In this document: piece after piece, positions 1 through 64,000 of the stretch
Layout: each line of letters opens with the position of its first letter
How positions within the stretch are numbered: the first letter of the stretch is position 1
Source of the DNA: an uncultured Pseudomonadota bacterium
GTDB taxonomy: Bacteria > Oederibacteriota > Muellerivitia > Muellerivitales > Muellerivitaceae
Assembly (NCBI GenBank): GCA_963836235.1
Contig: CAWIIP010000005.1
Span: 192,001 to 256,000 of the forward strand
Direction of reading: 5' to 3'
DNA length: 64,000 bases
Notes under the pieces: model-generated
The model's database searches: none
Seen by the model: the letters and a program-made list of their open reading frames with translations, nothing else
What the model was told of the DNA's origin: nothing
Position numbers and translations under genes: made by a program

Positions 1-1047
1 CAAGCCGCTGAAAACCCAGCCCAACAAAACCTGGTGAGACTCAAAGGTCGGGAACGGAATGGTAAAAACGAAAAGAGCCTCAACGGTTCCCCACCCCAAT
101 GCCACCCAAAAGAAGAGAGGAATTTTTTCTCTCTTCCAATAAGCCAACCCTGCCCCCCAGAACAACAAAACCACGCCCAAAGGAGTCAAATCATTCCAGA
201 AATGGGAACCCATTTGCCTTGAGGTTTCAAGAATGGTGGAGGTTGATACCGTTCCGACATATTGTGAAAATTTCATGGCCAAAACATGGCGGACAAAGGC
301 CATCGGATGGGTCAAGTCGGCATAGGCTATGGCCGGATGCAAGGCGGACCGTAGCGGCAGATAGAGGGCCGTACTACGGCCCAACGCGAAAAAAGGAATC
401 AGTATTAGCAAACTTTTTACTGAAAGTTTTCGATAACGAAGCTTTTCCCAAATAAAGGCCAACCCTACAAAGGGCAAACCGAAAAATTGGGTTGGCCTGA
501 AAACTGTAGCCATCCCAAGGACAAAGAAAGCCAAGAGCCACTTACCTGATTTTTCCAAACTTAAGGCCCAAAGAAGAAACAGGCCTAACAAAAGGTGCAG
601 TGCATAAACCAAGGGGGTTAAGGAATAGCGCCACCAAGGCTGGCTTAGGCTCCAGGCAGCGGTGAGTAGGGTCAGCCACATTTTCAACTTAGGTGAAATC
701 TTATGATCAGCTGTTTCGATGACCCGCTCGGCTAACCGGCAGCTTAAAACCCAAAATAAAACCGCAGCCAAGGCTGAACAAACGGTAGACAAAAAACCCA
801 GCCGGTAGGCCGGCGTTCCGAAAGGAAGTAAAAGAAAAATCTTGCCCAGAAGGTGGAACAACACCTGGCCCGAGGGATGGGAAATGCCCAGGCAAACCGT
901 CGCGCCCACCATTTCACCGGAATCGTACCAACCGATATAAGGGGAGATCAAAAAAGAATTGAGAAGGACCAGCACGCAAAAAAAAACCGACACCCAAACC
1001 CAATCCATCCTTAAGCCGTTCTGGATATTCGTTTTCTTCGCCCTCAA
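1..1047 (-). CDS. DUF2723 / TMEM260-like GT-C membrane glycosyltransferase (3' end runs off window)
   Basis: Not in the ORF track because it is open at the edge. Manual translation gives ...ISPYIGWYDSGEMVGATVCLGISHPSGQVLFHLLGKIFLLLPFGTPAYRLG..., the DSGE and HPxG motifs of DUF2723, followed by many TM segments. Start is TTG 1047 (overlapping the upstream TGA) or ATG 1008. Confidence 0.75.
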   Translation of the reverse strand, partial: MRAKKTNIQNGLRMDWVWVSVFFCVLVLLNSFLISPYIGWYDSGEMVGATVCLGISHPSGQVLFHLLGKIFLLLPFGTPAYRLGFLSTVCSALAAVLFWVLSCRLAERVIETADHKISPKLKMWLTLLTAAWSLSQPWWRYSLTPLVYALHLLLGLFLLWALSLEKSGKWLLAFFVLGMATVFRPTQFFGLPFVGLAFIWEKLRYRKLSVKSLLILIPFFALGRSTALYLPLRSALHPAIAYADLTHPMAFVRHVLAMKFSQYVGTVSTSTILETSRQMGSHFWNDLTPLGVVLLFWGAGLAYWKREKIPLFFWVALGWGTVEALFVFTIPFPTFESHQVLLGWVFSGL

Positions 1048-3032
1048 GGACGACCCTGAAGCCGGTCAATATTGGGCTGGACTTGCCCCGAGGGATCGGG
1101 CAAGTTGAGGTCTTTCAACATGTCTCGGGCGTCCTCGAAGGCTTTCAGGGCGTTTTTCTTTCGGCCCAACGTCTCCAAAGCCTCGGCTTTGAGAAAATAT
1201 CCTGGGAGAAAATAAGGATATTGGTCGATCATTTTTTGGGCGGGCGCGATAGCTTCCTTGGCCCGCCCCATTTTCAAGAGGATGCGGGCTAGGTCGGCAT
1301 AACTGGTGGGCATTTCGGGACCTTTGGCCACCAATTGACTTTGTAAATCCAAGGCCTGTGACAATCGGCCCCGCTTGATAAGGCTTTGCACTTGATTAAC
1401 TTGGGGGTCAATGGCATAAGGAGAACATTGAATGGCCTTCTGGAAATAACTGTCCGCCAAACCAAAATGCTTTTCCCTTTCCTCTGGATTTTTAATCATC
1501 GAAGCTCTGGCGTCTTCAACGGCGCCTAAAGAATTCCAAGGGTCCATATCATTGGGCCGGAATATCAGGCTTTTACGGGCAAAAGTCTCGGCTCCATCCA
1601 AGTCCCCCGATTCTTGGTGACGGTTACTGTTGAAATCATAAATGCGGGCCATGTAATCCCGAAAGCCACCTATTCCCAATGTCCAGCCGATGAAAAAAAT
1701 GATCACAACCACAGAAACCATCAATGCTCTTCCTGAAAATTGGAAATTCACCCTTAAATCATCCTGCGCCCTCTTTTCGCGGTAAGCAAATGTCACAAAT
1801 CCCAACAATATCAAGCGGTGGGACCATTCATGAAAGGTGAAGTCCACCGTGTTGTGCAGGGTCTCGATTAAGACGAGATAAAAAGCCAGCTCCGCCGATT
1901 GAAGAGAGGACGTTGCATTTTGAAAGCTCGATGTTTTCCATGCGGCCACCGAAAACTCCCTTACGAAAGCCCAAATAAGTAAAAGAACGAGAAAAAGCGC
2001 CGGCAAACCGCATTCCGCTGCCACTTGCAAAAACTCATTATGGGCAAAGGGATTAAAGGTATTCCAAAGACCTGGCGGCCGGTAATAGGGATAAACAACG
2101 GGGTAGGTTCCGGGCCCGAATCCAAAAAGCGGCTGGGCCACCACCATCTTGAAACTACTGATCCAAACATCGATTCGGAAATAGGCCCGCGGATCACCTG
2201 TCTCAGCGCTGAGGATTCTGTTGACCATCATGGAAATGGAGGCCACCAGGAATAAAACAAATCCCCCAAAAACGAACCATTGTTTTCTCGTCCATTGGAA
2301 AATACGTTTTTCTACTTCACCCATATGAAGCAGCAAGTAAAGCACCACCACCAAAATCATGGAAGCCAAGGAACCCCGGCTCTCGGTCATTCCCCAGGCC
2401 AATAACAGAAAACCCAAACTGATCCAAGAGACGTTTTTACGGTTCAGTTTTTGGTGCGCGCCCCAAATCAAGGCTATGCCTAAAAATCCGGCGGCGATAT
2501 TCTGGTTGGGAAAAGAACCTTGGCGGGGAATGGTGACATCCACGAAATAAGGGATTCCCACCGCGTGTCCCACCGTCGTGAGAATCAACCAGCCGGCAGC
2601 CACCAAAGCCGTAAAATAAAAGACTTTCTCAAACCATGGATAAAGCCCAGGCCATTGTTTCCAAATCCATTGCAGGGAAAACCACCATAAAACAAGGGCC
2701 AAGAAACTCCGGTAGGCATAAAAGCTGTCGAAGGCTTCCTCGGAATTGATAACCGAGAGTAAAACCCATCCCGTCAAAAGCAAGAAAAGCAAATTAGAAA
2801 AATCCAGTGAAAAGGAGGAGGGGAATTCTCGATTAAAAAGGATTCGGCCCAGACATAGAAAAAAGACCGTGGTTGCGGCCAATCGCAAAACCAGATCTTG
2901 GGTTAACCAACTAGGCATGGAAGTGTTGTAAGGATAAGGAACCAGTGTCACCAGGGGAATAAGGGCTAAGAAAAGAAACCCCACCATGCGGCCGGTGGCA
3001 TCGGAAGGGAATTTCATCTGGTTTGGTCTCAT
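1044..3032 (-). CDS. O-antigen ligase (Wzy_C) family protein with C-terminal TPRs
   Basis: About 12 TM helices; motifs GSFPNQN, TESRGS, FGFGPGTY, AHNEFLQVAAECG; TPR-like helical C-terminus. Confidence 0.85.
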   Translation of the reverse strand: MRPNQMKFPSDATGRMVGFLFLALIPLVTLVPYPYNTSMPSWLTQDLVLRLAATTVFFLCLGRILFNREFPSSFSLDFSNLLFLLLTGWVLLSVINSEEAFDSFYAYRSFLALVLWWFSLQWIWKQWPGLYPWFEKVFYFTALVAAGWLILTTVGHAVGIPYFVDVTIPRQGSFPNQNIAAGFLGIALIWGAHQKLNRKNVSWISLGFLLLAWGMTESRGSLASMILVVVLYLLLHMGEVEKRIFQWTRKQWFVFGGFVLFLVASISMMVNRILSAETGDPRAYFRIDVWISSFKMVVAQPLFGFGPGTYPVVYPYYRPPGLWNTFNPFAHNEFLQVAAECGLPALFLVLLLIWAFVREFSVAAWKTSSFQNATSSLQSAELAFYLVLIETLHNTVDFTFHEWSHRLILLGFVTFAYREKRAQDDLRVNFQFSGRALMVSVVVIIFFIGWTLGIGGFRDYMARIYDFNSNRHQESGDLDGAETFARKSLIFRPNDMDPWNSLGAVEDARASMIKNPEEREKHFGLADSYFQKAIQCSPYAIDPQVNQVQSLIKRGRLSQALDLQSQLVAKGPEMPTSYADLARILLKMGRAKEAIAPAQKMIDQYPYFLPGYFLKAEALETLGRKKNALKAFEDARDMLKDLNLPDPSGQVQPNIDRLQGRP

Positions 3033-3088
3033 GCCGGTATTCTACTTCTTTTGAAAGCTCAATTCACCGGCAACCGAGCACTTTTGAT

Positions 3089-6000
3089 TTAAAATCCGAT
3101 CTGTGCCCCACCACCAAACTGGTTAGAGACAAGGTTGGCTCGTCCGAGTTCACCTTGATAATTCAGCGTCACGCTGAATTCCTTGGAGAAGGCAACTCCC
3201 AAGCCGGCTCCGGCTAGAACTCCATCCTGCCCTATGGGGGGACCCGCAACAGTAAAGCTGTCGCCCGCCCCAAACCCTGCCTGGAGAGTTCCGCCTTGAT
3301 AGTTGTATTCATGCTCCCAAGTCAGGGTGATCATCGGACTCAAATTCGTTGTCCCCCATTTCCATCGCCCATCCGCCCGGACCCCCAGTTGGCTCACCAG
3401 CGAATTCTCTTCTTGATTGGGAAAAGTTAAAGGTGTAAAAGACCCCTGTTCCGAAAAACCGTTGATGTTCACTTGAGTAAATTGGAGTGAGCCCAGCGGG
3501 CCTACCGACACTTTGCCTTGCTTCCATCCGTAACCCAGTTCCATTGCACCGCTTATTTCCTGACCCTGGGTCGTACCAGATGCCGTTCCAACATAGGCTG
3601 TCCGAAGGGTGTTGTATTGGTTCAAACCGCCTTCCACCAGGGCGTCGGCGTAAAAACCACCTGCGGAATAAAGGCCGTAAAGTCCTAATTGGCCTCCGTC
3701 CGCCGATAACGTTCCACCGCTATTCAAGGTGACACTGGTATGACCATAACCCGCCAACAGGCCAATGGCCGCGTGTTTGGACAAACGATAGTCGGCCCCC
3801 GCGCCAGTGAGTCCATAGGTGGCCACTTGATAGCCAGCGGCGTTGGAATTCCCCGCCACATTGAAGAAACCACCATTGCCGGAAACAAAACCACTCCAGT
3901 CGTCCCCACCTTTCGGTTGACCCATGGAGAATTCTGCGAACGGCGTCAAGTTACCTGCAAAAAGAGGCGATCCCGATTGGGAAAATCCAGGCAGGTTAAT
4001 CATCTGGTCTACATCCGCTTTCAATTGATACAACCTCTCATTCACCAAAGTCTCTTGAAAGCGGGCGCTCTCGAACCCTGCCTGGAAGAAGGATGAAAGT
4101 CCCTCGGGCGAGACCTGGTTTTCCGCCGTTTGAAGGGCTCCCCCGGACAACGCTCCTAATTGGGACATCATGCCCATCAGTTTGGGATTAAAAACATTGG
4201 AATCCAAATCCGCCCCAATGGCCTTTTGGTTAGGCGTGGAGCTCAAGGCTAAGAACGAAGGAACAATGGATTCTAGCTCAACCCCATTGTTGTAATAGAG
4301 GGGCAAGAGACGAATATCACCCAAATTTTCTTCAATCTGTTGAAAAGTCCCCATCAGGGTTCCGGAGGAAGAAAGCACGTAGATCAAATTTCCAAGCGGG
4401 GGCATAGTCAAGCCGCCGTAAGAATAAAGGTTTAAAGTGCCGTTTAAGCTGACATTCCCCTTCACACTTATTGTGTCGTAATAGGCTGCTTGTGAACCTC
4501 CCAACCCGAGACTCAAGGTTGCCCCCGGGCCTTGTCTGTAATTGTCCCAAATCAAAAGTGCAATAGGGGAACCTGCGCTTTCCAACGTGCCGCCGTTGAC
4601 TACCACTCCTCCTAATCCCAGCGCTTGTGCGTTGCCGAAAGCTAGTGCACCCGCTTCTAAAAGAGTGCCGCCCGTGTAACTATTGGCGCCCGATAGGGTT
4701 AAGGTACCTATCCCGATCTTCGACAAGGAACCACTGGTCCCGCCATCATTTCCCCCGTCCGCAATGATCCCCAAAAGGGAAGTGTTCAGGTTATTGGATC
4801 CTACCGTCAGGTTGTTCTCGCCCAAACTGACACTGCCCGAACCCTCAACGGAACCTACCGTAACCGAAGACTCGGTTTCACCGCTGATATCCAACGAACC
4901 CGTTCCGTTTAAGATGAACCTGGCCGTACCGCCGGAAGCGGAGGTGTAAAAGTCAATTTCTCCTCCATTATTAGTCGTGATCGTGGCGCTTCCAGCGGTG
5001 GAAATATCCATGAAATTAAGATGGCTATTATTGATAATAGAGGCTTCACCCGCCATTGAACTATTATAGAAATCGAGGCCAGAGTTATTAACGATAACGG
5101 CGTTGCCCGCCGTGGCGCTGTCGATGTAATTCAGGAGAGCGTTGTTAGTGACCGATCCCGAACCTAGGGAGCCCCCGGTGTCCACCCGCAAAAGGCCGAC
5201 GTTAATCAAAGTACCACCGACATAGGTGTTATTTCCTGATAGGGTGAGGGTCCCAACTCCTGTCTTTTGCAGGGTCTCGTCACCAAAAATATTACCAGAA
5301 AAATTCCCCGAAGAAATTTGTAACAAGGCCGTGCTTCCATTCACATTGAGATTCCCAAGACCTTCTAAATCTCCAATGGAGGCAAAGGCTTGGCCTTGTA
5401 CACCAGCAGCTCCATTAACGTCTCCCGCCCCCCCACTGCCTCCAGAACCCCCTACTATCACCAACGAAGTGGAGGAAGTCCCGATGAGGCTGACCGATCC
5501 TGCGTTAAAAGAAACATTTCCGCCATTGCCGCCCGTCCCTCCATTACCGCCGGAGTCTGCGTTGCCGCCGCTACCACCATTGCCCGCGTTAAGTTGTAAA
5601 TCCGCGCCGGAATTTAGGGTCAGGTTTCCCATCGTAACGGAAAGGCCCCCGCCCACCCCACCGGAACCACCTGTCGACCCGGTGGTGGAGTCACCCCCTG
5701 AACCACCTGAACCGCTTGAGAATTGAGTCGGACCACTGATGGAATAGGTTCCAATCGTCAGGGAAGTATTCCCTCCCTGTCCGCCCGCTCCGGGAGCACT
5801 TCCCGATCCCCCACTACCGCCATTTCCACTGATCAAATTAAAATTGGAACCCGATGCCATAGACAAGGAAACTAAAGACACTCCGGCGTTCCCGCCATTG
5901 CCGCCATTAGCCAACCCACCCAAGGCCGGTCCGGAACTGTTCCCTCCTTGGCCGCCTTTGACATTAAAAACGGTGGAACTGGAAAAAGTCAGGCCTCCCC

Positions 6001-7066
6001 CGGCCACGAAAGCACCTCCGCCATTTCCACCGGATAACCCGGAGTACGCGCCCGCACCGCCTTCCACGCCAAACAGCCCCGAATAAACCGTCAAAGACCC
6101 AACGGAAACGGAAGCATCGCCACCCGAACCGCCGAACGAAACACCATTTCCACCTAAGCCCCCCTGAGCGTCAAAATGTGAACCTCCTGAAATGTAGAGG
6201 GATCCCAAGACGGCGCCGGACTGGCCACCGGCCCCACCCGTAACGCCTGAGCCGCCCGCGCCTCCATTGAGGCCAAAATTACCGAATCCCAGCGAAATGG
6301 AACCATAAGATACGGAAGCTGAACCTCCATTACCGCCCGCGGGGGCGCCCGAACCTAGGTCGGTCGCGCTTCCCCCACTGCCCGCATTTAAAATCATTTG
6401 GGCCCCGGAAAAAGTCAGGGAGGTTCCCACGATTCCTACCGAACCACCGGTGCCACCGACATCCCCCATTCCATTGGTGTCAGTCACACTGCCACCCGTC
6501 CCCGCCGTGAGGATGGCGGAATCTTGGGCGGTCCAAAACCCAACCGTCACAAAAGCACTGCCGCCATTTTGACCAATAATCCCAAGGCCACCCGTGGCAA
6601 CCGTACTTCCGGCGTTTCCGCCATTAATATTAGTGTAAACGGTGGAGGCCATGTTCCAAGCCAGGGCCGTAACGGAAGCATCCAACCCCGCGCCAAAGCC
6701 GCCGTTGTTCTGGAAATTCAAATTATTCTGCTGGGTAAAACTGTTTTGAAATAAAAGTTGGGAGCCGGGATCATCTTGTCCGGCGAGATTAAGATCCGCG
6801 CCTTGAAAAGTTACATTAGGAGAAATCATGGATAAAGGCTGGGTCAGTGTAATGGGACCAACCGAGGGATCAAAGGAAATGGCGCCATCGCCCGAAGCGT
6901 TCAAAGTGGTAACGGCCCATCCCAACGAATTACTACTCTCATCACCCGCATTACTAGTAACATCGACCAAGGTTTGGGAGAAAAGGGGCGCGGCCAGCGA
7001 GCAAGGCCCTAACAGCATTGCCAAAAAAAGAAAAACCAGGCCATACTTCGAAAAACGTTTTTTCAC
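3089..7066 (-). CDS. Autotransporter with Gly-rich passenger
   Basis: Signal peptide; GGxGGxGG repeats; two passenger-associated transport repeats (LQKTGVGTLTLSGNNTYVGGT, LSKIGIGTLTLSGANSYTGGT); C-terminal beta-barrel ending in F. Confidence 0.88.
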   Translation of the reverse strand: MKKRFSKYGLVFLFLAMLLGPCSLAAPLFSQTLVDVTSNAGDESSNSLGWAVTTLNASGDGAISFDPSVGPITLTQPLSMISPNVTFQGADLNLAGQDDPGSQLLFQNSFTQQNNLNFQNNGGFGAGLDASVTALAWNMASTVYTNINGGNAGSTVATGGLGIIGQNGGSAFVTVGFWTAQDSAILTAGTGGSVTDTNGMGDVGGTGGSVGIVGTSLTFSGAQMILNAGSGGSATDLGSGAPAGGNGGSASVSYGSISLGFGNFGLNGGAGGSGVTGGAGGQSGAVLGSLYISGGSHFDAQGGLGGNGVSFGGSGGDASVSVGSLTVYSGLFGVEGGAGAYSGLSGGNGGGAFVAGGGLTFSSSTVFNVKGGQGGNSSGPALGGLANGGNGGNAGVSLVSLSMASGSNFNLISGNGGSGGSGSAPGAGGQGGNTSLTIGTYSISGPTQFSSGSGGSGGDSTTGSTGGSGGVGGGLSVTMGNLTLNSGADLQLNAGNGGSGGNADSGGNGGTGGNGGNVSFNAGSVSLIGTSSTSLVIVGGSGGSGGAGDVNGAAGVQGQAFASIGDLEGLGNLNVNGSTALLQISSGNFSGNIFGDETLQKTGVGTLTLSGNNTYVGGTLINVGLLRVDTGGSLGSGSVTNNALLNYIDSATAGNAVIVNNSGLDFYNSSMAGEASIINNSHLNFMDISTAGSATITTNNGGEIDFYTSASGGTARFILNGTGSLDISGETESSVTVGSVEGSGSVSLGENNLTVGSNNLNTSLLGIIADGGNDGGTSGSLSKIGIGTLTLSGANSYTGGTLLEAGALAFGNAQALGLGGVVVNGGTLESAGSPIALLIWDNYRQGPGATLSLGLGGSQAAYYDTISVKGNVSLNGTLNLYSYGGLTMPPLGNLIYVLSSSGTLMGTFQQIEENLGDIRLLPLYYNNGVELESIVPSFLALSSTPNQKAIGADLDSNVFNPKLMGMMSQLGALSGGALQTAENQVSPEGLSSFFQAGFESARFQETLVNERLYQLKADVDQMINLPGFSQSGSPLFAGNLTPFAEFSMGQPKGGDDWSGFVSGNGGFFNVAGNSNAAGYQVATYGLTGAGADYRLSKHAAIGLLAGYGHTSVTLNSGGTLSADGGQLGLYGLYSAGGFYADALVEGGLNQYNTLRTAYVGTASGTTQGQEISGAMELGYGWKQGKVSVGPLGSLQFTQVNINGFSEQGSFTPLTFPNQEENSLVSQLGVRADGRWKWGTTNLSPMITLTWEHEYNYQGGTLQAGFGAGDSFTVAGPPIGQDGVLAGAGLGVAFSKEFSVTLNYQGELGRANLVSNQFGGGAQIGF

Positions 7067-7152
7067 GAGAGGGCCTTTCGGTAGCGGATGTTCTAAGACC
7101 TTGCTATTTTACCCTTTCTTTTATCATTAGGAGAATCCGAAGGCATTTTTAT

Positions 7153-8316
7153 TTAGGTAGTTTTTAAGCGCTTAGTCGAGGTATTTTCATAAACCTTTTC
7201 GATTTCTTTCATCATTTCTTGGATCAAAAAAGTGCCCTTGAGGGCCCGGCGGCCCGCCTGGCCCATTTTCTTTGCCTGGTTAGGTTGGGAGAGAATTTTA
7301 AAGAGGCTTTCCGCCAACCCTTGATTGTCATGGGGTCGGTTTAAATAACCCGTAATTCCCTCTTGGACCGCCTCAGGTGTGCCGGAAACGGCCGTGGCAA
7401 CTACGGGTTTTCCGGCGGCCATGGCCTGTAAAACCACCCGGGGCAAGCCCTCATAGATAGAAGTCAAAAGAAGCGCGTCACTGGCCGCCAAAAGTTTGGC
7501 CACATCGTCCCGCCAGCCCAACATTTCAAAGTTCGGTTCCAAGTCCTTTTGCCCGATCAACCGCTGTGTTTTGGGGAGAAGTGGCCCGTCTCCGGCCCAT
7601 AAAAAAAGAACTTTTGGCAGTTTCATAGCTAAATAGCCCGCTACCTCCACCACGTCTAGGGGAGATTTCTGTTTTTTCAAATTGGAAAGCACCAACACCG
7701 TTGGCCGTCCCTGGGTTTTTAACAATTTGCGCTCTTTACGAGCTGCGGACGGAGCTAAGGAATATTCCTTGGGATTTATCCCGCTATGGATTACCTGATA
7801 TTGGTCTTTTTCGCCGATACGGGCGGCCAATCCGGCCTGCCGGTTTTCCTCGCTGACGGTGATCATCACGTTTGTAAATCGGACTGCCCAACGTTCCAGG
7901 GTTTGGTAAAGCCAGCGAATCAGGAAAAATTGCCCAGAATAGAATCCCCAACCATGGACCGTGTGGACAATATGGGGCACCCCCACTTTCTTCGCGGCCC
8001 AACGGCCCAGGATACCCGCCTTGGAACTATGGGTATGGACCAAATCGACTTTTTCGGACCAAAGAATACCGGTGATCCGGTGAAGCGCCTTCAGGTCCCA
8101 TAAAGGCCTTATGGGATGTTTCAATTCGGGGAGAAAATAGGTTTTGCAGTCCCTGATCTTCCGGGCTTCGCCATCCAAATAACCGCCGATTCCAGTAATT
8201 AGAATCACTTCATATTTTCGTCGGTCATGATGGGCACAGCAATAAAGGGTGTTCTGCTGGGCTCCCCCCAATTCCAGGCGTGTAATGATGTGGGCGACTT
8301 TCAAGTGCTTAGGCAT
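7153..8316 (-). CDS. Glycosyltransferase family 4
   Basis: GGAQ, HTHSSKAG, HTVHG and EGLPRVVLQAMAAGKPVVAT motifs. Confidence 0.92.
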   Translation of the reverse strand: MPKHLKVAHIITRLELGGAQQNTLYCCAHHDRRKYEVILITGIGGYLDGEARKIRDCKTYFLPELKHPIRPLWDLKALHRITGILWSEKVDLVHTHSSKAGILGRWAAKKVGVPHIVHTVHGWGFYSGQFFLIRWLYQTLERWAVRFTNVMITVSEENRQAGLAARIGEKDQYQVIHSGINPKEYSLAPSAARKERKLLKTQGRPTVLVLSNLKKQKSPLDVVEVAGYLAMKLPKVLFLWAGDGPLLPKTQRLIGQKDLEPNFEMLGWRDDVAKLLAASDALLLTSIYEGLPRVVLQAMAAGKPVVATAVSGTPEAVQEGITGYLNRPHDNQGLAESLFKILSQPNQAKKMGQAGRRALKGTFLIQEMMKEIEKVYENTSTKRLKTT

Positions 8317-8434
8317 TAGAAACTCCCGACTCTTTTAGCCGCAAGACAACAAGAGACTAAAGAAAGCTTGAACCCAAAAAAGCTTTTCTTTTTTGTACCT
8401 CGAGGTGACCTTGATGGTGAATATTTTTATGAGT

Positions 8435-9559
8435 TTATGCTTCTGGCGCCTCTGGAGAATGAGCGGTTTTCCCCGCCTTAGCCTTGCGGGCCGCTTTCTT
8501 CGCGGCTTTCTCATCGGCCTTAACTTCCGCTATGGCCGCCTCATCCACATCGGTGATGGGCTGCACCTGAGCCTTGATGGCCTGTTCATCATCCTCATTT
8601 TGGACGAATTTTTGCATCCATTCCCATTGACGCCCAAGCCCTTCCCTGAGGGTGGTCTTAGGTTTGCTCCCGAATATTTTTTCCAACTTGGTGGTGTCCG
8701 CCCGGGTTGAAAAAACATCGCCTTTCTGGCGCTCCAGGAAGGTCTTGGCGCAAGTCTTCCCACTGATTTCCTCCAGTATCGTCACCGCTTCCATCAATGT
8801 CGCGGGTGATCCTCCACCCACGTTCACGATTTGTCCCACGGCCGCTTCGGAAGTAACCGCCGCGGTAATGATCTCGGCCACGTCATCCACAAAAGTGAAA
8901 TCCCTCACCTGCTTGCCGTCACCATAAATGGTAAGGGCGGCATCATGCAGGATACTGTGAGAGAACCGGTTGAAAGCCATGTCGGGCCGCTGGCCGGGGC
9001 CATAAACCGAAAAGAAACGCAAGGATACGGTTGGCATCTTGTATTCCTGATGGTAAAGCTGGCATAAGTTTTCAGCCGCTAGTTTGGTGACTCCATAAGG
9101 ACTGCGGGGTTTGCACATCATTTCCTCGTGGAGAACCGCGATTTCCTCCCCCGGTTGGGGTTGGATGTCGCCGTAAACCGAGGATGAGGAGGCGTAAACA
9201 AAACGCTTCAGTTTATTGGACTTGGACTCCTCCAAAAGCTTCTGGGTCGTTTGGATATTGTTGGTGATATAGCGATGGAAAGAGGAACCCCAGGAGCCCC
9301 TCACTCCCGCTTGGGCCGCCAAATGGACGACTACTTCGGTCCCTTTGAGGACCTTGATCAAAGCCATAGTGGATAGGTTGTCCTCCACCAGTTTGAACTT
9401 GGGGTGCAAGAGAACGGGCATCAGGTTTTTCTCTTTTTGACTGCGCGAATAATAGACGTCAAAACTATCAACGCCCATGACTTCATGGCCTTCTTTTAAG
9501 AGCCTTTCCACCACATGGGAACCTATGAAACCGGCGGCGCCGGTGACAAGAATTTTCAT
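8435..9559 (-). CDS. NAD-dependent nucleotide-sugar epimerase (UDP-glucuronate 4-epimerase-like)
   Basis: TGAAGFIGSH, HLAAQAGVR, ASSSSVYG, YGVTK, GQRPDMAF. Confidence 0.92.
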   Translation of the reverse strand: MKILVTGAAGFIGSHVVERLLKEGHEVMGVDSFDVYYSRSQKEKNLMPVLLHPKFKLVEDNLSTMALIKVLKGTEVVVHLAAQAGVRGSWGSSFHRYITNNIQTTQKLLEESKSNKLKRFVYASSSSVYGDIQPQPGEEIAVLHEEMMCKPRSPYGVTKLAAENLCQLYHQEYKMPTVSLRFFSVYGPGQRPDMAFNRFSHSILHDAALTIYGDGKQVRDFTFVDDVAEIITAAVTSEAAVGQIVNVGGGSPATLMEAVTILEEISGKTCAKTFLERQKGDVFSTRADTTKLEKIFGSKPKTTLREGLGRQWEWMQKFVQNEDDEQAIKAQVQPITDVDEAAIAEVKADEKAAKKAARKAKAGKTAHSPEAPEA

Positions 9560-9607
9560 GAAAAAAATTCTCCTTTTTTATTCGGGATTATTTTAACCAC
9601 GGATGGG

Positions 9608-10876
9608 TCAATAAGAAACTTCCGACAAGATGATTGTTCTTAAGTACTCCGTTTCCGGTATAGATACATTAATGGGATGGTCCTGGGGTTGGGTCAGGCG
9701 TTCCACGAGACGGAAGGATCTTCCCGATTCTTCCACCGCGTCCCGGGTCACTCCTTCCAAAAGTGTCCATGAAAAATGATGGGAACAAGTACCGACCACC
9801 ACAAATCCACCGGGATTCAACATATCCAATGAATGGCCCAAAAGGCTCTTGAGGGCGGTTCGGGCCGTCGGTAAATCATGGACGCTTTTGGCCATGGGCG
9901 GCGGATCCAAAATGATGCCGTCGAACACATGGCCGCCTTTTTTGAACTCCTTGAAAGCCCGGAAGCTGTCGCCCTTCTCGAATCGGATTTTATTTTCCAC
10001 GCCGTTTCGTTTGGCGTTTTCAGCCGCCTCGTCCAATGCCCCCTGGGACGAGTCCATCGCCAGGACATCCTTAGCACCGCCCAAAGCCGCTTGGATGGAA
10101 ACCGCGCCCGTGTAGCTAAAAGCATCCAGTAGGGTCTTGCCCGCGCTCAACTCTTGAATCCGGCGTCGCGCCTCTCGGAAATCCAGGTAGAACCCGGTCT
10201 TCTGTCCTTGGTCGGGCCTCGCCTGGAATTGGGCTCGTCCTTCGGTAAAAGGCATCGGCAGTTTTCCCGGTTCGGTCAGCCAACCTTGGAATTCCGGCAT
10301 CCCTTCCTTTTGGCAAATCTCTCCTACGCTCTTTTCATACACGTGCTTGTAGCCGTTTTCTTGAAGAGTCTTGGAAATTATCGGCATAAAAGGTTTAAGC
10401 CCCCCGCTGAAACAGGACAACACCACCTGATTCTCCCCAAAAGCGTCCGCGATAATTCCGGGAAGACCGTCACCCTCGCCAAACAACAACCGCAAACCGT
10501 TGGTCTGATATTTTTCCTGAAAACCCTTACGAACCGTCAGGGCTTTTTGAACCCGGCCCGCGATAAAAGCCTCATCCAGTTCCTGGTCAAAATCGCGTGT
10601 CAAGAGACGGATAAGTATTTTGGATGTGGGGCTGGCCACCCCGCGCCCAATCGGCTGGCTTTTTGAGGTCATCACTTCCACTAAGGTTCCCGGCGCGAGG
10701 GATTTGGGGGCCTTGTCCACTTCGTTGGCGAATACCCAAGGATGTCCGGCCAGAAGCCGGTCTTCCTCTTTTGGTTTAAGTTTTACTCTGATATAGGATA
10801 GCAATGACAACCCCTTTGATCCGCCTATTAACGCCGATTTTCGCCGGCGAAAATAACCTTGCGAATATTCCGTCAA
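9608..10876 (-). CDS. RlmI-like class I SAM-dependent rRNA methyltransferase
   Basis: PUA domain GHPWVF, EGDGLPG, GQKTGFYLD, DAFSYTG, ILDPP, TEYL. True start probably near 10810. Confidence 0.88.
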   Translation of the reverse strand: MTEYSQGYFRRRKSALIGGSKGLSLLSYIRVKLKPKEEDRLLAGHPWVFANEVDKAPKSLAPGTLVEVMTSKSQPIGRGVASPTSKILIRLLTRDFDQELDEAFIAGRVQKALTVRKGFQEKYQTNGLRLLFGEGDGLPGIIADAFGENQVVLSCFSGGLKPFMPIISKTLQENGYKHVYEKSVGEICQKEGMPEFQGWLTEPGKLPMPFTEGRAQFQARPDQGQKTGFYLDFREARRRIQELSAGKTLLDAFSYTGAVSIQAALGGAKDVLAMDSSQGALDEAAENAKRNGVENKIRFEKGDSFRAFKEFKKGGHVFDGIILDPPPMAKSVHDLPTARTALKSLLGHSLDMLNPGGFVVVGTCSHHFSWTLLEGVTRDAVEESGRSFRLVERLTQPQDHPINVSIPETEYLRTIILSEVSY

Positions 10877-10900
10877 ATTTGCGGTTTATTTTTTTGGAAA

Positions 10901-11542
10901 TCAGAAATTGAAAGAAACGGCCACCGGCGAAGGATGAAAAGCCTGCGCGATTTGAAGTTTAATCGGGTCCTGTAACCAAGCCTCACGTTGTTTCGAGAAA
11001 TCACTTTGCGCCCTCTGGTCCACCTCAAAATCCCGCGGCATGATGAGGGCTCCCACCGCGATACCCACACCCAGTCCCACTGCCCCTCCGATAAACATAT
11101 TGGGAGTCAAATTGTTATTGTTCCCACTGAACTCGTAAGTAAGAAAAAGCCCCAACCCCAACCCGGTGATGCCGGAAACAATAAGTACTTGGGCCTTCGC
11201 CCCGCTATTGACTCCTGGACCTTTGTCTTGATTGTCCTTGTCCTGATAATCCCTTCTCTTGGAATCCTTAGCTAGATCGTCCGCCCAATCAAATAGGCCG
11301 AAATGGTCGGGGCGGCGCTTGACCTCATCGGGATTATTGCCGTTGTCGCTATCATCCTCCCAATAAAGGGCGTGAGCTTTGGGGATAAAAAGCGGACAGG
11401 TAAAACCAGCCAATTGCAAAGCCAGGGCGAAAAGGAAAATTTTTCTGAGAAAAGAACGGTTTAAGAGCATGGGCCAAATTATACCTTTAAACATTATGAA
11501 TAAAAGCGCAAAACAACCGGTAAAAAGGATGCCTAACTCCAT
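10901..11542 (-). CDS. Hypothetical membrane/exported protein with glycine-zipper helices
   Basis: Signal-like segment ending AHA; GITGLGLGL and GGAVGLGVGIAVGA helices. Start uncertain. Confidence 0.55.
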   Translation of the reverse strand: MELGILFTGCFALLFIMFKGIIWPMLLNRSFLRKIFLFALALQLAGFTCPLFIPKAHALYWEDDSDNGNNPDEVKRRPDHFGLFDWADDLAKDSKRRDYQDKDNQDKGPGVNSGAKAQVLIVSGITGLGLGLFLTYEFSGNNNNLTPNMFIGGAVGLGVGIAVGALIMPRDFEVDQRAQSDFSKQREAWLQDPIKLQIAQAFHPSPVAVSFNF

Positions 11543-11597
11543 TCCAAATTACCTAAATATATCAGGAGGATTTGAAATGGCATCGGATGGATGGCGA

Positions 11598-12626
11598 TTA
11601 ATAACTATTGGGTCCGAATATCTGGAAATTACCAGCGCCACTGTCATAATCGGCCACGTAAATATTGCCGCTAAATAAAAGTACCGCGAGCGGCCCGGCG
11701 AAAGGCGTGGAACCCGTCTGCTGGCCGTTCATTTCGCCGATGAGGGTCCCGCTGTTGCTGTAAACCTCAACAAGGTTGTTAGTGTAATCGGCGACAAAGA
11801 CATTATTGTTCGAATCGATGGCCAATCCATAAAAAGGCGAAGTAAGATTGTCCGAAGGAATAATCGGCCAACTGATGGGGGTGCCAGTTATGGATGAAAG
11901 TTTCCAAACTAAGAAATTGCCCGCATCGACGACATAAATGTTGTTACTGGCATCCAATGCCACCGCGGCAGGATAGAAATAATTGTTATTATTATCGCTC
12001 CACTCACCCGTCGTTACTCCGCCGGAACCAAATTCCTCAACTTCAAAATTGCCAGAGTCCGCCACATAAACATTCCCGTTGGAATCCAGCGCGATTCCCG
12101 AAGGAAATTCAAAAGGTCTGCCCCCATATCCAGACCACGCGGTTGTCCCGGTAGGCGCTGCCGTAGAACCGAACTCATAAACCGCAGAGCCGCTGGTTGC
12201 GGTGTCCTGGATGTTGGGAATACCCTCATCGAGCACATAAACTGATCCTGTCGTTTGATTGACGGTAACCCCCACAGGCACCTTGAAAGAAGTGCTTGCA
12301 TATCCCGTCCATTGGGTCACAGCCAAGTTGGTGCTATTGTTAAGAAGTTGTACTTGACTGACGGACGCTCCATCCCCTTCGGCCACATAAATAAATCCAT
12401 TTCCTTGAGCCAATCCGTTCGGCGCGTCACTACCCCACTCGGATATAAAAGCCGGCGTAGGGGATAAAGTTGCGGCCACCGTGGGATAAGTCGTAGGGGT
12501 GGCGGTCGGAACCTCGGCTCCTCGTCCACTCGTTCCATTGGGGCTGGAAGGCGTGGAACTGTTATTACAAGACCAGGAAAGAAAACCGCCTAAAACCAAA
12601 AAAATGGAAAATAATATTTTTTTCAT
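11598..12626 (-). CDS. NHL-repeat beta-propeller lipoprotein
   Basis: MKKILF...LSWSC lipobox, T/P linker, NHL repeats (PSGIALDSNGNVYVADSGN). Confidence 0.85.
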   Translation of the reverse strand: MKKILFSIFLVLGGFLSWSCNNSSTPSSPNGTSGRGAEVPTATPTTYPTVAATLSPTPAFISEWGSDAPNGLAQGNGFIYVAEGDGASVSQVQLLNNSTNLAVTQWTGYASTSFKVPVGVTVNQTTGSVYVLDEGIPNIQDTATSGSAVYEFGSTAAPTGTTAWSGYGGRPFEFPSGIALDSNGNVYVADSGNFEVEEFGSGGVTTGEWSDNNNNYFYPAAVALDASNNIYVVDAGNFLVWKLSSITGTPISWPIIPSDNLTSPFYGLAIDSNNNVFVADYTNNLVEVYSNSGTLIGEMNGQQTGSTPFAGPLAVLLFSGNIYVADYDSGAGNFQIFGPNSY

Positions 12627-12808
12627 CACAAGCCCTCCAAAAAAAATTAGCAATAAAAAAGGTGTCCTATTTAGACGATACTGAGGGTTCGAATGTTACG
12701 CCCAAGAAAAAACGAATGGAACTAAGCCAATCCGAGAAGAATTTGGTTTCTTAGCAATGTTTTTGAAACATATTAATTACGTTTTTTACCACTTTGATGC
12801 CGAAAGTT

Positions 12809-13834
12809 TTATTTCCCCATCTCAAACAATTCGAATGTACCGGCAACAATCTTGCGGTGGGCTTTAGGATGATCCGGTGGGGGCGTGGAGGAAGGCTCAA
12901 ATTGGGCTGCGGGCAGAAAGACATGTCCCGTCTGGCTGTCCACCGCCAAATTCCGTGAGCCGGGTTGGGTGTTGACACTTTCCACAAGGCGATAGTGGTC
13001 AGGGGAATCCTCCTGAAATACGGTCATGGTACCGTCGGCGCAGGAGTTATATATTGTTTGCGATTCATGGTTGAAAGCAGTGGTGTCTACCCCCTTTCCA
13101 ATGGAAAAAGTTTGGATCACCTTTCCGTTTTGGGCGTCCATGACGACCATATTCCCATTACGGCATCCGATAAAGAGCCGGCCGTTTTCCCGGTCCATCG
13201 CCAAACTGGAGGGGGATTCCCCCGGCGACACTGGCCAGCGCTTTAGAATCTTCGCATTTTTGGCGTCAATTTCGACCACTTCACTCTTATCCACTAAGTT
13301 GTCGTAAACATGGCCCAGTCCATCGGCTACCGCGAATTCGGGTTTTCCCCCCAGGTTCAAGGTAGCTAATATATCCCCAGTGGCGGCATCCACCACGGTA
13401 GCCGTTCTGTCCTCGCCGTTAAAAGCGAAAACCCGGTCTGAGGTACGGTCAAAAACAATGGCATCCGGATTCTGCCCCGCTTTGATTTCACCTATTTTTT
13501 TGAAAGTCTTCAGGTCAAACACCAGGATGGAGTTAGTGGCTCCGCTGGAAACAAATCCCCTTTCCAATTCATCGTCCCATGCCACCCCGTGGGCCTTTTG
13601 GGTTCCCTCGACGGTTCCCACCAGTTTCAAGGTGTCCATGTCCAGGACTTGAACCATAGTGTCATGGGTAACAAAAAGGCGCCTTTCATGGGTGTCGGAC
13701 TTCAGGTAGTCCCAGCCACCGTCGCCTTTGAGGTGGATCTTTTTCAGGATTTTATAACCCGAATCCTCGGCCCAGGTAAGGGTGGTGAAGCCAGCCAAAA
13801 GGAAAAAAAGCCAAGACTTTCCTTGAAACCTCAT
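12809..13834 (-). CDS. YncE/YVTN-family beta-propeller, secreted
   Basis: Signal peptide; GGWDYL, HGVA, GQNPDAI, GKPEFAVADG repeats. Confidence 0.85.
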   Translation of the reverse strand: MRFQGKSWLFFLLAGFTTLTWAEDSGYKILKKIHLKGDGGWDYLKSDTHERRLFVTHDTMVQVLDMDTLKLVGTVEGTQKAHGVAWDDELERGFVSSGATNSILVFDLKTFKKIGEIKAGQNPDAIVFDRTSDRVFAFNGEDRTATVVDAATGDILATLNLGGKPEFAVADGLGHVYDNLVDKSEVVEIDAKNAKILKRWPVSPGESPSSLAMDRENGRLFIGCRNGNMVVMDAQNGKVIQTFSIGKGVDTTAFNHESQTIYNSCADGTMTVFQEDSPDHYRLVESVNTQPGSRNLAVDSQTGHVFLPAAQFEPSSTPPPDHPKAHRKIVAGTFELFEMGK

Positions 13835-13907
13835 GCTTTACTCCCCCCAAAAAAGATTTGCTCAATGAATTATAGACGTTTTTTGATTCTAAAGAGTGCC
13901 GGTGATT

Positions 13908-15014
13908 TCAGGAAGGCTTTTGAATGACCCCCCCACCCACCACTACATCCCCCTCGTAAAATACCGTGGATTGACCGGGAGTCACTGCCCGTGCCGGGTC
14001 CTTCAAGACAACTCGAACATGCTTAGGGCCTTCGGGATAGAGCACCGCTGGCTGTTCCAATGAACGGTAGCGGATTTTCGCCAGAACTTCCCTGGGTTCG
14101 GTGAGAGGCTCCCAGGCCACCCAATTCATTTCGGCCACGTCAAATTCTTTCACGAAGGTATCTTCTTCCCGGCCTACGATGACTTTGGCGCTATCGGGCT
14201 GTAATTCCACCACAAAATAAGGTCCACCGGAGAGGCCCAAACCCTTGCGCTGGCCGATGGTGTAGCCGGCGATTCCCTCGTGCCGGCCCAGAACCTCGCC
14301 CCCCACCGTGACAATATCGCCGGGAACGAAGGCCCGAGGCCGGTGAATCTTCACGAAATCCCGGTAGCTATGCTGGGTGACGAAACAAATTTCCATGCTT
14401 TCGGGTTTTTCGGCGGTATTCAACCCCATCGCCCGGGCCTTTTGGCGTACCTGGGGCTTGGTGATTTCCCCCAACGGGAAAAGCAAATGCGACAGTAGCT
14501 TTTGGGTGAGTTTATAAAGAACGTAGCTTTGGTCCTTATCCGGGTCGGCGGCCTTTCGGAGGCGAAAACGGCCCGTTGTCGGATCCTGATCCACCTTGGC
14601 GTAATGGCCGGTGGCCATCTTTTCGCAACCCAGGGTTAAGGCTTGTTGGAGCAAAAGGGGGAGCTTGGCGAAACGGTTGCATTCCACGCAAGGATTGGGG
14701 GTCAAACCTTGCTCATACTCATCCAGGAATCGGTCCACGACGTTAGCTTTGAAAACATCCAATCCTTCATTGACGTAATGGGGCACGCCCAGTTTCAAGG
14801 CCACGTCCCGCGCGTCCTGGATATCCTCAATTGAACAACAACGTTGGCCCTTGGGCTCAACGGTCTTCACGCTCACGGCTCCATTTTCACCAGGGGTAAT
14901 CTCACAGGGTAAAATTTTAAGGGTCAGCCCCACCACCTCATGGCCCTGCTCTTTCAACAGGCCCAAAACAGTGGAGGAATCTACCCCTCCGCTCATCGCG
15001 ACGCCAATCTTCAT
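13908..15014 (-). CDS. mnmA: tRNA 2-thiouridine(34) synthase MnmA
   Basis: PP-loop AMSGGVDSS, TPNPCVECN, ATGHYA, KDQSY, SMEICF, YTIGQRKGL, AVTPGQ. Confidence 0.96.
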   Translation of the reverse strand: MKIGVAMSGGVDSSTVLGLLKEQGHEVVGLTLKILPCEITPGENGAVSVKTVEPKGQRCCSIEDIQDARDVALKLGVPHYVNEGLDVFKANVVDRFLDEYEQGLTPNPCVECNRFAKLPLLLQQALTLGCEKMATGHYAKVDQDPTTGRFRLRKAADPDKDQSYVLYKLTQKLLSHLLFPLGEITKPQVRQKARAMGLNTAEKPESMEICFVTQHSYRDFVKIHRPRAFVPGDIVTVGGEVLGRHEGIAGYTIGQRKGLGLSGGPYFVVELQPDSAKVIVGREEDTFVKEFDVAEMNWVAWEPLTEPREVLAKIRYRSLEQPAVLYPEGPKHVRVVLKDPARAVTPGQSTVFYEGDVVVGGGVIQKPS

Positions 15015-16183
15015 GACTTTACCATTTCCCTTAAAGCCTTCACGGCCTTCTCGATTTCTATTTCGGTGTTGTAATATCCAAAGCTAAACCGTACCGTTCC
15101 GATCGGATAGGTTCCGATGGTCCGGTGGGCCAAGGGGGCGCAGTGTAATCCCACCCGGGTCATGATTCCATACTTCTCGTCCAATTCATAACCCACTTCG
15201 GAAGGATCTTTACCCTCGATATTCAAGGAAACGACTGCCACTCTTTCTTTTTCGGCGCCGGAGGGAAGGCCATAAAGCTTGATTCCCTTTATCTTTTCAA
15301 TTTCCTTTAAGAACAGGGCGGTTAGTGCTTCTTCTTTTTTTCGAACCGCTTGGACGCTCGTTTTAAGCAAAAAATCCACCGATGCCTTAAGACCCGCCAA
15401 ACCCCAATAGTTCTGAGTTCCGCTTTCAAACTTGTCAGGCCATTGGGCGGGTTGTTCTTCCTTATCACTATTGGAACCCGTGCCCCCTTCGATAAAAGAA
15501 TCCAGGTTCCATTTGGATGAAACGGCTAAACCACCCGTACCTGGGGGCCCCATCAATCCTTTGTGGCCGGTGAAACAAAGAAAGTCGATATTCATGGCCT
15601 GCATATCGATAGGAACGACTCCCGCGGTTTGGGCCGCGTCCACCAGGAAAGCCACCCCCTTCTTAGCGCAAAGCGCCCCCACTTCCTCCACCGGGCTCAG
15701 ATTACCGCTGACGTTGGAAGCATGGACCAAACAAACCATCTTGGTGTTGAGTTTAAAGGCTTGTTCAAAATCATAAGGATTCAGGCGTCCCAGGCTATTC
15801 GCGGGAACGACCGTATATTCAATGCCCCGGGAGGCCTTGAGCTTGTTCAAGGGCCGGATGACTGCGTTGTGCTCCATGCCGGACAAAACCACATGGTCCC
15901 CACTCTTCAGGAAGCCCTTTAAAGCCGTGTTAATGGCTTCCGTCACGTTCTTCATATAAAGAATGCGATCGGATCGCTGAATGTGGAAGAGCTTGGCTAA
16001 TGACGCGCGCGTTCCATATATCAACTCATTGGCCGCGATACCCGGGCGGTAAGTTCCGCGTCCGTGGGAAACCCCCACTTCGGTGGCGAACTGAACCAGT
16101 GCCTTCAGCACCTGCGGCGGCTTTTGCCGGGTCGTCGCCGCGCAATCAAGATAGATTTCTTTTCGCTTGGTCTTCTTTTTCAT
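15011..16183 (-). CDS. Cysteine desulfurase (aminotransferase class V)
   Basis: YLDCAATT, EHNAV, HASNV, DAAQTAG, TGHKGLMGPPGTG, GLHCAPLAH. The stop overlaps the mnmA start (ATGA). Confidence 0.92.
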   Translation of the reverse strand: MKKKTKRKEIYLDCAATTRQKPPQVLKALVQFATEVGVSHGRGTYRPGIAANELIYGTRASLAKLFHIQRSDRILYMKNVTEAINTALKGFLKSGDHVVLSGMEHNAVIRPLNKLKASRGIEYTVVPANSLGRLNPYDFEQAFKLNTKMVCLVHASNVSGNLSPVEEVGALCAKKGVAFLVDAAQTAGVVPIDMQAMNIDFLCFTGHKGLMGPPGTGGLAVSSKWNLDSFIEGGTGSNSDKEEQPAQWPDKFESGTQNYWGLAGLKASVDFLLKTSVQAVRKKEEALTALFLKEIEKIKGIKLYGLPSGAEKERVAVVSLNIEGKDPSEVGYELDEKYGIMTRVGLHCAPLAHRTIGTYPIGTVRFSFGYYNTEIEIEKAVKALREMVKS

Positions 16184-16230
16184 GAGGCCTGATTCTAACA
16201 TCAAAGGAAAGCTTTTACAGGACGGGCCTT

Positions 16231-16260
16231 AAAAACAAAAAAGGCGGACCAAAGGCCGCC
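16231..16260 (-). terminator. Probable intrinsic terminator after bactofilin
   Basis: Minus strand GGCGG-cctttggt-CCGCC followed by TTTTTTGTTTTT. Confidence 0.5.
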
Positions 16261-16309
16261 TGCCGCCATTTAAAACCAAGAGTTGAAAACTCGAAATCAC
16301 CTTTAAGAT

Positions 16310-16702
16310 TTAGTTCTCTTTTGCTTTCTGGATATCCACCACTTTACTCGTTTCTTCCATCTGACAATTCCCGTCAAACGTCGCCCCGTCCTCAATGACG
16401 ATGACAGGTGCCGAAATATCACCTTCTACCTCGGCGGAGCTTTGGATTTCCAAACGTTGGGAGGCGCGGATATTGCCTTTCACCTTGCCGCTGATCAGGA
16501 TGGACTTGCCCATCAGGTTACCCCGGACCATGCCTTTGTCACCCACAATCACGCCATCCTCGCTGGTAACGTTGCCATAGATTTCACCATCCACACGGAT
16601 ACTGTGCTTGGAGTTATAACTTCCCCGCAAGGAAGCCTCTTGGCCGATTACGGTATCGACACGGCCCATGGGTTTCGAATCCCCGAACCCGAACAAACCC
16701 AT
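16310..16702 (-). CDS. Bactofilin (polymer-forming cytoskeletal protein)
   Basis: DTVIG...IRVDGEIYGNV...VRGNL...ISGKVKGNI...IEDGATFDGNCQM beta-helix pattern. Confidence 0.93.
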   Translation of the reverse strand: MGLFGFGDSKPMGRVDTVIGQEASLRGSYNSKHSIRVDGEIYGNVTSEDGVIVGDKGMVRGNLMGKSILISGKVKGNIRASQRLEIQSSAEVEGDISAPVIVIEDGATFDGNCQMEETSKVVDIQKAKEN

Positions 16703-16734
16703 ATCGACCTCCGGACAATTGTAAATTCTCTAAT

Positions 16735-17786
16735 CCCCAGTTCAATAGCGAAGTGCAACACTTAGCCCCGGCAGAATCCGGGGGTTATCCTAAGTTTTAT
16801 GAAACAATCCTACAAGCACCTGTCGTTGGCCGAACGTGAAGAAATCGCAGTTTGGAAGGCAGAAGGCCTCTCCATACGAGAAATCGCCCGACGCCTCGAA
16901 CGTGATGTGTCCAGTGTTTCCCGAGAGTTGAAGCGTAACGCACCACCTTTACGTCCTGGCCGTTATCTACCAGCTCGGGCTCACCTGCGATCTACCCAGC
17001 GTAACCAACTCTCTCGGACCCATCTGCGTCTCAAAAAACCAGGGATCCGACAACATGTTTTGCGTAAGCTTCATCAGGGGTTTTCTCCCGAACAAATTGC
17101 TGGTCAGCTTCGCCTTGAGAACTCCAAACTATTCATTTCCCACGAGGCCGTCTACCAGTTCATTTATTCCGAAGCCCGAAACCTCATCCCTCTCTTGGCT
17201 CGTTCCCATCGAAAGCGGCTTCGCCGATGGCATTCGCACAAACATCGAAAAAGCCATATTCCAGAACGAACTCCGATCACTCAACGACCCGCCATCGTGC
17301 AGACGCGGCGTCAATTTGGTCACTGGGAAGCGGACACCATCATCTCCAGAAAAAGTAAAGCCTCCCTTTTGGTGATGGTCGAACGAAAAAGCCGCCTCGT
17401 GAAACTCGCCTGGTTGCCTCAAAAGTCCGCTTCGAAAACACGAGCAGCTATCAATCGACGGCTCACCCTCTTTCCGAAGGGGTTGCGCCGGACCATTACT
17501 TACGACAACGGCTCTGAAAACATCGAGCATCTTCAAGTTAACAATCTCTTAGGAACCCGTTCCTTTTTCTGTCTTCCTTTCCACAGTTGGGAAAAGGGAA
17601 CCGTCGAAAACACTAATGGTTTGGTGCGGCGCTTCTATCCAAAGAAAACCGATTTTGCTACCATAACTCCAGCGAACGTGCGACGTGTGGAGCGGGCTCT
17701 CAACAGCCGTCCACGCAAGTGCCTTCGCTTCAAAACGCCGGAGCAGGTCTTTCGTCTAGGTGTTGCACTTACTGGTTGAATTCAGC
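16735..17786 (+). mobile_element. IS30-family insertion sequence
   Basis: 27-bp imperfect IRs (16735-16761 ccccagTTCAAtagcgAAGTGCAACAC; reverse complement of 17760-17786 gctgaaTTCAAccagtAAGTGCAACAC), flanked by the 3-bp direct repeat AAT (16732-34 and 17787-89). Confidence 0.88.
16799..17779 (+). CDS. IS30-family DDE transposase
   Basis: HTH (SIREIARRL..SVSRELKRN), SPEQIAG, GHWEADT, TYDNGSE, WEKGTVENTNGLVRRFYPK, LNSRPRKCL. Confidence 0.96.
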   Translation: MKQSYKHLSLAEREEIAVWKAEGLSIREIARRLERDVSSVSRELKRNAPPLRPGRYLPARAHLRSTQRNQLSRTHLRLKKPGIRQHVLRKLHQGFSPEQIAGQLRLENSKLFISHEAVYQFIYSEARNLIPLLARSHRKRLRRWHSHKHRKSHIPERTPITQRPAIVQTRRQFGHWEADTIISRKSKASLLVMVERKSRLVKLAWLPQKSASKTRAAINRRLTLFPKGLRRTITYDNGSENIEHLQVNNLLGTRSFFCLPFHSWEKGTVENTNGLVRRFYPKKTDFATITPANVRRVERALNSRPRKCLRFKTPEQVFRLGVALTG

Positions 17787-17846
17787 AATTTAAATTTTGA
17801 ATGGTTGTTATTGCTGCTTCGTGGAAATTTCCACAATAAAAAATTA

Positions 17847-18767
17847 CTAATCGACCTTCGGCAGGTACTTTTCCGGGTCCACCGGCATCCCGTGAATACG
17901 GACTTCATAATGAACGTGGCTTCCCGTGCTGCGGCCGGTCGATCCGACATAACCGATGATCTTCCCCCGTTCAACTTCGTCCCCCACCTTCACGTCGATG
18001 CGGGCGCAATGGCCGTAACGGGTGCTGTAGCCGTAACCATGCTCAATCGCGATCAAACGGCCGTAACCCGACTCCCAACCGGCATAAGTCACAATACCGT
18101 CCGCCGTGGCGCGGATCGGGGTATTGACCTCATTGGCGATATCAACCCCCATGTGCCGGCCCGGTTCCCCGGTTAAAGGCGAGGCCCGCTTACCGAAACC
18201 GGAAGTAATCCATCCCTTGACGGGCCAGATGGAAGGCGTGGCCGCCAGGATGGAACGTTGTTTGTCGAGGAAGACGCTGATTTCCTTGAAACTGGCTTCC
18301 TGCTGGGTGGCCTGCTGGTTGGTCAGTTTTAAATTGGAGTTTACTTTGTGCATCAACTGGTCGTTTTTTTCCTGAAGCAATTGGGAAAAGCGGGCGGAAT
18401 CTTCTTCGGTGGGGCCGCCCATTCCATCGAATTGGGAAACAACTTCCTTGCGGTCTCCCAGCTTTAAGAGCTTCCGAAACTGGGAATCCACAGCCGACAT
18501 CCGGGTCAGAAGAGTGCGGTTGGTTTCCAACTCGTCCATAATTTCCCGCATGTTGTCCTTGAACCGCTGTTGGGTCAACTCCGCCAATTGGTAATTCACA
18601 TCCTTGGCCACGACCATTGCCGCCCAAGTTAACAAACCGCCAAGCACCAAAACCATTGTATGCAGCATGAAGAGATTGGTCTTAATTTGAACGGGTTTGC
18701 CGCCATCATGGGGAACAATCATGAAGGTCATCTTTTTCTTAAAGTAGGAGCGAAACCGATGGGACAT
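17847..18767 (-). CDS. M23 metallopeptidase with N-terminal TM and coiled coil
   Basis: PSIWPVKG..TSGFGKR, HMGVD, YGH, GSTGRSTGSHVHYEV. Confidence 0.93.
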   Translation of the reverse strand: MSHRFRSYFKKKMTFMIVPHDGGKPVQIKTNLFMLHTMVLVLGGLLTWAAMVVAKDVNYQLAELTQQRFKDNMREIMDELETNRTLLTRMSAVDSQFRKLLKLGDRKEVVSQFDGMGGPTEEDSARFSQLLQEKNDQLMHKVNSNLKLTNQQATQQEASFKEISVFLDKQRSILAATPSIWPVKGWITSGFGKRASPLTGEPGRHMGVDIANEVNTPIRATADGIVTYAGWESGYGRLIAIEHGYGYSTRYGHCARIDVKVGDEVERGKIIGYVGSTGRSTGSHVHYEVRIHGMPVDPEKYLPKVD

Positions 18768-18978
18768 GCGATGAACCTTTTTAAAATTGTTTTTATGTCA
18801 GAGCAAGTAAACCTAACTTGCCTTGTTTAAAAGGGCCAGTCGATGGGCCGCTTTCCTTATAACGATCAAACACCTTATTTCCTGATGCTTTTAAAATAAG
18901 GGCGCTACGGAACCCTGTCAATTATTAATGGGGGGGTGCGGGGTTAAAAGGTTTACTCAATTTGGAACTAATCGGGTC

Positions 18979-19716
18979 TCAATCCACCCGCAAACCGTCG
19001 GATTGAATGAAGTTGAAAACCTTTTCAAATACAGTCTGCTTATCGTAGTCCATGGTGACTACATGGTCGGACCGGTCTAGATATAGGAGGTGTTTAACCG
19101 GGGACCCCAAGGCTTGATAGACCAAATCCCCATTCGGGGGAGGAACCATCGAGTCTTTTCGACCCTGAATGACCAAGGCTGGGACCGTGATTTGAGGCAA
19201 TTCGGCCCGAACCAAGTCCATAAACTTTTTGAGTTCATAAAGGCTCTTCGTCGCCACGTAAGGATAGGTGAGATGGGGGGGGGACTGGGGGTCCAAAATC
19301 CCGCCCGTCAGGTTGGAAGTCCGCCACTGGAGGAACCGGAAAAAAGCGATGCCGTTAAAACGGAAATCGAAAATCCGCACCGGAGCCGCCATGGAAATAA
19401 CACCCGCCACGGGTACCTGGGTGGCCAGGTGAAGGGCTTGGTCGGCTCCCATGGAAAGCCCACCCACAAAAATCTTGGAACAGCTTTGCTTCAAGTGATC
19501 GTAGGCTTCTCTCGCGCTTTGCGCCCAGTCTTGCCATGTGGTCTTTGCCAGGTCATTTGGATTGGTATCATGGCCTTTCAACCAGGGCCCCAGCACCGAA
19601 TAGCCCTTTTCAGCTAAATAGTTCCCCAAGGGCTGAACCTCGGAGGGGGTCCCGGAAAGTCCATGAAGAAGCAATATGCCCGTTTCGCTTTTTTGGGACT
19701 CAAACCCAATCTTCAT
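18979..19716 (-). CDS. Carboxylesterase (alpha/beta hydrolase)
   Basis: LLHGLSG, nucleophile GLSMG, DSMV, SDHVVT. Confidence 0.9.
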   Translation of the reverse strand: MKIGFESQKSETGILLLHGLSGTPSEVQPLGNYLAEKGYSVLGPWLKGHDTNPNDLAKTTWQDWAQSAREAYDHLKQSCSKIFVGGLSMGADQALHLATQVPVAGVISMAAPVRIFDFRFNGIAFFRFLQWRTSNLTGGILDPQSPPHLTYPYVATKSLYELKKFMDLVRAELPQITVPALVIQGRKDSMVPPPNGDLVYQALGSPVKHLLYLDRSDHVVTMDYDKQTVFEKVFNFIQSDGLRVD

Positions 19717-19807
19717 TTAACCCAACTCCTTAACAACAAATACACGGCACTACCAAAACTCTTGATATTCGCTTCTCTGTGTCTTCGCGACTCCGTGGTG
19801 AAATTGT

Positions 19808-20425
19808 TTATGAAGGTTTTACCCCGTCCTGTTTTTGAATTTGCTGGAGGGTGAAAATGATTTCATTGTCCGTCGGGCGGTCCGTCGGGTCCTTACCTAT
19901 ATATTTATAACGAACGACCCGATTGGGATCGATAATAATGGCCGTCGGACGTGCGATATCTTTGCCCCCGTGCCCCTGAGGATGGCGGGCTCCATAGGCG
20001 TCTATCACGTGAAGTTGGGTGTCGGATAGCAGGGGGAAAGGAAAACGCCATTGCCCGTTGAATTGCGCCGAATCCTCCAAGCTATCCACGCTAACGGCAA
20101 CAATACTAGAATGCAGCGCGGTAAACCTGGAATAATCGTCCTTCAAACCCGCCAACTGCCCCTGGCAGGCGCCGCACCATTGGCCTCGGTAAAGAATCAG
20201 TACCAGGTACCACCCCGGCTTCAAGTCGGACATCTTTACCAACTGGCCTGTACTGCTCACCAAGGAAAAATCATAAGCTTTATCCCCAACCTGCAACCCG
20301 CCCGGCTTCAGCGGAACTGGGGGTTCCTGGGGACCACAGCCCTGGAATGACAGAACCGAAAAAGTCACTAGCCCTAATACAATAAACCATTTCGGAAAGC
20401 TCATCAGATTTTTCGTCCTTTTCAA
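19808..20425 (-). CDS. Peroxiredoxin-like (AhpC/TSA) lipoprotein
   Basis: Lipobox FQGC; VGDKAYDFSL, YRGQWCGAC, AVSVD, FPLLSD. Alternative start ATG 20404. Confidence 0.85.
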   Translation of the reverse strand: MKRTKNLMSFPKWFIVLGLVTFSVLSFQGCGPQEPPVPLKPGGLQVGDKAYDFSLVSSTGQLVKMSDLKPGWYLVLILYRGQWCGACQGQLAGLKDDYSRFTALHSSIVAVSVDSLEDSAQFNGQWRFPFPLLSDTQLHVIDAYGARHPQGHGGKDIARPTAIIIDPNRVVRYKYIGKDPTDRPTDNEIIFTLQQIQKQDGVKPS

Positions 20426-20491
20426 CTCCGAATTTAAATAGTCACTTTGGCTCGATTTTTTTCAGTAGCGAATTCATCATTTTACAGACAC

Positions 20492-20522
20492 GTTGACATT
20501 GTCAACCGCCCTTTTCAATAAT
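20492..20522 (+). promoter_or_regulatory. Sigma70-type promoter with 7-1-7 palindrome over the -35
   Basis: TTGACA (20493-98)-N18-AATAAT (20517-22); palindrome GTTGACA-T-TGTCAAC at 20492-20506. The same promoter layout recurs at 32613-32642. Confidence 0.55.
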
Positions 20523-20547
20523 ACCTCATTGAGGAGATGCCCTGCGT

Positions 20548-20838
20548 ATGAAGTTTTTTCGAAAATATCTTTTTTCATTCGCGACGGTTTCCTTCCTGTT
20601 CTTCGTGTCAGTCTTGGCTATTGAGGATGCTCACCACCACGACAATTTGGAAAGTCACAACGATTGTTCCCTTTGCGCCTGGCAATTAACCGGCTCCAGT
20701 GCACCTTCCACTCCGACTTCCCCGCTTTTATTTGGGACCTTTCTCTTCATTTTGCTTTTCACTTTCACGCCGCCCTTTTTGTCTTTCTTCAAATCTCATC
20801 CTTCTCTTGGCCGGGCTCCCCCACAAAACCTCCTCTAA
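20548..20838 (+). CDS. DUF2946-like leader protein (HHH-CxxC-RAPP), copy 1
   Basis: Hydrophobic N-terminus, AHHHD..HNDCSLC, Pro-rich segment, second hydrophobic stretch, C-terminal GRAPP; RBS GAGGAG. Confidence 0.8.
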   Translation: MKFFRKYLFSFATVSFLFFVSVLAIEDAHHHDNLESHNDCSLCAWQLTGSSAPSTPTSPLLFGTFLFILLFTFTPPFLSFFKSHPSLGRAPPQNLL

Positions 20839-20883
20839 TTATCTGTCATAAACGGCTTTCAGGCCGATTACACAGGAGGACTT

Positions 20884-21045
20884 ATGTCTTTTCATTTTAA
20901 TTTATTTTTTTGGATTGCTTCCATTTCATCTGCCTCGTCCAATTTCCCAGCCCACTTCAACATTTTCAACCCTGCTATCGGCACTAACACACTTTTTCAC
21001 TTTCAATCCGCTGACTTAAAAACAAAATGCGGAGGGAAAATATGA
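20884..21045 (+). pseudogene. 53-aa remnant of the 5' end of the 33002 porin gene, coupled to the next gene
   Basis: MSFHFNLFFWIASISSASSNFPAHFNIFNPAIGTNTLF...GGKI* resembles MSNRFKLL...SNLANPAIGMSALF. It has the same hairpin and CACAGGAGGA RBS, and its stop overlaps ATG 21042 (ATGA). Confidence 0.6.
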
Positions 21046-22241
21046 AAAAAAACGCTTTCGCTTTTTTAATTGCGGGGATGATTTGGGTTGCCGTGAATGA
21101 CGCTTGGAGTGATACCCGCATTGACTCCTTAAGTTCCGATCCTCGTTTCACGGAAGACCTGGACCTGATTTGGATGTATCCCCAAAAGGTGATCCAATAC
21201 CAAGACACGGCGGATTTCCGTTTGAACAATCCGGCCGTGGTGAGTTTGGGCGATCAATATGGCTTCGGAAGCCTTGGCGCCGGTGCTTCCGGATCCCACC
21301 AATACGAATGGGGTGGCGTTATCGACGGCAAGCAAAAGGATGTCGGGGTCCTAGGAGCCTACGTGAATCGGCCCTTTGTTCCCCTTTATTACACGGTTTA
21401 CGGGGAATACTGGCGCCCGGTGGGCGGCACAACCGCTTGGGGTTCCAGCGCCTTGCCCGCCAATAAGTTGGACCTTTTCTGGGCCCAGTCTTTTGGCACG
21501 ACGGATTTCGGTATCCGGCTGAACTACGGCGGCATGCAAAACAGCGGCACCGACTACTCTCGCACCTTGGGTGTGGATACAGGAATAGGATTCAAAGGTG
21601 GCGGTGCCTTCAGTGAGGCCAACTTTCACGCCGGTTATACCTTCGGAACTTTCCAAAACGGGGCTACTGGCATCAGGAGCAACGGCATCTTCTCCCTCAG
21701 CCTAGGCTCCCTGTTACAACATGACATGGGCCCGGACGACAACTTGAGGCTGTTCGGCGATCTCGGGTTGGACCAATACCAGGACACGTCCGGTTTCGAC
21801 ACCACTCAAACCCTGGCAACCTTGGGCGTTGCCATAAACCACGCGGTCCACAGTGGGAGAGGGCTTGTTTCGACGGGCCTAGTGACCAGTGGCGGCGGCG
21901 GTAACAACAAAACCAATTGGAGCGTCGGCTGGAACGGAAGTGTGGAGGATTCCTTGATCGATTGGCTGGTCCTGCGGGCGGGGCTTTTTAAGTCTATTTT
22001 CGACCAACAGTCCTCCGGCGGCGTTGTTTCCGACCTTACTGTTCCGAACACGGTGGTTTTCAGCGTCGGCGCGGGCCTCCACTTGGAGAATTGGGCCTTG
22101 GATACTAGGCTGTTAGTCAATTCCTTGGAAAGCAATTTAATCACCCCGGCGCCGGGGGAAGGCATTCTCTTTGCGCAAAGCAATCCGAGCAAAACATTCA
22201 TTGTCACTTTGATCGAAGCGGATTTGCGTTACTCCTTTTAG
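21042..22241 (+). CDS. Outer-membrane beta-barrel protein
   Basis: Signal peptide ending AWS; amphipathic Gly/aromatic beta strands; C-terminal LRYSF. Confidence 0.75.
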   Translation: MKKNAFAFLIAGMIWVAVNDAWSDTRIDSLSSDPRFTEDLDLIWMYPQKVIQYQDTADFRLNNPAVVSLGDQYGFGSLGAGASGSHQYEWGGVIDGKQKDVGVLGAYVNRPFVPLYYTVYGEYWRPVGGTTAWGSSALPANKLDLFWAQSFGTTDFGIRLNYGGMQNSGTDYSRTLGVDTGIGFKGGGAFSEANFHAGYTFGTFQNGATGIRSNGIFSLSLGSLLQHDMGPDDNLRLFGDLGLDQYQDTSGFDTTQTLATLGVAINHAVHSGRGLVSTGLVTSGGGGNNKTNWSVGWNGSVEDSLIDWLVLRAGLFKSIFDQQSSGGVVSDLTVPNTVVFSVGAGLHLENWALDTRLLVNSLESNLITPAPGEGILFAQSNPSKTFIVTLIEADLRYSF

Positions 22242-22297
22242 GGCCGCCTTGTACTAAGGCTTGAATGAGTGATCATAAAGGTTGGGGAGAAACAGAC

Positions 22298-23302
22298 ATG
22301 CTGAAAAGTCCTTTTGTTTATTTTAGATTCCTGATTTTTGGGTTTATTTTCGCGCCCGCCTTTTCCCAAATCGCTTCCCAATTCCTAATCGAGGGAAATA
22401 AGGCCTATGAAGCGAAAGACTATGTCCAGGCCGCGGCCAATTACCAGAACGCCATCAAGGCGGATCAAAGTTCCGCGGGGGCCTATCAGGGCCTGGGAAA
22501 TTGTGACATTCAGCTTGGAAAAAAAGACGAAGCTTTGGCTCAGTATGAGAAAGCCCTAGCCTTAAATCCGGATAGCCGTCCGCTTAGTCAAGTAATCGGA
22601 TACTTGAAGGAAAGAGCCCCCAGTGTCACGGGGACAGGGAACTTTTCATCCACACCCACTGCTTCCCCCAATTTGAATTCTCAACTGGAAAAGCAGGAAT
22701 TGGACATTGAGACCTTGCGCCTCCAGGTGGACCAATTGAGGAAAGACGACACCGAGACGAACGGAAAGGCCCAGCGTTTCCAGTCCGCTAAAAAGTCCGA
22801 AGAACTGGCTAAAGCCGGAGAAAACAAGGAAAATCTTCTGGTTCTGGACTGGATAAATGGTGAAATTTGGAACAAGGGTGCCCGGTTCTCCATGACAAAA
22901 CTTTACGATTTGGCCCAAGCCCGGGGTTGGCCGGTCCAAAAAACACTGAAAAAAAGGTCTCCCGACGGCCGAGCGCGCTGGCATTATCAAATCCGTAATA
23001 TGTCCCTCACCCGTTATCAAGACCGGAGCCGGGGCATTTTTGAAATCCAAATCCCTTCCAAACCCGATGACTTCGAAATAGTCACAACCGAGGGAATAAA
23101 CTTTCAATCCTCCGCCGGCGACACAAGGGCCGACCTAGAAAACATTTATTTCGACTTTGAGGGCCAAGAGGATATTGGAACGGAGCGAATCCTTAAGTTC
23201 AAACGCAGCCAGGACCTGGATTTCGATGACAAGCTGGAAATTTCTTTCAGCGCTTCTGGGAGAATAACCAGTCTTCGGTATGGCGTTCTAGACGAGCATT
23301 GA
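22298..23302 (+). CDS. Secreted TPR protein with coiled coil and unknown C-terminal domain
   Basis: Signal peptide; TPRs (EGNKAYEAKDYVQAAANYQNAI, AYQGLGNC..EALAQYEKALALNP). Confidence 0.75.
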   Translation: MLKSPFVYFRFLIFGFIFAPAFSQIASQFLIEGNKAYEAKDYVQAAANYQNAIKADQSSAGAYQGLGNCDIQLGKKDEALAQYEKALALNPDSRPLSQVIGYLKERAPSVTGTGNFSSTPTASPNLNSQLEKQELDIETLRLQVDQLRKDDTETNGKAQRFQSAKKSEELAKAGENKENLLVLDWINGEIWNKGARFSMTKLYDLAQARGWPVQKTLKKRSPDGRARWHYQIRNMSLTRYQDRSRGIFEIQIPSKPDDFEIVTTEGINFQSSAGDTRADLENIYFDFEGQEDIGTERILKFKRSQDLDFDDKLEISFSASGRITSLRYGVLDEH

Positions 23303-23371
23303 AATTAAAAGAGCCGTGAGGTTAGAATGACGCTTCTTCAAATTGGAACAGTTTAGAGGGGCAAGGGACAA

Positions 23372-23662
23372 ATGAAGTTTTTCCGCAAATACCTTTTCCC
23401 GTTCGCCACGGTCGCCTTCCTGGCTTTCGTGTCGGTCCTCGCCATTGAGGGCGCCCATCACCACGACAACCTGGAAAGCCATAACGATTGTTCCCTTTGC
23501 GCCTGGCAATTAACCGGCTCCAGCGCCCCTTCTACGCCTACTCCCCCACTCCTCTTTCATTCTCTGATCTTCGTCTCACTTTTCATCTTCACGCCTCTTT
23601 TTGTTTCTTCACTTAAGTCTTTTCCGTCTCTCGGAAGGGCACCTCCTTCCATCCTCCTGTAA
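23372..23662 (+). CDS. DUF2946-like leader protein (HHH-CxxC-RAPP), copy 2
   Basis: Close paralog of 20548-20838 (identical AHHHDNLESHNDCSLCAWQLTGSSAPSTPT core; PSLGRAPP). Confidence 0.8.
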   Translation: MKFFRKYLFPFATVAFLAFVSVLAIEGAHHHDNLESHNDCSLCAWQLTGSSAPSTPTPPLLFHSLIFVSLFIFTPLFVSSLKSFPSLGRAPPSILL

Positions 23663-23668
23663 CGATAG

Positions 23669-23693
23669 CTTCAGCCTTGTTGGATTGAGGCTG
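23669..23693 (+). promoter_or_regulatory. Hairpin directly after RAPP leader 2
   Basis: TTCAGCCT-loop-AGGCTGAA a few nt after the stop codon, with no strong U tract. Confidence 0.45.
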
Positions 23694-23845
23694 AATTTCG
23701 ATTTTCAGGGGGATTTTCCCTTGGGCTTCGCCCAATCGTAAAGTCCCATCACAATTAAAATTTTCAATCATGGTTTTGGCGCTATCCATCCCCCGCGGGA
23801 TGAATGGTTCTAAAACCGCGAATTCCATTCATACAGGGGACAAAA

Positions 23846-26272
23846 ATGACCATTTATAAAAAGTTGATTTTACTGCTGTTCATGCTTTTTAGTTTTTGCG
23901 CTAGTCGAGCCTTGGCCACAGTAGATGGAGCCCTTTCCGGAACCGTCTTGGACGATAAAGGTGTTGCTGTACCCAATGCCAAAGTAACCATTACGGGCAA
24001 TGGCATTGAAAAAGATTTAACCTCTTCGACCACGGGGACTTTCCAGGTCTTTCCCTTGACGATCGGGGATTACCAGGTAAGCGTCCAAGCTGACGGGTTC
24101 AGCCTTTATCAAGGAACCGTTGCGGTTTCGGGTAACTCCTCATCGCTGGAAGTCCGCCTTTCACCGGGAGGTGAAATGCAAATGACGGTGAAGGCCAAGC
24201 GGCATCTCGTCACGCCCGCTTCCAATAGTAGCCGGGACCTAAATTCCGACGAAATCGCCCAACTCCCGGAAGGGGCGACTACCAGCCTTCCTAAACTGCT
24301 TTACACCACGACCGCCGGGTTCGTGGAGGGTGATTTTGGCCAAGTCTTCACCCGGGGCAACCACGCCAATTTGCAGTACCAGATTGATGGCATCCAACTT
24401 CCCGATTCGGTCGGAGGCTCCTTTGGGGAAGCCTTCACACCGGTCAATATCGACCACATGGAAATCCTGACCGGCGGTTTGGCGCCCGAGTTCGGGAGCC
24501 GTATGGCCGGCGTGGTTAATATCGTGACCAAGTCCGGAACGACCCAACCGGGAGGGGAAATCGGCGTGGATTACGGGTCTTATAACCAATCGTCATCCTA
24601 CGCCAATTACGGAGGCTCGGACGGCTCGGGTACCTTCCACTATTTCCTCTCGGCCAATGCTTTCTCGACCGACCGGGGTTTGGATACCCCCGCGCCCGCC
24701 GACATCAATAACGACCAAAACGGTGGCAGCGAACAAGCCATCCACGACAAAAGCTACGGTTCGGATGGCTTTGTCAAATTTGATTGGGTCGCCGACAACC
24801 TGAATAAGTTCGTCTTGGTGGCCTTCAGCGAAAACAAATTTTTCCAGATTCCCAATTACGACAGTTCTTTCGATCCTGGAGGCCCCAACTTCGCCTACTT
24901 CGGAGGCTTAACGGATGCCTATGGGAACGGCCCCTTTAATTATGTGCCTTCGACGACCAACGACACCCAATCGGAGTCGAATAAATACGTGGAGTTGGCC
25001 TGGAAGCACACCTTTGACGACAACTCCTTCATCCAGATAGCCCCCTATTGGAAAGAGTCCAATCTCACCTTCACCAATGATCCGGCCAACGACCTGGCTT
25101 ACGCCCAAAGCCAGTACGATTCCGTGGCCGCCGCGTTGGGAAGCATCACCGAGTCTTCTTTTTCACAAGACCGCACCAGTGACAACTTCGGAACCCAGGT
25201 GGATTACACTTGGCACGCCGATGACAACAACCTGATCAAAGCGGGAGGCCAAGTTCTCTTGACCCAATCCTCGGGTCCCGTTTCGGTCATCGAGGCCGCC
25301 AATACCGGAACCGGCCCTGTGACGACGGCCAGCGGCGATGATTCCGCCGACACCGGTTATCAGGAAGGGGTCTATGTTCAGGATGACCTGATCTTGGCCA
25401 AATGGCTGGTCTTGAACAGCGGTATCCGATTCGACGCCACCCAATACGTGTTTCCGGACACTACGACGACCGACAGCAATTGGGGTCCACGTTTAGGTTT
25501 GAGTATCCTCCCCAGCGAATCCACCAAGTTCCACGTCTTTTACGGCAAGCTTTTCATGCCGGCGCCACCCGAGGATTTGAGGGACACCTTCGTCAACCTG
25601 GGCGCGGGGAACCAATTGGCCCCCTACGACATCAAGGCAGAGAAGGACGATTATTTTGAGGCCGGGGTGGCCCAGCAGGCGGGGGATCAACTGTTTACCC
25701 TCAACACTTATTACAAAAGCGCGGTCAACATGCTGGACGAGACCCAGCTGTTGAACACCGCCATCGCCCAACCTTATAACTTCGCGACAGGCTACGCTTA
25801 TGGGGTGGAGTTTTCTATGCGCGGCACGGTCGCCAAGGATTGGTCGGATTTCGCCAACTATTCTTACGAAATTGCCAAGGGCCAGGGAATCAGCGGGGGG
25901 CTCTTCGCCTTCCCCGCCGGAACGAACTTTGAGCCTGGTGACTACCAGTTCCTGGACCACTGCCAGATCCATACGGCCAACGGGGGTTTGACCTACAACC
26001 CCGGTGATATCTGGATCACCGCGGAAGGGCTCTTCGGCGGGGGCTTAAGTACGGGCCCCGACAACAGCCTGAGACTGCCGTCTCACTTTACGTCGGACCT
26101 CACCTTAGGCTACGCCTTCAAGAAAGACAGCGGCCTTTCAGGGCTCAAGGCCAGTCTGGATGTGTTGAATGTCCTCAACAACCCCTACGTCATCTTCATC
26201 GACAACGGCTACAACGGAAACCATTACGAGAACGGCCGGGAATTCATTTTCCACTTGGCCAAGACGATTTAA
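23846..26272 (+). CDS. TonB-dependent receptor with N-terminal carboxypeptidase-regulatory-like domain
   Basis: GTVLDDKGVAVPNAKVTI; plug RGNHANLQYQIDGI...EILTGGLAPEFGSRMAGVVNIVTKSG; barrel with PRLGLS and NVLN. Confidence 0.9.
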   Translation: MTIYKKLILLLFMLFSFCASRALATVDGALSGTVLDDKGVAVPNAKVTITGNGIEKDLTSSTTGTFQVFPLTIGDYQVSVQADGFSLYQGTVAVSGNSSSLEVRLSPGGEMQMTVKAKRHLVTPASNSSRDLNSDEIAQLPEGATTSLPKLLYTTTAGFVEGDFGQVFTRGNHANLQYQIDGIQLPDSVGGSFGEAFTPVNIDHMEILTGGLAPEFGSRMAGVVNIVTKSGTTQPGGEIGVDYGSYNQSSSYANYGGSDGSGTFHYFLSANAFSTDRGLDTPAPADINNDQNGGSEQAIHDKSYGSDGFVKFDWVADNLNKFVLVAFSENKFFQIPNYDSSFDPGGPNFAYFGGLTDAYGNGPFNYVPSTTNDTQSESNKYVELAWKHTFDDNSFIQIAPYWKESNLTFTNDPANDLAYAQSQYDSVAAALGSITESSFSQDRTSDNFGTQVDYTWHADDNNLIKAGGQVLLTQSSGPVSVIEAANTGTGPVTTASGDDSADTGYQEGVYVQDDLILAKWLVLNSGIRFDATQYVFPDTTTTDSNWGPRLGLSILPSESTKFHVFYGKLFMPAPPEDLRDTFVNLGAGNQLAPYDIKAEKDDYFEAGVAQQAGDQLFTLNTYYKSAVNMLDETQLLNTAIAQPYNFATGYAYGVEFSMRGTVAKDWSDFANYSYEIAKGQGISGGLFAFPAGTNFEPGDYQFLDHCQIHTANGGLTYNPGDIWITAEGLFGGGLSTGPDNSLRLPSHFTSDLTLGYAFKKDSGLSGLKASLDVLNVLNNPYVIFIDNGYNGNHYENGREFIFHLAKTI

Positions 26273-26337
26273 TTAGTTGTAGGAACCGCCGGTTGCATCC
26301 GGCGGTTCCATTATTTTGACGTGATAAAGGAGAAGAC

Positions 26338-26973
26338 ATGAACGGTTTTTTTGAAGGGTTTAAATTCATCTTCCGGGGCGGTTTCATGATGGTTCCACTC
26401 CTAGCCTCTTCTTTGCTGGCCTTGACGGTGATCATCGAACGCTGGAAGGCGCTTCACAAGCAATTCGTAACCCCTGCTGATTTCGCCCAAGGGGTCTTGG
26501 CTAAAGTCCAGGAAGGAAAAATGGCCGAGGCTCTCAAGCTTTGCGAAGGCAAGTTCATTCCCGTGGCGGCGGTGCTGAAGGCGGGCCTTGAACATTTCAA
26601 GAACCCGACGGCGGAAATGGAAATCGCCATGAAGAACGAGGGCGAAAGCTGGGTGCCCGTCCTGGAAAAAAGGGTCCACGTTTTGGATACCACCATCACC
26701 ATCGCTCCCCTGATGGGACTCCTGGGAACGATCATCGGCATGATGGGTTCCTTTAAAGTCCTGACTCAAAGCGGGGTGGATGACCCCTATTCCATCACGG
26801 GTGGGATTGCCGAGGCCCTCATCGCTACTGCCACCGGGCTGGTGATCGCCTTGGTTTGCGTCATTGCCAACAATTACTTCAACACCGACATCAAGAATTT
26901 CATTTACGAAATGGAATCGGCGGCATCCCGCCTCTTGGAAACCCGCATGGCTTCCGAAAGGAAGAAAAGCTGA
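26338..26973 (+). CDS. exbB: ExbB/TolQ/MotA proton channel
   Basis: APLMGLLGTIIGMM, GGIAEALIATATGL. Confidence 0.9.
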   Translation: MNGFFEGFKFIFRGGFMMVPLLASSLLALTVIIERWKALHKQFVTPADFAQGVLAKVQEGKMAEALKLCEGKFIPVAAVLKAGLEHFKNPTAEMEIAMKNEGESWVPVLEKRVHVLDTTITIAPLMGLLGTIIGMMGSFKVLTQSGVDDPYSITGGIAEALIATATGLVIALVCVIANNYFNTDIKNFIYEMESAASRLLETRMASERKKS

Positions 26974-27383
26974 TGCAAATCCGACAAAGGCCGGTTAAAC
27001 GCGTCCGCATCGAGATCATTCCCATGATCGATGTCATCTTCTTCCTATTGGTGTTCTTTATGGTCACTTCCCTGGCCATGACCCGCATCAACAGCGTCAA
27101 GGTGCTCCTTCCAAAGATGTCCGGGAAGGCGGAAAACATGAGGCAAAACATCATCCTCACGGTGAAAAAAGACGGAACTCTTCTGGTCAATAAAACCCAG
27201 GTGACTCTGGACACTCTGGGATCTCAATTGACCTACCAAATGCAGGCCAATCCCCAGGATGTCGTCATCGTGAACGCCGACGAGGCCGCCGGTTACGGCT
27301 TGGTTGTCCAGGCCATGGACAAGGCCAAGCAGGTGGGCGTGCGCAAGTTCGCCCTGGTGGCCGAGGCGGACAAGGACCAATGA
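26973..27383 (+). CDS. exbD: ExbD/TolR biopolymer transport protein
   Basis: IIPMIDVIFFLLVFFMVT, NADE; TGATG coupling to exbB. Confidence 0.92.
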   Translation: MQIRQRPVKRVRIEIIPMIDVIFFLLVFFMVTSLAMTRINSVKVLLPKMSGKAENMRQNIILTVKKDGTLLVNKTQVTLDTLGSQLTYQMQANPQDVVIVNADEAAGYGLVVQAMDKAKQVGVRKFALVAEADKDQ

Positions 27384-27982
27384 CGCTCGCGGACAGCCTT
27401 TTAAAATCCGGTGAAGACGAAAAAAGATTGCGCCAAGCCGCCGGGATCGCCCTGGGTCTGGAAATTCTTTTTTTCCTCGCCCTGGGCATCAGCCATCTTC
27501 CCTTCCTGCGGAACCCCTTTGATTCGGCCAACTACGTTGAAGCCCAGATCGTCCAACTGCCCGCCGACGCCCACTTGACCGGAGCCGCAACCGCCCCAGA
27601 CGAGGATGAGGTGGTCTTCAGCCGGAAACAAAGCCACAAAAAAAAAGCTGAGAAGAAAGAACTTCCGAAAGCCCCAGAGCAAAACCAGGTAAATGCCGGT
27701 CCCGATTTGGGGCCCACCCATGGGCCGGTGGCCTTTTACGCCCCGGCCCCGGTCATTCCCGCTTACTTGCGGGACCAGAACTTAAAGACCAGCGTGGTCA
27801 TCGAGTTCCTCATCACGGCCCAGGGAGCGGTGACTCCCCGGCTTTTGGAATCCAGCGGGAATGACGAGCTGGACGCCATTGCCTTAAGGACCGCCTCGAA
27901 ATGGCAGTTCAAACCGGCGGCCCAGAACAATATTCCGATCGATTCAAAGACGCGCTTAAGGATCATTTTCGAGGTTTCTTGA
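27380..27982 (+). CDS. tonB: TonB energy transducer
   Basis: N-terminal TM, charged linker, TonB_C (ESSGNDELDAIAL..WQFKPA). Confidence 0.85.
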   Translation: MTLADSLLKSGEDEKRLRQAAGIALGLEILFFLALGISHLPFLRNPFDSANYVEAQIVQLPADAHLTGAATAPDEDEVVFSRKQSHKKKAEKKELPKAPEQNQVNAGPDLGPTHGPVAFYAPAPVIPAYLRDQNLKTSVVIEFLITAQGAVTPRLLESSGNDELDAIALRTASKWQFKPAAQNNIPIDSKTRLRIIFEVS

Positions 27983-28007
27983 TAACGAGTTGAAAAAGGA
28001 GACAAAA

Positions 28008-28697
28008 ATGAAAGTTCTTGAAGTCATCAATTTGAAAAAGTCTTACCTGTTGCCCGAAGGCGACAGGCACATGGTCGTCAACATCGACCATTTTTACATG
28101 ACCTCTGGCGCTGAAATGGCGCTGGCCGGCGAGAGCGGATCGGGCAAAACCACTTTTTTACATCTCATCTCGGGCGTATTGAAACCCGATAGCGGGGAAA
28201 TCCATCTGGATGGAAAAAGGATGGATATCCTTCCCGAAGCCGGAAGGGACAGCCTGCGCTCCAACCTGCTGGGATATGTCTTCCAAAACTTTAATCTCTT
28301 GCAGGGCATGACCGCCCTCGAAAATGTCGAATTGGCCATGCGGTTCGGCAAGGGAGTCAATCAAGAAAGGGCCGTTTCGCTTTTAAAGCGGATGGGTCTT
28401 TCGGAAAGGCTTCACCACTATCCCCGACAGCTATCCATGGGCCAGCAACAAAGGGTGGCCGTAGCACGGGCCCTTGCCAACCGCCCACGGCTGGTGATGG
28501 CGGACGAACCCACGGCCCACTTGGACCATATCCGGGGAAAGGAAGCCGTCAATCTGATGCGCGAAGTTTGCCGGGAATTCGAAGCGGCTTTACTGGTTGT
28601 GAGCCATGACCGGGAAGTATTGTCCAACTTCAAACATGTCCAGCATTTTGACCGATTGAACCGTGTGCTTCATGTGAGCCAGGGGGTGAAGCCATGA
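28008..28697 (+). CDS. LolD-type ABC ATPase (ZrgB-like)
   Basis: GESGSGKTT, VFQNFNL, LSMGQQQRVAVARAL, ADEPTAHLD, VSHD. Confidence 0.92.
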   Translation: MKVLEVINLKKSYLLPEGDRHMVVNIDHFYMTSGAEMALAGESGSGKTTFLHLISGVLKPDSGEIHLDGKRMDILPEAGRDSLRSNLLGYVFQNFNLLQGMTALENVELAMRFGKGVNQERAVSLLKRMGLSERLHHYPRQLSMGQQQRVAVARALANRPRLVMADEPTAHLDHIRGKEAVNLMREVCREFEAALLVVSHDREVLSNFKHVQHFDRLNRVLHVSQGVKP

Positions 28698-29950
28698 ATA
28701 CATTGATTTTCCTGGCCGGGCATAGTTTACGGCGGCATGCCATGTCAACCCTTGTCACCGCCTTTTCGGCGGCCTTGGCGGTCGGCCTGACTTTATCCGT
28801 CTTTGGTTTGGCCGCCCAGACCCGCGCGGCCTTTATGGGTGGAGCCGGGGGTTTTGACGCTGTTCTGGGTGCCCGTGGAAGCCAGCTCCAGTTGGTCTTG
28901 AACGCCGTGTTCCAGTTGGAAACCTCACCCGGCAATATCCCTTGGAGCCTTTATGAAACGATCAAGGCGGACCCACGGGTTTCGGAAGCGGTGCCTTACG
29001 CGGTCGGGGACAATTATTTCGGTTACCGGATATTGGGAACGACTCTGACCGTACGGGATGAACTGCGCAATTCCTCGGGTAAGCCCCTGGAGTTGGAGGA
29101 AGGCGGAAAATGGTTCAATGAAGAGAACCGGGAAGCGGTGGTAGGCTCGGTTGTAGCCCAAAAATGCGGGCTTCAGGTCGGCAGTACCTTCCGGCCCTAT
29201 CACGGCTTAGCTTTTGATCCTGCCATGCAACATGAAGAGACCTATCAGGTGATGGGCGTCCTGAAACCTTCCAATACGCCGATTGACCGGGTCATCTTCA
29301 TTCCCCTGGAAGGCTTCTACCGGATCAAGGGCCACATCTTGCGAGGATCGGGCAAAGATTATGTCCCCCAAGCGGGCCAGCCCATTCCAGATGAGGACAA
29401 AGAGCTCAGCTCTGTCCTGCTGAAGTTGAGGGACCCCCAGGCGGGCTTCAATCTGGATTACACCATCAACAAACAAGGCAAAGTGGCAACCCTGGCTTGG
29501 CCCATCGGGCGCGTCATGGCCGACCTCTTCAACCGGCTGGGCTGGATGAGCCGCATTCTCGCCCTCGTGGCCTACTTGGTCATGGTAGTAGCGGCTTGCT
29601 CAATTCTGGCCGCGCTTCATAACACCATGAGGGAGAGACGCAGGGAGTTCGCCATCCTGCGGGCTTTGGGAGCCAAGCGACGCACCGTGTTCGCCTCGGT
29701 GGTGACCGAAGCCGCCTCCATCGCCGCCTTGGGGGCCTTGGGCGGATACCTGGTTTATGGCCTTTTGTTTTTCCTGGCCGCCGGGTTGGTTCGGGCCCAA
29801 ACGGGAGTCGTCGTGGACCCCTTCTTTTTCCACCCGGCCCTCATTGCCGTGCCCATCGGTATGACGATTTTAGGCGCTTTGGCGGGGGTCGTACCGGCCT
29901 ACCAAGCCTATTCCACCGATGTGGCCGGAAACTTAGAACCCCATTCATGA
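28694..29950 (+). CDS. MacB/FtsX-type ABC permease (ZrgC-like)
   Basis: LGARGSQLQLVLNAVF, ERRREFAILRALGA, 4 TM plus periplasmic domain. Confidence 0.9.
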   Translation: MNTLIFLAGHSLRRHAMSTLVTAFSAALAVGLTLSVFGLAAQTRAAFMGGAGGFDAVLGARGSQLQLVLNAVFQLETSPGNIPWSLYETIKADPRVSEAVPYAVGDNYFGYRILGTTLTVRDELRNSSGKPLELEEGGKWFNEENREAVVGSVVAQKCGLQVGSTFRPYHGLAFDPAMQHEETYQVMGVLKPSNTPIDRVIFIPLEGFYRIKGHILRGSGKDYVPQAGQPIPDEDKELSSVLLKLRDPQAGFNLDYTINKQGKVATLAWPIGRVMADLFNRLGWMSRILALVAYLVMVVAACSILAALHNTMRERRREFAILRALGAKRRTVFASVVTEAASIAALGALGGYLVYGLLFFLAAGLVRAQTGVVVDPFFFHPALIAVPIGMTILGALAGVVPAYQAYSTDVAGNLEPHS

Positions 29951-29960
29951 GGAGGAAAGC

Positions 29961-30452
29961 ATGAAACATTCACATTGGATTCCTTTGGCTTTAATGCTTT
30001 TATCCACCGGCCTCGTGGCTGAAGTCTACGGCGGCCCTTCCCCGGACGGAACAACACCCGTCACAGAATCCGTCAAACCCGGTTTTGAACCCAAAGCCCC
30101 CCATGGGGGTGTTCTGGTGGATGCGGGTGATGACTTTGCCCATGTGGAAATAGTCTTCGATCCCGCCGTTGGAAACCTTTCGGCCTATATTTTAGATGGG
30201 GAGGCCGAAGAAGTAGTCCCGCTAAAACAACCGGAAATCCTGGTGCGTTTAATGAAGCCGACCCGAACCCTGAAACTCAAGGCGTTGGTCAATCCATTAA
30301 ACGGTGAAAAACTCGGAGCAACTTCCTCTTACGGCCTGACGGACCCTTCTTTAAAAGGCCTTTCCCATTTGCGGGGTGTCTTGTTATCAGTGGATTTCAA
30401 CGGCCAGGTCTTCAAAAACCTGGCCTTTCAATTCCCGTCGAAAAAGGAATAG
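29961..30452 (+). CDS. Exported hypothetical protein (PHGG...HVE putative metal site)
   Basis: Signal peptide; KAPHGGVLVDAGDDFAHVEIV; RBS GAGGAGG. Confidence 0.7.
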   Translation: MKHSHWIPLALMLLSTGLVAEVYGGPSPDGTTPVTESVKPGFEPKAPHGGVLVDAGDDFAHVEIVFDPAVGNLSAYILDGEAEEVVPLKQPEILVRLMKPTRTLKLKALVNPLNGEKLGATSSYGLTDPSLKGLSHLRGVLLSVDFNGQVFKNLAFQFPSKKE

Positions 30453-30460
30453 CAGGGCGG

Positions 30461-31129
30461 ATGGAAAAGCACTTAGAAAAAGGAATGGTTTATATGGCCA
30501 CTTTCGGAGTTTTTCTTTTGTTTTCCGCTAGCCCTATTTTAAGCCAGGACATGCGCAAATATTCGTCCGGAGACGATGGAGCACCCACCGTCGAAGGGTC
30601 GGGATCGGCCAACGACGCCAGGATCCAAGCCCTCAGCCAACTTAAGGACCCCATCATCCATATCAAGCCTGAGGACCTGGAGGGAAAGCCCTTGGTCGAT
30701 TTCAGTCGTCTGGCTTGTTTCAATTACGACTATCCGGATGAGGACGGCGGCATGGAGGCCTCCAAAAACCCCAAAAGGAAAAAGCCGGGTATTCCCGATT
30801 CGGTTTTGAGTTTGAACGGAACCAAGGTCGCCATTCCCGGTTTCATGATTCCCATGGACCAGGATGAGGGCGGGGATAAGTGCACCTACTTTATTTTGGC
30901 CCGCAACCAGATGACCTGCTGCTTCGGCGTGGCGCCGGGCTTGAACGAGTGGGTGAGCGTGCGGATGGAAAAGGGAAAAACCGCCGACCTGGAAATGGAC
31001 CGCCCGGTCGTGGTGGTGGGAACCCTGGAAGTCGGAGAGGTTTATAGCCCCGATTCGGGCTGGAGTTTTTACCGGATGAAGGCCGAGAAGGTCATTGTCG
31101 CCGGGAAGAAAAAGATTTGGTTCCAATAA
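30461..31129 (+). CDS. DUF3299-family protein 1
   Basis: LNGTKVAIPGFMIP..FILARNQMTCCFG..NEWV..VGTLEV..YRM. Confidence 0.75.
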   Translation: MEKHLEKGMVYMATFGVFLLFSASPILSQDMRKYSSGDDGAPTVEGSGSANDARIQALSQLKDPIIHIKPEDLEGKPLVDFSRLACFNYDYPDEDGGMEASKNPKRKKPGIPDSVLSLNGTKVAIPGFMIPMDQDEGGDKCTYFILARNQMTCCFGVAPGLNEWVSVRMEKGKTADLEMDRPVVVVGTLEVGEVYSPDSGWSFYRMKAEKVIVAGKKKIWFQ

Positions 31130-31139
31130 GGGGGGCGCC

Positions 31140-31862
31140 ATGAACAGGAAAGAAAGACGGATGTATGAAAAACCGGCCGACCCGGCCAAAACAGCGATGG
31201 TCTCGAAGGCCCATTGGCCCTGGTCGCTGATCGTTATTACTATATTTTGGCTTGGCCTAACCGTGTTTCTCATTAAAACCAACGGCCTGAAAAAGGGGGC
31301 GGGTTGGGGCAAGCTTTTCCTTTCCAAGGCCGCGCCCCAGAACTTGTCGGGCTTCAACGGGTCTTCCCCCGGCCTTTCCGCTTCTCCCACCATTTATGTG
31401 CCGGGGGCGCCCCAAGCCACGGGCGATTACGAAGCTCTTTCATTCAATCTTTTATCGGGTTTTTATTTTTGGGACCCATTGGATGACACTGAAAACGGCA
31501 CAGCGGAGCAAAACAAAAAAAAGAGCAAAGTTCCGGAAAATGTACTGGCTTATAACGGCCATAAGATAGCGGTGACCGGGTTCATGATTCCCATCGACGA
31601 GGACGAGAAGTTCATCGTGTCCAGCTTTGTTTTGGCCAAAAACCAGATGACCTGTTGCTATGGGGCTTCTCCCAAGCCCAATGACTGGATTTACGCGACC
31701 GTCCCCGCAACGGCTAAAAAAGTAGAAGACCAAATGGATATTCCCCTGACAGTTTATGGAACCTTGACGATCGACAGCTCCCTCAGCGATCCGAGCATGC
31801 CCACACTTTACCGCCTCGTCGTGGACAAGGTAGAAGGTCCCAAAAAGAAAGGGTGGTTTTAA
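31140..31862 (+). CDS. DUF3299-family protein 2
   Basis: NGHKIAVTGFMIP..FVLAKNQMTCCYG..NDWI..YGTL..YRL; N-terminal TM. Confidence 0.75.
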   Translation: MNRKERRMYEKPADPAKTAMVSKAHWPWSLIVITIFWLGLTVFLIKTNGLKKGAGWGKLFLSKAAPQNLSGFNGSSPGLSASPTIYVPGAPQATGDYEALSFNLLSGFYFWDPLDDTENGTAEQNKKKSKVPENVLAYNGHKIAVTGFMIPIDEDEKFIVSSFVLAKNQMTCCYGASPKPNDWIYATVPATAKKVEDQMDIPLTVYGTLTIDSSLSDPSMPTLYRLVVDKVEGPKKKGWF

Positions 31863-31868
31863 GTTACC

Positions 31869-32543
31869 GTGAATTTCAATCTACTAAAGAATCCTCAGGA
31901 CAGGCCTATAAAGCAAACTGACATCGGCTCTCCACGGTGTCGAAACTGGATTCTTTTTTTATTGTCCTTGGCGGCCCTTTCACTCCTCCCTATTATCCCC
32001 GTTCATTCGGCGGGCCCCAGTGGAGTGGCAGGGACTCCCGCCTGTCCGGTCTCTGTGTCCCGGGATTTCGGGGGGGCTCCCATGACGGTTTTTACCTCGC
32101 TGGAAAGCCATTCCCTGGTTCCTTGGACTACCCTCGCCCATTTTCCCTATGAAACCCCCGATATCGAGGAACTGGGAAAACCCCATACCAAGTCCATTTC
32201 AAAAAAAGACAAGTTCCCTATACCGGATTTTGTACGTCGGCTGGACGGAACCCCGGTTGCCGTCGTGGGTTTCATGATCCCATTGGCATTAAACGATGCC
32301 GGGGATAAGACAACTTCCTTCATTCTGGCCCGCAGCCAAGCCACTTGTTGTTATGGGATCACACCCCGGATGAACGAATGGATGTATGTCGAAATGGAGA
32401 AGGGCAAATCCGCCGAGGCCATGATGGATATTCCCATCACAGTCTTCGGAACCCTGTCTGTCGGAGCACAAATAAAGGAATCGAATTGGACCCTTTACCG
32501 GATGGTGGCCAACAAAGTCTCGGTTCCTAATATCAATTGGTGA
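31869..32543 (+). CDS. DUF3299-family protein 3
   Basis: LDGTPVAVVGFMIP..FILARSQATCCYG..NEWM..FGTL..YRM. Confidence 0.75.
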   Translation: MNFNLLKNPQDRPIKQTDIGSPRCRNWILFLLSLAALSLLPIIPVHSAGPSGVAGTPACPVSVSRDFGGAPMTVFTSLESHSLVPWTTLAHFPYETPDIEELGKPHTKSISKKDKFPIPDFVRRLDGTPVAVVGFMIPLALNDAGDKTTSFILARSQATCCYGITPRMNEWMYVEMEKGKSAEAMMDIPITVFGTLSVGAQIKESNWTLYRMVANKVSVPNINW

Positions 32544-32612
32544 ACCGAAACCATCAGAAAATCGGTTCCCCTTCTCGAAATTTTTCAACCTCTCTAAATC
32601 AGCGCAACCCGA

Positions 32613-32642
32613 TTGACATTGCCGATCCCCTCTTCCAATAAT
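32613..32642 (+). promoter_or_regulatory. Sigma70-type promoter paralogous to 20493-20522
   Basis: TTGACAttg...-N18-AATAAT with identical spacing, then an AAGGAG RBS. Confidence 0.55.
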
Positions 32643-32668
32643 GTGGCCCATTAAGGAGCGGCCCAACA

Positions 32669-32965
32669 ATGGCTTTTTGCCGAAAGCATTTTTTACCTCT
32701 GATTATCCTTATTCTCTCAGCTTTCCTGCCCGTCCTGGCGGCCCAAAGCTTCCATCACCATAGCCCGACTGAAAACCACCGGGATTGTTCCCTTTGCGAT
32801 TTTCAACAAACCGCTTTCCAAGCCCCTGCCCTTCCCTTGCCCCCGCCCCTAGCTCCGGTTTTGCTGGTTTTCACCCTTTTCATTTTCCTTCCCTTCTATA
32901 GTTACAATCCCTTCACTCTTCAACGTGGCAGGTCCCCTCCGCCAAACCTCCTGTCGTTTTTGTGA
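32669..32965 (+). CDS. DUF2946-like leader protein (HHH-CxxC-RSPP), copy 3
   Basis: FHHHSPTENHRDCSLC, Pro-rich segment, hydrophobic stretch, RGRSPPP. Confidence 0.75.
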   Translation: MAFCRKHFLPLIILILSAFLPVLAAQSFHHHSPTENHRDCSLCDFQQTAFQAPALPLPPPLAPVLLVFTLFIFLPFYSYNPFTLQRGRSPPPNLLSFL

Positions 32966-32969
32966 CCAA

Positions 32970-33004
32970 CGGCCTTTCAGGCCGAATCCACAGGAGGAAA
33001 CATG
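32970..33004 (+). promoter_or_regulatory. Conserved hairpin plus RBS after leader 3 (paralog at 20852-20886)
   Basis: CGGCCT-TTC-AGGCCG aatc CACAGGAGGA aac ATG versus CGGCTTTCAGGCCG atta CACAGGAGGA ctt ATG. Confidence 0.6.
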
Positions 33005-34138
33005 TCTAATCGTTTTAAATTGTTGATATTGATTTCTATTAGTTCCCTTTTACCTAGCTTCTCTAACGCGCAAACCCGCTCCATCATCTCAAACCTGGCC
33101 AACCCGGCCATCGGCATGAGCGCGCTTTTTTTGGGACAGACGGCGCCCAACCTGGAGGAACCCTTCGGCATGCAGTTCCAGGAAGCCGAACTGAGCGTCA
33201 TTTCCACGGTGGATCCTTACTGGACCCTGGCGGCTAATCTTGTTTTTGGCGCCAACCCCGCCGACGGAACACCCGATACGGTGGAGGCGGAGGAAGCCTA
33301 CGCCACCACCGACAGCATCCCGAATATCCTATTGAAGGTCGGGGAAATGCGGGCACAGTTCGGGAAACACGGCCTTTTGCACACTCACGCCTTCCCCTTC
33401 ATCCAGGCCCCCATCATCATGGGCAATTCCATCGGCATGGAAGGTTTTAAGGACGCGGGTATTCAAGCGGCCTGGCTCTCCCCCCTCCCCTGGTTTTGCG
33501 AACTGACCGCCGGGGCCTATACCGCAGTGGCCAACGACGGGGTAACGGGGATCGGTGATCCGGTAGGACAAGGCAACCATCCCTTGGATTTCAATTCCCC
33601 GTCCCACGACAATATTCCCTACCTGTTCCACTTGAAAAATCTTTTCGACGTGGATGAAGACACCACCATGGAACTGGGCGCGTCCGATTTAACCGGCATG
33701 GGCGATGACGGCCTGCATCATGCGGTTTACGGGGCGGACTTGACTTTGCGAAACGTCCCTCTTCGCCAGTCGAACCAGCGGGGCTGGATTCTCCAGGGGG
33801 AATACATCAAGAAGGTCTCCTACAATGAAAGTGTTGACAACCAGGAAACCGACGGGTGGTACGGATCCTTCCAGTACCGGCTAGACCAAGAATGGTGGTC
33901 CGGGGTGCGGGTCGAGGAATGTTACAACGCCACACCGGACTTGGCCGTGGATCCCACCGAAAACTCGCTTCCCGGCAATGTCCAGCGGGTTTCCGCCGAC
34001 ATCGCCTGGCTGGCCTCGGAGTTTTCGGAAGTCCGGGCTGAATATAGTTACGCCCGCAACGACGCGGGTTCGGTGGACAACCGGGCCATGTTGCAATTTA
34101 ATTATGTCATCGGCTTCCATCCGCCGCATTCTTATTGA
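33002..34138 (+). CDS. Metal-uptake-associated outer-membrane beta-barrel
   Basis: NPAIG, EAELS..VDPY, EEAYA, FGKHGLLHTH, WLASEFS, C-terminal GFHPPHSY; lies upstream of ZnuA/B-like genes. Confidence 0.78.
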   Translation: MSNRFKLLILISISSLLPSFSNAQTRSIISNLANPAIGMSALFLGQTAPNLEEPFGMQFQEAELSVISTVDPYWTLAANLVFGANPADGTPDTVEAEEAYATTDSIPNILLKVGEMRAQFGKHGLLHTHAFPFIQAPIIMGNSIGMEGFKDAGIQAAWLSPLPWFCELTAGAYTAVANDGVTGIGDPVGQGNHPLDFNSPSHDNIPYLFHLKNLFDVDEDTTMELGASDLTGMGDDGLHHAVYGADLTLRNVPLRQSNQRGWILQGEYIKKVSYNESVDNQETDGWYGSFQYRLDQEWWSGVRVEECYNATPDLAVDPTENSLPGNVQRVSADIAWLASEFSEVRAEYSYARNDAGSVDNRAMLQFNYVIGFHPPHSY

Positions 34139-34179
34139 GGCAATTTTGAATTCTTAATTTTTAATTCAAGGAGAAACAG

Positions 34180-35094
34180 ATGAAATCATTTTTAAAGTTG
34201 TTATTAGGACTGGTGGCGGGCTTTTTAGCACTACCTGCGTTCGCGGATTTGAAAGTCGCCACCTCGCTCAGCGATTTGGCTTCGGTGGCGGAAGCGGTGG
34301 GCGGCAAGCACGTAACGGCCATCAGCCTTTGTAAAGGCTACGAGGACCCGCATTTCGTGCCGGCCAAGCCCAGCCTCATGAAGGCCATCCAAGACGCGGA
34401 CGTATTCGTGTCCGTCGGATTGGAGCTGGATGGCGGTTGGCTGCCTCTAGTCATTCCGGGAAGCCGGAACCCGAAGATTCAACCCGGATCGAAGGGTTTC
34501 ATCGACGCTTCCGAGGGCATCGAGGTGCTGGACAAACCAGTGGGAACCGTCAGCCGGGCTGAGGGTGATATCCATCCCCTGGGCAATCCCCATTACTATT
34601 CGGACCCCCTGAACTTGGGGATCGTAGCCACTCATTTGGCCGAGGTTTTCGGCGAACTGGACCCGGCTAACGCCGCCGAATACACAGCCAATGCCGAGGA
34701 TTTCAACGCCAAACTGGAAAAGGCCGTCAAAGGCTGGCAGGCACAATTGAAGCCCTTCAAAGGGGCGGAGATCGTGACCTACCACGAGAACTTCAAGTAC
34801 TTCACCAACCGCTTCGGCTTGAAGCTTTTCGGGACGGTGGAACCCAAGCCCGGTATTCCGCCTAGCCCCCGCTACTTGAACGAGACCGGCGAGGCCATGC
34901 AGAAAGCCGGGGTCAAAGTGGTGATCTATCAGCCCTACTATGAGGCGGATGAGGCTAACGAGCTGGCGAAAAAAGCCGGGGCCACGGCTTATGTGATCCC
35001 CAACGAGGTAGGCGGGGTGCCCGAGGCCAAGGATGTATTCTCCAAGTTCGACTTTATCGTCTCGACCTTGGTAAAAGCCTTGGGAGGAAATTAA
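34180..35094 (+). CDS. Zn/Mn ABC substrate-binding protein (ZnuA/TroA family)
   Basis: EDPHF, GLELD, HPLGNPHYY, TYHENFKYF, EPKPGIPPSP. Confidence 0.92.
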   Translation: MKSFLKLLLGLVAGFLALPAFADLKVATSLSDLASVAEAVGGKHVTAISLCKGYEDPHFVPAKPSLMKAIQDADVFVSVGLELDGGWLPLVIPGSRNPKIQPGSKGFIDASEGIEVLDKPVGTVSRAEGDIHPLGNPHYYSDPLNLGIVATHLAEVFGELDPANAAEYTANAEDFNAKLEKAVKGWQAQLKPFKGAEIVTYHENFKYFTNRFGLKLFGTVEPKPGIPPSPRYLNETGEAMQKAGVKVVIYQPYYEADEANELAKKAGATAYVIPNEVGGVPEAKDVFSKFDFIVSTLVKALGGN

Positions 35095-35099
35095 AAACT

Positions 35100-35924
35100 A
35101 TGTCTAGCTTTATCTCGGTTATGGGGCTGCCGATCCTGGCCTGCGTGCTTTTGGTGTTGATCCACCCTTCTTTGGGTACGCACGTTTTGGCCAGGGGCGT
35201 TATTTTCGTGGACTTAGCCTTGGCGCAAATCGCAGCCATGGGCCAAAGCGTGGCTTTCCTGCTGGGGGCCGAGCCCCATGACCCCAGCGTTTACTATTGG
35301 TCTTTCGCCTTCACCCTGCTGGGCGCGGCCTTGTTCAGCTTCCTGTGGGACCGTAACCATTCGGTCCTGCAGGAGGCCTTCATTGGCATCGCCTTTTCGC
35401 TGTCCACGGCCGCTTCGCTTTTGCTTCTGGCCAATGCCCCCCACGGAGCGGAGCATGTCCAGGGAACCTTGAACGGCGAGGCCTTGGGCTGGGTGACCTG
35501 GCGAGACATCGCGATCATGGCCTTCTTTTACGGCATCGTCGGGCTGTTTCTTTTCTTCAACCGCAAGACCCTCACCCTTTGCTCGACCGACCCCAAGGAA
35601 GCCGAACGCCGGGGTATCTCAGTGAAGCTTTGGGATTTTCTCTTTTACGCCGCATTTGGGCTGGTGGTCACCAGTTCTGTCAAAATCAGCGGCGTTCTGG
35701 CGGTTTTTTCATTCCTGATTGTTCCATTGGTTTGCACCACGCTTTTGGGACACAAGGGCTCCACTCGCCTCTACTGGGCCTGGGGCATCGGGTTCGGTGT
35801 CTCCCTGATAGGATCAGTTGTTTCTTATACGAGGGATTTACCCATGGGAGCTAGTATCGTTTGTGTTTTCGGCTTGGCCGTCGTCCTGATCTCCATGGCG
35901 ACCCGCATGAAAAACGCGGACTAG
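35100..35924 (+). CDS. Metal ABC permease (ZnuB/ABC-3 family)
   Basis: LGTHVLARGVIFVDLALAQIAAMG, SVKISGVLAVFSFLIVP, DLPMGASIV. Confidence 0.9.
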   Translation: MSSFISVMGLPILACVLLVLIHPSLGTHVLARGVIFVDLALAQIAAMGQSVAFLLGAEPHDPSVYYWSFAFTLLGAALFSFLWDRNHSVLQEAFIGIAFSLSTAASLLLLANAPHGAEHVQGTLNGEALGWVTWRDIAIMAFFYGIVGLFLFFNRKTLTLCSTDPKEAERRGISVKLWDFLFYAAFGLVVTSSVKISGVLAVFSFLIVPLVCTTLLGHKGSTRLYWAWGIGFGVSLIGSVVSYTRDLPMGASIVCVFGLAVVLISMATRMKNAD

Positions 35925-35957
35925 GCATCGCCGACAAAACAATTTGAATTTGTAGCT

Positions 35958-36006
35958 AAAATAAAAAAGCACCACTGGCTTTAGGCCAATGGTGCTTTTT
36001 TATTTT
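35958..36006. terminator. Bidirectional intrinsic terminator
   Basis: AAAATAAAAAAGCACCACTGGC-ttta-GGCCAATGGTGCTTTTTTATTTT between convergent genes. Confidence 0.85.
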
Positions 36007-36020
36007 ACTGCACTAATATC

Positions 36021-36260
36021 TTAAGAAACGACCGAGTTTCCCTTGGTTTCGGCAGGCTTCGCGGCCTCAGCCGGCAAAGCTGCATTGACCGGCGCGGCCG
36101 GAGTGGAAACGGTGTGATTGGCGGGGTCATCCGGATTCGCAGCCTTTTTAAATTCACGCATCGCCGTTCCCAATCCCTTGGCGAAATCGACCATTTTATT
36201 CGGTCCAAAAAACAAAAGTCCGACAGCGAGAATGAGTAGGATTTCTTCGATACGGCCCAT
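36021..36260 (-). CDS. tatA: Twin-arginine translocase TatA/E
   Basis: EILLILAVGLLFFGPNK....KGLGTAMREFKKA. Confidence 0.88.
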   Translation of the reverse strand: MGRIEEILLILAVGLLFFGPNKMVDFAKGLGTAMREFKKAANPDDPANHTVSTPAAPVNAALPAEAAKPAETKGNSVVS

Positions 36261-36364
36261 GGCACAACTCCCTAAAAACTAAGAATGATGCTTCTATATA
36301 AGGATGCTCCCTTGTCTTGGTTTTTTCAATAGCTATTCCGCTCCACCCTAAAATACCTGGTGAT

Positions 36365-36733
36365 TTACCCCTTGTGGGATTTGGAATAGTGCCGGACAAG
36401 CCCGGGCAATTGCTCCCGGAAAGCCGACTTGGGCAAAGCCAAGTCCGCTCCCAATTCTTTCGCGTCCTGCAAAAGATCGGCTCGCAGGCTGTTGCCGAAG
36501 GCCACGAGGGGGATTTTTCGAGTGGATGGATTTTGTTTCAGCTTTTGAACCAACGAGGGCCCGTCCAATGAAACCAGCCCAATTTCAATGAAAATCACAC
36601 CGGGGTTTCCCTCTTGGAGGGCCGCCAAAAGAGTTTCTTCCTCCGTCAGGCAAAGGCATTCGACCGATTCGCTTTCGGCAGCCTTCTCGATCATTTCCTG
36701 GGATAAGGCTTCTTGGACAATCGCGATGATCAC
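36365..36733 (-). CDS. Stand-alone atypical receiver-domain protein
   Basis: PGVIFIEIG..DGPSLVQKLKQNPSTRKIPLVAF..GADLALPK; the canonical Asp residues are replaced. Confidence 0.7.
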   Translation of the reverse strand: MIIAIVQEALSQEMIEKAAESESVECLCLTEEETLLAALQEGNPGVIFIEIGLVSLDGPSLVQKLKQNPSTRKIPLVAFGNSLRADLLQDAKELGADLALPKSAFREQLPGLVRHYSKSHKG

Positions 36734-36759
36734 TTTTCCGTCCTATTGAAATCCAATGG

Positions 36760-36954
36760 CTATTGTCCGTCCGGAAGCGGGATGAACATTAGCCCGTCAT
36801 CCAAGAAGCTTTTCTTGGCGCCTTTTTGGGCGCAAGAATCCTTTTGGCAGCTATAGACGGCCTTATAGTTCGTCTTTCCCGCGGCCACTTCCCCCTTGAT
36901 GATCTTCCGGGATATTTCTTTCATCTCATTTCCGCAACCCAAACAGGACGGCAT
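36760..36954 (-). CDS. Small Zn-ribbon-like protein
   Basis: MPSCLGCG...YSCQKDSC; RBS AGGAGG. Confidence 0.6.
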   Translation of the reverse strand: MPSCLGCGNEMKEISRKIIKGEVAAGKTNYKAVYSCQKDSCAQKGAKKSFLDDGLMFIPLPDGQ

Positions 36955-37127
36955 GGTTCCTCCTAAAATAAACCACAGCATTTGGCCGCGAATCAAGGCA
37001 AATTTTCACGGTTTTAAAAACAAAGACCAAAGAAATAGAAGCCCTTGCCCCCATATTTTCTTTATCGACAGATTTTGATTTCAATTTTAAATCGGCGTCA
37101 ATTTGCGAGAATTCGCGGCTAATTCTT

Positions 37128-37427
37128 TTACCTCGACCTTTCTTCCATCTCTTTTTCAATCTCAGCGATCCTCACCTCTGTCAACTGGTCGGCTTGCTTC
37201 CGGCCCAAGGGAGCCAGGGCCACAAACTTCGGCTGATTAAGAACCACTAAGTCTTGTTCCCGCATCTTTTCCAGGATCAAGTCCAGGCGTTCCTTGTCCT
37301 CCTTGGGGAAAAGAGCCTTTTGAAAACGGATTTCCTTCAGGATAGATTCCGTCATCAAAAAAGAGGTTTTTCTTTTCTTGAAAACTCGGAGGATGGCGTC
37401 CCGAAACATCTCGAAATCCTCATTCAT
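37128..37427 (-). CDS. Hypothetical protein (possible winged helix)
   Basis: Helical, charged 99-aa ORF in a co-directional run. Confidence 0.55.
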   Translation of the reverse strand: MNEDFEMFRDAILRVFKKRKTSFLMTESILKEIRFQKALFPKEDKERLDLILEKMREQDLVVLNQPKFVALAPLGRKQADQLTEVRIAEIEKEMEERSR

Positions 37428-37460
37428 TCGGCAAACCTTTCAAAGGGTTCGAAAATATCC

Positions 37461-38036
37461 CTATTTGGACAAAGTTTTCTCGATACGCCTATCCGGCACC
37501 AGCCACATCAAGGCCACCGCCACATACAAGGCGTAGGCCAGCCAATAGTTCCAAAAACAAAGTAGTAAGGCGACGACGTAAATGACGATGGAAATCTTGC
37601 CCTTGAAATCGCTCCCCAAAGCGGTGGCCAGCGTGGAGTTTTGGCCGGGGTGCGCCAGGAGGGCCCGGACCAGGATATAGTAGGCGATGGCCGAAAAAAG
37701 AAGGTCAAATCCGTAAATCGCCACCGGCCAGGCCGCGAAGCTGTCAACCCCGATCCATCGGGTGGCAAAGGGAATCAGCGAGAGCCAAAACAACAAGTGC
37801 AAATTCGCCCAAAGAGTGGGCCCATTGACCGTCTTGACGGCTTGCATCAGGTGATGATGGTTGCTCCAATAGATGCCCACGAAGATGAAACTCAGGGCGT
37901 AGCTGACGAAGTCGGGGATCAGGGGTTTCAAGTCCGCCAGGCCCGTTCCGTCGGGCACTTTCAGTTCCAGGACCATGATGGTGATGATGATGGCCATCAC
38001 CCCGTCGCTGAAAGCCTCCAGCCTTCCCTTGTTCAT
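37461..38036 (-). CDS. TMEM175 (DUF1211) potassium channel
   Basis: RLEAFSDGVMAIIITIMVLEL, YWSNHH, LIPFAT. Confidence 0.92.
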   Translation of the reverse strand: MNKGRLEAFSDGVMAIIITIMVLELKVPDGTGLADLKPLIPDFVSYALSFIFVGIYWSNHHHLMQAVKTVNGPTLWANLHLLFWLSLIPFATRWIGVDSFAAWPVAIYGFDLLFSAIAYYILVRALLAHPGQNSTLATALGSDFKGKISIVIYVVALLLCFWNYWLAYALYVAVALMWLVPDRRIEKTLSK

Positions 38037-38082
38037 GGATGTCCTCTTTTTAGTTTCAGAATGTGAAATGCGAGGTCGGTCC

Positions 38083-39042
38083 TTATCCCCCTGGAGGGAA
38101 CAAAACTAGGACGATCGTACCCAGGGCGGCGAGGGTTCCCAACAAACCGAAAAGGATATCCCATCCCCGGTTTCCCTGTCTTTCCCACTGGGCCTTGCAG
38201 AGAAAACCCAACAGAGCCCCGCAGGCGAAACCCGATCCATGCGCCGCGTTATCTGCCCCGATCATGAACCCGAAACCCATCGTGTAAAGGCCCCACATCA
38301 CCATTTGGTCGCGGACGGCCTTCCCCATCCGAGTTCCGTCCCGCTGTCCCCATCCCGCCGCCAAGCCGATTAGGCCCATCAGCGCTCCCGAAGCCCCGAT
38401 CCCCACGCCTCTCAAGCCTATCATTTCGCTTCCCAAACCCGCCACCATCCCGGTGAGCATGAAGAAAAACACCATCCGTCCCCGGCCGAATATCTGCTCG
38501 ATTTGGGGGCCGATCTGTTGGAGGGCGATCAGGTTGAAAAGAATGTGCCAAAGGCCCGCGTGAAGGAAAATATAGGTCGAAAGCCGCCACCACTCCCCTT
38601 CCATGACGGACGGGGGAAAATTGCCGCCGAAACGCACCAGTGTATCCGCGTCCAAGTTCAGCAGTCCAAATCCCCCCTGCGCCATCGCGACGCGGACATA
38701 GCAGAGGATAATCCCCGCGCTCAACAAAAAGCTGACGGAAGCCGGATGAAAACCGACAATGCCCAGCCGTCCCAAGACCTCCCAAAACCGGGGGGCCATG
38801 GCCTTGCCGCAATAAAAGCAAACCTTGTTGGTCCTATCCTGAAGGCTGTGGCAGTGGGGACAAATCCGGTGTTGGTAACCGATATGCTGGGCTGTGGACC
38901 GGCCCCGATTGAGTCGGTTCGACCAACCTTCCTTCAGGCCCATCAATTTCCATCGGAACTTGACGGGGTTCGCTCCCAAGGCACCCGCGATCCGGGTGAG
39001 GACGTCAATCCAATCTTTTGAGTTTTCTCCGGGGTTTGGCAT
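38083..39042 (-). CDS. Rhomboid intramembrane serine protease with N-terminal Zn-ribbon
   Basis: CPHC..CFYC; WWRL..FLHAGLWHILFN; GASG; DNAAHGSG. Confidence 0.9.
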   Translation of the reverse strand: MPNPGENSKDWIDVLTRIAGALGANPVKFRWKLMGLKEGWSNRLNRGRSTAQHIGYQHRICPHCHSLQDRTNKVCFYCGKAMAPRFWEVLGRLGIVGFHPASVSFLLSAGIILCYVRVAMAQGGFGLLNLDADTLVRFGGNFPPSVMEGEWWRLSTYIFLHAGLWHILFNLIALQQIGPQIEQIFGRGRMVFFFMLTGMVAGLGSEMIGLRGVGIGASGALMGLIGLAAGWGQRDGTRMGKAVRDQMVMWGLYTMGFGFMIGADNAAHGSGFACGALLGFLCKAQWERQGNRGWDILFGLLGTLAALGTIVLVLFPPGG

Positions 39043-39181
39043 AGGTCCCCATCATAAATCAGGCGGGGGCCCTGGGATACCGGACGCTGAAAGAATTTGA
39101 GGGACAAACCCTAATACTTAATCCGAGAAAGGATCCAGGGTTTTGATGCCTGATGAAAACTTCCACCCCTGCGCCCCAGAA

Positions 39182-39430
39182 TCAGTTTTGAATTTGCCCC
39201 TGAGATGGCGGGACCATGAAAGCTTTCGCTTTTTGGTATTCGGCGTCAAATCCCTCGATCAATTCGGGATAGACGACTACTCTTTCGATCCTGGATTTTT
39301 CGTTTTTAATCCGGACGTCCTCGATCAATAAATAACGCCCCGACCGGGGGGAATCCTTGACGGTAAACCGATATTCCCCGCTTTTCACCTTGATCGCCGA
39401 CTCGTAAACCGTCTTGTTTTCCGATTCCAT
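39182..39430 (-). CDS. PUR-repeat / DUF3276-like nucleic-acid-binding protein
   Basis: YRFTVKDS..GRYLLIEDV...RVVVYPELIEGF fits the beta-beta-beta-beta-alpha PUR pattern. Confidence 0.55.
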   Translation of the reverse strand: MESENKTVYESAIKVKSGEYRFTVKDSPRSGRYLLIEDVRIKNEKSRIERVVVYPELIEGFDAEYQKAKAFMVPPSQGQIQN

Positions 39431-39498
39431 GGCCCCCCCTGAAAGGATGCGGTATCGGTCCGTCGGGAACTTGGACGAATCGATTTCCTTTTATGATT

Positions 39499-39657
39499 TT
39501 AGGCTTTATTTGTTTCCGGCGCCTTTTTCACCACGGCGGCCATTTTTGCCATCGCTTCCACCAGGGCGGAGCCAGTCAAATGGCGGGTCTTCTTCCGTTG
39601 AATCCGCTTCACCGTAAATTCCGTCTTGGCCTTTTTGGGCCCTTTTTGCTTTGTCAT
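39499..39657 (-). CDS. Small basic hypothetical protein
   Basis: 52 aa, Lys/Arg-rich; GGAG RBS. Confidence 0.4.
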   Translation of the reverse strand: MTKQKGPKKAKTEFTVKRIQRKKTRHLTGSALVEAMAKMAAVVKKAPETNKA

Positions 39658-39863
39658 TTTCAACTCCCGTTTAAAAAATTGAGGCAACGTCCCATCTTAT
39701 GGGGGGCCACTCCCAATTGATACCTGGCAGGAAAATATAGTTGGTCTTTCCAAACCTCCATTTATCCTTTTCATTCGGGAGGCGGCACTGACGCTAAATG
39801 AAAAATGGAAGCGGTAAAATTGACCGGTCAGAAAATAATTTAGGTCCGGCCGGACGCTGGTCC

Positions 39864-40697
39864 CTACCGTTTAATGACGTCGAACAAACTCAGGGTCTGG
39901 TAACCGGCAGGAGGATCGAAAGTCCTCGGATTGAATTTTCGGGAACGAACACGGAGGATTTGGAACCGGCAGGAAGGCTTTCCCCCTGCGTAAAGGATCG
40001 CGAGGACCGGTAATTGTGGCTGGGAAATCCCCTCTTGAAAATCAGTCGTATCCACTCCCCATTGGGTCAATTCCCCGCTACAAAGATCCACCACAAGATG
40101 AACCAGGCTGCGCAAAGTGTCGTAGTCTTCTTCGCTCATGCCCGCTTTCTCAGGGGAAGTCACCCATACTTCGCGGGCCCTTACCCCATTCAAATCAGTA
40201 CGGTACCCGTCACAGGTAAAACCGGTTTTTTGGATTCCCTTCTCCTTAAGGACCGGAATCCCGTTGAAAAAAGCCCGTGCGTTTTCCTGGGCCATTTCAT
40301 AGGCCTTCTGGGCGCTTTCCCGCGACCCGGCGATTTCAGCCTGAAGCCTATCGGCGGCGATGGCGCCCATCAATTTGAGGACGGTCTGGTTGTTCTGTGT
40401 GAGCGGCAAAATGGTTTTGTGGAGGTCGTCCACCACCGTCACCAAAGAGTTTTCCCGGTCGTAAATCAGGGACCCATGGGACCATGGCCCCTGGAAATCC
40501 AGCCGCAATTGCCCCTCGCCGATGGCGGCTTCCACATCCACCCAGGCGTCTTTATAGGTATAGCTTTCCAGGTGGGCTCTCACGCCGACGCCAGCCCAAA
40601 GGGGCGAAATCCAGCAGGAATACAGGAGGAAGAGAGTGGTTATTCGCGGGGCTTTATTCACGGCGTCATCATACCGGCGTTCCGAAAGGTGGATCAA
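39864..40697 (-). CDS. Exported hypothetical protein (DUF4412-like)
   Basis: Signal-like segment; TGFTCDGY..EVWVT and C-terminal FDPPAGYQ. Confidence 0.6.
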   Translation of the reverse strand: MIHLSERRYDDAVNKAPRITTLFLLYSCWISPLWAGVGVRAHLESYTYKDAWVDVEAAIGEGQLRLDFQGPWSHGSLIYDRENSLVTVVDDLHKTILPLTQNNQTVLKLMGAIAADRLQAEIAGSRESAQKAYEMAQENARAFFNGIPVLKEKGIQKTGFTCDGYRTDLNGVRAREVWVTSPEKAGMSEEDYDTLRSLVHLVVDLCSGELTQWGVDTTDFQEGISQPQLPVLAILYAGGKPSCRFQILRVRSRKFNPRTFDPPAGYQTLSLFDVIKR

Positions 40698-41025
40698 GAG
40701 AAGTCCCTAGTGGTTCCTACAAAACTGTAACACGATTCTTCAGAACCTCATCCAGCTTTTTTGAACCCCCCCTACTTTTTTCAGAAAAAAAGCCTGTCTC
40801 GGATTTTTTGGGCCATTTTCCAAGTTGGTACGACTGTTGCATTACAAAAGTAAGTCGTCGTTGAATGAACAAAAGGTAAAAGGGCGCTTGGCGGGGAAAG
40901 CGGTGAGCGCGGTTAAAACGCTGACAACTCATTTGAACTAAAAAATTACAATTGAGAACCATTGATTCACGCGTGCAACCGCGTTCTTCGCTATTTCAAT
41001 CCTTGCGCTTAGGGAGGGGCTGTCG

Positions 41026-41145
41026 ATGAAAAAATCTTATTGGAATTCATGGCCCGGTTTCTTGGCTCAAATGGTCTCCTTTGCCGTTCTCGGCGTTCTC
41101 ATCGCCTTGGCGGTGAAAAACATTCAATATCTCCTGGGAGGTTGA
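41026..41145 (+). CDS. 39-aa single-TM small protein
   Basis: MKKSYWNSWPGFLAQMVSFAVLGVLIALAVKNIQYLLGG*, RBS GGGAGGGG; below the ORF-track cutoff. Confidence 0.5.
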   Translation: MKKSYWNSWPGFLAQMVSFAVLGVLIALAVKNIQYLLGG

Positions 41146-41554
41146 AGTTGGTGGAACTCTCATACCGTTACCTTAAAAACCTATTCGACTTGCGTCATAC
41201 CTTTCCGATCAAGCGTCTGGTTTGGTCCCTGGAAACCCGGCTGCAATGGTCGGTGGAGTCCTTTTTGAGGACGATAGGGGCTGGCAAGTAGGCTTGATCC
41301 CCGGCTGACCGCTTAAGAAGAGGGGGGAATCGGGCCGCCTTTCGGCGGGATGGACGAGGGACGCAACATCCCCGCCTTCCCGCTTTTTTATGCCCGAATC
41401 GCCTCAACTTACCCATCCCCTTTTTAACTAAGATAAATGACTTTCTTTTGTCCTTTTTCTGAAAAAATTTTATTTGGACTGTCGGTTGACTAAAATAACC
41501 GTTAAAATTGACCTGAATCTTCTACACATTATTGCCATTTACCGGGAGGGGGTC

Positions 41555-42013
41555 ATGTCCTCTGGAGACGCTTCCGAAAAATTCTTGGACGATATCCACC
41601 GTTTAAGGGAATGCCTGCAGGGAACCTTCTTCCTCGACCGGTTGAAAATGACGGAGCTGGAAAAGCTCATGTCTGCCATGAAAAAACAGCATTTCCCTCC
41701 GGGTTTTACCGTCTTCAAGCAGGGGGATAAGGGGGAGACTTTTTACCTAGTTTCCAAGGGCCGGCTTTCCTTCTGGGTCCGCAAAGGGCTGATGGAAAAG
41801 AAGGTCACCGAACTTTTTCCAAAGGACTTCTTCGGGGAAACCGCCTTGATCAGCGACAATCCCCGTTCGGCCACCGTGAAGACCGAAACGGAGTGCGACC
41901 TGTTTCTTTTAAATAAGGCGGATTTCAAGGAGATCCTCATGGCCAATCTTTGGATCGCCGAGGAAATCCGATCCCACATGGCCCAAAAAAATCGAATCAA
42001 GAAAAAATCGTAA
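41555..42013 (+). CDS. Cyclic-nucleotide-binding domain protein
   Basis: FKQGDKGETFYLV..G, FFGETALI..PRSATV. Confidence 0.9.
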   Translation: MSSGDASEKFLDDIHRLRECLQGTFFLDRLKMTELEKLMSAMKKQHFPPGFTVFKQGDKGETFYLVSKGRLSFWVRKGLMEKKVTELFPKDFFGETALISDNPRSATVKTETECDLFLLNKADFKEILMANLWIAEEIRSHMAQKNRIKKKS

Positions 42014-42147
42014 ATTCCAATCTGCTTCCGTGGAATCTTTTAACGTGAAATAGTAATTTCTCTTTTTTCTTTAGTTTACCCGCACAATGATTCTCCGTTG
42101 TGTTAGATTCCCCTGGTTGTTTTTCAGGTTTTCAGAAAGGTGAACTG

Positions 42148-42429
42148 ATGAACTCTTGGGAAATCGTGGCAGAACAGGAAAAAGCCTTTTCAGGATTCCA
42201 ATACAGGCTGGTTCTGTTGCGCAGCCAAAAATCCACCGAACCCTATAAAGTTTATGGATTGGAAAGAGTCTCTTCCTTTTGGGACTTGGTGGACAAGTTT
42301 TACCTCGCCGGAACGAACGGTGCCGAGGAACTGGATTGGGCCTTTGAGCAAGCCTGGCCGCTTTTCAACACCCGCAGGTCGGAGCTGGGACACCTGAACT
42401 TATTTAACTTCCCCCCAAAAAATTCATAA
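42148..42429 (+). CDS. Hypothetical protein
   Basis: 93-aa ORF with AAGGTG RBS. Confidence 0.5.
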   Translation: MNSWEIVAEQEKAFSGFQYRLVLLRSQKSTEPYKVYGLERVSSFWDLVDKFYLAGTNGAEELDWAFEQAWPLFNTRRSELGHLNLFNFPPKNS

Positions 42430-42535
42430 CCAGCCGTTAAAATTCGGCCGGCCCAGGTTTAAAAAAATCGTTGATGCTTCAATGGCCCCTCACCATCTGT
42501 TTCAAGCTCTAGGTGCGCCTCTACAGCCATCAGCG

Positions 42536-43888
42536 TTAGGATTGGGCCAGCCGGGCCCGGACATAAGCGATGTTTTCTTTCAAGCTGTAGAGCATGGGGA
42601 TATAGTTTGAGGATACCCTCACCCGGTTGGTTCGATCTTCCAGGTGTTTCAATCGGGTTAAAATCTCTTCCGTCGGGGGACGGCTGCCCAGCTTGTTGAT
42701 CTCCGTCTCCAACCAATGAAGCTCGCCGTAGATCAGGAAAATCCTCCGTTGCATGCCCCAGCCGTACAGGGACGCCAGCCCCTTTCCCAGGGGATAAAGA
42801 AGGCCCAAGAGGGGAATCACCAAAACTGCGGCCTGTTCCACCATGGCAGCCAACCAGAAAGGCATGTAGCGCTGGAGAAAAGGTCGGCCCGATTTGTAAA
42901 AATGCCTCGCGTCGGAACCCAGCTCGATCTCCAGCGCCTCCGCCGCCGGAAACTCGCCGGCTTTCTGGAAAATTCCAGCGTGCGAGTGGATTTGGGAGGC
43001 GGTCTCCAGCAACAAATATTGAAGGGCCGGGTGCAGATCGCCCCGGACAATGAGGCTGGTCTTGGTGGCCAGCAGGGTCGTGTCATGGGGCGGACGGTTA
43101 TGCGCCAAATCCCCCACACCCGCTGGAAGCACCCTTTTGTACAGGGAGGGGAAGAGGGCCACATAGGCGTCGGCCCGTGAAAAATTGGCCACGTCAATGC
43201 CCGGGGCGGCGATCAATTGCCGGATGACCGGGGAACCCCAGCTGGTCATGAGGATCGCCGCGTCAATCTTGCCTTGAAGCAATTCGGCCGTAGCCTCCTC
43301 CGGTTCCAGGCCCAAGGGCTGGAAATTCTCTATCTTCAACGAACTGCGTTTGAGAAGTTCCTCCACCAGCGCCCGGGTGTCGCTTCCCTCCGGCCCCACC
43401 GAGACTCGTTTCCCCTGTAGGGCGAACAAGATCCGGTCCGTGACGATTTTGCGGGAAAAGAACCAAACGGGTTCATAGCCTAGAGTCCCCAGAGAGACCA
43501 GCGCGGGCGAGTCGGTGTCGGCGGCCACTCCCCCTTCCACGAAACCCAGCTGAACCCCCGACTTTGGATCACGGAGCAGATTCAAATTTTCGACTCCACC
43601 CGCCGTAGGCTTCAACACCAGGTCGATCCCCTCTTTCGCCAGAAGGATCTTGTAGCGTTTTCCCCAATAGGCATAGGTGCTTCCATCCGGGCCCGTGGCC
43701 ATGGTGATGGTGTGGGGCGGTAGCGGATGGGTCGTGGAGATCAACCAGACAGCTCCTATCACGAGTAGAAGCAATGAAATCAGGATAATCCTCAAGGTTT
43801 TGCGGGAAAATAACGAACCGGCCCCGGAGCCCATCCCCAAGGGGGCATTGGCGCTTCCATCCCTTTTGTGATTTGATTGATTGGCCAT
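42536..43888 (-). CDS. TAXI-family TRAP solute receptor, membrane-anchored
   Basis: MATGPDGSTY, TAGGVENL, YEPVWFF, GPEGSDTR, LHPALQ; N- and C-terminal TMs. Confidence 0.85.
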   Translation of the reverse strand: MANQSNHKRDGSANAPLGMGSGAGSLFSRKTLRIILISLLLLVIGAVWLISTTHPLPPHTITMATGPDGSTYAYWGKRYKILLAKEGIDLVLKPTAGGVENLNLLRDPKSGVQLGFVEGGVAADTDSPALVSLGTLGYEPVWFFSRKIVTDRILFALQGKRVSVGPEGSDTRALVEELLKRSSLKIENFQPLGLEPEEATAELLQGKIDAAILMTSWGSPVIRQLIAAPGIDVANFSRADAYVALFPSLYKRVLPAGVGDLAHNRPPHDTTLLATKTSLIVRGDLHPALQYLLLETASQIHSHAGIFQKAGEFPAAEALEIELGSDARHFYKSGRPFLQRYMPFWLAAMVEQAAVLVIPLLGLLYPLGKGLASLYGWGMQRRIFLIYGELHWLETEINKLGSRPPTEEILTRLKHLEDRTNRVRVSSNYIPMLYSLKENIAYVRARLAQS

Positions 43889-44068
43889 GAACTCTCCTTT
43901 TTGAATTGGAACTATCTTGATCCCTTTTCCCGCCCCGCAGGCATCTCGTAAACGGGCTTCATTTTAACAGATGTTGAATAAGTCGTCCCGCCGAATGAAA
44001 TTGGAAAGGTTGGTCATGGAAATGTTGTAAATTCCCCGGGTCTCTTTTACGATGCGTCGCAGGTAAAA

Positions 44069-44142
44069 GTGCCCATAGCTCAATTGGATAGAGCTTCTGA
44101 CTTCGGATCAGAAAGTTAGGAGAAGAAGTCTTCTTGAGAAAG
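44069..44142 (+). pseudogene. Degenerate tRNA-Arg(TCG)
   Basis: GTGCCCA TA GCTC AATTGGATA GAGC T TCTGA CTTCGGA TCAGA gives intact D and anticodon arms (TCG at 44103-05). The T-loop reads AAGAAGT rather than TTCGANT, and the 3' acceptor strand TGAGAAA does not pair. Confidence 0.75.
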
Positions 44143-44230
44143 GCATCTTAAAAAACTAGTCCCCAGCACATTATCAAAGGCCTTTGCCTGTAAGGGTTTT
44201 ATGACCCGATCAAGCGGAGGCCTTTTTTGT

Positions 44231-44304
44231 TGGTGACGGTCGAGAACATTTGGCGACGGTCAAAACCCGATTTTGATGGTCGAGTTTGACACGCATATGA
44301 CACG
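44231..44304. repeat. Phased short direct repeats near the tRNA remnant
   Basis: tggtGACGGTCgag / tggcGACGGTCaaa / ttttGATGGTCgag at a 20-bp period (44231, 44251, 44271), and TGACACG twice (44287, 44298). Confidence 0.55.
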
Positions 44305-44317
44305 GGAGCCACTTTGA

Positions 44318-47300
44318 CTATCGAATGATAGCGATTTTTCCTACTTTAGTTTCCTGGGATGCACCGTTATGCACCCGTAGTACAAAAAGATAGAGACCGC
44401 TGGCTACCGGCTGACTCCCGTTGTTTTGGAGATTCCAAACTATTGTGTTCAATCCCGCTGATCCCTCCGTCTCAGTACCGTAAACCTGTTCGCCGCTCAC
44501 CGTGAAGATGGCTAGGGAGACCTTGGCTTGACTAGTTAAATAAGTTAATAATCGGATGGGCTGTTGGCCATTAGTTATATTTGGTGCGGCTACGACCGAT
44601 GCCAGCAATGGTGGGATGGGTGTTGGCGTTAACGTTGGATTTCCATTCATCCTAGCGAGGTCAGCCACTATAGCTCCTTGGCCGCCGCTGGGCGTGCAGG
44701 TTGCCAGGGGGCGGCAGGAAGGCGGAATGCCGCCCGAGGCCGTCACTAGGTTTCCTTTTAGGTAAATGGCGTAATGAGAATTAGTTGAATATGTCGAAGC
44801 CATCACGCAAGGGCTATACCAATAGGAAGTTCCCGGCACAAAAGGCTGGTTGTCGGAGCGGTTAACCAGAGTCTGAAGACCCACCCAGCTTGTCCCGCCG
44901 CTTAAAACCGTGTTGTCCGTCGTTGAAACCGTCATTTCCCAATTGGCCATTTGGGTGGTACTGGGGCCGCAGGCCGGGGAGAAATTCAAGGCGGATATCG
45001 TCGTGCCCGTAACGTTGTGGGAACAGGTTGGGTTCCAGATACAACCTCCTGTGCTGATAGACCCTACCAGGCTTACCCCCGATGTGTCGTAGGGCCAGAA
45101 CTTGATGGTGAGGTCCGAAAGCGTCACCGCCGCCCCGTTGTTGACGACGGCGAAAAGGTGGTAGACCGAATTGGACCCGCAGGAACTCGTATATTCTTCC
45201 AGCAGGGCCAAGGCCGAGGTGTTCGTCCCGCAGGCGGTCGTGGGGGAGGGTGTCGGGGTAATCGTCGGTGTGTAGGTCTTCGTTACGGTGAAAGTCTTGG
45301 TTGCGGTATTCGTAAGCGTCGCCGTCTTGGTCGAAGTGCCCGTGACGGTGAAAGTCGATGTCTTCGTGGGCGAATTGGCCGGTGTTGGAGTTTTGGTGGC
45401 GGTTTTGGTTTCGGTCCGGGTAGGTGTTTGGCTTGGGGTCAATGAAGCGGTCGAAGTCCTTGTGTTGGTGGGGGAAAGGGTTGGGGAGGCTGTTGGAGAA
45501 TTCGTCGCCGTATTTGTAGTTGTCTTTGTTGTGGTATTAGTAGCGTTATTAGTGGGAGTGTAAATGACTGTTTTTGTTGGCGTAGAAGTGGCTGTGTTGG
45601 TGGGGGTATTGGTCCCCGTGCTAGTGGCGGTATTCGTCGAGGTATTCGTTGTCGTGTTAGTCGGGGTGCTTGTGGTCGTTTTGGTTGGCGTATTCGTAGT
45701 TGTTTTCGTAGTGGTATAAGTCGCTGTGTTCGTTGACGTTTTGGTGGTGGTACTAGTCGGTGTGTCGGTGGTTGTGTTGGTGGGTGTATTCGTAGTTGTA
45801 TAAGTCGCAGTATTCGTGAGTGTGTTGGTCGCCGTATTGGTAGTCGTGTAAGTCGCCGAGTTGGTGGCTGTATTAGTTGGCGTATTCGTGCCGGTGAAAG
45901 TGGTGGTGTTCGTCGGTGTTTGAGTAGGCGTTTCCGTGCCCGTATTGGTTGGGGTAAAGGTCGCTGTCAATGAAGGGGTAAAAGTGTAGGTTCCCGTGAG
46001 AGTCAAAGTATAGGTCGGCGTCGGTGTGGGATAGGGCGCCTGTCCACAAGAGCCTAACCGTTCAATATTATTGAGATCATCCGCCGCCGCATAAAAGGTT
46101 CCATCCTGCGGCGCGGCCACGCCGCCCGGTGAGGCGACGCCACTGATCACGCCCACTTCATTACCTGACAAATCGCTTATCCCTAAGCCACTTCCCTGAG
46201 TCGCCACACAAACACGATTCGCGGTACTATCCACCGACAGGAAGACCGGATTGGGTAGCCAGGAACTCGTGTTCCATTGGTTGAGGAAGTTCCCACTTCC
46301 GTCGAAAACCTCGATCAAGCTGGGATTAAAGCTTTCCACGTAAACCCGTCCTTGGTTGTCCAAGGCCAGGCCCGTTGCATAATCGAATGTCCCGTTTCCG
46401 TCATCCCCGGCTGTCCCCCATTGGGTCACCGGAACTCCTTGGCCATTGAAAACCTCAACTCGGTTGTTTGCTTCATCCGCCACATAAACCGTTGTTCCGG
46501 CCGAATTCACCGCTATCCCCCAGGGAGCCTGGAACTGACCTATCCCGTTTCCGCTTCCCCCCCATTGGGTGATGGGGTTGCCCGCAGTATCGAAAACATA
46601 AACCATATCGTCTTCATAATCGGTCATGTAAAGATGGTCGTTACCATCGATCGCCAGTCCCATGGGGTAAATAAATGGGTTCTGGCCGTTGGAGGGTGGG
46701 CCCCACTGGGTGACGGCATTCCCGTGGGGGTCGAAAATATCCACTTGGTTGTTGTCAACGTCCGCCGCGTAGAGGTTGCCTTGGGTATCCAGCGCCAGCC
46801 CGTCGATAGACCCGTCCGTTGACGAGGAAGAGACTACGTTGCAATAAATAGACACGGGTGGAGGTAACGGCGTAAGAGTCGGAATCAATATAGGCGTTAG
46901 GGTAGGGGTCGGTGTGGGATAGGGCGTCTGGGAACAAGGGCCTAAACGTTCAATAACCCCCAGATTGTTCGCACCGACCCAAAGCGTTCCATCCTGTGGG
47001 GCGGCCACGCCGCCCGGTGAAACGATACCGCTGACCACGCCCACTTCGTTTCCCGACAAGTCGCTGATGCCCAAAACGTTCTGGGCCTCTATGTAAACCT
47101 GATTCGCCGTGCTATCCACCGCCAGCATGACAGGGTTGGGTGCCCAAGACCCTGTGTTCCATTGGTCGAGGAAGTTTCCGCTTCCGTCAAACACCTCGAT
47201 CCAATTAGGATTATAGCTGGCCACGTAAATCCGGCCCTGGTTATCCAAAGTTAATCCCGTCATGTAGTCGAAGGTTCCCCCGCCCGCGTCCCCATAGGTT

Positions 47301-50300
47301 CCCCACTCGGTTATCGGATTCCCATTGCCGTCTAAAACCTGCACCCGGTTGTTTCCGCTGTCCGCCACGTAAACCGTGGTTCCGTTGGAATTGACGGCGA
47401 TCCCGATGGGATACTCGAACTGTCCTGGCCCGTAACCACCTCCGCCCCATTGGGTGATGGCATCGCCCGCCGTGTCGAAGACATAAACTTGATTGTTGTA
47501 ATTATCCGTCAGGTAAAGGTGGTTGTTCCCGTCCACGGCAAGGCCCATGGGGTTGATAAACTGGTTTTGGCCGCTTGGTCCCCACTGGGTGATGGGGTTT
47601 CCCTGAGGATCGAAAACATCCACCTGATCGGTATCGCCGTCCGCTGCATAGACGTTTCCTTGGCCATCAGTTGCCATCCCATTGATCGCCGAATCAGTTG
47701 ACGAGGAAGAAATCAGGTTGCAAAAGATTGGAATGGGCGACGGGCCAGGGGTGGGAGTTAAGGTCGGCGAAGGTGTAAAGGTTGTTGTCGGTGTGGGATA
47801 AGGGCTGGAGGAACAAGGTCCCAAACGTTCAATATTTTCATGGTCGTTCACTGCCGCGTAAAAGGTGCCATCCTGCGGCGCAGCCACGCCACCCGGTGAG
47901 ACAACACCACTGATCACGCCCACCTCGTTTCCTGATAAATCGCTTATCCCTAAACCACTGCCCTGAGTCGCCACACAAACACGATTCGCGGTACTATCCA
48001 CCGACAGGAAGACCGGATTGGGCAACCAGGAACTCGTGTTCCATTGGTTGAGGAAGTTCCCACTTCCGTCGAAAACCTCGATCAAGCTGGGATTAAAGCT
48101 TTCCACGTAAACCCGTCCTTGGTTGTCCAAGGCCAGGCCCGTTGCATAATCGAATGTCCCGTTTCCGTCATCCCCGGCTGTCCCCCATTGGGTCACCGGA
48201 ACTCCTTGGCCATTGAAAACCTCAACTCGGTTGTTTGCTTCATCCGCCACATAAACCGTTGTTCCGGCCGAATTCACCGCTATCCCCCAGGGAGCCTGGA
48301 ACTGACCTATCCCGTTTCCGCTTCCCCCCCATTGGGTGATGGGGTTGCCCGCAGTATCGAAAACATAAACCATATCGTCTTCATAATCGGTCATGTAAAG
48401 ATGGTCGTTACCATCGATCGCCAGTCCCATGGGGTAAATAAATGGGTTCTGGCCGTTGGAGGGTGGGCCCCACTGGGTGACGGCATTCCCGTGGGGGTCG
48501 AAAATATCCACTTGGTTGTTGTCAACGTCCGCCGCGTAGAGGTTGCCTTGGGTATCCAGCGCCAGCCCGTCGATAGACCCGTCCGTTGACGAGGAAGAGA
48601 CTACGTTGCAATAGATGGTACCCGGTACGGGTGACGGGGTGAGGGTTAAGGTCGGAGTTGGCGTGAGGAGGGGGGTCTGTGTTGGTGAAAGCGTGATAGT
48701 CGGCGTCGGTGTGGGATAGGGTATTGTGGAACAAGATCCCAAACGGTTTATAACCCCTTGATCATCGAGCGCCGCGTAAAAAGTGCCGTCCTGTGGCGCG
48801 GCAACGCCGCCGTAAGTTGGCGCTTGGGGGATGGAGCCACCGGTCCCACTGATCACGCCTACTTCGTTTCCTGACAAATCGCTTATCCCCAAGGTGTTAT
48901 TGATTGTCGTGATGTAAAGCTGACTCGTCGTATTGTCAACCGAAAGGAATAGTGGATTGGGCAGCCAAGAGCTTATGTTCCGCTGGTTTAGGAAATTACC
49001 ATTCCCGTCGAATACCTCGATCAAACTCGGAATATAGCTTTCAACGTAAACCCTGCCCTGATTATCTAGGGCCACTCCCGACGCCAAATCGAAAGTTCCG
49101 TTGCCGTTGTCTCCGGTTGTCCCCCATTGGGTTATCGGCTCCCCTTGACCGTTGAATGACGCAACCCTGTCGTTTATAAGATCCGCCACATAAACCGTGG
49201 TCCCAGCCGAATTGACCGCGATCCCAAAGGGGGCCTGGAACTGGCCTGTCCCGCTTCCGCTCCCGCCCCATTGGGTGATCGGGTGACCCGCCGTATCGAA
49301 AACATAAACCATGTCGCCCAAATAATCCGTCATGTAAAGATGGTTATTTCCGTCGATCGCCAGTCCCATGGGGTAAATAAACTGGTTCAGGCCATTGGAG
49401 GGTGGCCCCCATTGGGTAACGGCGTTTCCATGGGAATCGAAAACATCTACCTGGTCGGTATCCGCGTCGGCGGCATAGAGGTTTCCCTGGGTGTCGAGTG
49501 CCAGCCCGTTGATCGACCCATCCGTTGATGAGGAAGAAACCTCGTTACAATATATAGAGACGGCTGTTGAAAGAGGGGTGGGAGTCGGGGTGCTGGTGGG
49601 GGTTTCCGTCGGGACCAGGCTGTTCGTATACCATGTGTCGTTCAAATACTCGTTGCCATCCCAACCGGCGATGACCCAGAGCTTGTTGTTGAAGGCCACG
49701 CTGGAATGGTCGGATCGGGGGGAGAAGTTGGCCGAGCTGGTGGCCATGGTCCAGTTGGAACTGCTATTAAGGTACCAAACATCGTTGGCCTCGGTGCCGT
49801 CGTCCAGGGTCCCGCCGATGACGAACATGAAATTGTCCATTATCCCCGCCGAAGCGTCCTGCCTCCCTTGGGTGCCGAAGGTCGTGGGTCCGTACCAATG
49901 GTTGCCGTCCGTGTACCAAGCGTCATTCAAAAGGTCCCCTTCCGCCGGAACCCCTCCGGCCACCCAAAGCGAATTGTTATAAGGGGCGCCCGCCTGATAT
50001 GCCCTCAGGGGATAAGCCGTGCCAGAGTTGGAACTCGGAGTTTTGGAACTCCAATTCATCCCGTCGGAGGAAACCCAAATGTCGGATAAGACATTGTCGT
50101 TTTGGTCCAGGCCGCCGACCAGCCACAATTCAGGTCCGTTCCCCAGGTTCTGAACCATCAGGGAGCTTCCTGTCCGGGGGCTGAAGGGAGCCTGGGTGAC
50201 AGCCTCGGTCCAGTTCACGCCGTCCGGCGAGGACCAAACGTCGTTATTCAGGCTGTCGTTGAAATTCTGCCCGCCCACCACCCAAATCTTCCCGTTAAAG

Positions 50301-53300
50301 GCCGCCGCCCCAGGGTCGATGCGGGGGCTGAACCCGGTGGAAACCGTTTGTTGGGTCCAATTCGCCCCGTCGGTGGAGGACCAAGTGTCGTTGAAGAACT
50401 CGCTGTCGTTGCCTCCCCCAATGACCCACATCCGGTTATTAAAGGTAACACTGGCCTGGTCCGCCCTTTGTGGAAACCCGGCGTTCGCCGTGGCCTGTGT
50501 CCAATTGCCGTATGGCCCCACGGTCGGCGTGGGTGTTGGTGACTCATAAGGAGCCAAGGGTGAGTACCAGGAATTGCCGTTGTTGTTGCCGGAAAGGTCC
50601 GTCCCACCCACGATCCATAAAGCATTATTCCCTTGGGGACTGGACGATGGATTGAATACCAGTCCGGATAATCCCTGACGGGGGCTGAAATTCGCCGCCG
50701 CCGTCTCCTCGGTCCAATCGGTCCCATCGCCGGAACTCCAAACGTCGTTTTTGACGGCTCCGGAGGCTCCATGACCTCCCATGATCCACATCTGCCCATT
50801 CGCGACCGTCCCGGCGAAACCGGTGCGGTACTCAAATGGCAGGCTGGTTCCCGTGCTCCAGTGGACCCCGTCCGAAGTGGACCAAGCCATGCTTTGATAT
50901 CCATAAAAATTGGGGTTTGGAGTGACGTCAGTATTAGTAACAGGTATACCGCCGACCACCCATATTTGGCTGTTAAGGGCCATGGCCTGGAAACCCGAAG
51001 TAGTGGCAAAAGGCCCCCTCGGCTCTTCGTCCCAATTGATGCCGTTGGTGGAAGACCAGACGTCCGCCAACCCGTCTCCCCCCATCACCCACATCTGGCC
51101 GTTGAAGATCACGACCTGGTGGCCGCTTCGGGGCGGGAAAGAAGCGCTGGCCGTCACCTGGGTCCAGGAAACTCCATCCAATGAGTTCCACACGTCGTTG
51201 GTCACGCCCTGGCTCGTCTGCCCGCCAATCATCCAAAGCGCCCCGTTGAAGCTGACGGCGGCCTGGCCTGTCCTGGTCCCAAAAGGCGCCAAAACGGTAG
51301 AAAGATTCCAATTGATCCCATCCGGGGAATCCCAAATATCCGCTCCCCCGCCTCCGATTACCCAAATGGAACCATTGAAAGCCGTGGCCGTCTGGCCTTG
51401 CCGGTTAGGGAATGCGCGGCCAACCGGGGCCCCTTGGAGCCAGCCTTGGCCGGTTATGGAAACGACGGTAGGGGTAGGGGAAATAGTCGGGGTTGCCGTG
51501 GGGGTGGGGGTGGAAGTCACGGCGGGGGAAGGCGTAGGCGTGAAGCTATTGGTCGGTGAGTTCGTGATGGAACCGGTGAATGTCGGGCTGGGAGTAAAGG
51601 TCGAAGTGGGTGTCCCCGGGCCCGGTGTCCAGGTGGAGGCCGGCGTATAACCCAAAGCGGGCGCGGTCCAAACGTCGTTCAAGTCGTTTCCATTGGAGTC
51701 CTGCCCACCCACGGCCCACATTTGATTGTTGAAGGCCGCCGCCGAGAAGTTGGTTCGCGGTATATAAGCCGTAGTCACCGCCACCTGGTTCCAATGGATT
51801 CCGTCCTGGGTAAACCACTGGTCTTGTAGGGCGTTGTTTCCGTTGATACCGTTAGGAATAAATAAGGCTCCCCCGCCGAAACTCATGGGTTCGTAGTTGG
51901 AAGTGTAGCTGGTTGCTTCATAAGCATAAGGCAGGTTTCCGGAAACTTGAGACCAATGTACGCCATCCGAGGTTTTCCATACCGTCTCGTCGGTTATTGG
52001 AGTGGGTCCTCCACAATCCCAAAATCCCCCAAAAATCCAAATGTATCCATTGAAGGCCATAGTGTTATTGACGCCCAAAATCGGCACTTGGCTTTCCAAG
52101 GTCCAATTCATCCCATCCGGCGATGAGAAAAGGCGGCTCGCGTTTCCACAGCTTGAATCCATAACCCATAACTGGTTATTCAGGACATAGGCCCCTATGA
52201 CCTGGCTGAAAGGCGCCTGGGCATCCGCCAAGTTCCAATTCACCCCATTTGGCGAACTGAAAACCTGGTACTGGCCATTGTCCCAATCTATCGCGTTGAA
52301 GACCCACAAATTCCCATTAAATGTTGAAGTGACCAAGCCGGTTTGCTCGTCGAATGGCGTGTTATCGGTGGCCAGTCTCCAGTTCACCCCATCAGGGGAA
52401 TTCCAAACATCTCCCAAGGGGCCGATGTCGCTGTTGGTTCCCCCGGCCATCCAAAGAAGGTTTTGTCCCGCCCAAGAACCCGTCGAGGGCTGGAAGGCCG
52501 TTAAGCCGGGATTGGAACGGGGAATGAATGCGGTATCACCCACGGCCTGGGTCCATACCGCGTTGCCGTCGGGCGTCGGGGTTGAAGTGGGCGTAAAGGT
52601 GGGCACCTGGGCGAAATTGGAATACCAGGCGTCTCTTAGATCGTAACTATAATTATTTTCTGACTGCGACTCCGGCAAAAGGGGATCGCCGCCCGTTATC
52701 CAAATGTGGTTATTATCCGTTGCCGCCGCCCCATAGGCTCGGCCGGGAAAGGGGGCCGCGTAAGTCGAAGCCGTCCAATTGATACCATCCGAGGAATGAT
52801 AGACATCATTAAAGGAAATATAAGGTTGATGCTGTGAATAGACCGGATTGGGGGGGGGGTATCCTCCACCCAACACCACCATTTGGTTACTAATGGGATC
52901 AACCTGGGCCGTAAAACCCCACCGGGGTGGCCAAGAAGCGTTGGCCGTAGCCTCGGTCCAGTTCACACCATCGGGGGAACTCCAAACGTCATTCAGGGGT
53001 TCATTAAAAAAGTTGCTCCCACCCATCACCCAAAGCTGGCCGTTGTAGGCCAAGCATTGGTGGTAAAAACGGCCGGGGAAAGCGGCGGAAGCCGTCTGCT
53101 TGGTCCAATTCACCCCGTCCGGCGAACTCCAAACGTCATTGAGATCGTTATTGTCCAGGTCTTCCCCACCGATGACCCACATTTGGCCATTGAAAGCCGT
53201 TACGGTAAAAGCGGTCCGGTAACCCCATGGGGCTTGGGCCTTTGTTTCGGTCCAGTTGACGCCGTCCAAGGAACTCCAAACATCGCTCAAATAGGTCCAC

Positions 53301-56300
53301 CCCCCGTTATAGACAGCAACCGCGCCCATTACCCACATTTTCCCGCCGAAAACCACGGCCCCAAAATCCGCCCGAGGAGGAAAGGCCGCCGCAGTCACCG
53401 CTTCGCTCCAATGGATGCCATCCGAGGAGGACCAAACATCGTTAGCGGGGTTGCCACCATTTTCGTTTCCAAAGGGCTCCCCGCCGATGACCCAATAATG
53501 GTTGTTGAAATAAAGGGCTTGGTGGTGCGCCCTCTGCCCGAAACCTGCCGCGTCGGTGGCTTGAAGCCAGTTGCTATAGGCATCCCCATTGGGCGTAGCT
53601 GTGAAGGTAAAGGTGGCGAAGAAAGTGGGGGTCTCGGTCGGCGTTGGGGTCCAAGTGATGGTGGGGGTTGGGGTGGCATAAGGTGTCTGGCCGCAAGGAC
53701 CGAAATGCTGGATATTGCCTTGGCCATTCAACGCCAAGTAAAAGGTCCCGTCCTGTGGCGCGGCTATTCCACTGGTGTAACCAATGCCACCCATCACTCC
53801 TGCTTCATTGCCTGACAAGTCGCTTATCCCTAACTCCCCCAATGCAGAGTAGAGGTAAATCTTTCCCACCGTGTTATCCACTGAAAGAAGATCGGGATAG
53901 GGCGCCCAAGTGCTTGTGTTCCATTGGTTGAGGAACTTTCCCGTTCCGTTAAATACTTCGATCCAATCAGGAACCTCGCTCGTCACGTAAACTTGACCCT
54001 GGTTATCCAGGGCCACGCCCGTCGGGAAGTCAAAAGACCCCTGCCCATCGTCCCCTTCCGTTCCCCATTGAGTTATCGGGCTTCCCTGTCCGGTGAAAGC
54101 CTGAACCCGGTTAACTTCACTGTCCACCACATAGACCGTGGTTCCCGCCGCGTTGACCGCGATCCCGGTGGGGTCCTCGAACTGGCCCGTCCCGGTACCA
54201 TATACACCTCCCCATTGGGTGATGGGATTTCCGGCTGTGTCAAAAACAAAAACCATGTCCCGGTAATCATCGGTCATGTAAAGATGGTTGTTGCCGTCGA
54301 TGGCCAACTGATTAGGGGTATCAAAGTGGTTCACGCCGTTGGCGGGCGGCCCCCATTGGGTAACGGGATTGCCCTGGGCGTCGAAGACGTCCACTTCATC
54401 GTAGTCGGTGTCGCCGGCATAGAGGTTCCCTTGGCTGTCCACGGCCAATCCACTGATAGACCCATCCGTTCCAATGGAGGAAATGACGTTGCAATAGAGC
54501 GGACCCGGTGGAGTGGGCGTGAAGGTGGAGGTATAACCGTTCAAGTTGGTGCTGGTGGAAGTCGGTGAAATGGTCGGAGTGGAGGTGGGCGTATGGGTAA
54601 AGGTGAAAGTCGAGGTATAACCGTGCAGGTTCGTATTGGTAGGGGTAGGGGTGAAGGTAAAGGTTGCGGTCGGTGTGGGTAAAGGCGTGTTGGTGGGCAA
54701 TGGCGTGAAATTGGGCGGCAGGGGTATTTGCGCCACGCGGACGTTGGAGTAATCGTCCATGAAGGCCAGCGTCCCCCCCGGCCCTCCGCCGGGCGCGTAG
54801 GAAATCACCACCCCCATGAAGGGATCGTTCGGCCCCTCCTGGATGGAAAGCTGGCAAAGAAGATTGTTGTTGGTGTCATACCCATAAACCGTCAGACCGT
54901 CCGTGCCTAGCACATAAACGCGCCCGTCCCCAGTGGAAACCTGCATCTGGGGGCTGGCGCCGGAAGGCGTATCCGGGTTCACTTCCTGCGCCCAAGCGAC
55001 GGAAGGCTCTAGGAAAGAAAAGCATTTTGGAAGCAAGGCGAGATTTTCTCCTTCGCCCAAAGGCAAGGAGGCGGTTTGAATACCTTGGCCTAGTTGTTGT
55101 TGTAGTCCGTTACCGTAAAGGGTGACGTTCCAATATTTATCCCGGATGACGGAGCAACCGGGCGGCAAGAACCTACTGCTTAAAACGTCATTTGGAGATT
55201 GGGTAATAAGGGTATCGGAAACTTCCGTGTCCTCCACAAAAGTCATGTACAAAACATACAAATTACCTTGGCCGTCGAAAGCTATGTTTTTAACTTGATC
55301 ATTTGGGAGAGGAGAACAATTCGGACTACCGCCGACAATTGGACCATTGCTGTTGATCTCCGAATACCAGAGGGTGGGTTCGGTGGGTGTTGAGTAACAC
55401 GACGCCATGACAGCCGACAAACCGTTCGGAGAAATATCATATGAAATCGGCTCATAATTCTCAAAAAGACCTAAGTCCGTGTCGTTCAGCTTGAAGGTTT
55501 TTAGGTTGAATTGAACCATATACCCATGGTTAGGATCTGAATTGGTATTAAACCCGCAAGCGTAAATATCCCCTACTGGGTCCGTCTCGAAAAACTTAAA
55601 CGGCCCCCGAGCAATGGGAAAAATGGATAAAGCCGATAGGACATCCTTAAGCGTGGTCGGTGTTTGCGCCGGCGTCGGATTGGGCGTGGGGGTGAAGGTG
55701 GGCGTGGGAGTGGTAATAAAAAACGCGTTGGCGGTATCCGCCTCGGCCTCAAACCCAGCCCAGCCGTTTAAATCATAGCCCGTTTTCAATTGGTAGGCGA
55801 TGGTATGGGGGTCGCCATCCATTGGACGATTGTTTGCGTCCTTCGCCCCGCTGATGGAAAGCGTAACGCTATCCCCTGCTTCAGAAGTGGTAATTAAAGT
55901 CGAAGGGGCATCCGCACTATAAGTTTGCCCATCTAACCCCCAGCTTCCAACCGGAAATATCCAAGTGCTTACAGGCGTTGGCGTACTCTTAACATAAAAT
56001 AAAGCTTCCACCGTCGGCACCATCGTCGGATTCACATTCATGGGGTTATTGAAGTAGAAGTCAAAGTGCGTTCCCACCCCGAATAACGCCGGAACGTTGG
56101 TGTTCACCGTCGGCGCGTTGGCCAGAATGGTTACGGGATACGGAGTGGGAGTACCGATCATTTCCACTGTCGGTGAAGGTGGCGGGGCCAATGGCCATTG
56201 GGCCTGGTAGATCGGCGTGGCGTTTTGGCTGACGGTGACGCCTTGGACGTAGGCACGGGGAAAAGTGGACACTTGAAAAGCAAAATTCGTCACGGGTCCA

Positions 56301-57682
56301 GCTTCGTAACCATTCCAAACGCTAGGGCCTGTACTTAAGGACAAAGTAGCGGGAGTTGAAGCATCGGAATCTAAAGCCTCTGTGGAAGAAATTGAAGGAT
56401 TGGGAGTACCGGAAGGAAAGGGATTAATGGAAATGCTTACCCCTTGTCCAATGATGCTAACAGGGCAATTAGAGGAACCGCTCGGAACAATGAAGGTTCC
56501 CTCCCAAGTTGGGAAATTACCACTACTAAAATCATTCCAAACACCAGTAGCTGTGACAGCATTAGTTCCGGAACTCAAAAAGACCTGAAGATTTTCCCGA
56601 GTATCAATTGATTCATTCGCAGTCAGAAGGATGACCGCCGTCGTTCCGGCGATTAAACTATCATTTTGTTGTGTGGTTAGCTCCCTACTACTTGGCTCAT
56701 CACTAATATTCATCCCATCAATCGTAGTTACATTAAAAGGGGGTATGGAAGAAGTTGTGACATCATCCCACTGAGCTGAATATCTCAAATTAGCATCGGA
56801 GTCATTGTCCTGGTAGATATCAATCGCTCTGATGATAGGAGGGCTAACAGCGTAAAAATAATTTAAAATACCTTGGTAATCCCAACCTTTCTCTCGGGCT
56901 AAAGTCAATGCGCCTTGTTGAGAAAGGCCTTCGGCATTAAAAGCAGGGACATCCCTAGTTGCCCCAGTGTCATCTCGACGTTTAAGATATGGAGGAAAAT
57001 TCCAAAACCCAGGGAAAGCAGGGTAAAAAATTTCATCTTCGGAGTTATCTCCAAACGCATCAGAAAATTTTGCTAAAGTTAATTCAGTCACGCTGGTTGT
57101 TCGATTAAAAGCGAAAAGAGCCTGATGGGCAGTTTCAGAAACAGAATCCCCGGCCCCACTATCCCCCCCAACAACATCGGTGTCATAAGGTTTAAAGGCT
57201 TCTAAACTTAGGGGTTCGATAAATGTCGTTTGATTTTCATCCACTATGGTTAAGGGTTGGGTAGAATCCGTCACATCATAAGTCAGCCCGTCTAATTGTC
57301 GAAAAGCCCTTGATTGAACCGATGCGGTGAAACTTCTAGCTGCAACAGCTTGAGCTTTCAAGGCCTCTGGTGGCTGGTTGTCACCACCTATTTCAGAAAA
57401 AACAACTCCATCAATGAATTCATCATAAGGCATCGAAATAACTAAACTAACACCAGCATTATACGCAATAACCGTGACGCCATTAATTGCTTCAATCTGA
57501 TTTACAATATCTTGATTTAAATTTGATGTCTCACCCAAAAAAACCGTAACAGCTCCCGGCAATTGAGTAATAGGACCGCTTTGGGCTTTACAAAAGGAAA
57601 TATCCACGACATTTATTAAAAGAAAAGTGGATATCAATAGAACTACTTTTAAATTTTTACTCTTTGATCCATTTGTAAACAT
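44318..57682 (-). CDS. Giant (4454 aa) secreted multidomain protein: SpoIID/LytB-like, NHL and Asp-box/Kelch-like propellers, Thr-rich stalk, CBM3-like, FlgD/T9SS-like CTD
   Basis: Signal peptide; GVVFSEIGG..PEALKAQAVAARS and GLSQQGA..GWDYQGILNYFY; 5 NHL modules; 4 NDVWSSxDGxNW modules; TPTxTPT linkers; VVNNGAAVTLSDLTIKFW; ends WNLQNNGSQPVASGLYLF..KIAIIR. Confidence 0.88.
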   Translation of the reverse strand: MFTNGSKSKNLKVVLLISTFLLINVVDISFCKAQSGPITQLPGAVTVFLGETSNLNQDIVNQIEAINGVTVIAYNAGVSLVISMPYDEFIDGVVFSEIGGDNQPPEALKAQAVAARSFTASVQSRAFRQLDGLTYDVTDSTQPLTIVDENQTTFIEPLSLEAFKPYDTDVVGGDSGAGDSVSETAHQALFAFNRTTSVTELTLAKFSDAFGDNSEDEIFYPAFPGFWNFPPYLKRRDDTGATRDVPAFNAEGLSQQGALTLAREKGWDYQGILNYFYAVSPPIIRAIDIYQDNDSDANLRYSAQWDDVTTSSIPPFNVTTIDGMNISDEPSSRELTTQQNDSLIAGTTAVILLTANESIDTRENLQVFLSSGTNAVTATGVWNDFSSGNFPTWEGTFIVPSGSSNCPVSIIGQGVSISINPFPSGTPNPSISSTEALDSDASTPATLSLSTGPSVWNGYEAGPVTNFAFQVSTFPRAYVQGVTVSQNATPIYQAQWPLAPPPSPTVEMIGTPTPYPVTILANAPTVNTNVPALFGVGTHFDFYFNNPMNVNPTMVPTVEALFYVKSTPTPVSTWIFPVGSWGLDGQTYSADAPSTLITTSEAGDSVTLSISGAKDANNRPMDGDPHTIAYQLKTGYDLNGWAGFEAEADTANAFFITTPTPTFTPTPNPTPAQTPTTLKDVLSALSIFPIARGPFKFFETDPVGDIYACGFNTNSDPNHGYMVQFNLKTFKLNDTDLGLFENYEPISYDISPNGLSAVMASCYSTPTEPTLWYSEINSNGPIVGGSPNCSPLPNDQVKNIAFDGQGNLYVLYMTFVEDTEVSDTLITQSPNDVLSSRFLPPGCSVIRDKYWNVTLYGNGLQQQLGQGIQTASLPLGEGENLALLPKCFSFLEPSVAWAQEVNPDTPSGASPQMQVSTGDGRVYVLGTDGLTVYGYDTNNNLLCQLSIQEGPNDPFMGVVISYAPGGGPGGTLAFMDDYSNVRVAQIPLPPNFTPLPTNTPLPTPTATFTFTPTPTNTNLHGYTSTFTFTHTPTSTPTISPTSTSTNLNGYTSTFTPTPPGPLYCNVISSIGTDGSISGLAVDSQGNLYAGDTDYDEVDVFDAQGNPVTQWGPPANGVNHFDTPNQLAIDGNNHLYMTDDYRDMVFVFDTAGNPITQWGGVYGTGTGQFEDPTGIAVNAAGTTVYVVDSEVNRVQAFTGQGSPITQWGTEGDDGQGSFDFPTGVALDNQGQVYVTSEVPDWIEVFNGTGKFLNQWNTSTWAPYPDLLSVDNTVGKIYLYSALGELGISDLSGNEAGVMGGIGYTSGIAAPQDGTFYLALNGQGNIQHFGPCGQTPYATPTPTITWTPTPTETPTFFATFTFTATPNGDAYSNWLQATDAAGFGQRAHHQALYFNNHYWVIGGEPFGNENGGNPANDVWSSSDGIHWSEAVTAAAFPPRADFGAVVFGGKMWVMGAVAVYNGGWTYLSDVWSSLDGVNWTETKAQAPWGYRTAFTVTAFNGQMWVIGGEDLDNNDLNDVWSSPDGVNWTKQTASAAFPGRFYHQCLAYNGQLWVMGGSNFFNEPLNDVWSSPDGVNWTEATANASWPPRWGFTAQVDPISNQMVVLGGGYPPPNPVYSQHQPYISFNDVYHSSDGINWTASTYAAPFPGRAYGAAATDNNHIWITGGDPLLPESQSENNYSYDLRDAWYSNFAQVPTFTPTSTPTPDGNAVWTQAVGDTAFIPRSNPGLTAFQPSTGSWAGQNLLWMAGGTNSDIGPLGDVWNSPDGVNWRLATDNTPFDEQTGLVTSTFNGNLWVFNAIDWDNGQYQVFSSPNGVNWNLADAQAPFSQVIGAYVLNNQLWVMDSSCGNASRLFSSPDGMNWTLESQVPILGVNNTMAFNGYIWIFGGFWDCGGPTPITDETVWKTSDGVHWSQVSGNLPYAYEATSYTSNYEPMSFGGGALFIPNGINGNNALQDQWFTQDGIHWNQVAVTTAYIPRTNFSAAAFNNQMWAVGGQDSNGNDLNDVWTAPALGYTPASTWTPGPGTPTSTFTPSPTFTGSITNSPTNSFTPTPSPAVTSTPTPTATPTISPTPTVVSITGQGWLQGAPVGRAFPNRQGQTATAFNGSIWVIGGGGADIWDSPDGINWNLSTVLAPFGTRTGQAAVSFNGALWMIGGQTSQGVTNDVWNSLDGVSWTQVTASASFPPRSGHQVVIFNGQMWVMGGDGLADVWSSTNGINWDEEPRGPFATTSGFQAMALNSQIWVVGGIPVTNTDVTPNPNFYGYQSMAWSTSDGVHWSTGTSLPFEYRTGFAGTVANGQMWIMGGHGASGAVKNDVWSSGDGTDWTEETAAANFSPRQGLSGLVFNPSSSPQGNNALWIVGGTDLSGNNNGNSWYSPLAPYESPTPTPTVGPYGNWTQATANAGFPQRADQASVTFNNRMWVIGGGNDSEFFNDTWSSTDGANWTQQTVSTGFSPRIDPGAAAFNGKIWVVGGQNFNDSLNNDVWSSPDGVNWTEAVTQAPFSPRTGSSLMVQNLGNGPELWLVGGLDQNDNVLSDIWVSSDGMNWSSKTPSSNSGTAYPLRAYQAGAPYNNSLWVAGGVPAEGDLLNDAWYTDGNHWYGPTTFGTQGRQDASAGIMDNFMFVIGGTLDDGTEANDVWYLNSSSNWTMATSSANFSPRSDHSSVAFNNKLWVIAGWDGNEYLNDTWYTNSLVPTETPTSTPTPTPLSTAVSIYCNEVSSSSTDGSINGLALDTQGNLYAADADTDQVDVFDSHGNAVTQWGPPSNGLNQFIYPMGLAIDGNNHLYMTDYLGDMVYVFDTAGHPITQWGGSGSGTGQFQAPFGIAVNSAGTTVYVADLINDRVASFNGQGEPITQWGTTGDNGNGTFDLASGVALDNQGRVYVESYIPSLIEVFDGNGNFLNQRNISSWLPNPLFLSVDNTTSQLYITTINNTLGISDLSGNEVGVISGTGGSIPQAPTYGGVAAPQDGTFYAALDDQGVINRLGSCSTIPYPTPTPTITLSPTQTPLLTPTPTLTLTPSPVPGTIYCNVVSSSSTDGSIDGLALDTQGNLYAADVDNNQVDIFDPHGNAVTQWGPPSNGQNPFIYPMGLAIDGNDHLYMTDYEDDMVYVFDTAGNPITQWGGSGNGIGQFQAPWGIAVNSAGTTVYVADEANNRVEVFNGQGVPVTQWGTAGDDGNGTFDYATGLALDNQGRVYVESFNPSLIEVFDGSGNFLNQWNTSSWLPNPVFLSVDSTANRVCVATQGSGLGISDLSGNEVGVISGVVSPGGVAAPQDGTFYAAVNDHENIERLGPCSSSPYPTPTTTFTPSPTLTPTPGPSPIPIFCNLISSSSTDSAINGMATDGQGNVYAADGDTDQVDVFDPQGNPITQWGPSGQNQFINPMGLAVDGNNHLYLTDNYNNQVYVFDTAGDAITQWGGGGYGPGQFEYPIGIAVNSNGTTVYVADSGNNRVQVLDGNGNPITEWGTYGDAGGGTFDYMTGLTLDNQGRIYVASYNPNWIEVFDGSGNFLDQWNTGSWAPNPVMLAVDSTANQVYIEAQNVLGISDLSGNEVGVVSGIVSPGGVAAPQDGTLWVGANNLGVIERLGPCSQTPYPTPTPTLTPILIPTLTPLPPPVSIYCNVVSSSSTDGSIDGLALDTQGNLYAADVDNNQVDIFDPHGNAVTQWGPPSNGQNPFIYPMGLAIDGNDHLYMTDYEDDMVYVFDTAGNPITQWGGSGNGIGQFQAPWGIAVNSAGTTVYVADEANNRVEVFNGQGVPVTQWGTAGDDGNGTFDYATGLALDNQGRVYVESFNPSLIEVFDGSGNFLNQWNTSSWLPNPVFLSVDSTANRVCVATQGSGLGISDLSGNEVGVISGVASPGGVAAPQDGTFYAAADDLNNIERLGSCGQAPYPTPTPTYTLTLTGTYTFTPSLTATFTPTNTGTETPTQTPTNTTTFTGTNTPTNTATNSATYTTTNTATNTLTNTATYTTTNTPTNTTTDTPTSTTTKTSTNTATYTTTKTTTNTPTKTTTSTPTNTTTNTSTNTATSTGTNTPTNTATSTPTKTVIYTPTNNATNTTTKTTTNTATNSPTASPTLSPTNTRTSTASLTPSQTPTRTETKTATKTPTPANSPTKTSTFTVTGTSTKTATLTNTATKTFTVTKTYTPTITPTPSPTTACGTNTSALALLEEYTSSCGSNSVYHLFAVVNNGAAVTLSDLTIKFWPYDTSGVSLVGSISTGGCIWNPTCSHNVTGTTISALNFSPACGPSTTQMANWEMTVSTTDNTVLSGGTSWVGLQTLVNRSDNQPFVPGTSYWYSPCVMASTYSTNSHYAIYLKGNLVTASGGIPPSCRPLATCTPSGGQGAIVADLARMNGNPTLTPTPIPPLLASVVAAPNITNGQQPIRLLTYLTSQAKVSLAIFTVSGEQVYGTETEGSAGLNTIVWNLQNNGSQPVASGLYLFVLRVHNGASQETKVGKIAIIR
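46259..48613. repeat. Near-identical ~590-bp internal duplication (46259-46846 and 48026-48613)
   Basis: Offset 1767 bp; the ORF track gives identical 181-aa antisense ORFs at 46277 and 48044. Confidence 0.9.
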
Positions 57683-58634
57683 ATGCTCCCGTTTGGGTCG
57701 TTAAAAGTTGAAAAATATTCCCCTTCTTATCAACCAAATAAAAATGTTGATTAAGACCATTGGCATAACAAGCGTCAATATCCACCGGGATTTCTGAAAT
57801 CAGCGTGCCTTCAATGGAATAAATTCGGATTTCTTCTTCTTTCAAATCCATATAATGATTCCGAGAATATCCTTGTAGCAAATAAACATTTCCGTCATCG
57901 TCAAAACCGAGAACCTTATACTCCAGATGCATGCTCCGTTTGTTTTCGAGAGGAATATTTACAGAATCGGAAATTGTGGCCTTTCCATTTTTTTGAGCTA
58001 TTCGATTAATTTTTTCTGTCCGAATATGTAAAAACCAATCCCCACCCCGCTTTCTATTGTAAGTATTCGTAACATCCGTTTTTAAAAAGAGTGGTTCATT
58101 AAACTTTGAAGACGTCGAGGGCCTATCTTCAAAGGAAAAAATTTTGTTTCCTGTTTCATCCAATAATGAATCTTCGTAAATTGGTCCCCATTTTTGTTCA
58201 TATTTAATTTTTTCACCATTACTTTTTATTCTCAAAATTTTTAATTTAAATTTATCGGCAAGGTAGGTTGTATAAATGTCACCAGTTTCATTGATTTGGA
58301 AGGAAGATACCGCAGAATCTGTCGGGACACTTTTTATCAAACTTCCGTTGCTAGAAAAAACTTGAATCCGATGATTGCCTGGTTCTGATATATATATGTT
58401 CTCATTCTTATCAACAGCCATTGCCCCTGGGCCACAAAAAGGATTTCCAAGAACTCTCACTTCCTTATCCCCGTTCCCAAACTGTAAATACAAAATTTGC
58501 TGTTTTGTATAACCATTTACTACTTTTGATTGACCCATTACGTGTTGAGGAGGGAGGATGGAAATAATAAAAAATGAAAATGTAACCGTGAAAATCTTCA
58601 ACTCAGAAATTCTCTTCTTCATTTTTAAATCCAT
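57657..58634 (-). CDS. Low-GC exported beta-propeller (NHL-like) protein overlapping the giant gene start
   Basis: Signal peptide; GPGAMAVDKNENIYISEPGNHRIQVFSSNG, GFDDDGNVY, VDKKGNIF; 26-bp overlap. Confidence 0.75.
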   Translation of the reverse strand: MDLKMKKRISELKIFTVTFSFFIISILPPQHVMGQSKVVNGYTKQQILYLQFGNGDKEVRVLGNPFCGPGAMAVDKNENIYISEPGNHRIQVFSSNGSLIKSVPTDSAVSSFQINETGDIYTTYLADKFKLKILRIKSNGEKIKYEQKWGPIYEDSLLDETGNKIFSFEDRPSTSSKFNEPLFLKTDVTNTYNRKRGGDWFLHIRTEKINRIAQKNGKATISDSVNIPLENKRSMHLEYKVLGFDDDGNVYLLQGYSRNHYMDLKEEEIRIYSIEGTLISEIPVDIDACYANGLNQHFYLVDKKGNIFQLLTTQTGAYVYKWIKE

Positions 58635-58877
58635 TACTTCCCCCTGGTTCAACGCCTATAAAAGTCCCTAAGATTAGTATTTTCAGAAACGTTTTCAGGT
58701 GGAATATATCAAAATGACAAATATTTACTATATTTAAAGGTATGGCCAAAAAACCCTTATTTCAGCGAGGTGAAATTGTTGAAATATTGACTGGTCTTGG
58801 TGTTCAGCCTTGTGGAATCTTCTCGCCGATAGTGATACTTTGTAGCGTCACTTTAATCATCTGGGAGGGTTACTCAT

Positions 58878-59228
58878 ATGAAAAGTTCCATCTTGGCTGT
58901 CATCACGGCTTTATTTCTTGGGTCTACCGCCGTTACATTCGCCGCGACTTCATCTTCCGCCCCGGTCGTTAGCCAAAATCCCAATACCCACCAAGTAAAC
59001 CTTCGATTGAAAAGCCAAATGGTTTTAATTTATAAAGGGCAAAAGGCCGGGAAATTCACGCCGGAACAGACGAAAACCCTAAAGATGGGCCTTCGGGCTA
59101 TCCGTCAAAAGGAAGTCGGGTTCTTCAAGCTGAATGGAAATAAGGAACTGACTTCGGACCAGCAAAGCCAACTGAACCAGGCGTTGAATGCTAATTCGAC
59201 GACTTTGGGCGAAACACCCGTCAATTAA
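58878..59228 (+). CDS. Small secreted helical protein
   Basis: Signal peptide ending TFA; GGGAGG RBS; GKFTPEQ and KELTSDQ helical repeats. Confidence 0.7.
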   Translation: MKSSILAVITALFLGSTAVTFAATSSSAPVVSQNPNTHQVNLRLKSQMVLIYKGQKAGKFTPEQTKTLKMGLRAIRQKEVGFFKLNGNKELTSDQQSQLNQALNANSTTLGETPVN

Positions 59229-59312
59229 GCCATCAGTCCTGATCGAATGATCTAGATAATCTTAACAGTTCCCTCTTCGCGGGTCCCCGTCGTGGACAGG
59301 TGTTTTCGTTAA

Positions 59313-59597
59313 TTAATGAGCGGCCAGATGGTGGCGTTTCTTTTTAGCTAGATAGTGCTGGTCCAAGCCTTGGCGAAGGATCGATTTGATAACTGCTTGG
59401 CGGCTTACATTCATTTCGCGGACCAACCCATCCAATTCCTTAAGCATGTTTTCCGCGAAATCCACATTAACTCGGCGGATGGCCGGCATCATTTTTCCGT
59501 GGTTCGTAAAATGTTTGGAGATGTTCTCCCCTTTGTCAGCCATTTGAGCTAATTGTTCAGCCGTTGGAATTGTTTTTGCCTTATGAACGGTTTTCAT
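59313..59597 (-). CDS. BrnA/CopG-like RHH antitoxin
   Basis: ADKGENISKHF..RRVNVDFAENMLKELD..NVSRQAVIK; overlaps the BrnT-like toxin. Confidence 0.8.
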   Translation of the reverse strand: MKTVHKAKTIPTAEQLAQMADKGENISKHFTNHGKMMPAIRRVNVDFAENMLKELDGLVREMNVSRQAVIKSILRQGLDQHYLAKKKRHHLAAH

Positions 59598-59859
59598 ACA
59601 ATTTCCTTTCTTCCTTAGTGGATTTCCAAAGAGTGACTAAGTGAATGTACTCTCCATCCCGATCCGATCTCTCTTCATAGATCACCGTATATAGCCTATC
59701 CCCCACCCAGCCGATGGCCCGCCATTGCTCCGGCACCTCGGATCGTTGATCCAAGTAGTAAGGGCTTTCCCAGAGCACTTGAACTTCTTCAAAACCGATT
59801 CCCCGTAGGCGGTTTCGACGAAGGGCTTCGCTCTTGTGTTTGTCGAATTTAACCCGCAT
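59581..59859 (-). CDS. BrnT-family (DUF497) toxin
   Basis: FDKHKSE..RGIGFEE..EQWRAIG..TVIYEER..IHLVTLWKSTKEERKLYE. Confidence 0.85.
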   Translation of the reverse strand: MRVKFDKHKSEALRRNRLRGIGFEEVQVLWESPYYLDQRSEVPEQWRAIGWVGDRLYTVIYEERSDRDGEYIHLVTLWKSTKEERKLYENRS

Positions 59860-59868
59860 CCACGCTCC

Positions 59869-59885
59869 GGTATAACAGTTATACC
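59869..59885. promoter_or_regulatory. Putative autoregulatory operator of the BrnT/BrnA cassette
   Basis: Perfect palindrome GGTATAAC-A-GTTATACC 10 bp upstream of the toxin start. Confidence 0.6.
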
Positions 59886-59975
59886 ATCAATTTCTTATTA
59901 CTTCAAGAAGGCATCCCACGCGAATTTAGGTGTCCACGAAGGGTCCCCGTCGTGGACAAGAACTAACCCATTATT

Positions 59976-60320
59976 TTATTCGAATAAGAGAATTTTAAGG
60001 TTTTCGATCAACTTCACTTTATCAATCGGGCTTAACTCCCCCAAGTGCTTGACGAACCGGCGGTTATCAATGGCCCGGATCTGGTCAACCAAGATATCGG
60101 AGTCCTTCTTTAGGTTGTTTCCTTTTTTGGGAAGGTGAACCCGGAGTATCTCCGCTCCATGAATGACGTTGGTGGTAATGGGACAGACGATGGTACTGGG
60201 ATGCAATCCATCATTTAAAAGGTTGGTTTGAAGGACGACGACGGGCCTAGTTTTTCCAGGCTCGGTGCCGAAGCGCGGACTTAGATCGGCCAGGTAAATA
60301 CTAAATTTCCTGATTTTCAT
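59976..60320 (-). CDS. PemK/MazF-family endoribonuclease toxin
   Basis: IYLADLSPRFGTEPGKTRPVVVLQ, VCPITT, DQIRAIDNRR. Confidence 0.92.
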   Translation of the reverse strand: MKIRKFSIYLADLSPRFGTEPGKTRPVVVLQTNLLNDGLHPSTIVCPITTNVIHGAEILRVHLPKKGNNLKKDSDILVDQIRAIDNRRFVKHLGELSPIDKVKLIENLKILLFE

Positions 60321-60556
60321 TCAATGGTTGCTTCTTCAAGCTTTTCCATCTCACTCAAGATGTCCATGGAGTTATTTCGCGTAAGCAGGGATTCTTTTTG
60401 CAGTTTTTTACGAAGACCTTTGCGCCTGTTGAACGCGTTGTAAAAATCCAACGCCTCGTTGATGTAAGTATTTCGCGGCATGTGGAGCCGCTTAGTCTGA
60501 GCTTCAACATCCTCAAAGATTTCGCTTTTGATTTTAAGGGACAGGACTTTAGTCAT
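60317..60556 (-). CDS. RHH antitoxin cognate to the MazF-like toxin
   Basis: VLSLKI..IFEDVE..PRNTYINEAL; ATGA overlap with the toxin. Confidence 0.8.
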   Translation of the reverse strand: MTKVLSLKIKSEIFEDVEAQTKRLHMPRNTYINEALDFYNAFNRRKGLRKKLQKESLLTRNNSMDILSEMEKLEEATIE

Positions 60557-60573
60557 TTTGAACTCCTTTTAAG

Positions 60574-60594
60574 GTATATACGAATAGTATATAC
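60574..60594. promoter_or_regulatory. Putative operator of the MazF cassette
   Basis: GTATATAC-gaata-GTATATAC upstream of the antitoxin. Confidence 0.55.
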
Positions 60595-60667
60595 TTTTCG
60601 GTTTAAAAAGGAACAAATTTTCTAATTTAGTTGTCCACTCCGGGTCCCCGCCGTGGACAAAGCCACC

Positions 60668-61258
60668 CTATGGCTGGTTCTTCAAAGGCCCGGCGGCCTT
60701 GTAAGCATTCATCAGGATGCCCGTGGGGAAAGAACGGGTGCTTATAAGTTCGAACGAGCGCGGTGGGGTCCCCTCCGCGAAAATGCGCTTTCCCTTTCCC
60801 AGAAGGACCGGATCGACGAGCAGTAGCAGCTCATCCGCGAGGCCGTGCTCCAGCAGGGGTGATATCAGCGATATGCTACCGCAAAGGACCAAGTTAGGGC
60901 CCTCCTGCGACTTGACACGGCGAACGCCCTCGATCATGTCCGGCCCGATGGCCTCGGAAGGGCCCCACTCCAGGCCTTCCGGCCGGTGGGTCACGACGTA
61001 TTTCTTCGCGCCGTTGATCGCGTCCGCCATCGGACTGCTCGGCATCTTCGGCCAGAAGCTTGAAAAGTAATCGTAGGTGCGCCGGCCCAACAGCAGGTCG
61101 AATTTCCCACCATAGGCCGCGAGCACCGCGTCTCGGCCCTCAGGGGTACGGTAGGGCCCCGACCAGTCGCCGTAGGGGAAATCCTTGTCGTCGCCCGGGG
61201 CGCCAACCTGGATCACGCCGTCCAACGAAATATGATTGGCGATCTTCAGTTTTCTCAT
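60668..61258 (-). CDS. Dihydrofolate reductase / RibD C-terminal family protein
   Basis: ISLDGVIQ, LLLGRRTY, KYVVT, GSISL, DELLLLVDPVLLGKGKRIF. Confidence 0.9.
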   Translation of the reverse strand: MRKLKIANHISLDGVIQVGAPGDDKDFPYGDWSGPYRTPEGRDAVLAAYGGKFDLLLGRRTYDYFSSFWPKMPSSPMADAINGAKKYVVTHRPEGLEWGPSEAIGPDMIEGVRRVKSQEGPNLVLCGSISLISPLLEHGLADELLLLVDPVLLGKGKRIFAEGTPPRSFELISTRSFPTGILMNAYKAAGPLKNQP

Positions 61259-61411
61259 TTTGTGTCCTCCTTCACAGGCTCTTGTCGTTCACACGGGTTA
61301 CCATCGTGCGTAAATAAAGGGGCCAGGGTTTTCCCTAACCTCCGATTTGGTTGTCCACGATGGGTCCCTGTCGTGGACAACTAATTTATAGGTTTTTCAA
61401 AAAGACGGTAA

Positions 61412-61453
61412 AACAAAAGAACCCGACTTATCCCCAAGTCGGGTTCTTTTGTT
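61412..61453. terminator. Intrinsic terminator (bidirectional-type)
   Basis: AACAAAAGAACCCGACTT-atcccc-AAGTCGGGTTCTTTTGTT downstream of the PEGA gene. Confidence 0.8.
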
Positions 61454-61519
61454 ACGGACAAAATGGAAAGTGTCTAACCCTGTTTGTTCTTCTTAAGGTT
61501 CGACTCTTTGTTATCAAAA

Positions 61520-61879
61520 CTATTTTTTGTCCAGCAAAACTTTGAGATTTCCTTTATCAAGATCATTCCAATTTGACGTTGCAGCATCAACCACTAAAGG
61601 AACTAATCCAAAGAGATCAAGAATCAATAAACCTGGCACTAATTGAGATTGAATTATTGCAGTTTTTTCTTCATACCCTTCTTTTTTAAAAGTTAAATTT
61701 GCAGAATGCTTTTTTTCCATCTCGACATTTATTGGGGTTTTACCGACACGATTACCATCTACATAGACATCGGCACCTTGAGGATCAGAATCCAACATTA
61801 CGGGTTTTAGATTTCTATTAAATAGGGTGCCGCACCCGGTCGTTGCAATTAACAAAACAATGCTTATCAAATAACGCAT
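61520..61879 (-). CDS. PEGA-domain lipoprotein
   Basis: Lipobox TTGC; SDPQGADVYVDGNRVGKTP..KKEGYE; VVDAAT. Confidence 0.85.
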   Translation of the reverse strand: MRYLISIVLLIATTGCGTLFNRNLKPVMLDSDPQGADVYVDGNRVGKTPINVEMEKKHSANLTFKKEGYEEKTAIIQSQLVPGLLILDLFGLVPLVVDAATSNWNDLDKGNLKVLLDKK

Positions 61880-61908
61880 TTAATTACCCCCTCAATTTGG
61901 ATTCTAAA

Positions 61909-63611
61909 CCCGGATTTCCCAGATGGAATTTCCTTTCGAGTATAATAAGACAACGTTTGGCCATATAAACAAAGGTTTTTCTTCGTGTTGGGGAACATGA
62001 GAGGGGGAAATGCAATGGGTGAAGGCGGAAAAGACGCTCTTCGGGTGGTTTTTGACCCTGGCCTCAAGTTGGAGTTCCATGGTGCGAAGGTCACTTCCGA
62101 TGGCGGGTTGATTCCCTATCGCGAACTCGACGAAGCTTTTGGTTTGACTGACAGAACAGAAAACATCCTTTGGGATCGGCGGACCGGTAAGAATACGCAA
62201 CACACGATTACGGCGCTTCTTCGCCAGTCGGTATTCAGCCGCTTGGCCGGTTATGAGGATACCAACGACGCAGAACGCCTGAGTGTCGATCCTGCGATGC
62301 GGCATGTGATCGGAGGACGGGCCAGGGAAAAACAGGCCGCCTCCACCAGCCAGATGGGTCGTTTCGAGACGGAGGTCCTCACCCAGTCGAAGAATTTGAC
62401 CGGCTTAATTGACTTATCGGGCCAATGGATCGATGGAGTCCATGAGAAAAAGCCCATACAACAGATCATCCTCGACATGGATAGCTCAGTGAGCGAGACC
62501 TACGGGGATCAGGAAGGTTCCTTGTACAACGGTTACTTTGGCTGTACCTGTTACCATCCCCTGTTTTGCTTCAACCAGTTCGGCGATTTGGAACGGGCTA
62601 TGTTGCGCAACGGCAATGTGGCCAGTGCCCACGAATGGCGTTCGGTTCTTGAACCGGTAGTTGCCCGCTACCGGGGTCTTTCCATCAGCCGGTTTTTCCG
62701 GGGTGACGCGGCTTTCGCCCGTCAGGAACTATACGAATACCTAGAAGACGAAGGATATCTTTACGCGATCCGCCAACCTGCCAATGCCATACTCCAACGG
62801 GAAATCGAGCCATTTTTAACCCGTCCCGTGGGCCGCCCCTCCCACAAGCCGGTTGTCCGGTTTCACAGCTTCCAATACCAAGCCGTCAGCTGGGACAAAC
62901 CCCGCCGCGTGGTGGCGAAGATCGAACATCACAACGGGGAATTGTTCCCAAAGGTGGGTTTCATCGTAACGAACATGCGACGACCGGCACCCCAGGTGGT
63001 GAAATTCTACAACGGAAGAGGCACGGCTGAGCAGTGGATCAAAGAGGGAAAGTATGCGATGAAGTGGACAAGACTAAGCTGCCACGACTTCGCGGACAAC
63101 CAAGTGCGCTTACAACTATTCGCCCTGGCCTACAATCTGGGCAACTTCCTGCGCCGACTGGCACTGCCAGAACTGGTGAAACATTGGTCGCTAACGACCT
63201 TGAGGGAAAAACTCATCAAGATCGGGGCTAATGTCATCCGTCATTCGCGGTACGTTATTTTCCAGATGGCGGAGGTGATGGTTTCCCGACGCCTGTTTGC
63301 TGAAATCCTCAATCGGATACGGCTACTGGCAATGGTAAGGCCGCGAGCGCCAGTACTGCGATAACCGCAGGAAGGCATCAAGGCTTCAACCCGAGCGACT
63401 ACCGCAGGATAGGTGTGCGCTCACAACGAGAATTGGCTTTCCAGAAGGTCAATTTCAGCTTTTTTGGGCACAGAAACCTTTTCCTGGGGCTTATTTCAGT
63501 GGCCCAGGACGGAAAATTCCGGATTCGGATGGAAGAAGCGGGGGGGGGCGATATAATGAGAAACAAATTACCCGGCAATGTTTTCAGAGAAGGTCATCTG
63601 GGAAATTCCGG
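61909..63611 (+). mobile_element. IS1380-family insertion sequence
   Basis: 17-bp IRs CCCGGATTTCCCAGATG (61909-25) and CATCTGGGAAATTCCGG (63595-611); flanks CTAAA/CTAGA form an imperfect 5-bp TSD. Confidence 0.88.
62015..63364 (+). CDS. IS1380-family DDE transposase
   Basis: TSDGGL, GYEDTNDA, ILDMDSS, YHPL, RGDAAF, FYNGRGTAEQWIKEGK, LAYNL. Confidence 0.95.
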   Translation: MGEGGKDALRVVFDPGLKLEFHGAKVTSDGGLIPYRELDEAFGLTDRTENILWDRRTGKNTQHTITALLRQSVFSRLAGYEDTNDAERLSVDPAMRHVIGGRAREKQAASTSQMGRFETEVLTQSKNLTGLIDLSGQWIDGVHEKKPIQQIILDMDSSVSETYGDQEGSLYNGYFGCTCYHPLFCFNQFGDLERAMLRNGNVASAHEWRSVLEPVVARYRGLSISRFFRGDAAFARQELYEYLEDEGYLYAIRQPANAILQREIEPFLTRPVGRPSHKPVVRFHSFQYQAVSWDKPRRVVAKIEHHNGELFPKVGFIVTNMRRPAPQVVKFYNGRGTAEQWIKEGKYAMKWTRLSCHDFADNQVRLQLFALAYNLGNFLRRLALPELVKHWSLTTLREKLIKIGANVIRHSRYVIFQMAEVMVSRRLFAEILNRIRLLAMVRPRAPVLR

Positions 63612-63683
63612 CTAGAACAAATTATTAACCTGCGTTATCAGCGAACCCTTTTGAGGCTGTTTTTTTTGTTGGAGGTTTTCAGA

Positions 63684-64000
63684 ATGTTTATTCTCAAAAG
63701 TCTCTCCGGCGTTTTTTATTTTTCACTTTTTTTAATTCTCTCCCTGGCAGTTTGTGAAAGCGGGTTCGCTCAAAGCCCGCCGGTTTTAAAGCCGATAAAA
63801 AAATCCCCGCCCCAAACCTTTACCGCCCAAGAGCTGACCGAAGCCATCCGCGGCGCGGGACTGCTTTTAAATCCGAAAATTCAATTTTTCCAGCCGGTGG
63901 TATCGGCCCCCAGAAAAAGCGTTCCCAAGGCCGCCAATAAAAAATTAGTTCCGTCCCTGGACAAAAACGCGTCTCTCAAGGCCATGGAGGATTTACAGGC
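63684..64000 (+). CDS. Exported hypothetical protein, 5' part only
   Basis: GGAGG RBS; MFILKSLSGVFYFSLFLILSLAVCESGFAQSPP...; open to the window end. Confidence 0.6.
   Translation, partial: MFILKSLSGVFYFSLFLILSLAVCESGFAQSPPVLKPIKKSPPQTFTAQELTEAIRGAGLLLNPKIQFFQPVVSAPRKSVPKAANKKLVPSLDKNASLKAMEDLQ

Follow-up and report, generated by a model that had tools for sequence, protein, structure and literature searches.

Between positions 59271 and 61379 of the window, as we call the whole analysed stretch of 64 kb from an uncultured soil bacterium, three small gene modules are separated and bordered by copies of one short palindrome. This raises the question what kind of system assembled them and which enzyme it uses. 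An earlier note on this DNA had proposed a non-integron gene-capture platform served by a recombinase in trans. In our analysis the segment is probably an orphan array of three cassettes, part of a cassette system that is served by a serine recombinase and specific to one lineage, a family of FCPU426.

Three of the sites are full 28-bp palindromes (TGTCCACGAnGGGTCCCCGTCGTGGACA; Table 1), which fit the pattern with 0 mismatches, while 0.00 such matches were expected from 100 shuffles. The fourth copy, at the downstream end of the array when read in gene orientation, comprises core and right arm only (GGGTCCCCGTCGTGGACA at 59281-59298). Of the 10 positions of its left arm 2 agree with the consensus, which makes this copy a half-site and no palindrome. 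Thus, of the four directly oriented palindromes described in the earlier note three stand, at full length and all on the + strand, and the copy at 59271-59298 has to be given up as such, while the central TC had been placed correctly in every case (59284, 59944, 60645 and 61365). The same note had put the sites 7-17 bp behind the last stop codon of co-oriented modules; we find gaps of 14, 17 and 8 bp, and all genes of the three modules are on the - strand. Distant R''/R' boxes are absent, as had been claimed, because conservation ends about 2 nt outside the palindrome.

Table 1. Sites, cassette genes and flanking features of the array (window positions).
Feature	Position	Strand	Remarks
Terminal hybrid half-site	59271..59298	+	core GGGTCCCC and invariant right arm GTCGTGGACA; left arm replaced by unrelated sequence
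BrnA-like ribbon-helix-helix antitoxin, 94 aa	59313..59597	-	second gene of cassette 3
BrnT-like toxin, 92 aa	59581..59859	-	first gene of cassette 3; Pfam BrnT_toxin E 4e-07
Full 28-bp site	59931..59958	+	between MazEF and BrnTA cassettes
MazF/PemK-family toxin, 114 aa	59976..60320	-	cassette 2; Pfam PemK_toxin E 3.4e-24, 85.6 bits
Upstream partner of mazF, 79 aa	60317..60556	-	4-bp overlap with mazF start
Full 28-bp site	60632..60659	+	between RibD_C and MazEF cassettes; inner left arm variant (ACTCC)
RibD_C (dihydrofolate-reductase-like) protein, 196 aa	60668..61258	-	cassette 1; Pfam RibD_C E 6e-11, 43 bits
Full 28-bp site	61352..61379	+	closes the array upstream; core variant GGGTCCCT
Terminator-like hairpin belonging to the PEGA-lipoprotein gene upstream	61412..61453	-	18-nt arms, 100% complementary
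PEGA-lipoprotein gene	61520-61879		Pfam PEGA

Two of the three cassettes carry toxin-antitoxin cargo, as MazEF and BrnTA each combine a toxin-family match with an adjacent small partner gene. The matches of MazF and RibD_C are both over the curated cut-offs. BrnT- and BrnA-like genes are paired and overlapping, and each BrnT/BrnA match is under its curated cut-off (BrnT_toxin 30.7 bits against 34.5 in Pfam; BrnA 46 against 60 in NCBIfam); the BrnA-like protein does exceed the cut-off for Pfam RHH_1 (24.4 bits, cut-off 20.5). The 79-aa partner of MazF is presumed to be an antitoxin from its position, because no family was matched in Pfam or NCBIfam. Upstream of the array the hairpin of the PEGA-lipoprotein gene, which is terminator-like by its arms and T-run, marks the non-cassette flank.

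The sites are not restricted to this locus. In total the focal genome (G000, with contigs C1, C2 and C4) harbours 78 of them, and 69 lie in 13 arrays, which are co-oriented and made up mainly of cassettes with a single gene. These 69 have a neighbour within 4 kb, whereas after random placement (2000 trials) 11.2 sites have one on average and 30 at most. The median cassette measures 780 bp and the median stop-to-site gap 16.5 bp; 67 out of 78 ORFs between sites point the same way with respect to the site (p 6e-11), and within arrays the sites are uniformly oriented direct repeats. The central TC hardly varies (T in 72, C in 73 out of 78 sites), and a block of 28-30 bp is conserved and nothing outside of it. 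To the left of two half-sites (C2:427130 and C2:1231169) there is a 43-bp conserved stretch. The motif is confined to one family and one sister genome of the candidate division FCPU426, where the 28 bp are near-invariant across at least 13 genera, and 67 genomes from 21 other families do not have it. The arrays, their position at gene boundaries and the uniform polarity are not what a REP-like repeat scattered without regard to cassette boundaries would give, which the earlier note had named as an objection to its own reading. Its assumption that the cargo consists specifically of toxin-antitoxin and stress genes did not hold up: the cargo is broad, with 98 Pfam families in 77 ORFs, and some of the 'cassettes' resemble housekeeping genes, for example an HflX-like GTPase.

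Such housekeeping-like genes between sites would also suit a REP-like structural or protein-binding repeat, with a role in RNA stability, termination or nucleoid binding, that is shuffled by occasional homologous recombination between the 28-bp repeats with no dedicated recombinase. The sites are indeed short GC-rich palindromes, able to form a hairpin near stop codons and present in many copies per genome as in REP/BIME-RAYT systems, and many site-bearing genomes have no linked recombinase. REPs are moreover targeted by IS110-family elements in known systems, and both group II introns and IS110-family elements target the sites studied here. We nevertheless consider this explanation improbable: the copies cluster in arrays, they are conserved across genera and missing from the other families, and there are reciprocal hybrid sites in which the arms have been exchanged precisely around the core (see below). 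An intrinsic terminator was rejected because, read in gene orientation, A-rich and not T-rich sequence comes after the hairpin, which is therefore no terminator of the canonical kind. The cassette-site motif does not flank any RAYT; the RAYT-like/Y1 transposases were rejected as enzymes because a different shared motif flanks them, and the three Y1_Tnp genes of the focal genome are more than 10 kb away from any cassette site.

Units bounded by the sites have moved within and between genomes, and cassettes are met again in other arrays and in other genera. In the focal genome C2:1195380-1196596 and C4:57557-58773 are 100% identical over 1276 bp and have different neighbours, and the identity stops at the outer edges of both sites. 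The BrnTA cassette of the window has a counterpart at C2:1196625-1197257 (90.9% identity over 679 bp). When five other genomes were searched, the BrnTA cassette was found from site to site in all five and the MazEF cassette in four (G023, at 90%, G021, G001 and G018); there the two occur separately, at 78-90% identity, and the window flanks were not found in the five genomes. A fixed gene order in relatives, which according to the earlier note would speak against cassettes, is therefore not observed: the cassettes sit in different places and homology stops at the sites. In G075 the BrnTA cassette starts at the equivalent site, directly after a short serine recombinase gene. On contigs of the runs X1, X2 and X4 the RibD_C cassette is a separate unit with other neighbours. 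A contig of X1, a soil metagenome, is identical to the flank 61362-61900, but at 61361|61362 it passes into a different cassette; this joint falls at the arm/core boundary of the site 61352..61379. Among the assembled contigs of four runs, each of which leaves large parts uncovered, there is no circular cassette or excision joint, and the single joint listed in run contigs (61102 -> 61208) is weak (side 21).

One candidate for such a system is the integron. The arrays consist of short, promoter-poor cassettes of one polarity, mostly with a single ORF and each ending in a site behind the stop codon; there are orphan arrays without a recombinase and, at another locus, a recombinase gene that has a primary site beside it. 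The cargo is diverse and rich in toxin-antitoxin and acetyltransferase (GNAT) genes, and group II introns as well as IS110-family elements act as parasites of the sites. All this could be expected if the array were what is left of a true integron (CALIN) whose attC sites are atypical, which we regard as very improbable, since an integron integrase IntI over the cut-off of TIGR02249 (265 bits) is found neither in the focal genome (best score 40.9 bits) nor in its 40 relatives, the best score in the 41 genomes being 92.5 bits; it was therefore rejected as the enzyme. Here it is a serine recombinase that is linked to the sites, whereas integrons use the tyrosine recombinase IntI, and the cassette genes converge on the recombinase gene, while integron cassettes are read from a promoter beside it. 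Therefore there is no integron-style promoter logic. attC sites are characterized by R and L boxes, an unpaired central spacer, a variable sequence and a conserved fold (PMC9024848). The cassette sites differ in that their 28-bp palindrome is conserved and of a double-strand type, and as a single strand it folds into one plain hairpin.

Another known enzyme of cassette-like modules is the host Xer system. An 11-6-11 reading of the 28 bp is possible, and the motif-bearing lineage (f1 and f2) possesses one divergent Xer-like recombinase while other families have a XerC/XerD-like pair, so that dif-like sites used by the host Xer, comparable to the Acinetobacter pdif modules but on the chromosome, had to be considered. 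According to the pdif literature these modules resemble the cassettes in being discrete, including brnTA-type pairs, having 28-bp sites and being shuffled between replicons; they are reported from Acinetobacter plasmids and, in one 2026 paper, from the chromosome, whereas the arrays here are chromosomal. According to the same literature the Acinetobacter sites are similar to the host dif, and XerCD is held responsible for them, but the host dif here is unrelated. The xer-like gene of the focal genome lies at the replication terminus, judged by the switch of gene orientation, and directly upstream of it there is a single-copy 11-6-11 palindrome (C1:329898-329925) as candidate host dif, the arms of which are unrelated to the cassette site. 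The same site adjoins the xer ortholog in three out of four relatives that show the pattern (G004, G012 and G016). pdif modules are flanked by inversely oriented sites, whereas the cassette sites are direct and not alternating. A lone 'dif-like' cassette site was sought in low-copy genomes, and the site of G025 has the usual cassette geometry. Xer/dif was thus rejected as the cassette system; we see hardly any chance for this explanation, which is already largely refuted.

Further candidates were rejected as well. Six paralogous tyrosine integrases of about 367 aa are ordinary island integrases, because at four of the six loci the gene is located beside a tRNA gene. IS110 is absent from the focal genome; in relatives it is found within or near arrays and therefore looks like a parasite of the sites. 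ParB_N-like proteins of 591-784 aa are encoded beside several arrays, but other paralogues are far from any site, so that they are not array-specific.

A short serine recombinase (about 278 aa) is likely to be the enzyme; it comprises the Resolvase catalytic and the 'Recombinase' domain only and has neither zinc ribbon nor coiled coil. All 19 close recombinase clusters (74-100% identity) are 275-283 aa long and without PF13408, and the gene is under purifying selection (dN/dS 0.09-0.10). Its best NCBIfam matches cover CcrB and CcrA over their first ~270 residues, and in a search of solved structures with the sequence of the protein only catalytic domains were matched. The sole intact copy of the focal genome (G000:C2:163827-164663) lies on another contig than the window, in line with the earlier claim of a recombinase acting in trans and none within the 64 kb. 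In all five intact family copies (G000, G001, G022, G072 and G075) a site is found no more than 40 nt after the stop codon; the same applies to four out of six evaluable metagenome copies versus 0 out of 20 long relatives, and in one metagenome copy (L207) it is 113 nt away with the opposite core polarity.

The arrangement around this gene is informative. On the metagenome contig L205 a whole palindrome, TGTCCCCTCAGGGTCCCCCTAGGGGACA, comes directly after the recombinase gene, with an HTH gene behind it; this is an empty platform site beside the recombinase gene. Between the homologous recombinase and HTH genes of G000 there are, in this order, a hybrid site, a cassette, a standard site, a second cassette and the reciprocal hybrid site. 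By comparison of the two loci, the empty platform site of L205 corresponds to the two hybrid sites which flank the two cassettes in G000. The platform site carries its own arm type, and all four site types of a two-site exchange, i.e. standard, platform and both hybrids, are present. The HTH gene was rejected as a component of the platform because it is present only in G000 and L205. Taken with the arrays, the shuffling, the missing IntI in 41 genomes and the linked serine recombinase, the empty and the occupied platform support the non-integron gene-capture platform of the earlier note.

The distribution of the short recombinase leaves room for a different assignment. An intact gene is found in 5 of the 13 site-rich genomes (at least 12 sites) and in 0 of the 18 others, which is weak evidence because the genomes are related to each other and the threshold was set after viewing the data. 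No match was obtained in seven of the 13 site-rich family genomes, and one more has a fragment only. Four out of five site-rich genomes tested (G021, G023, G005 and G010), which are 89-99% complete and have 19-29 exact half-sites each, have no Resolvase domain, and despite this their sites are well conserved. In G000 one of the 13 arrays adjoins the intact recombinase gene and one more a remnant. Homology between recombinase loci is limited to the gene itself, and other mobile elements (group II introns and the IS110 family) demonstrably target the sites. The sites might therefore be real cassette recombination sites used by some other protein, with the short recombinase as a passenger or a site-targeting mobile module, and the recombinase-plus-arm unit could itself be such a mobile passenger. 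We think that this is unlikely, as no other recombinase (IntI, the 367-aa integrases, Xer, Y1 or IS110) is linked to the sites. Furthermore, the synteny of recombinase and HTH gene is kept between L205 and G000 with the cassettes inserted between them, which argues against a recombinase element that inserted into an array.

With the short serine recombinase as the enzyme, encoded away from the focal array in G000, the system could work as follows. A cassette comprises one gene or toxin-antitoxin pair and is bounded by a 28-bp recombination site of two 13-bp inverted half-sites around the asymmetric central TC. A cassette circle with one standard site would enter either at the platform site or at any site of an array, and hybrid sites would be left behind. 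By analogy with the established serine-recombinase mechanism, a recombinase dimer would bind each site, the active-site serine would cut the double strand with a 2-nt stagger at TC, the subunits would rotate by 180 degrees after the cut, and the asymmetric TC would enforce one orientation. From this mechanism it would follow that direct repeats excise a circle and that all insertions share one polarity. Catalysis, as well as crossover at TC, by the short recombinase is what we infer from these comparisons.

Among serine recombinases the large integrases of phages and ICEs come close in the layout of their sites, which are described as imperfect palindromes whose asymmetric central dinucleotide alone sets the polarity (PMC3783163). 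The palindromes around an asymmetric dinucleotide, the parental and hybrid site types and a recombinase gene adjoining its own site are found here, too. However, large serine integrases need zinc ribbon and coiled coil for the binding of outer sites and for attP x attB selectivity, and exactly this part is missing here; their sites are 40-50 bp long instead of 28 bp, and most partners here are standard-by-standard sites. In the large integrases the recombinase domain binds the inner and the zinc ribbon the outer site, so that a 13-bp half-site fits a protein which keeps the recombinase domain and has no zinc ribbon (PMC3783163). Large serine integrases are one-way owing to their coiled coil; as the short recombinase has none, it may by nature work in both directions on its very short sites. 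We know of no tested precedent for an enzyme of the large serine type working without the zinc ribbon.

The staphylococcal cassette chromosome (SCC) elements, with their large serine recombinases CcrA/CcrB, are comparable in the serine-recombinase insertion of cassettes at a specific site, in tandem accretion and in their direct-repeat bounds. In both systems there are elements without a recombinase of their own, which would need one in trans. SCC units are tens of kilobases in size and use one chromosomal site, whereas the units described here have a median of 780 bp and occur in 13 arrays of one genome. The Ccr enzymes are full-length with zinc ribbon and coiled coil, while the enzyme here ends after the recombinase domain. 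We found no description of a cassette system of this kind in the literature; repeats listed only in supplements could have escaped us.

To our knowledge integrons are the only well-understood platform for the capture of single genes. They rest on one tyrosine-recombinase lineage and on folded single-strand sites. That a second, independently evolved gene-capture system of the integron type exists here, with a minimal serine recombinase, 28-bp double-strand sites and cassettes spread family-wide, is to us an evenly balanced proposition. If it is true, a serine-recombinase cassette system with 28-bp duplex sites would mean that the integron-type architecture evolved more than once. It would also provide a recombinase of very small size and an equally short site, directly testable in E. 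coli, and a handle on gene flow in an uncultured phylum of peat and soil.

The array in the window had been described in an earlier note as four copies of one palindrome. Three of these hold up as complete 28-bp sites around an asymmetric central TC, while the first consists of the core and right arm only; the chance expectation for the site pattern is 0.00 matches (100 shuffles). Read in gene orientation, the order starts with a PEGA-lipoprotein gene that has a hairpin of its own, continues with site 4, RibD_C, site 3, MazEF, site 2, BrnTA and the half-site, and closes with a convergent 116-aa gene. The three co-oriented modules of the earlier note are present, with every gene between the sites on the - strand: the BrnT-like/BrnA-like pair scores below the curated cut-offs of both families, the 79-aa partner gene of MazF matches no family, and the third cassette carries a RibD_C (DHFR-like) gene. 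The distances from stop codon to site, proposed to be 7-17 bp, are 14, 17 and 8 bp. Just past the array lies a DDE_Tnp_1_4 transposase gene, and a related ORF of the same protein cluster (C1:372133-373512) is found near another array. The window also holds a 4454-aa ORF; judged from the translation, it has many propeller-like repeat units and long linkers rich in Thr and Pro, and its C-terminal tail resembles a secretion sorting domain.

Positions of sites, mobile-element genes and other features (window coordinates unless a contig, C1-C5, of the source genome is named)
Feature	Position	Strand	Remarks
Half-site (site 1)	59271-59298	+	core + right arm only; left arm is unrelated sequence
Full 28-bp palindrome (site 2)	59931-59958	+	0 mismatches to pattern
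Full 28-bp palindrome (site 3)	60632-60659	+	0 mismatches to pattern
Full 28-bp palindrome (site 4)	61352-61379	+	0 mismatches to pattern
DDE_Tnp_1_4 transposase gene	61985-63364	+	459 aa, 441.5 bits
4454-aa ORF	44318-57682	-	
Group II introns (L015, L021)	C2:1476543-1478501; C1:223030-224988		436-aa RT/maturase; Rfam RF02005, RF00029
Tyrosine integrases, ~367 aa	C2:508543; C5:272301; C4:244739; C2:1373842; C2:1185612; C4:195984		4/6 beside tRNA genes
Y1 (HUH) transposase-like proteins, ~315 aa	C2:2047689-2048630; C5:263448-264407; C2:1841972-1842925		

The source genome (3.97 Mb, 5 contigs), of which the window is C5:192001-256000, was searched with the core and right arm as key, allowing up to 3 substitutions and filtering afterwards. 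In total 78 sites were found, yet they are not scattered independently of arrays: 69 stand in 13 arrays of 2-14 sites each and 9 are singletons. Among 78 randomly placed points a mean of 11.2 and a maximum of 30 fall within 4 kb of another (2000 trials). Within any one array, nearly all sites point the same way. The conserved block is only 28-30 bp long and reads (T)TGTCCA, four variable inner-left positions, GGGTCCCC, then GTCGTGGACA(A), the conservation of the right half being inflated because this half served as search key; no conservation was found outside the block. A second core variant, GCCTCCCC, occurs at C4:145088, C4:146642 and C1:236010 as well as in the loci L053 and L144, the latter from the related genome G005, where the variant flanks the BrnTA cassette at either end. 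The left flanks of the half-sites C2:427130, C2:1231169 and C2:1943049 all end in GTCGAAT and two share a 43-bp stretch; at C2:427130 additional 23 nt separate the left arm from the core.

Between the sites of this genome, 67/78 ORFs of at least 45 aa oppose the '+' site orientation (47.6 kb versus 4.1 kb, p 6e-11), the stop codon facing the invariant arm and the variable arm facing the next gene. The 51 intervals of uniform polarity have a median length of 780 bp, 35 of them with a single ORF (>=45 aa), and median gaps of 16.5 bp from stop to site and 47.5 bp from site to start. The stacking of toxin-antitoxin and stress cassettes that had been proposed is too narrow a description of the cargo, which is diverse: matches to 98 Pfam families were found in 77 ORFs, among them HAD hydrolases, PIN, GNAT, AraC, NHL, SUKH-3 and a sigma-54 activator. 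Because an HflX-like GTPase (GTP-bdg_N, GTP-bdg_M, MMR_HSR1) fills the site-bounded interval C4:855146-856465, not all of these "cassettes" look accessory.

Cassettes are found as units in different surroundings. The segments C2:1195380-1196596 and C4:57557-58773 are identical (100% over 1276 bp); the identity extends to the outer edge of either flanking site and no further, and the neighbours differ. The BrnTA cassette of the window matches C2:1196625-1197257 with 90.9% over 679 bp, a stretch that begins at one site's core and runs through the whole of the next site. It recurs in all five other family genomes compared (G023 86%, G021 81%, G005 79%, G001 78%, two partial copies in G018), and the MazEF cassette forms a separate site-to-site unit in four of the five (G023 90%, G021 85% and 82%, G001 83%, G018 79%); the two are never neighbours there. 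The flanks of the window array and the RibD_C cassette were not found in these five genomes, same genus included. These relatives carry the same cassettes in other places, in line with the gene-capture platform proposed in the earlier note. Assembled contigs from four soil metagenome runs, which inform on presence and junctions only, were also compared. One contig of run X1 is identical to 61362-61900 and switches at 61361|61362 to 78 other letters, at the end of which stand a start codon and a variant left arm, so that the same chromosomal flank bears another first cassette there. The left neighbour of the RibD_C cassette (60642-61351, 3 differences) is another one in X1, too. On the other side of this cassette, directly after the hairpin, contigs of runs X1 and X2 have a loose end that starts at 61351, the edge of site 4, and resembles the 3' end of the group II introns of the source genome. 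No circle or excision joint was seen in the assembled contigs of the four runs.

The site is largely confined to one family. With at most one mismatch, the strict pattern was found in 18/24 other genomes of the same family, in 1/1 of the sister family and in 0/15 of other families of the phylum. An exact half-site is present in 25/30 family genomes, 1/1 of the sister family and 0/67 genomes in 21 other families, and a reversed control pattern gave 0 matches in every genome of this survey. Scanning prokaryotes with one genome per species, at least 103 stretches matched; among the matches listed, most record titles name candidate division FCPU426 and the remaining ones proteobacterium/Proteobacteria, Firestonebacteria, "uncultured bacterium" or "bacterium". 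Site copies range from 0 to 66-69 per genome. The sites are also targets of mobile elements: two group II introns, 99.85% identical, interrupt sites and run in the same sense as the cassette genes, the loci of relatives contain group II reverse transcriptases (7) and IS110-family transposases (8), and the largest array of the source genome is interrupted by an IS66 element. These elements look like parasites of the site.

The earlier note surmised a recombinase acting in trans, and the source genome does encode a serine recombinase linked to such sites. Of its two Resolvase-domain genes, one encodes a 515-aa large serine recombinase far from any site and the other a 278-aa protein (C2:163827-164663), which ends 34 nt ahead of the first site of an array. 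This short recombinase has a Resolvase (13-159) and a Recombinase domain (187-271), a domain search found no zinc ribbon in it, and aligned with the 515-aa protein (residues 1-272) it shows 49% identity. Among named proteins it matches CcrB, CcrA and XisF best, in each case over their first ~270 residues. To our knowledge there is no tested enzyme of this form, with catalytic and recombinase domains only. All 19 protein clusters at 74-100% identity measure 275-283 aa and dN/dS is 0.10 and 0.09 in two pairs (dS of a third being saturated), which argues against a random truncation; most of the next matches (<=61%) exceed this length, and the zinc-ribbon family is found in many of them.

Intact copies are present in 5/31 family genomes (G000, which is the source genome, G001, G022, G072 and G075), and in all five a site begins 3-37 nt past the stop codon; in G001 a group II intron interrupts this site. 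On metagenome contigs, some of which may share organisms with the genomes, close relatives of the gene have a site 12-39 nt past the stop in 4/6 evaluable cases; one contig stops within a site, and at locus L207 the site is 113 nt away in opposite polarity. Beside long relatives sites were found in 0/20 cases. Decayed 3' fragments of the gene lie at three further places in G072, and also in G018 and in the source genome (C1:399376, a ~70-nt remnant), every time followed by a site. Nucleotide homology among these loci ends at the gene limits. The gene occurs only among site-rich genomes (5/13 versus 0/18, Fisher p 0.008), which lends weak support, the threshold being post hoc and the genomes related. 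On the other hand, 7/13 site-rich genomes gave no match to it, and 4/5 tested site-rich genomes without it (89-99% completeness) have no Resolvase domain at all.

The left arm of the platform site, as we call the site beside the recombinase gene, is TGTTCCTTTT in one clade and YGTCCCCTnn in the clade of the source genome. In the TGTTCCTTTT clade the same gene end and 14-nt spacer always precede the arm and 7 different downstream sequences follow. In genome G075 the first cassette past the platform site is the BrnTA cassette of the window (83.5% over 683 bp). Exact-core sites of the source genome comprise 49 standard sites, 9 without left arm, 1 platform-standard and 1 standard-platform hybrid, and those of external loci 278 standard sites, 13 platform-standard hybrids, 3-4 standard-platform hybrids and 1-2 whole platform palindromes. 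The clearest case is contig L205, where the whole palindrome TGTCCCCTCAGGGTCCCCCTAGGGGACA starts 12 nt past a recombinase gene (274 aa, 89% identical) and a convergent HTH gene lies ~170 bp beyond. The homologous recombinase and HTH genes of the source genome (HTH nucleotide identity 68%) are 4.3 kb apart; between them lie a platform-left/standard-right hybrid (C2:164698), a cassette, a standard site, a second cassette, the standard-left/platform-right hybrid TGTCCATGACGGGTCCCCCAAGGGGACA (C2:168009) and ~960 bp more. The arms are exchanged with the 8-bp core intact, the trace that cassette circles entering the platform site, or leaving it by excision, would be expected to leave. Two further hybrids, C1:370995 (standard-left/platform-right) and C1:399376 (platform-left/standard-right), bracket 28.4 kb in direct orientation. 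This segment (C1:370995-399403) contains a six-site array, a recombinase-gene remnant precedes its second hybrid, and the whole resembles an integrated element with a hybrid at either end.

Other enzymes were considered. No integron integrase reaches the TIGR02249 cut-off in the source genome and 40 relatives, and IS110 is absent from the source genome. Its six paralogous ~367-aa tyrosine integrases (57-70% mutual identity) were set aside in view of the tRNA genes beside most of them; one paralogue recurs in six other genomes at 88-90% identity. Three Y1 (RAYT-like) transposase genes share a different flanking motif, which is short and contains GGGGTCAG; their proteins have a long C-terminal extension past Y1_Tnp, and a homologue sits inside the cassette array of locus L042. 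ParB_N-like array neighbours are not array-specific. A dif-like reading of the cassette site was attractive since the family and its sister family have a single divergent Xer-like protein (353 aa; ortholog single-copy in 23/24 and 1/1 genomes, 56-79% identity), whereas other families have two distant Xer matches each. However, the terminus lies at ~C1:326.5 kb, judged from the gene-orientation switch, and directly upstream of the xer-like gene (C1:328834-329895) there is a single-copy 11-6-11 palindrome (C1:329898-329925), the AT-rich arms of which are unrelated to the cassette site. In G004, G012 and G016 the xer ortholog has the same palindrome at a distance of 1-20 bp; the match in G018 is on a different contig. 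The palindrome is likely the chromosomal dif, and the dif-like reading of the cassette site was rejected; both families seem to have replaced the XerC/XerD-like pair of other families of the phylum by one recombinase.

With integrons the system shares its anatomy, but it failed the tests of membership, as it did for REP/RAYT and for pdif modules. The short enzyme is missing a defining part of large serine recombinases. Among serine-recombinase systems the staphylococcal cassette chromosome comes closest, with units that are far larger. No published description of this cassette system was found among the FCPU426 titles listed. Judged by titles and abstracts, the literature matched on serine recombinases and integron-like gene cassettes treats integrons or tyrosine recombinases, and the CALIN/attC literature gave nothing relevant to the system.

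The observations comprise the sites, the arrays with their polarity, modular cassettes, a recombinase gene that is linked to a site and under selection, and reciprocal hybrid sites. Several points count against our reading: many site-rich genomes gave no match to the short recombinase, the assembled contigs showed no circle or excision joint, L207 departs from the adjacency of gene and site, no enzyme of this form is known to have been tested, cassette genes converge on the recombinase gene, and part of the cargo looks like housekeeping genes. In large serine integrases, according to PMC3783163, the inner half-site is read by the recombinase domain through contacts at positions 9-11 and the outer part, near position 20, by the zinc ribbon; a coiled coil imposes partner choice and the central dinucleotide alone sets polarity. 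By analogy, an enzyme with catalytic and recombinase domains only would fit the 13-bp half-sites and may lack partner selectivity. If it acts like known serine recombinases, a cut at the asymmetric TC would permit one relative orientation, which would explain the uniform site polarity, and direct repeats would yield circles bearing one site each. The array in the window, with no recombinase nearby and one hybrid end, we read as an orphan array on which the recombinase copy on contig C2 could act in trans.
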